Shown here: in pieces, positions 1 to 64,000 of the stretch
Position numbering within the stretch: position 1 is the first letter of the stretch
How the letters are laid out: every line of letters starts with the position of its first letter
Source: an uncultured Clostridia bacterium
Lineage (GTDB): Bacteria > Bacillota > Clostridia > Christensenellales > UBA1242
Direction of reading: 5' to 3'
DNA length: 64,000 nt
Assembly (NCBI GenBank): GCA_934754335.1
Contig: CAKVHY010000003.1
Span: 64,419 to 128,418 of the forward strand
Notes under the pieces: model-generated
What the model was told of the DNA's origin: nothing
Seen by the model: only the letters and a program-made list of their open reading frames with translations
Databases searched by the model: none
Position numbers and translations under genes: made by a program

Positions 1-578
1 ATCATAGTATATGAATGATTATGCGAGCCGGCAATCTGCCAACCATTCAATCCAAGGTTTGCAATGAAGCAAACTCCAAAGTAGATAAATATACACAAGC
101 AAACCCAAGAAATATATTTCTTTTGCGGCTTAAACCAGCGTGCTGAAATCATAAGCAATGGAACAAGCGTAATCAACAAATGATCTATCCAAAAGTTTAG
201 TGTTACAATTGAATACCACATGGAGTTTTCAACATCAGAAACATACGATACAAATGTGGACATCGCACATGGCATTGAGAAGTAAAATAGATACTGTCTG
301 CCAAGTTCGTTTTTCTTTATTAAACAAAGTGGTAGCAAAATAAAATTAAAATTGCAAACTTGAAACATCTGAATAAAAAAGTTTTCAAAATCTAATTGAG
401 TACCATAATGTGTTAAATGTAAAAATAGGATTCCAAACATACATAAAAAAACTGCCGAGTAAATCATAACACACTGAGTTTTATAACTTACTTTTGAAAT
501 AACAAACATTAAAGCAACAACGATTAGAACCGACACCAGTACCATAATTATATGTGCGGTCCCACCAATGGTCATCAT
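1..578 (-). CDS. polytopic integral membrane protein with its 3' end outside the window (possibly TIGR02206/YwaF-like)
   Basis: This ORF is absent from the supplied track because its stop lies beyond the left edge. I checked the frame triplet by triplet and found no stop from 578 down to 1. The ATGATG start at 578 is preceded by the SD AGGGGAAAGG (581-590, minus strand). The translation MMTIGGTAHIIMVLVSVLIVVALMFVISK... is strongly hydrophobic. Confidence 0.6.
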   Translation of the reverse strand, partial: MMTIGGTAHIIMVLVSVLIVVALMFVISKVSYKTQCVMIYSAVFLCMFGILFLHLTHYGTQLDFENFFIQMFQVCNFNFILLPLCLIKKNELGRQYLFYFSMPCAMSTFVSYVSDVENSMWYSIVTLNFWIDHLLITLVPLLMISARWFKPQKKYISWVCLCIFIYFGVCFIANLGLNGWQIAGSHNHSYTM

Positions 579-763
579 AACCTTTCCCCTAACAACTCTA
601 ATTTAGACTTGAAAACTTAGTGGTTAAAGTTTTGTCACAAGTATGCTATAAGTTTAACAAATAAAATTTATATTGTCAAAAACATAAATATAAATAATTT
701 TATTTAATACAAACTTAATAAATTTTGACAACTTCTCATTTAAGTGATATATTTGAAATTAAT

Positions 764-1465
764 ATGAAATGTTTAAATAAGAATCATCTAAAAATAATAG
801 GTCTAATTTCAATGACAATTGACCATATAGGTTTGCTACTCTTTCCCGATATTTTAATCCTTAGAATATTGGGACGTCTAGCATTTCCAATCTTCGCATT
901 TTGCATTGCCGATGGTCTGAAACACACCCGCAGTATAAAACGATATATTTTACTGCTTTTTATATTTGCAATCATTTCTCAAATTCCATATCATTTTATT
1001 TTTCAGCCACAAGTGAAACTTAACATTTTATTTACATTCTTAATTGGCATTGCATTTATTTTATCGTTAAATAAGATTGGTGCTAACGGCAATATTTCAA
1101 ATAAATTTTTAGCAATTGTATTTTTGATTCTACTCAGCACTCTTTGTATAGTTGATTTATATTTAAGAATTATTGAGTATTCTTTATTTGGAGTTTTATT
1201 AGTTGTCACTTTTTATTATTTAGATTACAACAAGATTTCGTCTTACTTAACGCCCACTATTCTTATATTGCTAATGACACTTTATAATTTACTAATTTAT
1301 TCATTCAACTTTCATAATAGCATTTACATCTTTGCATTACTTGCACTACCCTTAATTTATTTTTACAATAACGAAAAAGGCAAATTTAATATAAAATATT
1401 TATTCTACATTTTTTATCCAACGCATTTATTATTACTATATTTAATAAAAATAACGTGTTTTTAA
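764..1465 (+). CDS. TraX family membrane protein
   Basis: The N-terminus LKIIGLISMTIDHIGLLLFP matches the TraX-family signature and the protein is polytopic and hydrophobic. I prefer the ATG at 764 over the TTG at 725 given in the track. Confidence 0.7.
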   Translation: MKCLNKNHLKIIGLISMTIDHIGLLLFPDILILRILGRLAFPIFAFCIADGLKHTRSIKRYILLLFIFAIISQIPYHFIFQPQVKLNILFTFLIGIAFILSLNKIGANGNISNKFLAIVFLILLSTLCIVDLYLRIIEYSLFGVLLVVTFYYLDYNKISSYLTPTILILLMTLYNLLIYSFNFHNSIYIFALLALPLIYFYNNEKGKFNIKYLFYIFYPTHLLLLYLIKITCF

Positions 1466-1482
1466 TAAACACGTTTTTTATT
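1453..1482 (+). terminator. rho-independent terminator after the TraX gene
   Basis: The hairpin AACGTGTTT/AAACACGTT is followed by TTTTTTATTT. Confidence 0.6.
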
Positions 1483-1570
1483 TGCATAATACATATTTAT
1501 GTTAAAAACATATTAGATATTGTCAACATTCTTTAATATATTGTCAATATAATATATTTACATGACATTT

Positions 1571-1827
1571 TTACTTATCATTATTTATATACTTTATTAC
1601 AAAGAAATACGCTAATATTGCAAGCACAAAACAAATACCTAAAACAATAAATACTATTATTGTGAAAGTATCTATGGCTTAATTTCATCTAATTTTCATA
1701 AACGCAAAAGCCACCGATAAACACACGGAATATTAGTTCTTACAAATGATAAACTTGTTCTCACTCCTGCCAGTTCAGTTCTTTTTATTGCCAAATTTAA
1801 AGTACTAAAATTATCATCATTTTTCAT
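1571..1827 (-). pseudogene. DUF202/YidH-like small membrane protein gene broken by two frameshifts
   Basis: The SD GGGGAGAGG plus an ATG at 1827 gives MKNDDNFSTLNLAIKRTELAGVRTSLSFVRTN, which contains the DUF202 RTxLAxxRTxL motif, and then hits a stop. The expected TM1 (LIFRVFIGGFCVY) and TM2 (IDTFTIIVFIVLGICFVLAILAYFFVIKY, stop at 1571) continue in the other two frames. Confidence 0.5.
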
Positions 1828-1914
1828 AAAACCTCTCCCCTAAAATTAGTTTTTAAAATTAATAGAATATTATTTATATTAAAAATAAATTTTAAAATCT
1901 ATTGAAAAAAATCC

Positions 1915-1943
1915 TTGAAATATATAATCATATGTGCTATAAT
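1915..1943 (+). promoter_or_regulatory. sigma-A type promoter for mscL
   Basis: TTGAAA (1915-1920) is separated by a 17-nt spacer from TATAAT (1938-1943), about 35 nt upstream of the mscL SD AAGGAG. Confidence 0.6.
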
Positions 1944-1976
1944 ATCCGTACTTAAAAAGCAAAAGAAGGAGAAACT

Positions 1977-2615
1977 ATGAAAAAATTTTTTAATGATTTT
2001 AAAAAATTTATAAGCCGTGGAAATATTGTTGATATGGCAGTCGGCGTTATTATTGGTAGTGCTTTCAGTGCAATTGTTACAGCCTTCACAAATAAAATTA
2101 TCATGCCATTTATCAACCTATTACTATCTATCGGCGGAACAAATGGTCTTGAAACTGCGTACACCGTTTTGAAAGCAGTTTACTTAGAAGATGGTACTCT
2201 GGATTTAACAAAATCTATCTACATTGATTGGGGTGCATTTATAACGGCAATTATCAATTTCTTTATTATTGCATTCACATTATTCCTTATCTTGAAAGTT
2301 GCTATGAAGAGTAGCGAAATGTTTAAGAAAGGAGTTGATGATCTTCAAAATTCTAGAATCACAAGAGGCGAAAAGAAACAACTTGTTGCCAACGGAGTTG
2401 ATTTAAAAGACCACCGTGCAGTTAAAGTTGCTATTGTTAAATTAAGAGAAGAAAACGCAAGAATTGAAAAAGAAAAGAAAGAAAAAGAAGATTTGGAATT
2501 CAAACTTGCTCACCCTACTCAAGAAGACTTATTGAAAGAAATCAGAGATTTGCTTAAAGAAAATAACAAATCTAAAGATGAAAAGTCAGAAGAAAAATCT
2601 GAAGAAAATAAATAA
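1977..2615 (+). CDS. mscL: large-conductance mechanosensitive channel MscL with a long charged C-terminal extension
   Basis: The N-terminus FKKFISRGNIVDMAVGVIIGSAFSAIVTAF is the canonical MscL TM1 region, and the SD AAGGAGA lies upstream. At 212 aa it is much longer than typical MscL (about 130-150 aa) because of a K/E-rich tail. Confidence 0.9.
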   Translation: MKKFFNDFKKFISRGNIVDMAVGVIIGSAFSAIVTAFTNKIIMPFINLLLSIGGTNGLETAYTVLKAVYLEDGTLDLTKSIYIDWGAFITAIINFFIIAFTLFLILKVAMKSSEMFKKGVDDLQNSRITRGEKKQLVANGVDLKDHRAVKVAIVKLREENARIEKEKKEKEDLEFKLAHPTQEDLLKEIRDLLKENNKSKDEKSEEKSEENK

Positions 2616-2639
2616 GTTGTAATTAAATTTTACATATAA

Positions 2640-2677
2640 AAAATATCACGTTTAATTTAATCGTGATATTTTTTATT
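2640..2677. terminator. bidirectional terminator between convergent mscL and the cls-like gene
   Basis: The hairpin AATATCACG/CGTGATATT is flanked by an A-run on one side and a T-run on the other. Confidence 0.7.
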
Positions 2678-2683
2678 ATTCAA

Positions 2684-4210
2684 TTATAAAACTGGCCAAA
2701 TAAACTTCAATGCTCTTCCATAGAATTTTGTTAAAAATCCTGTTTGAGATAAATCCTTTATTGTAACCAAATGGCTATTCGTAATTAATGTTTCAGCAAC
2801 ACTCTTCAACTTCTCATTAATCTCCAAATTATTAATCACCAAACAACCCATTTCAAAGTTGTTATTTAAATTCCTAAAATCTAATAAGCCACCGCCAATC
2901 ATTGCAATGCTATCATCAATCAATACAAATTGTTTCATCAAAATATTATTCTCATATTGATAAACCCTAATTCTATCTTTAACCAAACTTTCAATGTTTG
3001 CAAGGCTGATTGCACGTTGCCATTGTTTATCAGTTTTATCTGAAATAATCATTTTTATTTCAACACCATTTTTACTACACAACTTTAATGCATTTATAAC
3101 TTCATCATCTATGGCTAAATATGGAGTTATAATCAATATCGAATTTTTGGCTGAATAAATTGTGTTTAAAAGATTTGTTTTAGCCAACTTATCTTTATAG
3201 AAAGGTGCTGTTCCAAATGATTGTACAAATGATTTATTTTTAGTTTTATAACTTAAGTTCTTTTTATAATCTTCTAATTTATATGATTCTTTTGTGAACA
3301 ATTGCATGTAAGTGAAATATAATACAATCAAACTCCAAACGCCATCACCCACAATTTTCAACCCGTCACCGTTCTTGGCTTTAGGTAAATCGTTATTTAT
3401 AAACTCGTCTTTTATTGCCACTGTTGAAACATATGCTACGTCACTATCAATAATTATCAAGTTTTTTCTATCTCTACAATACGTAAATGAAGTTGAGAAT
3501 AATTTAAGTTTATTAAACTTTACTGTTTTGATTCCATGATTTCCAAGTTTTCTAAAAACTTTCTTATCTTTGAAACCATTCAAACAACCTTTTTCATCAT
3601 AAAGCAATGTAATACTAACTCCTTGCATTGCTTTTGTTTTCAAAACTTCAAATAAATTCTTCCAAGCATCGCCATCTTTAATACTATCTAATTCTAATAA
3701 AATTGATGACTTTGCATTTTTTATATCTTTACAAATATTATTTAATAACAATTCAGCATTATCAAAATATTCGCAATTACTTTTTGAATATAATGGCATA
3801 TTAGTTGTTGCCAACAAATACTTGCTTAGTTTAACCGCTTCCGGACTAACCTTTCCAAGTTCATCTAGAGTTTTAACAGTTGGTTCAAATCTCTCAGCAT
3901 TTTCATGATTTATTTTACGCCATTTCATTCTAAAAGATTTAGTTCCACGCTTTGCTTTTGTAAAACAATATTGTACATACGCAACCAATGGCAAGAACAA
4001 GAAAATCAGCGATAGAACCAATTTGTAATTGGACGTTGCAATATTATCGTGACCAAACAGCAAAAACAATATTGCTGATAATATACAAACACCAATATAG
4101 ATAAATATGTTCAAAAAGATTGCTGTTAAAACCATGATAGCAATATTCACAATCAATGAACAAAGCAATATTAATTTTCTAGAACGTATAAAATTTATAA
4201 ATTTCTTCAT
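2684..4210 (-). CDS. cardiolipin synthase-like (two PLD-type domains) membrane protein with degenerate HKD motifs
   Basis: It has N-terminal TM helices and two PLD-like repeats laid out as in Cls. At the expected HxK(x)4D positions it reads CRDRKNLIIIDSDVAYV and ILMKQFVLIDDSIAMIGG, so neither site has a histidine. Confidence 0.55.
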   Translation of the reverse strand: MKKFINFIRSRKLILLCSLIVNIAIMVLTAIFLNIFIYIGVCILSAILFLLFGHDNIATSNYKLVLSLIFLFLPLVAYVQYCFTKAKRGTKSFRMKWRKINHENAERFEPTVKTLDELGKVSPEAVKLSKYLLATTNMPLYSKSNCEYFDNAELLLNNICKDIKNAKSSILLELDSIKDGDAWKNLFEVLKTKAMQGVSITLLYDEKGCLNGFKDKKVFRKLGNHGIKTVKFNKLKLFSTSFTYCRDRKNLIIIDSDVAYVSTVAIKDEFINNDLPKAKNGDGLKIVGDGVWSLIVLYFTYMQLFTKESYKLEDYKKNLSYKTKNKSFVQSFGTAPFYKDKLAKTNLLNTIYSAKNSILIITPYLAIDDEVINALKLCSKNGVEIKMIISDKTDKQWQRAISLANIESLVKDRIRVYQYENNILMKQFVLIDDSIAMIGGGLLDFRNLNNNFEMGCLVINNLEINEKLKSVAETLITNSHLVTIKDLSQTGFLTKFYGRALKFIWPVL

Positions 4211-4317
4211 CTTTAAACCTAAATAAATGATAACATAAATTCAATAATTTTTCAATACTAATTGCAAAATTATTTTACTTTTCCACTTTTCATTAACACA
4301 TTATTTAGGCAAAATTA

Positions 4318-5433
4318 TCAATCTATTGCAGAATGAACCTTTGCTTCATGCTGAGTGTCGCTTGCTCCTATTCTTCTCTTTTTATAATATTCTGAATCTT
4401 TATAGAAGTTATCCCCGTCCTGACTTTGGAAATATACTCCCACAACTTTATTGTTTTTATATTTTAATAATGAATAAGCAGCCCTTCTTCTAGCACCACC
4501 AACAATCTTTTCAGTATCTTTAACATTACTCTCGATAAACACGTTATATGCCAATATTCTTCCAGCGTTATCAACAACTGTAATGCCATCGTAATTTAGC
4601 ATCGTAACGATTAAATCAACGTAACTAGATAGTTTAAACTCTTTGAAATTTTTACTTTGCAAGAATAGTTTGCCAAGTTCGATTGGTTCTTTTAGCCAAG
4701 TGCCATCTTTTAAGAAACCCTTTTTATCAGCAAATTCCTTATCAACCACTAAGCAAATGGTTCCATGCAGGCCTTTAAACATTGAATAAAATATATTATA
4801 ATAAATATTCTTAATATCTTGTTGTTTTTTCATAGAACGAGTTGGAATTTTCTGAACACAAGCGTTAACGAATTTTATAATATTTGCTTCCCATTCATAT
4901 TCAACTGAGCCGGACAAATTAAAGCAAATACTAGTTTTATTTCCTTTAACGCCACGAAGAATAATCAAACCGCCAGAAACAACATCTATACTAATCAAAT
5001 TCAATTTTGCTTCCAACGCTTCCCTTTTATCGTTGAAAATCAATGTGTTTAAAGACTTATCTTTAATTGAATTTAAAACCTTAACCAAGCCATACTCCAC
5101 TTCACTATCAGACGAATATGAAATATAAATTTGCCAATTGTTTCTACAAAAACACATCAATGCTTTAATACGTTGTTTAAAATTTGAACCGTCAACATCT
5201 TTATACATTGAAATTTTATAACAATTCGGAATTATTTTAACAATACCATTGATATTACTGGTTATATAAAGATTGGGTCTGATTTTCACACCCTCTTCTT
5301 CATAATTACTCAAATGATAAAAGTAATTAATAAATCTATTAAGTTCTATCTCTTTTAAAGAAGGAAATTCCACGCCAAAGAATTCACTTATTGAACTTTT
5401 TGCACCTTCAAAATAAATATTATTAACTGCCAT
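4318..5433 (-). CDS. DAC (DisA_N)-like domain protein with an N-terminal uncharacterised (sensor-like) region
   Basis: The C-terminal third aligns by eye to the diadenylate cyclase fold: HGTICLVVDKE (GALIV-like), DGITVVDNAGRILAYNVFIE (DGA box) and VGGARRRAAYSL (GTRHRAA box). Confidence 0.45.
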   Translation of the reverse strand: MAVNNIYFEGAKSSISEFFGVEFPSLKEIELNRFINYFYHLSNYEEEGVKIRPNLYITSNINGIVKIIPNCYKISMYKDVDGSNFKQRIKALMCFCRNNWQIYISYSSDSEVEYGLVKVLNSIKDKSLNTLIFNDKREALEAKLNLISIDVVSGGLIILRGVKGNKTSICFNLSGSVEYEWEANIIKFVNACVQKIPTRSMKKQQDIKNIYYNIFYSMFKGLHGTICLVVDKEFADKKGFLKDGTWLKEPIELGKLFLQSKNFKEFKLSSYVDLIVTMLNYDGITVVDNAGRILAYNVFIESNVKDTEKIVGGARRRAAYSLLKYKNNKVVGVYFQSQDGDNFYKDSEYYKKRRIGASDTQHEAKVHSAID

Positions 5434-5461
5434 TATTTGAATCCCCCTAGTAAACTAAAAA

Positions 5462-5884
5462 CTACATATTTTTCAAAACGTCAGAAACTGTTTTCATATC
5501 ACATTTTCCATTGTAATTTGATTTAAAATATCTCATTACGCTTGGAACTGTTTTATCTTCTAATCCCTCTATTATTTTACGTATTTCTTCCGCACTTAGA
5601 AGGCTTGGAAGATATTTTTCCAAAAGTTTCTTTTGGCTTTCAATATTTAAAGCCTCTTCTTGATTTCCAACCTTCTTATAATTATCTTCTTCTTCAGTTA
5701 GTTCTTTTATTGTTTTTTGAATTATCTTAACCATTTCAGCATCACCAATTTCTTTTCCAACTACTCTTGCTTCGATAGTTTGTTGCATATACTTACTCAT
5801 AATTATGCCATAAATCGCCCTTGCTGAAGCGTCTTTATCTTTCATTGCTTGAACATTTGCTTGTTTTATATCATCAATAATCAT
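5462..5884 (-). CDS. GatB/YqeY domain protein
   Basis: At 140 aa, IKQANVQAMKDKDASARAIYGII... and the overall layout are typical of YqeY. Confidence 0.8.
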   Translation of the reverse strand: MIIDDIKQANVQAMKDKDASARAIYGIIMSKYMQQTIEARVVGKEIGDAEMVKIIQKTIKELTEEEDNYKKVGNQEEALNIESQKKLLEKYLPSLLSAEEIRKIIEGLEDKTVPSVMRYFKSNYNGKCDMKTVSDVLKNM

Positions 5885-6139
5885 ATTCTAAAAATCTCCA
5901 ATTATATATCAAACTAATATTAGTATAAAATAAAAAAAAACTTTTTCCAAGTGTTTTCCCTTAATTTTAGGGATTTTTTTCAATTCTTTTTATGAAAATT
6001 TTTATGTAAATTATCACTTTTAACGATTTATAGTTACCAGTTTATTTTAAAAAACTGAAACCAAATTAAAAAATTTTAAATTTTTGCCTTTTATTATTGC
6101 TTTTTATTTTATTTTATGTTATCATTTCCCTAGTTGAAT

Positions 6140-6214
6140 GGCCCTATGGTCAAGCGGTCAAGACGCCACCCTCTCACGGTGGAATCAGGAGTTCGATTCT
6201 CCTTAGGGCTACCA
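6140..6214 (+). tRNA. tRNA-Glu (anticodon CTC) with encoded CCA
   Basis: It folds as a cloverleaf with acceptor GGCCCTA/TAGGGCT, an anticodon stem CCACC/GGTGG, loop CTCTCAC, a T-arm GGAGTTCGATTCTCC and a 3' ACCA. Confidence 0.9.
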
Positions 6215-6223
6215 AAGAAAAAA

Positions 6224-6256
6224 ACCTAAACCATATTCTGATTTAGGTCTTTTTTA
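6224..6256 (+). terminator. terminator after tRNA-Glu
   Basis: The hairpin ACCTAAA/TTTAGGT is followed by TCTTTTTTATT. Confidence 0.6.
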
Positions 6257-6311
6257 TTGCTTTTAATGTATAAATATACTAAATTTCAAATATTTATTAA
6301 TAGAAATCTGC

Positions 6312-6662
6312 TTACACAAAGCCCAAACTTATAAGCAATGCGTTATCAACAAGTCGCATTTTTAAAGTATCCACATATCCGATTTTTTCTCTCAATCTTC
6401 GTTTATCTAATGTACGTAATTGTTCTAATAAGACCACAGAATCTTTGGGTAATCCGTATTCTTTAGATGTAAGTTCAACGTGCGTTGGAATTTTAGCCTT
6501 ATTTATCTGACTTGTAATTGCAGCCACAATAATTGTTGGACTATATTTATTTCCAACATTATTCTGAATTACAAGCACAGGACGAACACCACCCTGTTCG
6601 CTACCAATAACAGGGCTTAGATCTGCATAATAAAGTTCACCTCTTCTATAAATATCTTCCAT
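6312..6662 (-). CDS. mazF: type II toxin MazF/PemK (EndoA/NdoA-like) endoribonuclease
   Basis: [46 protein letters not shown] is near-canonical for MazF/EndoA. Confidence 0.9.
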
Positions 6663-6888
6663 TCCTTAACCAATTTTCATACATATTACATTCATCAAAC
6701 GAATCAAACAAATACAAATCCTTATAAACCCTACCTTGCATTTTTAAATAGGCTTTATAACTCTGTTCATATTCTTCTTTCATTATATGAGCATTTTCTA
6801 TTAATTTGTGCTTTTCGTCTTCAACTGAATTGTTAAGATTATTAACATAATCTTCATATTTATTCTTAAGCGTTTCTAAATTTTTCAT
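6646..6888 (-). CDS. putative cognate antitoxin (non-canonical, acidic helical protein)
   Basis: It overlaps the mazF start by 17 nt. An SD GGAGAAA precedes the ATG at 6888. The sequence shows no obvious RHH or AbrB motif. Confidence 0.45.
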
Positions 6889-6958
6889 ATTTTCTCCATA
6901 AAAAAACCTTGCTACATTTAATATGTGCAAGGTTTAAGATAATATTTATAAATTTTTA

Positions 6959-7321
6959 TTATTGCATAACACAAACTGCTGTGCAAACATCATCAGTATG
7001 GCTAATATTAATTTGAACATCGCTAATTCCATATGTGGCAAGAACAATTTTAGCACCATCACTAAGCCTTATAAAAGGTTTGCCATTTTCATCATGTGCC
7101 ACTTCAATTTCATTTAAGGCAATGCCATTATTAAGACCAATACCTAAAGCCTTTAAAAAGGCTTCTTTAGCACAATATATTCCCGCCAAACTTTGCGTTT
7201 TTCTCATAGTTTGACTAACATACATTGCCTCATAAGGAGTAAAATACTTACCCAGAAAATGCTCATTCTGAATAAACTTTTCCATTCGCATAACATCTAA
7301 AATATCAATCCCAACTAGCAT
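6959..7321 (-). CDS. acpS: holo-[acyl-carrier-protein] synthase
   Basis: MLVGIDILDVMRMEKF..., FTPYE and AKEAFLKALG are AcpS hallmarks. About 120 aa. Confidence 0.85.
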   Translation of the reverse strand: MLVGIDILDVMRMEKFIQNEHFLGKYFTPYEAMYVSQTMRKTQSLAGIYCAKEAFLKALGIGLNNGIALNEIEVAHDENGKPFIRLSDGAKIVLATYGISDVQINISHTDDVCTAVCVMQ

Positions 7322-7937
7322 CTTCAAATCCGCCTTTTTTTATTTTATTTAAAACACTTTTTATATCATCGTAAGAAAATCCACGCATTGATAAAAACCT
7401 AGATAATTTTATATAATTTTCTTCCGTTGGTTCTTTTCTTTTCATATACTTTACAGCCAAATTATATATTATTTCATCATTATTGTCAATTTGTTTAAGG
7501 CTATCATCAATTATATTTTCTCCAACACCTTTTAACCTTAACTTTTCTTTTAATTTATATTCTCCATATTTAGACTTAAAAGTTTTTAAATACGCATCAG
7601 CATATGCTTGATCATCTAAAAAGTTATATTCTTTTAACTTATCTATAACATAGTCAACAGTTATTTTTTCATATCCCTTTTTATATAAATAATCTCTAAT
7701 TTGCTTAGTGGTTTTTAATGCGGATTGCATATATTTTGCAGTTTTATTCAGAGCAATAGTTTTTTCACTTTCAAGGACATATTCATCAAGAATCTCTTTT
7801 TCAATCTCCTTGCCTTCTTTTAATCCATGTCTAACGCAAACATCAATATATAAACCACAATAAAAGTCACCATCTAAAAAAATATTATATTTATCATCTC
7901 TTTTTTTCTGCTTTTCAATCTTTGTTATTTTTGCCAT
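7305..7937 (-). CDS. recX: RecX family recombination regulator
   Basis: It has repeated three-helix modules (TTKQIRDYLYKKGYEKITVDYVIDKLKEYNFLDDQAYADAY...). An SD GGAAGGTG precedes the ATG at 7937. Confidence 0.7.
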   Translation of the reverse strand: MAKITKIEKQKKRDDKYNIFLDGDFYCGLYIDVCVRHGLKEGKEIEKEILDEYVLESEKTIALNKTAKYMQSALKTTKQIRDYLYKKGYEKITVDYVIDKLKEYNFLDDQAYADAYLKTFKSKYGEYKLKEKLRLKGVGENIIDDSLKQIDNNDEIIYNLAVKYMKRKEPTEENYIKLSRFLSMRGFSYDDIKSVLNKIKKGGFEDASWD

Positions 7938-8550
7938 TTTCACCTTCCGCAATCATCTTTTTCCCTAAACTTATTATCTCACAATCACAATGATTTTTTA
8001 TTTCGGATATATCAGAATTCTCGTCTTTTACTCCAAAATTATAAGCGATTTTCCCGTCGTTTATCTCGCTAAAATCAACTCCAAACAATGTATAATTATG
8101 CATAAGTTTATCCATTAATTTTTTATTAGAGAAGTCTGTTTTAACTAAAAAGCATTCATATTCATTATAAACTTTAAATTCTGCCTTTTTTAGGACTTCC
8201 ACAGCCGAATTAGAATATGCTCTAGTTAATCCTCCAGCACCTAGTTTAACGCCCCCAAAGTACCTTACAACCGCAATTAGCACGTTAGTTAAATGTTGAT
8301 TCTTTATTACGTTTAAAATTGGCAGACCGGCTGTTCCGCTCGGCTCGCCGGCATCAGAGCACTTTTGAATTGTTGGACTAGATATTACATAACCAAAACA
8401 AATATGACTTGCATCTTTATGCTCTTTTTTTATTTCGGTTAATTTTTCTTTTACCTGGTCTTCATTAAATACAGCAAAAAGATAAGTATAAAATTTAGAC
8501 TTCTTTATTTCTATTAAATTCTGTTCATTACTTACGCATTTAAATTCCAT
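7915..8550 (-). CDS. YigZ/IMPACT (UPF0029) family protein
   Basis: The motifs KKSKFYTYLF, DAGEPSGTAGLPIL and VVRYFGGVKLGAGGLTRAY are present. Confidence 0.85.
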   Translation of the reverse strand: MEFKCVSNEQNLIEIKKSKFYTYLFAVFNEDQVKEKLTEIKKEHKDASHICFGYVISSPTIQKCSDAGEPSGTAGLPILNVIKNQHLTNVLIAVVRYFGGVKLGAGGLTRAYSNSAVEVLKKAEFKVYNEYECFLVKTDFSNKKLMDKLMHNYTLFGVDFSEINDGKIAYNFGVKDENSDISEIKNHCDCEIISLGKKMIAEGENGKNNKD

Positions 8551-8658
8551 TATAAATATTATATACCTATTAAGTTAATTTTCAAAGCGAATTTCTTTAT
8601 AAGTAAACTATCGAAAAATCGCTACTTTTCCCAATTATTTTAATTTTGTGATTAAAAA

Positions 8659-8690
8659 TTGTTTAAGAAATTAAATCTTTATGTTATAAT
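8659..8690 (+). promoter_or_regulatory. extended -10 promoter for the NifU-like/GGGtGRT operon
   Basis: TGTTATAAT lies at 8682-8690. Its position argues against the TTG 8659 start in the ORF track. Confidence 0.45.
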
Positions 8691-8742
8691 AATTTTGCCT
8701 GAACAAAATAAGGCATATACTAAATTTAATTGGAGAGATTTT

Positions 8743-9435
8743 ATGGAAACACTTAAAGAAGTATGTGAGATGTATAAAGTTAAAAACTTAGAACCTCACG
8801 GACCAGCAGTTATCCCTCAAGAAGGTCATTGGGATAAGGTTACAAAAATTGAACAAATTAGCGGTTTTACTCATGGTTGCGGAACTTGTGCCCCACAACA
8901 AGGTACTTGTAAACTAACTTTGAATGTTAAGAACGGAGTTATTCAAGAAGCATTAGTTGAAACAGTTGGTTGTTCTGGTATGACTCAGTCTGCAGCGATC
9001 GCTGGCGAGATTTTACCAGGGAAAACATTATTGGAAGCATTAAATACAGACCTTGTTTGCGATGCAATCAATGATGCAATGAAGAATTTATTCTTACAAA
9101 TTGCTTATGGCAGAACTCAATCAGCGTTCTCTGATAACGGACTTCCTGTTGGTTCATCTTTAGATGACTTAGGAAAGAACAGAGCAAGCCTTGTTGGTAC
9201 AATTTTCTCAACAAAAGAAAAAGGTACAAGATATCTAAATACTGCTGAAGGATATATCACAAAATTAGGTCTTGATGAAAACAACGAGATTATTGGTTAT
9301 GAATATATAAATCTTAACGCAATGATGAGATTAATTAGAACTGGCAAAGACGTTAAAGACGCCTATAACGAATGTATCAAAACTTATGGTAGATTTGCTG
9401 ACGCTGTTAAGCAAATTGACCCAAGGAAAGAATAG
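8743..9435 (+). CDS. NifU/IscU-like Fe-S scaffold-domain protein (partner of the GGGtGRT protein)
   Basis: Cys-containing motifs GFTHGCGTCAPQQGTC and VETVGCSGMTQSAAIAGE are present. The SD GGAGAG precedes the ATG at 8743. Confidence 0.6.
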   Translation: METLKEVCEMYKVKNLEPHGPAVIPQEGHWDKVTKIEQISGFTHGCGTCAPQQGTCKLTLNVKNGVIQEALVETVGCSGMTQSAAIAGEILPGKTLLEALNTDLVCDAINDAMKNLFLQIAYGRTQSAFSDNGLPVGSSLDDLGKNRASLVGTIFSTKEKGTRYLNTAEGYITKLGLDENNEIIGYEYINLNAMMRLIRTGKDVKDAYNECIKTYGRFADAVKQIDPRKE

Positions 9436-9449
9436 GAGGTTTAATTTGT

Positions 9450-10448
9450 ATGATTAATTTCGAAGGTTATGATAGAAGAATTGAAAAAATAAACAAAGTT
9501 ATTGCTGAATATGGTTTAAAAGACCTTGAAAATTGCAAAGCAATTTGTGATCAACATGGAATTAACGTTGAGCAAATTGTTAGAGAAATACAACCTATTT
9601 GTTTTGATAACGCTGTTTGGGCTTACATTTTAGGTACTGCAATTGCTTTAACTAAAAATGAAAAAAGTGCTGAAAAATGTGCTGAAAATATCGGACTTGG
9701 TCTTCAAGCATTCTGCGTTGAAGGAAGTGTTGCCGATTCAAGAAAAGTTGGATTAGGTCATGGTAGACTTGCTTCAATGCTTTTAAACGAAAACACCACA
9801 TGCTTTGCTTTGCTTGCGGGTCATGAAAGTTTTGCCGCAGCAGAAGGCGCTTTAGGAATTGTTAGAAACGCAAATAATGCAAGAAAAACTCCTTTAAGAG
9901 TTGTTTTAAATGGTCTTGGAAAAGATGCTGCTTATATTATTTCAAGAATTAATGGTTTTACTTATGTTAAAACAAGATATAATTTTGAAAAACAACAATT
10001 AGAAATTTTAGATACTCACCCGTTCTCCAATTCATATAAGAAAGATATTAAGGTTTATGGTTGTGAAGATGTTACAGAAGGCGTTGCAATTATGCAACAT
10101 GAAAAAGTTGATATCTCTATCACTGGTAACTCAACTAACCCTGTTCGTTTCACTCACCCAGTTGCTGGTATCTATAAGAGATGGTGTCATGAAAATAATC
10201 GTAAGTACTTCTCAGTTGCTTCTGGTGGTGGTACTGGTAGAACATTACACCCAGATAACGTTGGTGCAGGAAGCGCTTCTTATGGTTTAACAGACACAAT
10301 GGGAAGAATGCATGCTGATGCTCAATTCGCAGGTTCTTCTTCAGTTCCAGCCCATGTTGATATGATGGGCTACATTGGAATGGGAAACAACCCAATGGTT
10401 GGTGCAACAGTTTCGTTAGCAGTTAAGGCTTATGAAGCATTAAAATAA
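9450..10448 (+). CDS. GGGtGRT family protein
   Basis: The literal family motif SGGGTGRTLHPDNVGAG is present. The gene starts 14 nt after the upstream gene, behind the SD AGGAGG. Confidence 0.8.
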   Translation: MINFEGYDRRIEKINKVIAEYGLKDLENCKAICDQHGINVEQIVREIQPICFDNAVWAYILGTAIALTKNEKSAEKCAENIGLGLQAFCVEGSVADSRKVGLGHGRLASMLLNENTTCFALLAGHESFAAAEGALGIVRNANNARKTPLRVVLNGLGKDAAYIISRINGFTYVKTRYNFEKQQLEILDTHPFSNSYKKDIKVYGCEDVTEGVAIMQHEKVDISITGNSTNPVRFTHPVAGIYKRWCHENNRKYFSVASGGGTGRTLHPDNVGAGSASYGLTDTMGRMHADAQFAGSSSVPAHVDMMGYIGMGNNPMVGATVSLAVKAYEALK

Positions 10449-10451
10449 CAA

Positions 10452-10480
10452 AAATAGCAGATGATTTCTGCTATTTTTTA
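10452..10480 (+). terminator. terminator after the GGGtGRT gene
   Basis: The hairpin AAATAGCAGA/TCTGCTATTT is followed by a T-run. Confidence 0.7.
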
Positions 10481-10490
10481 AATAGTACAT

Positions 10491-10526
10491 AAAAAATGAC
10501 CAATTGAACATTGGTCATTTTTTATT
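10491..10526. terminator. terminator for the minus-strand lipoprotein gene (symmetric hairpin)
   Basis: The hairpin AATGACCAAT/ATTGGTCATT is flanked by A6 and T6 runs. Confidence 0.65.
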
Positions 10527-10551
10527 TTAATTTACTCCTTAATAAGCAGGC

Positions 10552-11460
10552 TTAAAACCCAGCTGATGTTAGATCATCAATATCTGAAACTTTGTTATAT
10601 TTTTCTAAATCAACGCTTGGAATATTTACTGAAAAACTACCATATTTAATAGTGATTTCAACTTTAATTTCACCAACTTGCTTCCAATTCATTTCTTCTT
10701 CAGATGTTGCTTTTAAATTAGTATTTTCATAACTAACGAGTCCTGCTTTTAATCTTGAAATCTTTCCATCTTTAATAGTGATAATCATTTCTGATGACAT
10801 TTTAGAATTATCACTTGCAGTTTCACTGCTTATTACCAAGTTAAAAGTGGTATCATTCACTTTATATAGAGTGAAAATATCTGCATCTAATTTACTAAAA
10901 TCAAGAGAAGTTAAAAATGATTTCAAACCTGTATTTCCTTCGAAGTCACCAATAATATCATCTAAATCGGGGATATTTAAGATGAAATCTTCTTGTGCAG
11001 TTCGATACGCACCATCAGTAAAGATATATTTGTTTTGAGAGTTAACGTCAAATGCAACATAGTTATCGCCAACTTTAGCAAGATATGTATCAACATTAGT
11101 TTCAACTGTTGTTTTTGAACCTTTGCCAGATAAAACTGCATTTAAATTTTGAGTTGTTCTAACCTTTGCATTTTCATCTGAACCAGTTCTAACACAGGTT
11201 GCATCCATTTTGACATCCGCATTTACACCTGCACCGAATATACCCATATCTCCTTTCATTGATACGGTTGCATTAACAGAATAACCTTCTTCATATTCCA
11301 CTGTGTCTCTAACCGCAGTAGTGATAGCAGTTTGTGCTACTTGAACTTCAGCATCAGATTTGATTTCAGATCCTAAGTTCTCTTTACAACCAACAAGTGC
11401 AACCAAGGCAAAAACTAAGCACAAACTAGTTGTAATAAAATGTTTTAAAAATTTCTTCAT
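10552..11460 (-). CDS. lipoprotein of unknown function
   Basis: The signal peptide ends in the lipobox LVGC (MKKFLKHFITTSLCLVFALVALVGCKEN). Confidence 0.7.
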   Translation of the reverse strand: MKKFLKHFITTSLCLVFALVALVGCKENLGSEIKSDAEVQVAQTAITTAVRDTVEYEEGYSVNATVSMKGDMGIFGAGVNADVKMDATCVRTGSDENAKVRTTQNLNAVLSGKGSKTTVETNVDTYLAKVGDNYVAFDVNSQNKYIFTDGAYRTAQEDFILNIPDLDDIIGDFEGNTGLKSFLTSLDFSKLDADIFTLYKVNDTTFNLVISSETASDNSKMSSEMIITIKDGKISRLKAGLVSYENTNLKATSEEEMNWKQVGEIKVEITIKYGSFSVNIPSVDLEKYNKVSDIDDLTSAGF

Positions 11461-11593
11461 ATTTTTCTCCTTTTACTAAATTTTTATATTAAAATTTGAA
11501 ATATTTTGTGCTATATTTAAACAATCTGACAACTTTTATTTCCTTGGTTTTATCAAATCTTTAGCAAAAACAAATCAAATATTAATACCGTTA

Positions 11594-13184
<1,591 letters not shown>

Positions 13185-13242
13185 AATTTTCTCCTTAAAA
13201 ACAAAAAACATAAATCGGCATCACCAATTTATGTTTTAATAA

Positions 13243-13806
13243 TTAATCAAGATAATAATCTTCAACTTGAATAGTAAAATCTATTGGCGATTGCGAGAAA
13301 GAGATTGAAGCATCAATAACGCTCATTCTTATTGTAAATAATTTAGTTGCTTCTCTTCCAATAACTGTATCTTCATTATCAAAATTTGAAGCAAATTCTC
13401 CACCTTCAATACTATAATCAAACGCCACATTGTTTAGATTTTGAGTATTATTTCTAAATTCGAAAGCAATCTTATGATCACAATTATTCTTTAGATAAAT
13501 TTTAATATATATTGGTCTTGGGCTTCCGCTTTCATCAGCACCAAACACCATATCTCCAATATCCCAATTTCTAACCCTATTACCATTTAATTTTGTTGAA
13601 TAATCTTTTTTCTTTACATTGCTTAATTCTTCATCATAATTTTCAACTGTGGCAGTAATGATAGCCCCGCTTGAGCCTTTTGCAAACACTTTAAGCGAAC
13701 TACCCGCACCATTTTGAATAAATAATTTGACTGAAAAAGCCAACATAATTAAAATTACGCAACTTGAAAACAACGAACTAAAAATTTGCCATTTAGATTT
13801 TTTCAT
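13243..13806 (-). CDS. secreted beta-rich protein, divergent member of the TasA/camelysin-like family in this locus
   Basis: It has an N-terminal signal anchor and shares the mid-protein pattern WDIGDMVFG...IYIKIYLKNN with the other five paralogues. Confidence 0.45.
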   Translation of the reverse strand: MKKSKWQIFSSLFSSCVILIMLAFSVKLFIQNGAGSSLKVFAKGSSGAIITATVENYDEELSNVKKKDYSTKLNGNRVRNWDIGDMVFGADESGSPRPIYIKIYLKNNCDHKIAFEFRNNTQNLNNVAFDYSIEGGEFASNFDNEDTVIGREATKLFTIRMSVIDASISFSQSPIDFTIQVEDYYLD

Positions 13807-13945
13807 ACATGCTCCTATAAACTTATCCTATTTATAATATCACATCTTAAATTTATTTACAAGCCCTAAATTTATTTATTGTTTTCCCATTTTCATAAAT
13901 TAAAGTATTTCTAATGCTGGCAAACCAAGTTCACCAGCATTATTT

Positions 13946-16084
13946 TTATCTAAAACCTTTCAAAATTTCGTTTGGTTTCTTTTTAGCAAAGTTTATAAGC
14001 GGAATAATTGCACCTATTGCAGCAATCAAAACGCTAACACCAAACATAAGCAACACTGCTCCAAAGTTACTACTCATTAAGTTGAACTTAATGAATGTTG
14101 AACCACTAACCAAACTATTTGCAATAACCGAAGCAATTTCTGTTATAAACAATGTTACGATAAATGAAAGAATTACAAACATTGAAGTACTTTGTAAGAA
14201 TATACTTGAGATATTCCAGTTACTAAATCCTAACGCCTTCAAAACGCCAACATCGTTCTTTCTATCAACAATTATTTGATTTATGAAATAATACATCATA
14301 ACAATTGCAAAGAATGCTGAGAAGCAACCAAGCAATATTGCAATAGATTTATATATTTCAATACTACTAGCCATCTCGCCAATGGTTTTGCTTGTGATAG
14401 AACTAAAAACATAACCTTTCGCATCAAAATTCTTAACAATATTTTGAAGTTCTGTGTTATTTGAAGCGGAATAATTTTCAATGCTTATAACCACGCCAGT
14501 TGTAATGGCTTTTGCAACTTCAAAATCTTTTGATGCATGAACCGTTAAGTAAACATTGTTCATGTTATATTTATACATATCCGAAGGTAATTGTTTATTG
14601 ATATAAATAAGAGTTGAAGCATTGGCATAAGTTTCATAGTCTGTGTCGTAAACGCCACAAATTCTATAAGAAACTCCACCTAAAGTGATTGAATGACCTA
14701 TTATATTTTGTTCAATATATGTTTCACCCCACCTACTTTCAACGCTTTCTTGCTCAGGCTCAATTGCTCTTTCAGTAACCCATCTATCGCCAACACCTTG
14801 GCTTAGTCCATAAAGTCTTATAAGCCCTAACATATAATCTGAGATAACTACGCCATCAACTGCACTTTCAGGATACATTCCATAAAGGATTTCTTTTCCG
14901 AATTGGTTATTTGTACCTTTTCTATTAGGCAAAGGTCTTTCAGATCTAATTATGCTAGTTACACTCAATTCCTGATGCTCTCTGCTCATAGGTCTTATAT
15001 CTTCGTCAACATTAAAACTAATATTTAAAGTTGCTTTTTGGAACTCATAATAAGGCTTATCACCTAAAACTTTCTCAATTTGAGTTCTATCATTAGAATT
15101 TTCACTGAAATTAATATGGTTGTACTCATCACTCGATTTTTGAAACATTACATAAGGTGCAATTCTTACATTTTTATCTCTAAATAACGAATTAACTTGC
15201 GCATATGCAGTGTTAAAGTTGCCAAGAATTGCAAATATTCCGAAGAATGACACCGCCAAAGTGCAAAGGATAACCATAAATACAGTTCTCCATCTTCTAT
15301 ATAGCAAACTATCAAGGGCTAAACGGAATGAATATTTATAGCCAAGGCCATGCTTTTTAGTTTGAACCTCTTCAGGTTTTGCAACGCTTTTTTCTTCTTC
15401 TTTCTTTTCCTGCTTTCTTCTAACGTCTCCACCAACAGTGTTGTTTTCCAAAGTTATGATTCTATCTGCATACTTTTCAACCATAGCGCTATCATGGGAA
15501 ACTGAAATAACCAAGCAGTTTTTGGAGATTTCCTTAACTAAATCCCAAATAATTGTTTTATTCTTATCATCTAGATGGGCCGTTGGCTCGTCCATGAATA
15601 AGATTTTTGGAGTTTTAATCAAAGTTCTTGCAATACAAACTCTCTGCCTTTGACCAGAAGAGCATTGCGAAACAGGCCTTTCTTCAAACCCACTCAACTT
15701 AACCTTTTTCAAAACTTGAGCAATTTGATCATCAGTGGGAACTATGCCATTTGCCAAAGTTCCAAGCCTAATATTTTCTTTAATACTCATTGTTTCAATT
15801 AAGTTGTAATCTTCGAAAACAAAGCCGATATGTTCACGCCTATAATTATCAAAATCCTTGCTAGAGAAATTTTTAAAACTCTCGCCATCAATGATAACAT
15901 CGCCCGAATCAAATCTTTCAAGCCCAGCAATAATACTTAAAAGAGTACTCTTACCATTTCCGCTTGCACCACATATAAATGTGATGCCGGAATTATCTAA
16001 CTCAAGGTCTATATTTCGTAAGGCTCTAACCTTACTACCATCTCTGTTATAAAATGTTTTTGATACATTTTTAACTCTAACCAT
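13946..16084 (-). CDS. fused ABC ATPase plus FtsX/MacB-type permease
   Basis: It has Walker A GASGNGKST, the signature CSSGQRQRV, Walker B ILFMDEPTAHLD and a C-terminal FtsX-like TM bundle (VGVLKALGFSN). It starts 11 nt after the sipW-like stop. Confidence 0.85.
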   Translation of the reverse strand: MVRVKNVSKTFYNRDGSKVRALRNIDLELDNSGITFICGASGNGKSTLLSIIAGLERFDSGDVIIDGESFKNFSSKDFDNYRREHIGFVFEDYNLIETMSIKENIRLGTLANGIVPTDDQIAQVLKKVKLSGFEERPVSQCSSGQRQRVCIARTLIKTPKILFMDEPTAHLDDKNKTIIWDLVKEISKNCLVISVSHDSAMVEKYADRIITLENNTVGGDVRRKQEKKEEEKSVAKPEEVQTKKHGLGYKYSFRLALDSLLYRRWRTVFMVILCTLAVSFFGIFAILGNFNTAYAQVNSLFRDKNVRIAPYVMFQKSSDEYNHINFSENSNDRTQIEKVLGDKPYYEFQKATLNISFNVDEDIRPMSREHQELSVTSIIRSERPLPNRKGTNNQFGKEILYGMYPESAVDGVVISDYMLGLIRLYGLSQGVGDRWVTERAIEPEQESVESRWGETYIEQNIIGHSITLGGVSYRICGVYDTDYETYANASTLIYINKQLPSDMYKYNMNNVYLTVHASKDFEVAKAITTGVVISIENYSASNNTELQNIVKNFDAKGYVFSSITSKTIGEMASSIEIYKSIAILLGCFSAFFAIVMMYYFINQIIVDRKNDVGVLKALGFSNWNISSIFLQSTSMFVILSFIVTLFITEIASVIANSLVSGSTFIKFNLMSSNFGAVLLMFGVSVLIAAIGAIIPLINFAKKKPNEILKGFR

Positions 16085-16095
16085 TTTCTCCTCCT

Positions 16096-17286
16096 TTATT
16101 GATTACCCTTATTCGTATCTTTGAAATTAGGTTCCATAGATTTTTTCAAAGATAATTTTGCATTTCTAACTTCCCTAATCTTCAAGTTCTTTTGGTCACC
16201 AGCATTGAAATACAAGAATTTATTAAACCAAATCTTAAATCTATTAGTGATTTTCTTGGTTATAATTCTTCTGCCTTCCACTGCTCTCTTTTTATTCTTA
16301 AGCATAGGATTTTCCAACGCTCTCTTTCTTCTGTTTTTATCTTGCATATATTCATCAACTTGTTGAATTAATTGAACAGATAATAGAAGCAACATAATTC
16401 CGCAAGGAACTTCAACTAACCAAATAATACCTTGTAAAGATCCGCAGAAACCAATTACCTTACCAAACCAAGCCTTGCTTTCTGAATATCTTCCAATAAT
16501 ATAACTTGCAGGAATAATATAACTATCATGTGGAAGAGAATTTGGATTGTGTGGGTTATTTGAATCAGGACCATCGGTTATGAAATATAACTCACCCGTT
16601 ACTGTATCTTGGAATATTTTTTGAATAATATGGAATTTTCTTCCCCTAGAGCCAGCGGATAGCGATGCTTTTTGTAAAGTTTGAGAATCATCACCAGTTT
16701 TTGCATCAGTTACAATAGCCTTTTGCTCTTCAGTACCTTCATAAGTTATAAACTCATGATCAGCCATAAGTTTTTCTTTGATATAAGTATAAGAATTATG
16801 TTGTTCATTCGTTGTTTCAGGAGTTCTAACATAATTTTTGTAATGATTTAGATATGTTAGATATTCACCATCGGGAGCATTTCTTTCCGCACTATTCCAG
16901 ATTTTACCACTGCTTAAATTAGTTAGATAGTTTGCAGTTCCAAGCCTTTGTTCTTCAATTTCAATTGTTTGAATTAAAGTCCAAATCGGACTATTCGCAT
17001 CATAAAAACCAATCTTATCTCCAACTTTTAAATCTTTTATAGGAACTGACTCTAAGACCACCACATCGCCAATATTAAAGCCTTCGCTGACCATAGAACC
17101 CGATAAAACTCTTGCAGCACTCATTCCAAAAAGAGTTGGAACTTCGTTGTTATTTCTAGCACTAAATAGCGAAAAAGTACAAACACCACTCAAGATGATT
17201 ATAGGAACTATAATGATGTCTGTAATAATATCTATTATTTTATAAAACACTTCACCAAATTTCTTCATTTTTAATCCATTTTCCAA
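16096..17286 (-). CDS. sipW: SipW-type (archaeal/ER-type S26) signal peptidase I with a large insertion and an extended basic tail
   Basis: It aligns by eye to B. subtilis SipW: LFGMSAARVLSGSMVSEGFNIGDVVVLE (Ser box), IKDLKVGDKIGFYDANS, FHIIQKI (His box), ITDGPDSNNPHN...IIGRY and a C-terminal TM VPCGIMLLLLSV. At 396 aa against about 190 aa for SipW, the excess is an insert of about 110 aa between the GFYD and His boxes plus a longer tail. Confidence 0.85.
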   Translation of the reverse strand: MENGLKMKKFGEVFYKIIDIITDIIIVPIIILSGVCTFSLFSARNNNEVPTLFGMSAARVLSGSMVSEGFNIGDVVVLESVPIKDLKVGDKIGFYDANSPIWTLIQTIEIEEQRLGTANYLTNLSSGKIWNSAERNAPDGEYLTYLNHYKNYVRTPETTNEQHNSYTYIKEKLMADHEFITYEGTEEQKAIVTDAKTGDDSQTLQKASLSAGSRGRKFHIIQKIFQDTVTGELYFITDGPDSNNPHNPNSLPHDSYIIPASYIIGRYSESKAWFGKVIGFCGSLQGIIWLVEVPCGIMLLLLSVQLIQQVDEYMQDKNRRKRALENPMLKNKKRAVEGRRIITKKITNRFKIWFNKFLYFNAGDQKNLKIREVRNAKLSLKKSMEPNFKDTNKGNQ

Positions 17287-17369
17287 TTCATAATAATAGT
17301 TTTCTCATTCAACAATATTTTACAATTTTTTTAGTAAATATCAAAATGATTTTAATGTATTTCTTTAAA

Positions 17370-17410
17370 TAATAAAAATAAACTTAAAAATTTATTCAAG
17401 TTTATTTTTT
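17370..17410 (-). terminator. terminator after the 227-aa TasA-like gene
   Basis: The hairpin AAATAAACTT/AAGTTTATTT is flanked by A/T runs. Confidence 0.5.
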
Positions 17411-17464
17411 GCATAATATTAAATTATATTTACATTTTAAGTTTTTAATAGGCTGATTAAAAGA

Positions 17465-18148
17465 CTAGGCGAAACTCGAAGAAGTTTGGGAGCCAAGGTT
17501 TAGGATAAAAAGATTATCCGAAACTGAGAAATCCTTTTTGTAATCGTTTAGAGTGTAAACAATCTTTAGAACATAGGTATAACCAGAAGGAATACCCGAA
17601 CCTTCAGGAACTCCTTTCGCTTCATCGTCCACTCTTATACCTTTGTAAATCATGTTGTTCTCACTCAAAAGGTCGGCTCTAGAATCAATAATCCCAACTC
17701 CATCGTAAAAACTACGAGTTATCTGCCCTTCTGAACCAATAGAACTATTAAGACTTTGCAAGGAAATAGTTAGAAAGGTATTGTCGGTGCAAGTATTGGT
17801 GATAGCAATAAACATAGTTATGCTTTGAATTTGAAGAGAATCCGAAGAAGGATTTTTCTTCCATTTAAGTTCGCCCATTCTAAGGCTTATGTCGGTCTGC
17901 CCCATATCTTTGGTGATTTTGGCAGACGACTTGAAATAGTCCAAACCAGTATCGTAAGAAGAAGTGTCTTGACCAAGAGCATATAGGTCAATATCGGCTT
18001 CTACATTGTTAACCTGAATTAAGTTGTTGGAGCCGTTTGAAAATATAAGATTCTTCGATGCAAGCCAGATGGCTATAAACATAGAAAGCAAACAAATAAC
18101 CATGCAGATTATTGTTAAAATCAACTTGGTCGTGTTGTTTAATTTCAT
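17465..18148 (-). CDS. secreted beta-rich protein, divergent TasA/camelysin-like paralogue
   Basis: It has the signal anchor MFIAIWLAS and the pattern RMGELKWKK...ITMFIAITNT shared with the paralogues. It starts 16 nt after the VirD4-like stop. Confidence 0.45.
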   Translation of the reverse strand: MKLNNTTKLILTIICMVICLLSMFIAIWLASKNLIFSNGSNNLIQVNNVEADIDLYALGQDTSSYDTGLDYFKSSAKITKDMGQTDISLRMGELKWKKNPSSDSLQIQSITMFIAITNTCTDNTFLTISLQSLNSSIGSEGQITRSFYDGVGIIDSRADLLSENNMIYKGIRVDDEAKGVPEGSGIPSGYTYVLKIVYTLNDYKKDFSVSDNLFILNLGSQTSSSFA

Positions 18149-18164
18149 AAACTCCTCCTTTTAA

Positions 18165-20210
18165 TTAGATTTGAATACCGCCTTCTTTCTTCCCGCCACG
18201 AAGAACTTTTTGATTACGAATTTTGATATCATAATACATTGATTGCTCGTCAATCGGACTAGGTACTCTGTAAACGTCTCTAGGTTTTCTCATATCGTAT
18301 AAAGGAACTTTGTAAGATGGAGTAAAGATAGAACGCAATGGTGATTGTTGCAAAATAGAAACTATGCATTCGCCTGAATTTGGCTTTAATGCGGCAAGTT
18401 CGGCTGGATAGATTAAAGGACGAGAATCCACGGAAATAGATGTGGTTGTACTAGAAGAATCGTCCTTTTTACCCTTAGATGCTGAAGTGGTTTCGGTTTC
18501 AACTGTAATGTTACCGCATCGCTTACTAAATTCATCAAGAGAACCTTGGTCGTTGGAAGCAATAAAGATATGAATATTGCAGTTATCTTTGATGGTGGCA
18601 GAAACATCTGAACCATACTTAATTTGAAGTTGGGCATAAGATTGAAGAATCAAAGTGAAATAAATCCTTCTTGAACGAGCAACCGTGATAATAGTATCAA
18701 AGTTCTCAATTTTTGGCATGTTACCAAACTCATCTAGCAAGAAATAAACATCTCTTGGCAAAGCCCCGCTCCCACGCTTGTTGGCAACGTCAACTAAGAT
18801 TTTGTAAAGTTGAGAAACGAACATTGTGGCAATTGGGTGCCTTGTGGTTTTTTCATCAGGAATTTTAATAAATAGGGCTGTTGGCTTGTCAGCAAAAGTT
18901 TCTAATTCCATCTCGTTTTTGCTGGTGGCATAACAGATACCTGAATCGGCAAATATGCCCATTCTATCGGTTACAATACCCATATAAGACTTCGCAGTTT
19001 TCTCGGCATTGGTTACAACTTGGTTTGCTAACTGAGCAGCCAAAGATAATGAACCCCTGCCCTGAAAATACTCGGTAATTGAACGAATAGGATTATAGGC
19101 ATCGTTATCTTTTAGGTTTAAAATTTTGCTAAGATTATAGAAATTAAACCTGTCTTTGGTCATGCCAAGTTCGGGATTTTCGCTGTCTTCAAGCATGGCA
19201 AGCATTGTTCCTAACACAAGGTCCTTAGCACCACGCTCCCAAATAGGGTCGTTATTGGATTGAATAGGACAAAGAGTGTTTGCTATATCTCTTAAGTCTT
19301 CAAAGGCGTCATTCTTAAGTTTTTGCTTAACAGATACCATTTGAACCTTCAAAGATTGCTCGTCTGCAAAGGCCTTTCCATCAAATTCATACCAAGTTCG
19401 GTAGTATTGATTAGATGTTAGAGTAAGCCCTGAGTTCCTAGGATCTTCACCTTCATGAACCCTAACTTCCTTTGCAAGATTCATAGCCCTTTCGTTCATT
19501 TCGTAGGCTCTGGTTAATGGGTTCCAGCAGGTACTTTGAAATGGTTCTTTTAAGTCAAAAACTAAAACATTGTAGCCCCTGTCACGAAGTTTTTCTGAAT
19601 GAAGATCGTAAATTTCACCCTTAGGGTCGGTTATAACAAGGCAAGGCTTTGCATGGCTCTCAGATAAGATTTGTATGGTTGGATTTACAAACTGAGTGGT
19701 TTTACCTGAACCGGTAGTACCAATAACCAAGGTGTGAATACTCTTGTACATATTAACTTCAAGTTTGTGACCAATAAGTTCGGCTCTGATAGGAATACCT
19801 ATATTGTCAGACCTAGAAAGTTGGTCATAGGTGTGATACTTAAACTGCGGATCTTTCTTCAATTGCTCGATAGAAAGCCAGTTGGTGTCGTAGTACTTAG
19901 AAACCTTGCCCTTGGTTTTAACTTTAGCACCTGAAGAGCCACCGCCCCCACCGCCAAATAAACCTTTGCCATCGCCAAGATTAAGAAGCAAGAATAATAA
20001 AACAACCAAAAAAGAAACACCAAAAATGCTGTAAAACTTTTGGTCGGAAAATAATTCAATTGAAAACCTAAACTCTTTGTAGGTTAAATAACTTGCTAAA
20101 ACATAAGAAGCACAAAATAAGGCTGCCGCAAAACCAAGCATAATTAGTAAGAAATTAGTAAATCTGCTCCAAAGCGAGCCTTTTTTCTCTTTATCGTCTG
20201 CCATTTCCAT
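18165..20210 (-). CDS. type IV secretion coupling protein (VirD4/TraG/TraD family ATPase)
   Basis: It has two N-terminal TM helices, Walker A GTTGSGKTTQFVNP, VITDPKGEIY, and LLDEFGNMPKIENFDTIITVARSRRIYFTLILQSYAQLQIKYG, which is the T4CP Walker B/Q-loop region. Confidence 0.85.
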   Translation of the reverse strand: MEMADDKEKKGSLWSRFTNFLLIMLGFAAALFCASYVLASYLTYKEFRFSIELFSDQKFYSIFGVSFLVVLLFLLLNLGDGKGLFGGGGGGSSGAKVKTKGKVSKYYDTNWLSIEQLKKDPQFKYHTYDQLSRSDNIGIPIRAELIGHKLEVNMYKSIHTLVIGTTGSGKTTQFVNPTIQILSESHAKPCLVITDPKGEIYDLHSEKLRDRGYNVLVFDLKEPFQSTCWNPLTRAYEMNERAMNLAKEVRVHEGEDPRNSGLTLTSNQYYRTWYEFDGKAFADEQSLKVQMVSVKQKLKNDAFEDLRDIANTLCPIQSNNDPIWERGAKDLVLGTMLAMLEDSENPELGMTKDRFNFYNLSKILNLKDNDAYNPIRSITEYFQGRGSLSLAAQLANQVVTNAEKTAKSYMGIVTDRMGIFADSGICYATSKNEMELETFADKPTALFIKIPDEKTTRHPIATMFVSQLYKILVDVANKRGSGALPRDVYFLLDEFGNMPKIENFDTIITVARSRRIYFTLILQSYAQLQIKYGSDVSATIKDNCNIHIFIASNDQGSLDEFSKRCGNITVETETTSASKGKKDDSSSTTTSISVDSRPLIYPAELAALKPNSGECIVSILQQSPLRSIFTPSYKVPLYDMRKPRDVYRVPSPIDEQSMYYDIKIRNQKVLRGGKKEGGIQI

Positions 20211-20311
20211 TCTTTCCTTTATAATAATTAATAATAGTTTATATTAATTTATAAATATAGTCAAATAAATAACTAAATTTTAAGATAATTGTGTGTCTAA
20301 AAATGTTTAAA

Positions 20312-20346
20312 GGAAAAAATAAAGCAGGTTTATATAACCCGCCTTA
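20312..20346 (-). terminator. terminator after the 970-aa membrane protein gene
   Basis: On the minus-strand RNA, AAGGCGGGTT pairs with AACCTGCTTT (two G-U pairs) and is followed by a T-run. On the plus strand these positions would be A-C mismatches. Confidence 0.6.
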
Positions 20347-20350
20347 TTTT

Positions 20351-28145: not shown

Positions 28146-31100
28146 ATGAGTTCGAAAAAGAAGTTCAATGCAGTTTTGAGCAGTTTTGCTCTAATCATTT
28201 CTGTTTTACTTTTAGGCTTTGGCATTCTGAATATTTTCAAACAAAATCAAGTTTTGGCTCTTAGCGATGAGTTCAACTTTTTTGTTGCCACCACGCCTAT
28301 TAAGCAAACTCAAATCTCAATTGATGAAAATGAGAAAATCCTTCCTGCATACATAACCGATGAGAAGAATAAAAATTATGGTTTTAACTACCTAACCTTC
28401 TCGGATTATTTACAAGTGCAGAAAGATTATGGGTTTAATGCCAACCAAGATATTTTCGTACTAGTCAATAATAATTATATCAAACTTATTTTTGGTGAAG
28501 ACGAGAATGGCAATGTTTACGGAAGCGACCGTGTGAGCAAAGTTGCAAATAAAGAAGCCTTTGACCTTGAAAATGGTACTTATTATGTTAACACCGGCGG
28601 ACAGTTCATTGAAATCACGACCAATAATTTATTTATAGAAAATTCGCTTCAACCATACTCTTATTCTATCTATAAATTAGTGAACGGAGATACTGGCGCA
28701 ACGTTTGAAAGGTACAACAACGAGATTAAGTCTAAGAGCAGTGATAATTCCAGTGCTTTTTTACCGAACTATTATTCAAACAACGTTGAGAACCTTTATA
28801 TAGAAGTTTCTAAGGAATACGCCCTATCTAAAGGTGGTTATAAAATCGCTAAAACCACGGAGGTTAATGGTCAAGAAATAATTCAAGTTCAAACTGACGA
28901 AACTGATGGCAAATATTATATTCCACTATATGATGAAGTTTTGGCTTCTAATCTTTCCGCCACCCAACAGAAATTTGTTACATTAGATAACTACAAAGCA
29001 AAGCAAAATTTAATTAATGGTTTTACAACAAATGAAAATGTTGAATCTATTTACTTAAGTATCGGTAGCGCATATCTTGAAGGTTTGAATACAAACTTCA
29101 ATCGTATTACTCGTTTAGATGAAGTTTCTATCACCCTTCAAAACCAATACTATAGCGGTTTGAGAGTTTTAGCAGAAAAACCAATTCTTCAAACTCTAGA
29201 TAGCGGTAACTCTAACTATTTTTGGTATCAATATATTGATCTTGAAAACGTTAGATACAAAGAAAACGAAAATATTGAAAATTCAGATACTATTTTAGTA
29301 AAACACCCTGAAGGTTTATATACCTTTGTATTTTCTGGGCAATACACCACCGCCGATGGCAAAGCAACTGAATTTAATTTTAAATATGAAGTTTATCTAA
29401 ATAAAACTAGCAATATTACAAGTTTCCCTGATTTCAACACGTTATTAAAATCTAACGATAAGCAATATTTTGATAAAGATTTGGACGAGAATTCTTACAA
29501 AACATATTTCTATAACTTCCAAACTCAAGAGTTCCCTACCTACACCTTTGATGCATCTAGATACAATCTTTCAGTTAATCAAACAATTAACTTAGTTGAA
29601 ACTAATTACACTTATGATTTCAAATCCTTATACAGAGAAGAAACTAAACCAGAAGTCACAGATTTTAACGCTAAAGAAAAAGCACTTGTCACTGAATATA
29701 TAAATGGTGCTAGGAATAAAGAAACATTGATTGTGGCTGAAAAACGTACGCTTAATATAAGTGAGATAAATAGTTCGCTTATTTCTAACGACCTGAAAGA
29801 AACTATTTCCCCTGAAAGTGAAGAATTAGCATATCAGAATGTTTATGTTTATTCCTACATATATAAATCACGAACTAGCGGATTTGACGCAATAAATTAT
29901 CTTTCTGATGGTTGGGGTAATTTTGAATACAAATTAACAAGTTTGATTTTTGAGAAAGAAACAACCGATGAAGAAACAGGCTTAAAAACCAAAACCTATA
30001 TCATTAAGCATTACAAAACCACTGATATAGATAAAGTTTCTGAAAGCGATATCATGCTATATTTAAATAGTAGCGACCTGATTAAGAAGGAGAAAATTGA
30101 GTACTCTCAAAACCTAACAGTTAAAAATACCACTGAAAACGAGATAGGTATTTTAACAACATACAAATATGGCGTGTTAGAAACCGGCTTATTTGATGGC
30201 GAAAATGAAAATGATATCACTGGTTACAAATTTTCACTAACAAACAACTTAACAAGAAAGGTTATCACAAAAGAAGCAAATAACAAAGTTGTTCTATCTG
30301 TTCAAAACCCTTATGGCGTAACAGAAGATAATTTCAACACGTTGAATGAGTATCTAACATTATCAGAACATAATCAAACACAAACAGATGAAAAAGGTAA
30401 TAAACTTACATACAAAAATGTTATCTCTTCCCCTACTCTAGATAATCTATCTAATTTCGATGCATTTAGATTTGATTATGAAATTGTTTATAGCGAACTT
30501 GGAGTTTTTACATTAGAAAATAGATACACACTTGGAATTAAACACGTAAATTATGATGGCGGAGATTTGAATGCCACGCTTAATAACGCAGGGCTTAACA
30601 ACATATCTTTCGTTGTGGATTCAAATGCCACAAACACAGTTTACGATTTTAAAAATGAATATAAATATAAAATTTTAGTCAATAATGCTGAAGAAATACG
30701 TAATGCAAGATATAGAAAATATGGCTACACATTGCATATTTTCGGAATTAAATCATATTTCAATAAGAATGGGAAAACCGAATTTAAAAACGTTTCTGAA
30801 GGCATTTATAGCGATTTAACAGAAAATGTTAATAATAGAATTAAAGATGAAAAAGAATCGATTTTAAGCATCTTATCTAATGGTAATTTAGTAACAACGT
30901 CTAAAACAATAACCTTAAAAGCAGATGCAAAACTTAATGATGCTTTAAGGCCAATTGGCAATGTACCTGTTACAAATATGACCCCTATCACCTTTGATTT
31001 CTTTGGATTATATTCCTTCAATGGATTAGTTCCGATTTCAAGATACTATGTTTATGATTTTGATTACGACGAAGATGGAAAACCTTATATCACTAATAAC

Positions 31101-34100
31101 ACTCCTCGTGCAATAAAATATTTCACTAAGGACGACCAACCTTCAGAAAGCGGTTATTATGAAATTATTGCTGAATATAAGTACAATATCTATGACGATA
31201 TTTTCAACAACCTTATAAACACAAAGTTCTATCAAGTATTCGCTTTCGTAATTGATAAATCTAACCCTAAAACCACATATGAACGTTTGACTACTGTAAT
31301 CGACACTCCAACCACATCTCATAACGCTTGGGAAAAATTAGTGGTTAGCAAAGACAACTCCCCTTACACAAACGATGCAGTTAGAATTACATGGAGTCAA
31401 AATTCATTCTTCCAATACGATATTATTCCATATTTCCAAAAGACAAACTTTGATGGCATTATTGTTGGAACGAATGGTAGCCAAAGTACTAGCGGTTATG
31501 AGCAATTAAAAACTGCCACCACAACTAAATACGCTGTGGGTTACACAATCACAAATCGAGCAGGCATACAAGTATTTAAACAAATTGTGGATATAAATGG
31601 CAAACCATTATCTATGCAAAAATATGCAAACTCTGGTTTGTATCTCGTTCCAGTATTTGATATTTACTTTGGCGAAACATTGAAGTACAAGGATATGTAT
31701 CCTTTGGATTTCTTAAATTCTAAACTTGTTGACGAATTGGAAAATGAAGAAAATGTTCGATATGTTTATAAGAAGGACGTAAATCAGGTTTACGTTTCAA
31801 AAAATGCGAATGTTACACATTATGTTAATTTAGAAACTCCAGAAACATCATCAATTGCCCTTTGGGGAAGCGGAATATATAATTTCCATTTAAAATATGG
31901 CTTTAATAATGGTGCTAGTTTAACTCAGAAATTTGTGTTCGACTACACAGATTTAACAGGACTTAAAGTTTTGCCTGTGAACCCAGATTCAAACTCTATC
32001 ACTTCCTCTTTTGATAACAACACAAGCAATCTTATAACCAAACCTTTCACATTTGTTTATGATAAACGTCCAAGTGGTTCTTCAATTACCACCACCTACA
32101 CCGCTATTCCATTTAAGAACAACAACGATATTTTAAGATTGTTCTTATCTGACAACTTAGAAGGCATTAGCGGAACACAAAATATAAACCCTGCAAACGC
32201 TATTCAAGATGTTAGTTATGAATATGATTATTCGTTCTTCAAATTTGGAGATAGTGTTTACAACAAAAATATTTTCAAGCCCTCATCTTCAATGCTTTAT
32301 ATCTTCAATCTAACCGACACCGCAGGCAACACTTCTAAATATTTCGTTGCATTCGATGTTTCAAATCCAAACTTCTTCTTAGACGTGGAAGGCGAAGATA
32401 GTTTCATTGAAAAATATGGAATTATAACTGATTTTGCAAATATCTCTTGGGGAAATTACAAAGCAATCAACATTACAAACTCAAACAACCTTTCAGATAC
32501 AAATTTATTTGATAAATTCATATTCGGCAATGGAATAAACTATGAAGCATCAAGCCTTGAAACAATGCTTAGAGATGTTTATAAGAATAATAGCAATTAT
32601 TCTGGCATGAAATTAACAAGAGTTTGGAGTATTAAAACTTTAGATGGTGATAGAAACCTAGAAATTGAAAAAGAGTTTATAAATGAAGATGGTTCAATAA
32701 ATCTAGATAAAGTTTATACAAAAACAATAAGTAGAAAATTAGGATATTATATTGATAGTGCTTGCACAAAAGCATTAGTACTTGGCAATAACGGAAAGCC
32801 ACTAGTTTCATACTATTTCTTAATTCCAATTAGGAATGTTAATTTCCAATATTACAACACAAATTCAGACGATAGCAATATCTACTCTTTCAATTACTCC
32901 ACTGATGCAACAGGGGTTTTGGCAAAGAACTCCACATATCTATCTCCAACTAAAAAGGCACTTGCTTCTAAATTTGGAGTTGGCGTTCGTGAAATTGAAC
33001 AAGACGTTAATCACGAATATGGTTTCTATGGAGAAAAGAAATATATTTATGTTATCACCGATTTGCTTGGAAATGAATGCGGAAACACATTGTGGATGAA
33101 CTTAGATTTAACGCTTGCGATGAGTTTTGGTAGTTTTGATTTAACCTATGAAAAATTGAACTACTCCCCTAACATGACGTTATATAACCTAACCACTTAT
33201 TCATCATACTCTATATCTCAATTATATTTCAGTTGGCTTGTGGACGATAAAATCCCAAAGAGCAGAATTGATTATAAGTTCTATGATTTCGATACCGATT
33301 TCTATGCAAATTACATTATTACAAATGTAACTTACAATGACGTCACAAACGAATACACATTTAAGTTTACAAATAAATTAGATCAATCAACAAAAGATAT
33401 TGTTATATCAGATAAGAAGTTAAACAACTACAATGCAGATGACGAAGAAGTTAATGAGCCAAACAGCATTTATCCATTTGCATTAAACTCTGAGCGTGGT
33501 TGGCAATTAATTGTAAATAATTCACAAACAGATTCTAAAAATAATAGTTCTTATTATGATGCAAGTGAGAAACGTTATTATAGCAATATAATCAACCCTG
33601 CAAGCAAAGGCTCAACAAATTATGAATGCACAAAAAATGGCTTATATGTTTTCAGAAGAACCTACACTGATTATATAGACGCAAATGGTCTTGTTAAAGA
33701 TTCAAGAGAAAATCTTGGTGATGGACTTAAGAACGACACAGTTTATAGATATTATGTTTACTATGTTGATACAAATGGCATTATTGATTTAACTAATATC
33801 TCAAACTTAAATTTCATTCTTGGTGCGGGAATGAACGATGCTGATTATGAAAACAAATCATTCAACGAACAAACCATAAATAATAGGTTAGAAAAAGCAT
33901 CAACTAAGGACGTTGCATATAGCAGTATGAAAGTTAGCAATCTATTCCTAACAAATAGAGAACTTGTTCAATTCAATCTTTCAATGGATAAATACAACCA
34001 AGCAGTAAGTTATAACAACTTCATTGATAGAACAGATTATAACAATGCAACAAACATTGTTGATAATTACGATTCAGCCGGCGGAAACTTAGAGCAAGGC

Positions 34101-37100
34101 TTAAAGAACGCTCAAACACGTTTAACTTATTTAATAAATAGATTTGTTTATGGCATCGGAGAGAGCAATCTAAACGTAAAAGATTTTGATGCAAAAACAT
34201 ATTATAATCAAAGATTCCTAATGCGTTTAACATTAACGTTTGGAACAAGTACTCAGTTAATTGGTGTTAAAGAAGGTAAAACCAACCTTATCTCCCCTGA
34301 TAAGAACTTAAGTGAAAATTATTTATTAAATTCACTAAATAATAGGTCAAACGACGTATCTCAAAACCACCCTACAGGCTTCACAGATAGGTCAACATTA
34401 AAAGATGGCATTATTTTAAATAGAAGCAATGCAGGATTAAATAGCAATCTAACTTATAACTACAAAGTGCTAGTGGCAGATAGTTCGGGAATAACAGAAG
34501 GCGCAGATATGAGCAAATGGAATATGTTTGCAAACGATCTAACCCTAGAGTTCGGAATTGATTATTCCACTCCAAAAGGTTATTACTTTGGAAAGAGCGC
34601 ATCAGCAGAATATGAATCTTCAGCCAATGGTGATTACGACTATGCTTATGCCCTATTCAACGATATCACCGAATCACTTTCCACAACCAATTTGGAAAAC
34701 CTAAACGATGGCGCAACCGAACAAGTTATTGGCGATAAAACAGTTTCTGTTTTAACTTCAACAAATAACGATACGCTTATATTCGTATTTGAAAAAGCAG
34801 TTGATAAAACCGATGCAGAAATAGAACCAAATGCAGTAACAGTTACAAGAACATTGCCTAATGGCACACCACAAGTTATCTTTAAAGTGGAACTTACAAC
34901 CGATGCTCAAGGAAACACCACGCAAGTTTTCACTTCATCAATGGGTTACACAACTGAAAGATTAAAACAAGCATTCCTATCTAACGCAGGTTTGAAAGGT
35001 GCTAATTCAAAAGCCGATAAATGGGCAATAGTTGTATTCGATAACTACAATAAAAATTATAAAAAAGATAGTGCGTTATCTGACCCTTCAATTAACGCAA
35101 CATATGAAATTTCTATTCAGTATAAAGGATTATCTAGCGATTATTTGAATAACGACGGAACAAAGTCTAATTTCATTGGAAATTATCAAATAACTGTGGA
35201 TAACACAAAACCACTTTATAACCTTATCTATTTAATGGAAAATGATAAGTTTATTCCACGTAAAACTGCTACCTCAGGGCTTCCATCAGGATATTTAGAT
35301 AGCCTAAATAATAGCGGTTATACAAGTTATATTGAGAGATACTATGCTAATCTAAAAGGTACTCCTCTTGATAAACAATATGCCCTAGAACAAATATATA
35401 ATTATTATATTGAAAGTTATTACACCTATCAAAACGATAAAAAACTTGCTTATCAGGACCTAGACGGAAATGATTATCTAACACCAAATAATGAACCAAT
35501 ATATAAAACATATATTCAAAATTATTTCTTTGGTGTAACTAAAAACTTTGAATTAAAATCTGGCAGTAGCGATTTTAGATTTGATTCAAATAGAATTTAT
35601 TATAGAGAAATTTCAAATCCAAGAACATATAGATTTACTTTAACTCCTGATGATTTCCCAACAGCAGAAGATAAAAACAGAGTTAATGAATTAAGCCTTT
35701 ATGAAGTGTTTGATTCAAGCAGATTTGAATTTGCTGAAAACTCACAATTCATCGAAAATGGCGTTGGTAAGTATTTTGAAATAGTGGAAGAAGATGAAGC
35801 AGGCAACTACAGAGTTTATGCTATATATGTTGCAGATGATTTATCAATCAAATATTCATATGCAAAAGCAAAAAATTCCAAGTTAAATGATGAAGATTTA
35901 AATGGCACATTGAATAACGTTTCAAATAGTGTTGATGTTTATGGTACAAATCTAGAATTAGAATTAAACACAAATTTAGATAAAGTTGATAAATTCTTAA
36001 AAGCAGAGATTTATGTAACATATTCTGCTAGCGAATATCAATATGGCACAAATAAACAAAATTATAAAGCCTCTTCCCCTATCACCTTATATCTAGACCC
36101 AATCAATGCCAAAATCATGTTTAATTCTAATGGTTATCCAATAGAATTACCTGAAGGCTTAAGCGGAGATTTAAGCGAAATTGAATTAAATAACTACCCT
36201 GCAAAGTTCCTTGAATATATAACTAAAATTTGCGATATAATCACAATTGACAACGCAGGCGTGGCAGACTTTAATTTATCAATAAAGATAACTTCAAGAA
36301 CAAGCGAAAACTTGGCAATTGAGTACTATTATCCGGGTGAAATGCTAAAATATGTTAAGAATGGATATATAATTTCTATTCCTTCAGACACAGAATTTAG
36401 AAGCACAAAAATTACAAGTATTCAAATCGCAAAATATGAAACCTCTTGGAAAACTTTAACTAGAGATTTCAGTCCTAGCCAAGTTCAAATCCCAGATGGC
36501 GAATGGATTAGTTTGGGCGGACGATCATTTACGTTAACTAATGGAACATTCAGAATAATCTTAACAGACAACTTCGGAAGAGTGGCAACATATTATGAAA
36601 CTTGGAATGCAAGTTCTGTTAATCATGGAATTTCATATTCGGGCAAAACTCAAAGCCTAAATGGTGAAACTTACACAGCAAAAACCACGAGCGTTACATT
36701 TGATCCTTCTAGATATAACCCTGTGGTTATAGTGGAAGAAAATAACGGAAATAAAGTTATCTACACAGATTTTGAAAATATCAATAATTATTATAAAATT
36801 ACAAGCACCACTTCTAGCACAAATCAATCTTCAGTTAATTACTTAAGATTTAATCAAGATGCTGGATATTGGAGCAAATTTACAGTTATTCTTCTATCAG
36901 TTGCGAACTTAAATATCGATTTAACAAATATTGATTTAAACACATTCAATGCTTGGTTCGAAGAAAATAAAAACTCAATTGAAAATGCCACATATTCATT
37001 TATTCTTTATACAAAACTTCCAGAAATTCAGTTGAAAAACCTAAATGGTGGAATTATTGCAAAGAATAACGGACAGATATTCATTGAAGATTTAGCAATC

Positions 37101-38924
37101 GTTTGGAATGAAAGATATTTAGACGATAAAACAGTTAATTTCAATGCAAAATTAAATTTAAGAAGATATTATAACAAAACAAATTATAATTCTGTTATAA
37201 CAACAAATAATTATAGAATAAACCTTCCGGGTGATTACTTCATTTCATTAACAAATGATTTGGATTACACTTCTGAAGAGATTAGATTCACAAGAGCCGA
37301 AGGCAACACAATTTTATATTCTATCTATTCAGTAACTTCTAATGGTTATTCCACTCAATTATCTGAATCTTCCTACACAGAAGTATTTGAAAACGAAACT
37401 GTTTATAATTACTATGCTTTAGATAACTTTAATAATTATGATAGTACTGGCTCCCCTATTAAATCTAGAGACCATATAGACATTGTAACAAACACAAATA
37501 ACGGAATAGTTTATGAGTTTATCAATAAAGATGAAAATTCAAAAACTTACCTATTTAGAATTTATAAATTATCTAATGACGGAACAAAAATAACATTTAG
37601 ATTTGTTAGAATAAATTTCATTACAAAAACATCTGGAAACTTCTCGGGATTACGACTAATTTATTCTAATAATATTGATGGAACAACGGTTGGTGAAAAT
37701 ATATCTTACCAAAGCAATACAGTTAAATCCACAAAAGATTTATTATATATTTTATTTACAAATGAAAATACATATAACGAGAAGAAAGGAAATTCAATCT
37801 TTATCGAGCATTACTTCAATGGAATATTGGTTGATTCAATGAAGATGGAAGACCTTCAATCATTAAATGGAATTTACAGTGATAAAGATAAAACAAAAGA
37901 ATACTTAGATAAATATTTATCGATAAGTTCTGGCGGAATACATAAATTTGTTGTTAGAGATTTAGCCGGAAACGTATCTAAATTCAATGGAGTTGATTAC
38001 TTAAATATTTATTTGATTAATCAAATAGTATTTAATATTAATAACGAAGAACCTTTGAATGGACAGATATTCAATGATGAAGTATATTTAGAAGTTCTAA
38101 CAAAATTAGAAGGCATCACATTATATGATTCATTTAATATTGAAGTATATAAGAATAGCGTTCAAATCACTCCTGAAATCACTGCTTTAAATACTTACAA
38201 GTTCTCTGAATCTGGTTATTACTTTATAAAGATTACAGCAGATGTTCAATTAAGTTCAGATCTTCAAAAAGAAACTATTTCTTCTGAATTCAACTTTAAG
38301 ATTGTAAATCCTAAAACAACGCTTCACACATTTGATATTTCAAGCGGAAACAACTTTAAAGTTCTATCGGTTGAAAAGAAAATTGAAATGACTGATGATA
38401 CTGATTATGTTATCCTACCTTTAACTTCATACACTTCCCTATGGCTATCTGCTGAAGATGAAGCCACAGGCACAGGTTTCTATAGAATAACATTGCAAGG
38501 TTATATTGAATCAATTAAACAATATAGACAGTTCTCATTCAATGTTTGGTTGAGTTCTGCCACTCCAACAATCACTTCTTCAATTGAATTTGGAACTTCA
38601 ACCACCGATCCAATCACATTATCTTACAATGCAAAATCAATTTACGAGGCAATTGGTGAAAGTAAGATTTTGATAAATGATATGGTGATTGCAGAAATCA
38701 ATGCCGATAGCGTTGATAAGATTTCCACTATAACGCTTACTTATGCTCGTGATTATTGGGTTCAAATATACACAGCAGATGATAAATTGGTTGCTTCTTA
38801 TAAAGTTACTAAGAAAGAACCTTTAAACTCTAATGCAAAAATAATCATTGCCGTGGCGGCAGTGGTGACAATCTCACTAACAGTTATATTTATAATCATT
38901 AGAAGAAAAACTAGATTTAAATAA
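28146..38924 (+). CDS. giant (3,592 aa) surface protein with an N-terminal signal peptide and a C-terminal TM anchor
   Basis: It is a single uninterrupted ORF. The N-terminus is MSSKKKFNAVLSSFALIISVLLLGFGILNIF...VLALS. The C-terminus AKIIIAVAAVVTISLTVIFIIIRRKTRFK is a TM helix plus basic tail, with no LPXTG. The composition is N/Y/T/S/K-rich with no obvious internal tandem repeats. The SD GGGAGA precedes the ATG at 28146. Confidence 0.8.
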   Translation: MSSKKKFNAVLSSFALIISVLLLGFGILNIFKQNQVLALSDEFNFFVATTPIKQTQISIDENEKILPAYITDEKNKNYGFNYLTFSDYLQVQKDYGFNANQDIFVLVNNNYIKLIFGEDENGNVYGSDRVSKVANKEAFDLENGTYYVNTGGQFIEITTNNLFIENSLQPYSYSIYKLVNGDTGATFERYNNEIKSKSSDNSSAFLPNYYSNNVENLYIEVSKEYALSKGGYKIAKTTEVNGQEIIQVQTDETDGKYYIPLYDEVLASNLSATQQKFVTLDNYKAKQNLINGFTTNENVESIYLSIGSAYLEGLNTNFNRITRLDEVSITLQNQYYSGLRVLAEKPILQTLDSGNSNYFWYQYIDLENVRYKENENIENSDTILVKHPEGLYTFVFSGQYTTADGKATEFNFKYEVYLNKTSNITSFPDFNTLLKSNDKQYFDKDLDENSYKTYFYNFQTQEFPTYTFDASRYNLSVNQTINLVETNYTYDFKSLYREETKPEVTDFNAKEKALVTEYINGARNKETLIVAEKRTLNISEINSSLISNDLKETISPESEELAYQNVYVYSYIYKSRTSGFDAINYLSDGWGNFEYKLTSLIFEKETTDEETGLKTKTYIIKHYKTTDIDKVSESDIMLYLNSSDLIKKEKIEYSQNLTVKNTTENEIGILTTYKYGVLETGLFDGENENDITGYKFSLTNNLTRKVITKEANNKVVLSVQNPYGVTEDNFNTLNEYLTLSEHNQTQTDEKGNKLTYKNVISSPTLDNLSNFDAFRFDYEIVYSELGVFTLENRYTLGIKHVNYDGGDLNATLNNAGLNNISFVVDSNATNTVYDFKNEYKYKILVNNAEEIRNARYRKYGYTLHIFGIKSYFNKNGKTEFKNVSEGIYSDLTENVNNRIKDEKESILSILSNGNLVTTSKTITLKADAKLNDALRPIGNVPVTNMTPITFDFFGLYSFNGLVPISRYYVYDFDYDEDGKPYITNNTPRAIKYFTKDDQPSESGYYEIIAEYKYNIYDDIFNNLINTKFYQVFAFVIDKSNPKTTYERLTTVIDTPTTSHNAWEKLVVSKDNSPYTNDAVRITWSQNSFFQYDIIPYFQKTNFDGIIVGTNGSQSTSGYEQLKTATTTKYAVGYTITNRAGIQVFKQIVDINGKPLSMQKYANSGLYLVPVFDIYFGETLKYKDMYPLDFLNSKLVDELENEENVRYVYKKDVNQVYVSKNANVTHYVNLETPETSSIALWGSGIYNFHLKYGFNNGASLTQKFVFDYTDLTGLKVLPVNPDSNSITSSFDNNTSNLITKPFTFVYDKRPSGSSITTTYTAIPFKNNNDILRLFLSDNLEGISGTQNINPANAIQDVSYEYDYSFFKFGDSVYNKNIFKPSSSMLYIFNLTDTAGNTSKYFVAFDVSNPNFFLDVEGEDSFIEKYGIITDFANISWGNYKAINITNSNNLSDTNLFDKFIFGNGINYEASSLETMLRDVYKNNSNYSGMKLTRVWSIKTLDGDRNLEIEKEFINEDGSINLDKVYTKTISRKLGYYIDSACTKALVLGNNGKPLVSYYFLIPIRNVNFQYYNTNSDDSNIYSFNYSTDATGVLAKNSTYLSPTKKALASKFGVGVREIEQDVNHEYGFYGEKKYIYVITDLLGNECGNTLWMNLDLTLAMSFGSFDLTYEKLNYSPNMTLYNLTTYSSYSISQLYFSWLVDDKIPKSRIDYKFYDFDTDFYANYIITNVTYNDVTNEYTFKFTNKLDQSTKDIVISDKKLNNYNADDEEVNEPNSIYPFALNSERGWQLIVNNSQTDSKNNSSYYDASEKRYYSNIINPASKGSTNYECTKNGLYVFRRTYTDYIDANGLVKDSRENLGDGLKNDTVYRYYVYYVDTNGIIDLTNISNLNFILGAGMNDADYENKSFNEQTINNRLEKASTKDVAYSSMKVSNLFLTNRELVQFNLSMDKYNQAVSYNNFIDRTDYNNATNIVDNYDSAGGNLEQGLKNAQTRLTYLINRFVYGIGESNLNVKDFDAKTYYNQRFLMRLTLTFGTSTQLIGVKEGKTNLISPDKNLSENYLLNSLNNRSNDVSQNHPTGFTDRSTLKDGIILNRSNAGLNSNLTYNYKVLVADSSGITEGADMSKWNMFANDLTLEFGIDYSTPKGYYFGKSASAEYESSANGDYDYAYALFNDITESLSTTNLENLNDGATEQVIGDKTVSVLTSTNNDTLIFVFEKAVDKTDAEIEPNAVTVTRTLPNGTPQVIFKVELTTDAQGNTTQVFTSSMGYTTERLKQAFLSNAGLKGANSKADKWAIVVFDNYNKNYKKDSALSDPSINATYEISIQYKGLSSDYLNNDGTKSNFIGNYQITVDNTKPLYNLIYLMENDKFIPRKTATSGLPSGYLDSLNNSGYTSYIERYYANLKGTPLDKQYALEQIYNYYIESYYTYQNDKKLAYQDLDGNDYLTPNNEPIYKTYIQNYFFGVTKNFELKSGSSDFRFDSNRIYYREISNPRTYRFTLTPDDFPTAEDKNRVNELSLYEVFDSSRFEFAENSQFIENGVGKYFEIVEEDEAGNYRVYAIYVADDLSIKYSYAKAKNSKLNDEDLNGTLNNVSNSVDVYGTNLELELNTNLDKVDKFLKAEIYVTYSASEYQYGTNKQNYKASSPITLYLDPINAKIMFNSNGYPIELPEGLSGDLSEIELNNYPAKFLEYITKICDIITIDNAGVADFNLSIKITSRTSENLAIEYYYPGEMLKYVKNGYIISIPSDTEFRSTKITSIQIAKYETSWKTLTRDFSPSQVQIPDGEWISLGGRSFTLTNGTFRIILTDNFGRVATYYETWNASSVNHGISYSGKTQSLNGETYTAKTTSVTFDPSRYNPVVIVEENNGNKVIYTDFENINNYYKITSTTSSTNQSSVNYLRFNQDAGYWSKFTVILLSVANLNIDLTNIDLNTFNAWFEENKNSIENATYSFILYTKLPEIQLKNLNGGIIAKNNGQIFIEDLAIVWNERYLDDKTVNFNAKLNLRRYYNKTNYNSVITTNNYRINLPGDYFISLTNDLDYTSEEIRFTRAEGNTILYSIYSVTSNGYSTQLSESSYTEVFENETVYNYYALDNFNNYDSTGSPIKSRDHIDIVTNTNNGIVYEFINKDENSKTYLFRIYKLSNDGTKITFRFVRINFITKTSGNFSGLRLIYSNNIDGTTVGENISYQSNTVKSTKDLLYILFTNENTYNEKKGNSIFIEHYFNGILVDSMKMEDLQSLNGIYSDKDKTKEYLDKYLSISSGGIHKFVVRDLAGNVSKFNGVDYLNIYLINQIVFNINNEEPLNGQIFNDEVYLEVLTKLEGITLYDSFNIEVYKNSVQITPEITALNTYKFSESGYYFIKITADVQLSSDLQKETISSEFNFKIVNPKTTLHTFDISSGNNFKVLSVEKKIEMTDDTDYVILPLTSYTSLWLSAEDEATGTGFYRITLQGYIESIKQYRQFSFNVWLSSATPTITSSIEFGTSTTDPITLSYNAKSIYEAIGESKILINDMVIAEINADSVDKISTITLTYARDYWVQIYTADDKLVASYKVTKKEPLNSNAKIIIAVAAVVTISLTVIFIIIRRKTRFK

Positions 38925-38943
38925 AATATGGTTTAAAAGAAAA

Positions 38944-39005
38944 AAGATAATCTAGATTTTGAAGTGAACCCTATGGGGTTCACTTCATTTTAGATTATCT
39001 TTTTT
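38944..39005. terminator. long bidirectional hairpin terminator between convergent genes
   Basis: AGATAATCTAGATTTTGAAGTGAACCC pairs with GGGTTCACTTCATTTTAGATTATCT, flanked by an A-run and a T-run. Confidence 0.75.
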
Positions 39006-45961: not shown

Positions 45962-48325
45962 TTAGTCTTTTAACATATATCCGTTATCTTTAAATACTTT
46001 AACAACTTCTTTATGGAATGTTTCAAGTTCTTCCCCAGTCATAGTTCTATCATTTAGCCAAACTTGATAATGCAATGTATAACTCTTTGTATCGCTATTC
46101 TCAGGCTCGTAGATATCTAACAAACTAACATTATATAATAAATTTGTATTAACACTCTTTGCTATCTTTTCAATTTCTGAATACAAAACATTTTTAGGAA
46201 TTACAAAGTTGAAATCAAACTCACTCTTTGGATATTTTGAAACTTTTTCAAGTTTATAATCAATTGTTTTCAATCCAACAAGTTTTGTGAAGTCTATTTC
46301 ACAAAGTGCAACAGAAATTTTAGCATCAAGTTTTCTTTCAACCAATGGGTGCGCAAAGCCAATGAAACCAAGTTTTTCTTCACCGTTATAAAGTTCGTAA
46401 TAATTACTTGGATTTAAATAATCAACCTTACATAGCCCCTTTTCAATTCTTAAATCCGCCTTAACAACACATTCCATCAAATATTGAACCATATCTTTTA
46501 GTTTTAACAACAATTCTTCTTTTTCACTCTTACTTGCCAAAACAATTCCAAGGCTCTTTGTTTCATCAACCAAGCCATCTGGTTGCATATTCTTTACAAC
46601 TCTTCCAATTTCAAATGCACCAAAACTATTATAATCGTTTTTATTTTCCGCCACCACTTTAAGCATTGTTGGAATCATAGTTGATCTAATTTCGTTATTA
46701 TCTTTTTGGATTGAGTTTATAACCTTAACCACGCTACCCGGTTTAATGCCAAGCATTTTATTAATCTCGCTATCATACCAGATATAACTATGCACTTCAC
46801 TTAAGTTATATCTTTCAGCCAAAGCAAACTTCGTTTCATATTCCAAAACAACATCTCTATTCTTCTCAATTGGCTTTATAACTTGGCTTGTTGTTTTTGG
46901 AACGATATTGTCGTACCCATAAATTCTTGAAATTTCTTCCACCAAATCTGCCTTACCTTGAATATCTTTTGTTGCTCTAAATGATGGCACATTAACTGTG
47001 TAAACACCCTTACCATTAACTAAAACTTCAAATTCAAGCCTTGATAATATATCTATAATTTGGTTCTCAGGAATTTCAATTCCAATAAATCTATCAATAT
47101 ATGCTTTTGTTATCTCAATGCTTATTGGTGCAAAATGATAATTATAAATATCTGTAACACCACCACTAACATATGCATTTTCATCAAATTCTGAAACAAG
47201 TTCAACAAATCTTTTTAGTGCAATCATTGTTAGTTCTGGGTCAAGAGATTTCTCATATCTAGCACTACTCTCTGTTCTAAGACCAATATTCAATGCTGTT
47301 TTTCTAATTGAATATGAATCAAAACAAGCACTTTCAATCAAAACGGAATTTGTTTCATCATTAATAGAACTCTTTAATCCACCCATAACGCCTGCAATTG
47401 CCACAGGTTCACCAGCGGATTTAATCATAACAGTATTTTTAGGCAACTCTCTTTCAACTTCATCAAGAGTAATAAATTTTGTAACGTTTTTAGCATTTTC
47501 AACTTCAATTTTCTTAACAATTGCGTTATCAAAAGCATGCATTGGTTGACCAAGTTCTAGCATTACATAATTCGTTACGTCCGCCAAGAAATTCACCGCT
47601 CTCATTCCACAATAATACAATCTTATTTGCATATTGATTGGCGATACTTTTCTTTCAATACCAGCCATTGTGGTGGTTGTATATCTAAAACATTCTTTTG
47701 CATCAACAGAAACTTCAACTTTTGGCTTATCGCTCTTTCCATTCCAAAGAACTAATGGCCTTAAATCTCTTTTAACTAATGCTGAGATTTCTCTTGCAAT
47801 GCCATAGTGTCCCCACATATCTGGTCTATTTGTTAAACTTTTATTATCCACTTCAAAGATAAAGTCGTCAATATCTAGATAATCTTTTATATCTCTGCCA
47901 AGTTCGTAATTCTCGCTAAGTTCCATCAAACCGCTATTATCATCACTGATTCCAAGTTCTTTAGCCGAACAGCACATTCCATAACTTTCATATCCACCAA
48001 CAATGGCTTTATTTATATGCAATTCGCCAACTTGTCCACCAATCATTGCCACAGGCACAACAAGGCCGACTCTAACATTTGGTGCACCACAAACAATATT
48101 CAAAATTGTTCTGCCAACATCCACCTTTAATAAGTGTAATTTCTTGCTATTAGGGTGATTTTCAACGCTTAAAATTTTTCCAACAACAACGTTTTTTATA
48201 TCTTTTCCTTTCTCTTCATAGCCTTCAACTTCAGCGCAAGAAAGAGTAAATTTATTAACCAACGCTTTTAAATCAACATTAGTTAAATCCACATAATCTT
48301 TAATCCAATTTAATGATATATACAT
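45962..48325 (-). CDS. pheT: phenylalanine--tRNA ligase beta subunit
   Basis: It has the N-terminal tRNA-binding domain (MYISLNWIKDYV...GKILSVENHPNSKKLHLLKVDVG), B3/4 and B5 regions and the C-terminal FDX-ACB region. It sits directly downstream of pheS. Confidence 0.95.
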   Translation of the reverse strand: MYISLNWIKDYVDLTNVDLKALVNKFTLSCAEVEGYEEKGKDIKNVVVGKILSVENHPNSKKLHLLKVDVGRTILNIVCGAPNVRVGLVVPVAMIGGQVGELHINKAIVGGYESYGMCCSAKELGISDDNSGLMELSENYELGRDIKDYLDIDDFIFEVDNKSLTNRPDMWGHYGIAREISALVKRDLRPLVLWNGKSDKPKVEVSVDAKECFRYTTTTMAGIERKVSPINMQIRLYYCGMRAVNFLADVTNYVMLELGQPMHAFDNAIVKKIEVENAKNVTKFITLDEVERELPKNTVMIKSAGEPVAIAGVMGGLKSSINDETNSVLIESACFDSYSIRKTALNIGLRTESSARYEKSLDPELTMIALKRFVELVSEFDENAYVSGGVTDIYNYHFAPISIEITKAYIDRFIGIEIPENQIIDILSRLEFEVLVNGKGVYTVNVPSFRATKDIQGKADLVEEISRIYGYDNIVPKTTSQVIKPIEKNRDVVLEYETKFALAERYNLSEVHSYIWYDSEINKMLGIKPGSVVKVINSIQKDNNEIRSTMIPTMLKVVAENKNDYNSFGAFEIGRVVKNMQPDGLVDETKSLGIVLASKSEKEELLLKLKDMVQYLMECVVKADLRIEKGLCKVDYLNPSNYYELYNGEEKLGFIGFAHPLVERKLDAKISVALCEIDFTKLVGLKTIDYKLEKVSKYPKSEFDFNFVIPKNVLYSEIEKIAKSVNTNLLYNVSLLDIYEPENSDTKSYTLHYQVWLNDRTMTGEELETFHKEVVKVFKDNGYMLKD

Positions 48326-48335
48326 AATTCTCTCC

Positions 48336-49364
48336 CTATTTCACCTTTGTTTGTTTTAATTCTTTTAGTTTACAGCCATTTAGAGTACGAATATCGCTTA
48401 TCTCATAAGTCATCATAACTAATCTACTAAGCCCCAATCCGAATGCAAATCCTTGATATTTTTCAGGGTCAATTCCACCCATCTCAAGAACGTTTTTATG
48501 AATCATTCCGCAAGGACAAAGTTCAATCCAGCCACCATGCTTACAAACTGAGCAACCTTCGCCATCACAATATGGACACTTACAATCCAATTCAAAACTA
48601 GGTTCTGTAAATGGGAAGAATCCTGGTCTTAGACGAACATCAACTTCCTTGCCAAACACTTTAGACAACATTGTTTTCATGAAATAAATCAAATTTGAGA
48701 TTGAAACATTTTCATCAATAAGCATTCCTTCCAATTGGAAGAATGTGTTTTCATGGCTTGGGTCCAACTCTTCATTTCTAAAGCAACGTCCCGGGAAAAT
48801 TGCTTTCAATGGAGCACCTAATTTTTTCATAATTCTATTTTGCCCTGCCGAAGTATGAGTTTTTAAAACCTGCCCATTATCTAGATAAAATGTATCTTGC
48901 ATATCTCTTGCAGGGTGATTTTTAGGAACATTTACTGCTTCAAAGTTATTAAATTCCGTTTCAATTTCATGCCCATCATCAACATAAAATCCCATACTTT
49001 CAAAGATATCTATAATTCTTTTTGCAATGATTGTGATTGGGTGCAAACTTCCTCTATCTTCCCTTGAAGGAATAGTTAAATCAACAAGTTTTGCTTCAGC
49101 AATCAATCTTTCAATTTCTTTATTTTCCAATTGTTTTTTCTTTTCTTCTATTGATGTTTCAATTTGGTTTTTAACAGCGTTTACGCCTTCGCCATAAGCC
49201 TTTTTCTCTTGAGCAGGAATATCCTTTATTAATTTCATAACTTCGGTTACAGCACCGCTTTTGCCAAGATATTTAACTCTAAGCGAATTTAAATCTTGCT
49301 CTGATTGAATTTGTTTTAATTCGTTTTTGAATTCTTCTAAAATTTTAACTAAATTTTCGTTCAT
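48336..49364 (-). CDS. pheS: phenylalanine--tRNA ligase alpha subunit
   Basis: It has HPARDMQDTFY, FPGRCFRNE and GFAFGLGLSRLVM, which are the class II motifs. Confidence 0.95.
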   Translation of the reverse strand: MNENLVKILEEFKNELKQIQSEQDLNSLRVKYLGKSGAVTEVMKLIKDIPAQEKKAYGEGVNAVKNQIETSIEEKKKQLENKEIERLIAEAKLVDLTIPSREDRGSLHPITIIAKRIIDIFESMGFYVDDGHEIETEFNNFEAVNVPKNHPARDMQDTFYLDNGQVLKTHTSAGQNRIMKKLGAPLKAIFPGRCFRNEELDPSHENTFFQLEGMLIDENVSISNLIYFMKTMLSKVFGKEVDVRLRPGFFPFTEPSFELDCKCPYCDGEGCSVCKHGGWIELCPCGMIHKNVLEMGGIDPEKYQGFAFGLGLSRLVMMTYEISDIRTLNGCKLKELKQTKVK

Positions 49365-49377
49365 ACTCTCTCCTTTT

Positions 49378-49636
49378 ACAACAAAAAAGCCCCAAAAAGC
49401 ACGAGGCTTTTAGGGACGAATTGGTTTTTCGTGGTACCACCCTAATTCAAAAGATTTCTCTTTCCTTAATTAGATTTTTTACGCAAATCTTGAAATCGAG
49501 CCCGTATTTCCCCAGGCCTGCTCCTATGTCGAAATTTCAAATTTTCCAGAGCCTAAAACAACCTTCCAGCGCAATCAGTTATTCTCTCTTGTAGGATAGA
49601 AATTCTACTATAACATATTCATAGCATTTATAAAAC
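49378..49636 (-). promoter_or_regulatory. T-box riboswitch leader (Phe specifier) of pheST
   Basis: The minus strand reads AATTAGGGTGGTACCACG (the T-box sequence) followed by the terminator AAGCCTC...GGGGCTT plus a T-run. The upstream stem I has an AGAGA box, and a specifier-loop region GAAATTTCGA contains UUC. Confidence 0.85.
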
Positions 49637-49642
49637 GCTTAA

Positions 49643-49672
49643 ATTCTAACATTAAATTAAAGCATTTGTCAA
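49643..49672 (-). promoter_or_regulatory. promoter of the pheST T-box leader
   Basis: The minus strand carries TTGACA (49672-49667), an 18-nt spacer and TAGAAT (49648-49643). Confidence 0.6.
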
Positions 49673-49702
49673 GTTTAAAATTGAAAATATAGCAACTTTT
49701 AT

Positions 49703-50968
49703 CTATTTTTCTTTATCTTCTTTAGCCTTCTCAACTCGTTCATCGTTTAAAATCTCATTATTTTCCAAGAAATCAACAAGCAGTTTTCTTGTTTTTTCTT
49801 CGTTTTCTGGAATTAACCAAGCACTAAAGATTAAACTTACTGCAATTGCAATATAAACGGGATAGAAAACAATTTTAGGCAACGCTGAGAACAATAATGC
49901 AATTCCAAAATAGAAAATATAAGATGTAAGACTAGCACATTCCCTATCGCAAAGAGCGGAATTACTAATGCCAAGTATTCTGGATTTAACCAATAATCTT
50001 TGCAATACAAATAAACTCAAGAAAGGATAAACTAGTCCGATAATCCCAAACATTATATAAAATGAAATATTACTTTGAACAAATGTAAAACTCAAAACAC
50101 ATAAACCCATCACAACACAAGCAAGCCTGCATAGCCAAGTTGTATCATATTTATCCATAAGTTTTCCTGCAAAGAAACTACTTACAGCATAACTTGCTTC
50201 ATAAATAGCACCTATGATACCCGCCAACGCATATTTACTACTTCCGCTTGCAAACAACTCAAGCGTAAATGTTGTTTTAAAGATATCATATGAGCAGAAT
50301 ACGAAATAAACAATAAAATAACCCAACAAGATTTTATAAATAATCTTTTTCCCATACTTGCCATAATGCACGTCCTTAGATAATGTTTCAAATGCGTTAG
50401 ACGTGGCATCTTTATTAAATGATTTTTCTTTTCTACTTCTAAAGTAATAAATAAGTAAAGGAATAAGTGAAATAAAATATAGTACTAACGAAATAATTAC
50501 AACTATCACAGTATTCACGTCCAATAAGTAACCGCCAATTAAAAGAGATGCAATTATTCCAAGTTCTTCAAAAACTCTTGTTAAGCCCAAACTTTTTGAA
50601 CTTTTATTAATCGAAGAGTAGTTATAAATATATTCGTTTGCTGAGGACTTAAATGCTGTATCAACTCCTAAGAATATACAAACGCCAACCACACCAACCC
50701 ATAAATTAGCATTAATTAACAATACAAATACATTGTATAAAGTAAGCGTCACAATTCTAAAAAGCAAAAACAATTGCGGATTTCCACGCATCTGTTTTCG
50801 TAAAAAATATGCCACTGATAATCTGATTGCATGTTGAGCCACCAAGTAAAGAAAGGCAATATAAAGTTGGCCTGTTTGGACATATATAATAAGCGGAACA
50901 AAAGAGCCCACTAGATTGTTTGCAAAGTTTGATAAAAACTTATAAAAATTTAATAACTTAAGTTGCAT
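49703..50968 (-). CDS. MFS-type transporter
   Basis: It is 421 aa with about 12 hydrophobic helices in a 6+6 arrangement around a central basic loop. Confidence 0.55.
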   Translation of the reverse strand: MQLKLLNFYKFLSNFANNLVGSFVPLIIYVQTGQLYIAFLYLVAQHAIRLSVAYFLRKQMRGNPQLFLLFRIVTLTLYNVFVLLINANLWVGVVGVCIFLGVDTAFKSSANEYIYNYSSINKSSKSLGLTRVFEELGIIASLLIGGYLLDVNTVIVVIISLVLYFISLIPLLIYYFRSRKEKSFNKDATSNAFETLSKDVHYGKYGKKIIYKILLGYFIVYFVFCSYDIFKTTFTLELFASGSSKYALAGIIGAIYEASYAVSSFFAGKLMDKYDTTWLCRLACVVMGLCVLSFTFVQSNISFYIMFGIIGLVYPFLSLFVLQRLLVKSRILGISNSALCDRECASLTSYIFYFGIALLFSALPKIVFYPVYIAIAVSLIFSAWLIPENEEKTRKLLVDFLENNEILNDERVEKAKEDKEK

Positions 50969-51079
50969 TTTTAATATTTTCCTAATTAACTTTCGTTATT
51001 ATATCACATTAAAATTTGCCAAACAAATAAATTTAAAACAAAAAGAAAAATACTATAATTTCTTATAGTATTTCATCTT

Positions 51080-53020
51080 TTATTTTTTCTTAAACATATT
51101 GAAAACACCTTTCTTTTTATCTTTAGTTTTATTTGTGTTTTCAGGTTCTTTATTTTTTGCATTATTAAAATTTGGAGTTTCATTATTTAGAGCATTCAAT
51201 GTTTCATCAACAGTGTTATTTAATTGATTTTGAGTGTCTAAATAATTTTGATTTTCTGCTTCAATTGTGTTTTGTAATTCTTGCAAACTTTCATTAGGAG
51301 CAGTTTCAACAATTTGCTGATTTGTTTTCGTTTTTACTTCTCCATTTTCATAAGCCCTTATCTTATTCATAAGTTCTGCTTCTTGATTTTGCATTTCAAT
51401 TTGCTTTGCGTTTGCTTCTTTTAATCTATTTTCGGCATCAAACAATTTTTGTTTTAATTCTTCAACACCTTCACCCTTGAATGCATCAGGCACTTCTTCC
51501 ATAGGTTCAATTTTCTTTGAATCTCTAACTCTATCTCTAAATTCTTTTGATGCAAAATAATCTTTAACATTTCCAATTGCTTCAATTTGAGCAAGCCTTA
51601 ATTTTAAGTCTTTATCAAGTTCGCTAATTTGCACATTCTTTGTGTTTATTTCATTTTGTTGATTTGCAATTGTTTGACTTAATGTGTTAACTTGTGCTTG
51701 CAAATTTTGTTTTTCTTCTTCAACTTGTCTAAAGAAGGGTTCATTTTGGGCAGCAATCATGGAGTTTATAATTCCATAAACCTTATTTGCATAAGTTTTG
51801 CCTTCAAGTTTCATAACGTCTTCAATATTAGATTTTTTAGAAGTTATCTCATCTGAAATTGCTTTGATTTCCACTTCAAATTCATCTTGTTGCTTTTTAA
51901 AACGAGATTGTGCTAAATCATAGTCTTTTTCCAATTGTTGCAACTTCTTTTGCTCATCGTTGTATTGTTTCTTTATATAGTTGGCATCAATTTGCGTTGC
52001 GGCAGTATTCAATTGCTCATTCAAACTTGCCATATTTTCTCTATGGGTTTGTGCTTTTCTTTCAAAATCTTTTGTAACTTCATCAAAGTTTTTCGAGAAG
52101 TTATATTCTTCTTGTTGCTTAGAATTTAATTTTTCCGTTAACACTCTTTTTGTATTAAAATACTTTTCGCATTCAAGCATTGCCCTATCTAACAATATTG
52201 CGTTTTCAACACCAAGTTCATTAAAATCAAACTTATCAAAGTTTTCATCTTGCTGTGCTTTTTCTTCTGCCTGTTTTTGCTCTTCATATGCTTTTTTCTC
52301 TAAGTAATCCTGCAAAACAGGAATGCCTTCTTTTATCTCTTTTTGAGTAAACAAAACTTCATAATCAACAAATGGAGGCATTGTGCTACAAGCCTTATTC
52401 AAATATCTTACGAATTCATTAAATTCATAATGTAATTCACCTGTAACTTGTGAATGTCTGAATTGCATAATTGCAACTGCAAAGTAGCCAACAGCCAAAA
52501 GCAATAAAGGAATGGTGATTGCACGAACTAAAAACAATTCTGCAGATGATGAACCGCCAACATAGAATACTAGAAAACAAATTGCTGTAAGCATTGCAAT
52601 AATCCCAGTAAATGTTCCGCAAACTTGAACTGCGCCCCCAAAACCACCTGCTTTATCTGCTTTATCTAAACAAGTTTGTTGATTAATATATTCACTTGGC
52701 ATTTTATCTCTATTAAGCATATATTCTTGCCAGCAAAACCTTACAGTTTTTGGCATCTCTTTCATTCTGCTATTTAGTTCCACCAAGTTATCGTTATTAA
52801 CATATGGGTTCTTTGAAAAAAACGCATTTGTTTTCTTAATACTCTTCAATAGCCTATTTTCATAAGAACGCACAATTCTAATTGACGTGATTAAAATTAA
52901 AACAAATAACAATGCAATAGCCCCAAGCGTAATTGCATTTGCTCCCATTTCTGATGCGATTTGACTTATAGATGAGATAATAAAATCATCAAAAGTTGAA
53001 GCCAACAAAAAACCCATCAT
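51080..53020 (-). CDS. membrane protein with a 3-TM core and a coiled-coil tail of about 430 aa (MotA/ExbB- or ZorA-like architecture, tentative)
   Basis: TM1 lies near aa 25-48, followed by a loop of about 85 aa. A TM2/TM3 hairpin carries GGAVQVCGTFTGIIAMLTAICFL, compared with the LGLLGTVxG motif of the MotA/ExbB family. A long Q/E/K/N-rich heptad-like tail follows. Confidence 0.35.
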   Translation of the reverse strand: MMGFLLASTFDDFIISSISQIASEMGANAITLGAIALLFVLILITSIRIVRSYENRLLKSIKKTNAFFSKNPYVNNDNLVELNSRMKEMPKTVRFCWQEYMLNRDKMPSEYINQQTCLDKADKAGGFGGAVQVCGTFTGIIAMLTAICFLVFYVGGSSSAELFLVRAITIPLLLLAVGYFAVAIMQFRHSQVTGELHYEFNEFVRYLNKACSTMPPFVDYEVLFTQKEIKEGIPVLQDYLEKKAYEEQKQAEEKAQQDENFDKFDFNELGVENAILLDRAMLECEKYFNTKRVLTEKLNSKQQEEYNFSKNFDEVTKDFERKAQTHRENMASLNEQLNTAATQIDANYIKKQYNDEQKKLQQLEKDYDLAQSRFKKQQDEFEVEIKAISDEITSKKSNIEDVMKLEGKTYANKVYGIINSMIAAQNEPFFRQVEEEKQNLQAQVNTLSQTIANQQNEINTKNVQISELDKDLKLRLAQIEAIGNVKDYFASKEFRDRVRDSKKIEPMEEVPDAFKGEGVEELKQKLFDAENRLKEANAKQIEMQNQEAELMNKIRAYENGEVKTKTNQQIVETAPNESLQELQNTIEAENQNYLDTQNQLNNTVDETLNALNNETPNFNNAKNKEPENTNKTKDKKKGVFNMFKKK

Positions 53021-53119
53021 AAAATTTTCTCCTTTTCCATTTCATTCTCTTTTTCATTATTAGTATAACACATAATCTAAAACCTTACTAATAAATTTAA
53101 CTAATTTAATACAAATTAT

Positions 53120-56100
53120 TTAATTGATTTCTATTAGTTTTTCCAACTCAAACGAATAAATAAATTTCTTCTTAACACCTATATTTAGGGCTTTCTCCAT
53201 TGCAAGTTTATAAATATTCAACTGAGTGGAATAAGTTTCAATAAAATTTGCTTCTGTGAAATTTCTATTTGTTTTGAAATCAATTAAGATAAAGCCGTCT
53301 TTCCCTTCAACTAATAAATCCACCACACCTTGGATTAATACTTTATCTGCCACATTTGAATTTTCCACAATTTTATTATATGGAATATTTAAAATAAATT
53401 GCTGTTCTTTTAATATCTTCCCAACTTTTATTTCTTTGATGCATTCTATTGCTTTTTCAATTTTTGAAATATTTATTTTCTTTGCTGTTTCTTCTGATAT
53501 TTTATCGGTCTCAATAAGATTATTTAATATCAAGCGAATATCATCATTTTTATATGTTATTTTTTCCATTATATAGTGGTATGCATTACCTAACTCCATG
53601 GCTTTGTTTGGCACTTTTTCAACATTTAACAAATTTAAATTCCCAACAAAATCAATTTCATTTTCATAATGCATTTCTTCTTGCATAATACCTGTAACAC
53701 TATTTTTAATTGCTATATTTTTTTCCACTTTATTTGGATACGAATATCTATAATAATTCTCCAATTTTTCAGATATTTGAGCGTCGTATGTTGAGAATAA
53801 AATATCTTCTTTTTTCTCTTCCATTTCTTCACATTCAGGGTTTTCAATACAAACTTTTATCTCGCTCGCTTCACCTTCATTGATTATAAATCCGCCCGAG
53901 TTTTTATTAATTCTATCTAGGTCAAAATCGCTAAACGAATAGAATAATAATTCTAGGAAAGACCTACAAGAATAAATGTCTAGATCTTTATATTTTTTTT
54001 CTATCTGATCAAATGGACAACTTCCTATCATATATAAATATTTTTTTGCACGTGTTAGAGCAACATAGAAAAGTCTAATCTCTTCATCAATCTGAGTTTT
54101 ATAGTTATTTAATCTACACGCAACTAGTGGCAAACTTGTATAATTTATTCTTTTTTCCAAATCCAAATATTTCAAACCAAATCCAAGTTTATCTGAAATA
54201 AACAAATTTGTTTCCCTATCACTTAGGTTAAATTTACTGGCCAAGTCAAATATGATACACGCCTTATAATCCAGTCCTTTTGAAGAATGCATAGTAATAA
54301 TTTTAACGCAATTATCGTTTGCTTTTACTTTCAAAACTTGCGATTGTTTACTTAAAATATTTATGTAGTCTAAGAACTTCGCTAAGTTATATGCATATGC
54401 TTCATTTGAAGCAATAGACAAAAATTCTAAAATATTGCTTTCCTTTTCCACGCCATCTGGCAAAGACTTAAAATATGTAATTAAATCCTTATCTTCAATA
54501 AACTTATTTAAAGTTTCGCTTATCTTATGAGTGTTTAAGAACTCCTGATAAAATTTTATATCTTGCAAAAATAAATTGATTTTATCTTCGTTATTTCCTT
54601 TATAGTCTAAAACATTTTGCCAAAACTTATTATCGCTAACAAGCCTTATATCTATAAGTTCATTTTCATTAAAGTTATAAACCGAACTTTTAAGCATAGT
54701 TACAACTGAAATATCGTCCTGAAAATTATTTAAAAGTCTTAAAAAACTAATCAGTGTAGTAACTTCCACAGTCTCAAATAAATTGTTGTTAAACTCCACA
54801 GAAACGGGAATATTTGCACTTTGCAGAGTATTATATAAAATCCTTACGCCTTCCCCTTTTTTTCTAACCAAAACACCAATATCTTTAAAATCATATTCCC
54901 TTTGCTTTGTTTCTAAGTTTGTTTTATTTATAAGTTCACTAATCTTCTTTGCCACCAAATCGGCTTCTTTTTTTAGCCTGATTGTTTTTTCAATAGTTAC
55001 TTGTTTACCTTCTTCTTCCGTTTCTTCTTTTGCATCAATTAAAGATAGTTCCACGCACTTATTTTTTGTTGGTTTTCCGCCACAAACAAGCCTTGCGTTT
55101 TCATAAGATAGACCCAAGGTTTGCTTCGTTATCAATTTTTCAAACACAAAATTCACAAATTGCAAAATATTATTTTCACTTCTATAATTATCCGTGAAGT
55201 CAAAAATTTTATTATTTATGTTATCGTTATATTTATCAACGAAATTCTGAGGTTGCGATAATCTAAATTCATAAATACTTTGCTTAACATCACCTATCAT
55301 GATCAAGTTTTTGCCATTTGATAGCGAACTTAAAATATATTCTTGCACACCATTAACATCTTGATATTCATCAACAAAGATATATTTATAACTATTTTGT
55401 ATTTCTTTTTTAACACGTTCGTTTTTTAATAGTTCAATAGTATATCTTTCCAAATCACCAAAATCTAGGCTCTTTCTGGCCTGTTTTAAAGACATATAAG
55501 TTTTGTCCACATTGTCAACAACTTCAATTAATTTTTCAATATTTTTTGTAATCATTTCCAAATGCAATTTCAAAATTTCAGGCGAATAGAACAACACTTC
55601 TTTTTTAAGTTTATCTATCAGTTTTTTAAAACTATCATGAACTTTTGCCAAGTCCGACCAGAATTCACTTTCCACAATATCGCATTTAGAAGGCTTTCTT
55701 GCCTTATCGATAAATTCAAAAACATTCAAAGACTTTGCAAAACTCACATAATCTTTGGAGTTTTTAATTTCATTTATAAAAATCAACCTGTTATTAAAAT
55801 ATTCGAAAGTTTTTTCCAAATCTAGAGTTTCTGCTCTTTCTTTTAACTTATAGAACTCGTTTTCAAACTTACAAACTTTTTCTTTATAATTGTTATGTAA
55901 GAATTTAGCACAGGAGTTATTATCAAGATTTGTGTTATAAGCCAAAGATAAAATGTTTTCTATCCAAGCCTTAGCGTCTACCTTGCTTCCAAAAAACTCA
56001 TGTATTCGCTCCACAATACTTTTTAAATCTTCTGTTTGACGTTTAGAATTATAACTCTCAAAAAGTTTATAAAAATCTTTATCGTTATTAACGATATAAT

Positions 56101-56554
56101 TATTAAACACCTTTTCTATGGCTGAATTTAACAAAAACTTCTTTTCTTTTTCAACAATTGAGAACTTTGGGTCTATGCCAATTTCATAGAAATATTTTGT
56201 AATTAATTTTTTACATATAGAGTCTATTGTTCCAATATCAGCCAGCGTTAGTTCATCTAGTTCTTGACTTAGATCCTCTTTCTTTTCCACGTCCACTTCA
56301 GCATTTATAACCATAGTTAGCATTCTATAAAGTTTTTGACGCATCTCGTTTGCGGCAGCGGTTGTAAATGTAACCACTAATAAATCTTTAACACCAACTC
56401 CCTTATTTGCAATCAAATCCACAAGTTTGCATATCATTGAAGTGGTCTTGCCTGTTCCGGCACTTGCAGATACAAGCACATTCTTTTCTTCATCAAAAAG
56501 AGCAAATTCTTTTTGCTTATCATTCAGTTTTTCTAAATAAACTCTATTTGTCAT
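53120..56554 (-). CDS. addA: helicase-nuclease AddA (UvrD-type helicase plus C-terminal nuclease)
   Basis: It has Walker A SASAGTGKTTSM, FVDEYQDVN, and a C-terminal RecB-type nuclease region GVVDLL...DFKTN. The SD AAGGAG precedes the ATG at 56554, and the gene overlaps the addB stop by 11 nt. Confidence 0.9.
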   Translation of the reverse strand: MTNRVYLEKLNDKQKEFALFDEEKNVLVSASAGTGKTTSMICKLVDLIANKGVGVKDLLVVTFTTAAANEMRQKLYRMLTMVINAEVDVEKKEDLSQELDELTLADIGTIDSICKKLITKYFYEIGIDPKFSIVEKEKKFLLNSAIEKVFNNYIVNNDKDFYKLFESYNSKRQTEDLKSIVERIHEFFGSKVDAKAWIENILSLAYNTNLDNNSCAKFLHNNYKEKVCKFENEFYKLKERAETLDLEKTFEYFNNRLIFINEIKNSKDYVSFAKSLNVFEFIDKARKPSKCDIVESEFWSDLAKVHDSFKKLIDKLKKEVLFYSPEILKLHLEMITKNIEKLIEVVDNVDKTYMSLKQARKSLDFGDLERYTIELLKNERVKKEIQNSYKYIFVDEYQDVNGVQEYILSSLSNGKNLIMIGDVKQSIYEFRLSQPQNFVDKYNDNINNKIFDFTDNYRSENNILQFVNFVFEKLITKQTLGLSYENARLVCGGKPTKNKCVELSLIDAKEETEEEGKQVTIEKTIRLKKEADLVAKKISELINKTNLETKQREYDFKDIGVLVRKKGEGVRILYNTLQSANIPVSVEFNNNLFETVEVTTLISFLRLLNNFQDDISVVTMLKSSVYNFNENELIDIRLVSDNKFWQNVLDYKGNNEDKINLFLQDIKFYQEFLNTHKISETLNKFIEDKDLITYFKSLPDGVEKESNILEFLSIASNEAYAYNLAKFLDYINILSKQSQVLKVKANDNCVKIITMHSSKGLDYKACIIFDLASKFNLSDRETNLFISDKLGFGLKYLDLEKRINYTSLPLVACRLNNYKTQIDEEIRLFYVALTRAKKYLYMIGSCPFDQIEKKYKDLDIYSCRSFLELLFYSFSDFDLDRINKNSGGFIINEGEASEIKVCIENPECEEMEEKKEDILFSTYDAQISEKLENYYRYSYPNKVEKNIAIKNSVTGIMQEEMHYENEIDFVGNLNLLNVEKVPNKAMELGNAYHYIMEKITYKNDDIRLILNNLIETDKISEETAKKINISKIEKAIECIKEIKVGKILKEQQFILNIPYNKIVENSNVADKVLIQGVVDLLVEGKDGFILIDFKTNRNFTEANFIETYSTQLNIYKLAMEKALNIGVKKKFIYSFELEKLIEIN

Positions 56555-59500
56555 CTGCAACTCCTTCAATTATCTCATTAAACTTTTCCATGTTTCCAAC
56601 TTTCTTTTCTTCTTTATAGTTGTTACCATAAAGTTCACTAAAACCGCAAATAGCCTTATAATTACACCATTTGCATTGCAAACTATTTAAGTCTTTTCCA
56701 AGCGGATATGGCTCTATAACGCCCTTTAATATATCATCACAAGCACTTTTTAGCATCTTGAAAGAATAATCTGAAATCTTATGAAAATCGCTTTCGTTTA
56801 TCATTTTATTTGTAAAAACAATATTCCCTTTCTTTGTTTTTACATTAACTATTTTACTTTCAATATCTGCTTCGTTTAGGTTATCATCAAATTTTAAAAC
56901 CGTTGAAATTGATTCTTCCATAACACCTTGAAGTTTGTATAAATCCAAAGAATCTTCTTTTGAAAAAGAATTTAAAATAGGCATGTAGAAAACACCAACA
57001 GGTTTCTTATTCGATACTTTCTCAAACGCCATTAGGTATATAAACAACTGTATTTTCTTTCCATTTGCAACATCGCTAAAATCTTCAAAAGTTGAACTGC
57101 TTTTGCCTGTTTTATAGTCAATTATTCTAAACTCATTATCTGAAATATCAACCCTATCTATAAAACCTTTCACAGTTAAATGTTTGCCCATGGAATCAAA
57201 CTCAATCTTCTCGCCTTCTTTCTCAAAAGCATATTCTAAGAGTTTTGGACTGGTTATAAACTTGCTATGTTTTTGCTGATAAATCAACGCCTTCAAAATT
57301 CTAACTGCTTCGTCTTTAAGACTCTCAACAAAGTAATTTAAAGCCGAATTCTTTTGAACATAATCATAGTTTGAATTATTTTTAAGTATGTAATCCAATG
57401 TTTCCGTGGCAATGCTCCTTGCGTTTTTTTCAAACTCAGGCTCGTTATAATGTTTAACCACCTTAGGCATAATCATTCTTAAAAACTCATGCAAAATATT
57501 TCCATTATCCATGGCGGTTATTTCACTCAACTTATTTTCTTCCAACTTCAATCCATAATCAATAAAATGTTGATATGGACAATGATAAAATCTTTCAATT
57601 TCACTAATACTCACCTTTAAATTTTTAAAATAAACCAAGTTTGCATCGCTTAAATTTTCAACCTTATTAACATGCTTTCTATTTTTTAAAATGAATGCAG
57701 GAAAGTTTGAGAACTTAGATAATGAATTATTTAAAGTTGATGATAACTTAACAAAGTTTTTATTATTGGAAAAAGACTTCCATTGCTTAATCATAAATAA
57801 GAAATTATCTTTGGCTGTGTTTTGATTGAAGTTATTAAAAATAAAATTCTTCTGATTTATTGCATACTCAGAATTTGAGATAAAATCGCAAAGTTTAGTT
57901 CCGTTTATAATGTTTAAATCCAAAATCTTAGCCACTTGTTCCACCCAAATAGCAGGATAACAATCTTCACCCGATGCATTGCAAGATTTATAAGAAATGA
58001 TAACATTTTCACCAATAAATAGATTTTCGAAAACTTTAAATCTTTTTCTTTTATTGATAACCGCCACCGTTGGATTTAATTTATTTTTATTAGACAACTT
58101 GGAAATATCTTTATCAGTTATAATTCCTGTATCTAGATTATATGATGGCATAACTCCTTCATTCGCTCCCAAAATATAAACAAAATGATTATTTGGAACA
58201 AAACTTTTTTCAAAATCGCCAACAAACACAGAATCTAGAGCAAGCGGTGGCAACACTAATGTGGAATCAGCCAAGTAAGCCTCAAATAAATCCACAAACT
58301 CTTTTATTGTTACAAACTCTTTTGAAAAAACACCATTTAATTCTTCAAAAGCCTTTGTTAGTTTATTAATAACTTGTAAGTTTTTTCGATACAATGTAAT
58401 ATCGTTCTCATTTAAACACTTTTCTTGAAAAGCAGTTAGACGATTATCAAAATCAAGTTCGGTTAAGAAATCTTTGATTGTGGAAATAAAATCTCCCACT
58501 GTTTGTTCCTGCCTACACTTCTCTCTATAACTATTTAAAATATCTAAAATGGGAAGTGGCGATTTTAAATTTTGGTTATTCAATAGTCCATAACCCATAA
58601 TGCCATATCTATTTACATATTTCTCGTAATCATAAACTTTTAATTTGTCTTCCCCACTAAAATCACTTTTTAAGAAAGACAACACATCGTATTTATCAAA
58701 ATCAGAACTTATAATCTTTAAAAGATTTATAACCTGCCTAACTATGTAATTTTCATTCAAACTATCTGCCATATCAAAATAATAAGGCATTTCAAATTTT
58801 TCAAACTCTTTTATAAGCAAGGATTTATATTCCAAAAACGATGGAACAATAATTGAAAAATCCTTAAATTTTAATCCTTCATTTATTATCTTAAACTTTA
58901 TATCTGCCACCGTTCTTTTAACTTCATCATAGATATTGGAATAACTATAAATGGAATAGCCTTGATTGAAATCCAACTTTATCTTTTCTTCTTTGAAGTT
59001 TTTATCTAAGGAAAGAGAATAAAGATTTGTTTCTAAATCATTTTTTATTTCGCCTGATTTTATAATATTAGGAACAATATTAAGCATACCAGCCAAATCT
59101 TGAATATCATAAAAAATACTATTCAAGAATATGTTTGAATTTTCAACCCTAGAATTTGCTTTACTCCAAGTGGTGGCAATAGAAACAGAAGCGGAGTATT
59201 TAATAAGAGCATTTATGATTAAAAGTTGTTGCTTAGTAAAATCTTCAAAACCAACAAAATAAAAATCTGTATTTTTATAACTCTCCTTAGTAATTTTTGA
59301 TGCAAACAAACTAAGCCTATTAAAACTATCTGTATAATTATTTTGCAAAAAATCTTCATACTTTTGATAAACAAACTTAATATCTTTTAGTTTTAAATTT
59401 AGAGCATTAAAACTTGTTTGTTCATCAATATCGCTTGGATTTATATTACAACTTTTAAATAAGCAAATAGTGTTATAAAGTTCGCTACTAAATCCATTAA

Positions 59501-59831
59501 AATTGATAGCCTTTTTAAAGTTTACTAATTTCTCTTTATTGTCTATCAAAATCTTTTTTATAATTGCAACCGCTGTGTTCTTATTTAAAATTTTTTCATT
59601 AAAATTGTTGTCAGTTAAAAACTTATTTGAAAGCCTTGAAAAAGTTAGGACGTCTAAATCAATTAAGGCTTCCTGATTAAGATAAGAGAACAACTTTTTC
59701 TCTATATCTAAAGTACACCTATCTGGTGCAATAATTATATGCTTTTTAGATTTATCTCTTTTAAATAAATTCTTTAGCAAGTTTTCTTCGCTTTTTCTAT
59801 TCAATAAAGAAACATAAAGATTTAAGGTCAT
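56544..59831 (-). CDS. addB: helicase-nuclease AddB (inactive helicase-like plus nuclease with Fe-S cluster cysteines)
   Basis: It has the nuclease motif GFIDRVD...IIDYKTGK and the terminal Cys cluster CKWCNYKAIC plus an upstream CPYQHF. It is positioned upstream of addA. Confidence 0.85.
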   Translation of the reverse strand: MTLNLYVSLLNRKSEENLLKNLFKRDKSKKHIIIAPDRCTLDIEKKLFSYLNQEALIDLDVLTFSRLSNKFLTDNNFNEKILNKNTAVAIIKKILIDNKEKLVNFKKAINFNGFSSELYNTICLFKSCNINPSDIDEQTSFNALNLKLKDIKFVYQKYEDFLQNNYTDSFNRLSLFASKITKESYKNTDFYFVGFEDFTKQQLLIINALIKYSASVSIATTWSKANSRVENSNIFLNSIFYDIQDLAGMLNIVPNIIKSGEIKNDLETNLYSLSLDKNFKEEKIKLDFNQGYSIYSYSNIYDEVKRTVADIKFKIINEGLKFKDFSIIVPSFLEYKSLLIKEFEKFEMPYYFDMADSLNENYIVRQVINLLKIISSDFDKYDVLSFLKSDFSGEDKLKVYDYEKYVNRYGIMGYGLLNNQNLKSPLPILDILNSYREKCRQEQTVGDFISTIKDFLTELDFDNRLTAFQEKCLNENDITLYRKNLQVINKLTKAFEELNGVFSKEFVTIKEFVDLFEAYLADSTLVLPPLALDSVFVGDFEKSFVPNNHFVYILGANEGVMPSYNLDTGIITDKDISKLSNKNKLNPTVAVINKRKRFKVFENLFIGENVIISYKSCNASGEDCYPAIWVEQVAKILDLNIINGTKLCDFISNSEYAINQKNFIFNNFNQNTAKDNFLFMIKQWKSFSNNKNFVKLSSTLNNSLSKFSNFPAFILKNRKHVNKVENLSDANLVYFKNLKVSISEIERFYHCPYQHFIDYGLKLEENKLSEITAMDNGNILHEFLRMIMPKVVKHYNEPEFEKNARSIATETLDYILKNNSNYDYVQKNSALNYFVESLKDEAVRILKALIYQQKHSKFITSPKLLEYAFEKEGEKIEFDSMGKHLTVKGFIDRVDISDNEFRIIDYKTGKSSSTFEDFSDVANGKKIQLFIYLMAFEKVSNKKPVGVFYMPILNSFSKEDSLDLYKLQGVMEESISTVLKFDDNLNEADIESKIVNVKTKKGNIVFTNKMINESDFHKISDYSFKMLKSACDDILKGVIEPYPLGKDLNSLQCKWCNYKAICGFSELYGNNYKEEKKVGNMEKFNEIIEGVADDK

Positions 59832-59901
59832 ATTTTTTTCATCCTAGGAGTATAGATTATATATATACTATATCAAAAAAATAAAAGATTTTAAAGCGAT
59901 T

Positions 59902-60165
59902 TTAATCTTTTATCAAACTCTTTAAATTTTCAATCTGATTATGATAGTATCTTAATTTTTTTCTATAAATCTCTTCAAGTTCATAGGACACAGATTTTTT
60001 TACAAGCCTAATAAATCCTAAAAACAAATTAATCATATCTTTCTCAGATAATAAATTGCTCTTATCTTTAAACTTCAAAACATTAGGATTTTTAATTAAA
60101 TAAAACGATAATTTTTTAAAACCTTTGCAAGGTTTTAGAGATGATTTTAAAACATATAATTTCAT
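59902..60165 (-). CDS. hypothetical small basic protein
   Basis: It is an 87-aa ORF supported only by length and context. Confidence 0.35.
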   Translation of the reverse strand: MKLYVLKSSLKPCKGFKKLSFYLIKNPNVLKFKDKSNLLSEKDMINLFLGFIRLVKKSVSYELEEIYRKKLRYYHNQIENLKSLIKD

Positions 60166-60227
60166 ACTCTAATGATTAACAAATTAATTAAATTTAAACT
60201 TATAATTTAAAATTAAAGGAGAAATTA

Positions 60228-61184
60228 ATGAATACAAAATATTTACATTTTGAAAACGATAATAGCGTTATGGTCAGCATCAATGGTGTTAATGTCACAC
60301 AATCCATAGGTTTTGACAATAAATTTATAAATATTGCATATCACTCTCCTTCAATAATTATATCAGTTAATCCTTGCTCAACAATAAATAATCAATTATT
60401 AAGTTTCACAGAAAGGATAGATTTTAATAAAACAAATGATAATAATTTAATCAAAGTTATTCCATTTAGAAATAATCATTATGAATTAAAATTTGATAAA
60501 ATTAAAGCGCCAATTAGTTCTAGAAATGAGATTGTGGCAGATGAATATTTTGGAAAATTAAATATTGTGGTTTCTAATAATTCAATTGGAAATATTTTAA
60601 TTTATGAAAATAGCAAACTAAAAAAACAACTCACCACCCTTGCAGTTTTAGATGCTGATATTAAACAAAAAGATGATAAATTAATAATTCTATGTGGTTT
60701 AAAAAATGGTCAATATTATGCTTGCATTTTAAATATAGATAGTTTAGAAATATTATTCGAAAAAGAAGTTGATTCAATTGAAGAAAATGCAGATGAGATT
60801 AAAACTTTAACAAAAGTTAACGATTTTGCAAAGCATGGAATTGTTAAATCATATAATCTAAAAAGTGGGCAAACAGATGAATATAATATCTATCTAAACG
60901 GAGAAGCAAATAGAACAAATAATAATTTATTAATCCCCTATGCGTTTTTGGAAGCAATAAAAATTAAAAACTTTAATCTTTCGAAAAGTTACTTATCTAA
61001 TGGTTTTGATAATATCTCTAAAGAGCATTTTGAAAATTATTTTGGAGATATAAAAAATGTTTATCTAGATTCATATAATTTAGATAGTTATGTGATTCCT
61101 TATGTGGTGGAAACAAATAAGGGTTTTGATTACTATGATTTTTCAATAGATAATGGCAAAATCATTGATATAAACAAACTTTAA
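60228..61184 (+). CDS. hypothetical protein
   Basis: It is a 318-aa ORF with the SD AAGGAGAAA upstream and no recognisable motif. Confidence 0.55.
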   Translation: MNTKYLHFENDNSVMVSINGVNVTQSIGFDNKFINIAYHSPSIIISVNPCSTINNQLLSFTERIDFNKTNDNNLIKVIPFRNNHYELKFDKIKAPISSRNEIVADEYFGKLNIVVSNNSIGNILIYENSKLKKQLTTLAVLDADIKQKDDKLIILCGLKNGQYYACILNIDSLEILFEKEVDSIEENADEIKTLTKVNDFAKHGIVKSYNLKSGQTDEYNIYLNGEANRTNNNLLIPYAFLEAIKIKNFNLSKSYLSNGFDNISKEHFENYFGDIKNVYLDSYNLDSYVIPYVVETNKGFDYYDFSIDNGKIIDINKL

Positions 61185-61265
61185 AAATTTATAAATGAAG
61201 TTCATATTTTATTGTTAAATTTTAGATAATAATGTATAATACTAATGTAATTTGAAGGAGAGAAT

Positions 61266-61967
61266 ATGGATCAATATATTCCCTACATAATCATCATTGG
61301 TGTTGTACTTTTTTTGATTATATCTGTGGCAACATCTAGAAGTAGGATTAAAAAGATTTATAGAAAATATATGGAAATTCCAAACTCGTTAGATTTAACT
61401 GGTAAAGAATTTGCATTTATTTCTAAAAGAAATCTAAGGCTTACAAATCTAAAATTTGCTTTAACTAATGTGGAACTTGGCGATGCTTATAGTTCAAGTA
61501 GTAAAACTTTAATTATGAGCGAAAAGGTTTGTAATAGTGCTTCAATTGCATCAATCGCAATTGTGGCTCACGAACTTGGGCATGCAGTTCAAGATAGAAA
61601 CAAAAGTTTCTTATTAAATCTAACTCACCTTTTTAGGAAAATTACAAGATTTACAAATAAGTTTATAGTCCCTTGCTTTCTTATTAGTTTGGTGTGCTTT
61701 TTTGTTAAATCAATAGATATTCAAGTTTGCTTAACCTTCCTTTATATTGGCTCGATTTTATTTGTGTTGCACGTATTTAATCACTTGCTGTATATTCCAG
61801 TTGAGTATGGGGCTAGCAATATAGCAATGAGATATTTGAAAATGTGCAAGGGTTTCAAACTTAAAGAATATGATAAAATTAGATATTTATTAAATGTGGC
61901 AGTGCAAACATATATAGCAAGTTTCTTTGATGGGGTTTTCTTGTTCGCATTTAAAAGGAGAAAATAA
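61266..61967 (+). CDS. YugP-like putative neutral zinc metallopeptidase (membrane)
   Basis: It has HExxH in VAHELGHAVQD, an N-terminal TM and a C-terminal TM pair. The SD AAGGAGAG lies upstream. Confidence 0.75.
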   Translation: MDQYIPYIIIIGVVLFLIISVATSRSRIKKIYRKYMEIPNSLDLTGKEFAFISKRNLRLTNLKFALTNVELGDAYSSSSKTLIMSEKVCNSASIASIAIVAHELGHAVQDRNKSFLLNLTHLFRKITRFTNKFIVPCFLISLVCFFVKSIDIQVCLTFLYIGSILFVLHVFNHLLYIPVEYGASNIAMRYLKMCKGFKLKEYDKIRYLLNVAVQTYIASFFDGVFLFAFKRRK

Positions 61968-62707
61968 TGATTAGTTTTTTAGGAGTCGGCTTATATTATA
62001 GTTATTATCTTTGGGGCTTAATTTTAATCCCTGGAATACTATTAGGAATTTACGCTCAGGCAAAAGTTCAAAGGGCTTATACGGAAAATTCAGCAGTTTA
62101 TTCAAGTCTTGGAATAAGTTCGCACGATGCTGCTGTTAAACTTTTAGAAGCGAAGGGTTTGAGTGACGTGAAAATCAATAGAATATCTGGAGAGTTAACA
62201 GATAATTATAACCCAAGAAAGAAAACAGTAAATTTAAGCGATGGTAATTATGATAACACTAGCCTTTCGGCTTTAGGAGTAACCGCTCATGAGATTGGCC
62301 ACGCAGTTCAACATAAAGAAAAATACTTTCCGCTAGTACTTAGAAATATTTTGATTCCAATCAATAATATTATATCACCGCTAGTTTGGATTGTTTTAAT
62401 CCTTGGAGTTTTCCTAGATTTCCTTTATGCTGTTACAAATATTGGTGAGATTTTAATTTACGTTGGAATTGGAATATTCGCATTATCCACAATTATTAGC
62501 ATTATCACCCTACCTGTGGAATTTAACGCTAGCAAAAGAGCAATGGAAATGTTGCTTGAAAACGGAATCATAACTCCTGATGAAACAAGACAAGTTAAGC
62601 AAGTGTTAAGTGCTGCAGCATTAACATATGTGGCAGGAACAGTTACAAGTATTTTAAGTTTGTTAAGGATTATATTAGTTTTTGCAGGCAATAGAAAAAG
62701 AAAATAG
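61967..62707 (+). CDS. YugP-like putative neutral zinc metallopeptidase (membrane), tandem paralogue
   Basis: It has VTAHEIGHAVQH. Its start overlaps the upstream stop in TAATG, and the SD AAAGGAG lies upstream. Confidence 0.75.
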   Translation: MISFLGVGLYYSYYLWGLILIPGILLGIYAQAKVQRAYTENSAVYSSLGISSHDAAVKLLEAKGLSDVKINRISGELTDNYNPRKKTVNLSDGNYDNTSLSALGVTAHEIGHAVQHKEKYFPLVLRNILIPINNIISPLVWIVLILGVFLDFLYAVTNIGEILIYVGIGIFALSTIISIITLPVEFNASKRAMEMLLENGIITPDETRQVKQVLSAAALTYVAGTVTSILSLLRIILVFAGNRKRK

Positions 62708-62788
62708 ATTTGAAAACTAATATGTTAGATTTAAATATAATTATATGGAACTAAAAAAAGAGCAGAATTTGCTCTTTTTTTTATCTTA

Positions 62789-64000
62789 TTAACCCGCATT
62801 GTAATCTGCCAAGGTTTGACTCCAATATGTTGTGCAAGCATTTGAACTATCATAGTAATTCCAATATGTGCCCCAACCACTTGGCTTACTGCCTGCTTCG
62901 CAGTAGATTTTAAGAGTGGATGAACAGTCGCAGAATGGAGAATTAGAATAACTAGATGCAGATATTGTTGTAACCGATGAAGGAATATATATTTTTGTTA
63001 GTTTTGTACAAGAGGCAAATGCATAATACCCTATACTTGTTACACTATTAGGAATTGTTATATTTGTTAATCCGCTGCAACCGAGGAACGCACAATAACC
63101 TACCTTTGTCACAGTATTTGAAATAACTGTTGTTTTACAACCTTGAATTAATGTGTTGCTAGCGGTTTCTATAATTGCATTACAATTGTCTCGGCTATCA
63201 TATTTTGTATTACCACTTGCGACTTTTATACTTGTTAATCCGCTACAATTAGAAAATGCAAGATTCCCTATACTTGTTACACTATCTGGAATTGTTATAC
63301 TTGTTAAGCCGATACAATACTGAAATGCATAATTCCCTATACTCGTTACACTATCTGGAATTGTTATACTTGTTAAGCCGATACATTGTTGAAATGCAGC
63401 ATTCTCTATACTTGTTACACCATCTGGAATCGTTATACTTGTTAATCCGCTACAATCAAAAAATGCAGATCTCCCTATACTTGTTACACTATCTGGAATT
63501 GTTATACTTGTTAATCCGCTACATTCTTGAAATGCAGAAAAACCTATACTTGTTACACTATCTGGTATTGTTATGCTTGTTAAGCCACTACAAGAATAAA
63601 ATGCTTGATAATCTATACTTATTACACTATTTGGAATTGTTATTTTTGTTAATTTAGTACAAGATTCAAATGCCCCATTACTAGCACCTTCTGGGGGCCC
63701 TCCTTCAGCAGCGATTTTTTTTGTAACACTTGTATTTAATATATTACTAGCATTTATAGTACTACTAACACTATCAACGCTTATTCCTAAAATACTATTT
63801 GGTAGTACAACGCTTGTTATATTTTGATTATTATAAAAAGCATTTTTCCCTATCCTTGTAACATGTTTTCCATTATACTTATTTGGAATTACGAGTTCAC
63901 CTGTTGCTCCATTAGATGAAACCGCATATGAATTCCCTTCACTATTCAATTCAAATTCTAACCCATCATATGATGCTTCCCTAGTATACAAATTTGTACT
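62789..64000 (-). CDS. BspA-like leucine-rich repeat (LRR_5 type) protein with its N-terminus outside the window
   Basis: It has at least 8 consecutive 23-aa repeats CSGLTSITIPDSVTSIGxxAFxx. The frame stays open to position 64000. Confidence 0.8.
   Translation of the reverse strand, partial: STNLYTREASYDGLEFELNSEGNSYAVSSNGATGELVIPNKYNGKHVTRIGKNAFYNNQNITSVVLPNSILGISVDSVSSTINASNILNTSVTKKIAAEGGPPEGASNGAFESCTKLTKITIPNSVISIDYQAFYSCSGLTSITIPDSVTSIGFSAFQECSGLTSITIPDSVTSIGRSAFFDCSGLTSITIPDGVTSIENAAFQQCIGLTSITIPDSVTSIGNYAFQYCIGLTSITIPDSVTSIGNLAFSNCSGLTSIKVASGNTKYDSRDNCNAIIETASNTLIQGCKTTVISNTVTKVGYCAFLGCSGLTNITIPNSVTSIGYYAFASCTKLTKIYIPSSVTTISASSYSNSPFCDCSSTLKIYCEAGSKPSGWGTYWNYYDSSNACTTYWSQTLADYNAG
63025..63660. 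repeat. 69-bp tandem coding repeats (LRR units) with high DNA identity
   Basis: CCTATACTTGTTACACTATCTGGAATTGTTATACTTGTTAA recurs in exact 69-bp phase (for example at 63266 and 63335). Confidence 0.85.

Follow-up and report, generated by a model that had tools for sequence, protein, structure and literature searches.

What a VirD4-type coupling protein (T4CP) and a large polytopic membrane protein do side by side, with neither a VirB4 ATPase nor a relaxase in the vicinity, is the question raised by this locus of an uncultured Clostridia bacterium (Christensenellales; UBA1242). The window, i.e., the whole stretch of DNA analyzed here, comprises 64,000 nucleotides (assembly GCA_934754335.1, contig CAKVHY010000003.1, positions 64,419 to 128,418). 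An initial annotation, made from the sequence, had taken the T4CP for an orphan exapted for protein or fiber export. In the reading that we consider probable, the two proteins belong to a T4SS of uncultured gut and rumen Clostridia that is fixed in the chromosome and passed on vertically, one as its T4CP and the other as the channel subunit in the VirB6 position. This T4SS would be relaxase-less and related to the transfer machinery of Mycoplasma ICEs, with its VirB4 either encoded outside the window or lost.

The coupling protein and its membrane-protein neighbor

The pair at the center of the locus consists of the following features:

18165..20210, minus strand: VirD4/TraG family T4CP, CD1115-type (681-aa ORF; Pfam and NCBIfam matches above cut-off)
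20351..23284, minus strand: VirB6-position polytopic membrane protein of 'extended VirB6' architecture (977-aa ORF; NF045848 and NF045889 matches)

The signature on which the T4CP assignment had initially been based was recovered in full. It comprised two hydrophobic N-terminal helices (aa 20–38 and 61–79), a Walker A motif (GTTGSGKTT, aa 164–172), a Walker B motif (LLDEFGNMP, aa 491–499) and the ILQSYAQL segment (aa 521–528). Family profiles were in agreement, with Pfam matches to T4SS-DNA_transf (E 2.8e-52), TraG-D_C (7e-34) and TrwB_AAD_bind (2.1e-26), and bit scores of 178.6 for PF02534 (cut-off 20.1), 116.9 for PF12696 and 93.1 for PF10412. The NCBIfam family of VirD4-like CD1115 proteins (NF045973) was matched with 319.1 bits (cut-off 250). 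In the public gene call, the protein starts at 20204 and has 679 aa.

As to phylogenetic placement, a point raised by the initial annotation, the T4CP clade was monophyletic in a neighbor-joining tree, and more than 120 T4CP clusters were found at 55–96% identity. A group at 39–45% identity was at first read as mobile elements, a label that was dropped because the loci L023 and L041 showed housekeeping flanks and no relaxase. The T4CP is under strong purifying selection, with a constraint on a par with that on the housekeeping gene mnmA: dN/dS relative to the sister species was 0.020 at a dS of 1.6, compared to 0.014 for MnmA.

The membrane protein, for which public records use a start at 23263 (970 aa; P0241, 100% identical), was composed of three TM helices, an extracellular alpha/beta domain, three further TM helices and a 437-aa tail (aa 541–977) with 17% Ala and 13% Lys. 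The six-TM core and the Ala/Lys-rich tail of about 430 aa described initially were thus both found. An AlphaFold2 model of aa 8–560 (pLDDT 81, pTM 0.79) displayed 3 + 3 long membrane helices around the alpha/beta domain at approximately aa 160–385. Conservation amounted to 72–87% in the TM segments and to 22–55% in the loop and the tail, the latter being presumably cytoplasmic.

The TrbL/VirB6-like label of this protein was not recovered by sequence profiles. No match to PF04610 (TrbL/VirB6) was obtained at E ≤ 10, alignment of the family profile by hhalign with one VirB6 sequence, that of Agrobacterium pTiC58, gave a probability of 0.4%, and no Pfam domain was found among 70 homologs. Whether queried with the protein itself or with its family profile, PDB sequences returned coiled-coil noise only, tblastn of the membrane protein against plasmids revealed no homolog, and tblastn with VirB6 reached only close rhizobial relatives. 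A Foldseek search of the PDB with the model gave no match at E ≤ 0.001; chains of R388 TrwI/VirB6 ranked 3–7, at E 1.5–1.6 and a probability of about 0.1, with target-normalized TM-scores of 0.14–0.21. NF045848 (MMCAP2_0566) and NF045889 (Mbov_0396) were matched with 142.4 bits (cut-off 90) and 90.3 bits (cut-off 70), respectively, the best-scoring stretch, aa 358–522, being confined in both models to the C-terminal half. As judged from these profile matches, the protein is homologous to the Mbov_0396/MMCAP2_0566 family of Mycoplasma ICEs. The VirB6 label is drawn here from this family, from membrane topology and from gene position. Of the traits by which a VirB6 is recognized, the polytopic membrane topology is shown by the six TM helices of the window protein, and a gene position within the T4SS operon beside VirB4 was found in the relatives and not in the window itself.

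Further components and the organization of the locus in relatives

The notion of an orphan T4CP did not stand, since three T4SS_pilin (PF18895) genes (40451–41889) and a giant surface protein share the window with it, and since in 13 related loci, all chromosomal, the VirB6-like gene has VirB4 as its neighbor. The further features are listed below.

28128..38924, plus strand: giant surface protein, 3598 aa (hydropathy and composition), candidate adhesin
39004..40128, minus strand: Rho_N / Rho RNA-binding-like protein (Pfam Rho_N, 5.4e-07), between the giant gene and the pilins; tentative member of the T4SS
40451..40855, minus strand: VirB2-like pilin paralog, 134 aa (PF18895 22.4 bits, NF045849 29.7 bits, both below cut-off)
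40955..41371, minus strand: VirB2-like pilin, 138 aa (PF18895 28.4 bits, cut-off 26.6)
41485..41889, minus strand: VirB2-like pilin, 134 aa (PF18895 27.7 bits, NF045849 44.1 bits)

Alignment showed the pilins to be conserved. The 138-aa copy scored 46.1 bits (cut-off 40) with NF045849, the Mbov_0395 family of pilin-like conjugal transfer proteins, and was 90% identical to the copy at 41485..41889. The paralog at 40451..40855 shared 39–40% identity with the other two and aligned with the family through a charged loop between two TM helices.

The giant protein opened with a signal or TM segment at its N-terminus, continued as an ectodomain rich in N, T, S and Y, and closed with a TM anchor and a basic tail at its C-terminus; it had no match in Pfam and NCBIfam. 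Homologous giant genes adjoined pilin and T4CP genes in L003, L005, L007 and L046, and in two distant loci, L023 and L037, the T4CP was directly followed by giant genes unrelated to these. NCBIfam Rho families matched only the N-terminal part of the Rho-like protein, in whose sequence no Walker A motif or P-loop was present. In L003, too, a Rho-like gene neighbored the giant gene, and giant and Rho-like genes stood beside pilin and T4CP genes in L003, L005 and L046. It is from gene neighborhood that the roles proposed for both proteins are derived.

Maps of 22 loci of the chromosomal clade were drawn with tblastn. The order VirB4 / VirB6-like / pilin / T4CP was observed in 13 of them (L005, L009, L010, L013–L018, L020–L022 and L053). 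Orthologs of the VirB6-like protein lay directly upstream of VirB4 in these 13 and in L075–L083, and further pilin–VirB6-like–VirB4 loci came from metagenomes. In relatives such as L053, the membrane-protein gene was flanked by an Mbov_0395-type pilin and an Mbov_0397-type VirB4. The VirB4 of relatives (P0121) scored 592.6 bits with NF045975, the Mbov_0397 family of ICE VirB4 proteins (cut-off 590). At NCBIfam cut-offs, which the VirB4 and pilin scores barely exceeded, pilin, membrane protein and VirB4 matched three consecutive Mycoplasma ICE genes, Mbov_0395, 0396 and 0397. The conserved set would comprise one to three VirB2-like pilins, the VirB6-like protein, the VirB4 ATPase and the T4CP, with the giant surface protein often linked. 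Three genes downstream of VirB4 in L053 (242, 233 and 81 aa), considered as conserved components, were rejected as specific to the L053 lineage.

In the window, the pilins were 18 kb away from the VirB6-like gene. In the window, as in L001, L002, L006 and L007, the VirB6-like gene was followed on the same strand, after a 140-bp gap, by that of the T4CP. In this genus the locus is rearranged: the gene immediately after that of the VirB6-like protein encodes the T4CP, where other lineages have VirB4, and a cluster of secreted-protein genes has been inserted. The flanks consisted of rpsF-ssb-rpsR, glyS, mnmA, gap, PFOR, PPDK and mreB-minDE. One block of the window, at 8634–11433, looks like a mosaic recombination tract. 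A scan for promoters and terminators gave counts no higher than those in shuffled sequence. Public records label the relatives as Clostridia, Clostridiales or Christensenellales; they are uncultured, low-GC organisms from gut and rumen.

VirB4, the secreted-protein module and alternative readings

No member of the VirB4, VirB1, relaxase or integrase families was detected in any window ORF of at least 100 aa, and tblastn of two relatives' VirB4 proteins against the window returned nothing even at E < 10, which bears out the initial statement that the 64 kb lack VirB4, VirB1 and a relaxase. The 8 kb past the left window edge likewise contained no VirB4, relaxase or integrase. For the source genome, the VirB4 search thus took in 72 kb, about half of one contig. 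Relaxase and integrase Pfam families were also absent from the annotated related loci. Among the best 120 of 322 VirB4 matches, none was assignable to this species, and nothing attributable to this genus emerged when metagenomes were scanned with aligned VirB4 sequences. Two VirB4 clusters were considered as candidates and rejected: P0172 comes from a different lineage, in which the locus is complete, and P0227 is a solitary gene near the origin, with 35% GC and a composition nearest to that of L004 and not to that of the window. Ranking of the candidates by amino-acid composition did not discriminate among them.

Dispersed arrangements were found among the relatives. A solitary VirB4 adjoined gidA-gidB-parA-parB in L070 and L071, another was carried by L074, and L004 contained the T4CP and a pilin alone. 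Because VirB4 stands by itself elsewhere on the chromosome in L070 and L074, its absence from 72 kb argues only weakly for an absence from the whole genome, and we think it quite likely that this genome encodes a VirB4 elsewhere.

Next to the T4CP lies a module found only in this genus, which we do not count as part of the T4SS:

13946..18148, minus strand: adjacent genus-only module (profile searches, hydropathy, HMM), made up of the next three features
17465–18148, minus strand: secreted or anchored 227-aa 'TasA-like' protein, starting 16 bp past the T4CP stop
16096–17286, minus strand: SipW/archaeal-type signal peptidase I with a long C-terminal extension
13946–16084, minus strand: fused MacB-type ABC transporter
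24158..27883, minus strand: four further secreted-protein paralogs (198, 204, 236 and 266 aa), between the giant and VirB6-like genes

The initial annotation was right in that a secreted protein directly follows the T4CP, and its identification of that protein as TasA-like was not corroborated: the 227-aa protein matched neither Peptidase_M73 nor a TasA family in Pfam and NCBIfam. Its AlphaFold2 model, built on an alignment of the five window paralogs, is unusable (pLDDT 46) and only suggests an all-beta fold after an N-terminal helix. An HMM of the five paralogs matched, by hmmsearch, only the window, L001, L002 and L006. The family was missing from the other T4CP loci, including L007, whose T4CP is 76% identical, and T4CPs of the same clade were equally conserved in genomes without TasA-like genes. 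All five paralogs carried an N-terminal hydrophobic signal or anchor, and the signal peptidase scored 44.9 bits with TIGR02228, below the cut-off of 51.85. The 16-bp spacing was kept within the genus, including the sister species, and co-expression of the T4CP and the 227-aa protein is therefore likely. Given the N-terminal signals and the adjacent SipW-type peptidase, the TasA-like proteins are expected, from their sequences, to be exported separately through Sec and this peptidase, and not through the T4CP.

These observations bear directly on the proposal that an orphan T4CP was exapted to export the adjacent TasA-like fiber protein, or the giant protein. It would accommodate the conserved 16-bp spacing, the position of the T4CP/VirB6-like pair amid five paralogs and the lack of a relaxase in the window. 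We nevertheless consider it very unlikely, given that the giant protein and the five paralogs alike start with a hydrophobic signal or anchor, which together with the adjoining peptidase speaks for Sec-dependent export, that all other T4CP loci lack the paralog family, and that neither profiles nor the structure model revealed TasA homology. T4CPs, moreover, are known to take cytoplasmic substrates and not Sec pre-proteins. Even less credible is a decaying, functionless remnant of an integrated conjugative element that lost its VirB4, relaxase and integrase by deletion. Homology of the components to ICE and plasmid conjugation proteins, and a window without VirB4 and relaxase, are what such a remnant would leave, yet the very low T4CP dN/dS, its intact Walker motifs, the conservation of the pilins and of the TM core of the VirB6-like protein, and the maintenance of the module amid housekeeping genes in over 100 sequence clusters are not.

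A machine that works without VirB4 has more in its favor, and we still regard it as improbable. Here, the genus, and perhaps also the L007 lineage, would have lost VirB4, and the T4CP, having moved into the VirB4 slot, would be the sole ATPase to power a channel made of pilins and the VirB6-like protein. The altered gene order in the window and in L001, L002, L006 and L007, the very strong constraint on the T4CP, and the lack of a VirB4 in the window, in the 8 kb beyond and among the matches assignable to this species would all fit. However, the search extended to about half of one contig and to the best 120 of 322 matches, related lineages have a solitary VirB4 elsewhere on the chromosome, and VirB4 is present in all known T4SSs (PMC12102498).

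Proposed role, significance and comparison with known systems

By its gene content, the locus does not qualify as part of a conjugative element: it has no relaxase or integrase, and its flanks are housekeeping genes. These flanks, together with the constraint on the T4CP, argue for a domesticated, vertically inherited system. Since strong purifying selection is combined with housekeeping flanks and no relaxase or integrase, it is plausible that the system serves a purpose other than conjugation, or at least a non-canonical one. To this extent the initial suggestion is supported, and its link to TasA-like export is not.

In the preferred reading, that of a chromosomal T4SS, the T4CP, held by its two TM helices, would pick a cytoplasmic macromolecule and pass it into a channel formed by the polytopic VirB6-like protein, whose long tail could dock ATPases. 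The pilins would carry the conduit across the cell wall, contact with a target cell would come from the giant surface protein, and assembly would be powered by VirB4. As for the substrate, we tentatively favor, by analogy with Mycoplasma chromosomal transfer, a contact-dependent transfer of DNA or of a DNA–protein complex without a canonical relaxase; delivery of proteins or effectors is possible, if doubtful.

According to a recent review, whether Gram-positives have dedicated non-conjugative T4SSs is a long-standing open question, and among Gram-positive T4SSs only those of Patescibacteria are known to have VirB2-type pilins (PMC12857230). Most genes of the Mycoplasma ICE machinery have been reported to lack homologs outside Mollicutes (PMC6030558). 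The locus would belong to a large T4SS family of uncultured gut and rumen Clostridia that is chromosomal, relaxase-less, pilin-bearing and under housekeeping-level constraint, and whose parts are homologous to that machinery. If confirmed, such a family would carry the idea of a 'domesticated T4SS' over from Patescibacteria to Bacillota, suggest from where the transfer module of Mycoplasma ICEs may have evolved, or what its sister may be, and provide natural variants, with VirB4 adjacent, dispersed or possibly absent, in which the role of each ATPase can be asked. Loss of VirB4, if true, would make this the first T4SS-type machine without a component regarded as universal. Conceivably, cell–cell interactions in a large clade of uncultured gut Clostridia depend on a Patescibacteria-like, non-conjugative T4SS.

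Compared with VirB6/TrbL proteins (PF04610), the membrane protein is likewise polytopic, with at least five TM helices and large hydrophilic domains, and is VirB4-adjacent in relatives; its architecture fits the description of an 'extended VirB6' (PMC12857230). It differs in lacking sequence-profile similarity, and its structural similarity to TrwI is not significant. With the conjugative T4SSs of Firmicutes (C. difficile CTn, Bacillus pLS20-like plasmids), the system shares a T4CP that passes the CD1115 equivalog cut-off and a VirB4, in relatives, that weakly matches the CD1110-type family (152 bits, cut-off 325). In contrast to those systems, it has no relaxase and no mobile-element context, its membrane protein is without a plasmid homolog, and its T4CP is only 27–32% identical to the closest plasmid T4CPs, all of them annotated as CD1115 family.

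The T4SS of Patescibacteria (e.g., of Southlakia epibionticum; PMC12102498, PMC12857230) is similarly monoderm, MPF-FATA-derived, chromosomal and relaxase-less, has arrays of divergent VirB2-like pilins (PF18895) and a T4CP often encoded apart from virB4, and its genes can lie near the replication origin, as in L070. The differences concern the phylum, the VirB4 of relatives, which matches the Mycoplasma ICE family, and the T4CP, which is highly constrained here and not essential in S. epibionticum. Membership of Patescibacteria is unlikely because the record titles name Clostridia or Christensenellales.

In Mycoplasma ICEs, CDS5, CDS17 and CDS16 represent VirD4, VirB4 and a likely VirB6 (PMC12857230), and CDS15, CDS16 and CDS17 have been described as a minimal monoderm T4SS; we infer that Mbov_0395, 0396 and 0397 correspond to these three. 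Unlike the Mycoplasma ICEs (MICE/ICEA), the system described here is not on a mobile element, has no DDE transposase or integrase, and looks vertically inherited, in a walled Clostridia lineage and not in a Mollicute. Its T4CP is of the CD1115 family, its membrane protein has three times the length and includes an extracellular domain and the 437-aa tail, and in this genome VirB4 does not stand beside the membrane-protein gene. Both systems are alike in their minimal set, with no VirB1- or VirB8-like gene recognizable here, and in the succession of a pilin, a TM protein and VirB4, which the relatives of this locus share with Mycoplasma ICEs in the same order.

The coupling ATPase and the neighbouring membrane protein

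The two central genes of the locus are:
18165-20210 (-): VirD4-type coupling ATPase (T4CP), 681 aa
20351-23284 (-): VirB6-like protein, a 977-aa ORF upstream of the T4CP gene

Identification of the T4CP in the initial annotation was confirmed by matches to Pfam (T4SS-DNA_transf, E 2.8e-52; TraG-D_C; TrwB_AAD_bind) and to the NCBIfam model 'VirD4-like conjugal transfer protein, CD1115 family' (319 bits; cut-off 250), and the two hydrophobic N-terminal helices and the motifs quoted there were also found. For the VirB6-like protein, the start at 23263 taken in the initial annotation gives the 970 aa of public gene calls (protein record P0241, 100% identical). It exceeded the cut-offs of NF045848, a model built from a Mycoplasma ICE membrane protein (142 bits vs 90), and of NF045889, 'Mbov_0396 family ICE element transmembrane protein' (90 bits vs 70). 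An AlphaFold2 model of aa 8-560 (69 homologues; pLDDT 81, pTM 0.79) comprised, in order, three long membrane helices, an alpha/beta domain (approximately aa 160-385), three membrane helices and an amphipathic helix; the last 437 aa are Ala- and Lys-rich. The basic N-terminus and the number of helices suggest that the alpha/beta domain lies outside the cell and the tail in the cytoplasm.

The VirB6-like label was upheld only in part. By function and position the protein is probably VirB6, since it is polytopic and encoded between pilin and VirB4 genes, shares its family with the Mycoplasma ICE protein that is considered VirB6-like, and has a shape fitting the 'extended VirB6' architecture described in PMC12857230. 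Membership of the TrbL/VirB6 family (PF04610) found no support: no Pfam model matched even at E <= 10, hhalign of its family profile against Agrobacterium VirB6 returned a probability of 0.4%, and R388 TrwI/VirB6 chains appeared in Foldseek only at non-significant scores.

The sister species represented by locus L001 served as the comparison for the window. With synonymous sites near saturation, dN/dS was 0.020 for the T4CP (95.7% amino-acid identity), 0.014 for MnmA (97.0%) and 0.24 for the VirB6-like protein (60%). The membrane segments of the latter were 72-87% identical, and identity dropped to 22-55% in the loop predicted to be extracellular and in a portion of the tail. The T4CP is thus under strong constraint, and the exposed parts evolve fast whereas the motor does not; these dN/dS figures and the conservation of the membrane segments argue strongly against a decaying remnant.

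Other genes of the window

The following features accompany this pair:
40451-41889: three tandem pilin genes with PF18895 (T4SS_pilin) matches
between the pilins and the VirB6-like/T4CP pair: giant protein of 3598 aa with an N-terminal signal or TM segment
39004-40128 (-): Rho_N-like protein, between the giant gene and the pilins, with no P-loop or ATPase domain
16096-17286 (-): signal peptidase I gene with an N-terminal SipW/archaeal-type domain, next after the 227-aa gene that follows the T4CP
13946-18148 and 24158-27883 (-): secreted-protein module, including a fused MacB-type ABC transporter after the signal peptidase

The T4CP had been called an 'orphan', a description at odds with the pilins and giant gene in the window and with the VirB4-bearing loci in relatives. 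Two of the three pilins exceeded the NF045849 cut-off ('Mbov_0395 family pilin-like conjugal transfer protein'), and the layout of all three, a charged loop flanked by two hydrophobic helices, is VirB2-type. The pilins at 40955-41371 and 41485-41889 are 90% identical, pointing to a recent tandem duplication, and the remaining one is only 39-40% identical to them; the set is reminiscent of the divergent pilin arrays found in Patescibacteria. The giant protein, with its N/T/S/Y-rich body, C-terminal TM anchor and basic tail, has the predicted layout of a giant surface protein. Similarity of the Rho_N-like protein to the Rho RNA-binding domain is weak, and it may influence how the 10.8-kb giant gene is transcribed; a counterpart occupies the same position beside the giant gene in a related locus (L003 20756-21892). 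At 725-1465 (+) lies a TraX-family protein (PF05857, E 1.7e-42), with NCBIfam scores for F-pilin acetylase TraX and TrbP below cut-off. The TraX family is common in Firmicutes, and this member could in principle acetylate the VirB2-like pilins.

The 227-aa gene (17465-18148, -), previously labelled 'TasA-like', starts 16 bp past the T4CP stop codon, and this spacing makes co-transcription likely. TasA/camelysin profiles did not match its product. Four paralogues lie at 24158-27883 (-). The five are 198-266 aa long and share 15-23% identity with the 227-aa member; they match no known family, each carries an N-terminal hydrophobic segment, and an HMM built from them found members in this genus only, with none in locus L007 or any other locus. 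A structure model of the 227-aa protein (pLDDT 46) was too weak for a fold test. The signal peptidase domain scored 44.9 bits against TIGR02228, just under cut-off; the 396-aa protein continues in a long C-terminal extension and contains another TM helix, its second. Judged from these genes, the paralogue module seems to depend on Sec and signal peptidase and to have been inserted into the T4SS locus, and nothing suggests that it is a T4CP substrate. The hydrophobic segments, the SipW-type peptidase and the genus-only family speak against the proposed export of fibres via the T4CP.

The window as a whole has about 31% GC, and its content is housekeeping: pheST with a T-box leader, addAB, mnmA, recX, acpS and two tRNAs. 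Block 8634-11433 is 89-96% identical to L001 in nucleotides, vs about 80-85% either side, and its 302-aa gene has dS 0.07, vs 0.7-1.7 in neighbouring genes; it looks like a recent between-species recombination tract. A MazF/PemK-type toxin gene (6312-6662, -) and an 80-aa ORF just upstream, publicly annotated in L064 (14670-14912), likely form a type II toxin-antitoxin pair. A 646-aa protein (51080-53020, -), encoded between an MFS transporter gene and addA, has three N-terminal TM helices and gave no Pfam/NCBIfam match. Leucine-rich-repeat (BspA/PARCEL-type) surface proteins recur near T4SS genes in several genomes (window 62789-63991 (-), L064 4474-5928, L003 3911-5359, L070 13724-17851, L023 91-1005).

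Related chromosomal loci and the position of VirB4

Relatives of the T4CP fell into more than 120 sequence clusters (55-96% identity), every one of them from gut/rumen metagenomes or from MAGs of uncultured Clostridia, Clostridiales or Christensenellales. A neighbour-joining tree placed them in a single clade, and T4CPs of plasmids come no closer than 27-32% identity. When the window proteins and a relative's VirB4 were mapped onto 22 loci of this clade, 13 (L005, L009, L010, L013-L018, L020-L022, L053) showed VirB4, VirB6-like gene, one to three pilins and then a divergently transcribed T4CP. The giant gene stands beside the pilins in L003, L005 and L046, with the Rho-like gene additionally in L003, and a metagenome scan yielded further pilin-VirB6-like-VirB4 loci. 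The relatives' VirB4 proteins (880-894 aa, two N-terminal TM helices; Pfam P-loop_TraG, DUF87, AAA_10) reached 592.6 bits against NF045975, 'Mbov_0397 family ICE element conjugal transfer ATPase' (cut-off 590). This conserved gene set is chromosomal: flanks vary by lineage and are all housekeeping (rpsF-ssb-rpsR, glyS, gap, PFOR, PPDK, mreB-minDE, mnmA), and no relaxase, integrase or transposase families were found in any annotated related locus. A distant T4CP group (39-45% identity), with giant gene, pilin and VirB6-like gene, also has chromosomal-looking contexts, and a mobile label for it was dropped. Upstream of one such locus, a gene pair (about 167 and 123 aa) without family matches is tandemly repeated three times (L023 2786-5727).

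The reported lack of VirB4, VirB1 and relaxase genes in the 64 kb held in our searches, which likewise found no integrase in the window; tblastn with VirB4 of two relatives gave no match there even at E < 10. The window spans positions 141-64140 of a 145-kb contig, and VirB4 was not found in the next 8 kb either. In the window (gap of 140 bp), in the sister-species loci L001, L002 and L006, and in L007 (T4CP 76% identical to that of the window), the VirB6-like gene is immediately followed on its strand by the T4CP gene, which stands in the slot that holds VirB4 in other lineages. The full locus of L053 adjoins mnmA and a TM2-domain gene, and because both also neighbour the window's locus, the gene order suggests an in-place rearrangement.

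Dispersed arrangements occur in the clade, and we therefore consider it quite likely that VirB4 is encoded elsewhere in the genome; its true loss seems improbable. L070 and L071 (10001-12604) carry a solitary VirB4 beside gidA-gidB-parA-parB, the region of the replication origin, echoing the origin-proximal T4SS genes reported in Patescibacteria. Another solitary VirB4 is present in L074, and L004 has T4CP and pilin only. In composition, L070 correlates best with L004 (r = 0.958) and less well with the window (r = 0.90).

Possible function and comparison with known systems

The genes of the initial annotation and its missing VirB4 and relaxase thus stand, whereas 'orphan' and 'fibre export' do not. 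In the mechanism that we propose, the T4CP would recruit a cytoplasmic macromolecule and hand it over to the VirB6-like channel, the pilins would prolong this channel through the cell wall, contact with a target cell would be made by the giant surface protein and VirB4, if present, would power assembly. T4CPs have a DNA-translocase ancestry. On this ground, and by homology to the Mycoplasma ICE/chromosomal-DNA apparatus, DNA transfer without a canonical relaxase is tentatively favoured; protein delivery is a somewhat less likely alternative function.

Three successive Mycoplasma ICE genes, Mbov_0395, 0396 and 0397, thus have their matches, in unchanged order, in the pilin, the membrane protein and VirB4. 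These Mbov genes, we infer, correspond to CDS15, CDS16 and CDS17, described as VirB3-like, likely VirB6 and VirB4, respectively, with CDS5 as VirD4 (PMC12857230); transposon insertions in any of the four abolished ICE transfer. A literature search retrieved no paper on such a system in Clostridia. By sequence, it is nearest to the Mycoplasma ICE module and the CD1115/CD1110-type conjugation systems of Firmicutes; its nearest biological analogue is the T4SS of Patescibacteria, likewise chromosomal, relaxase-less and equipped with a pilin array (PMC12102498, PMC12857230).
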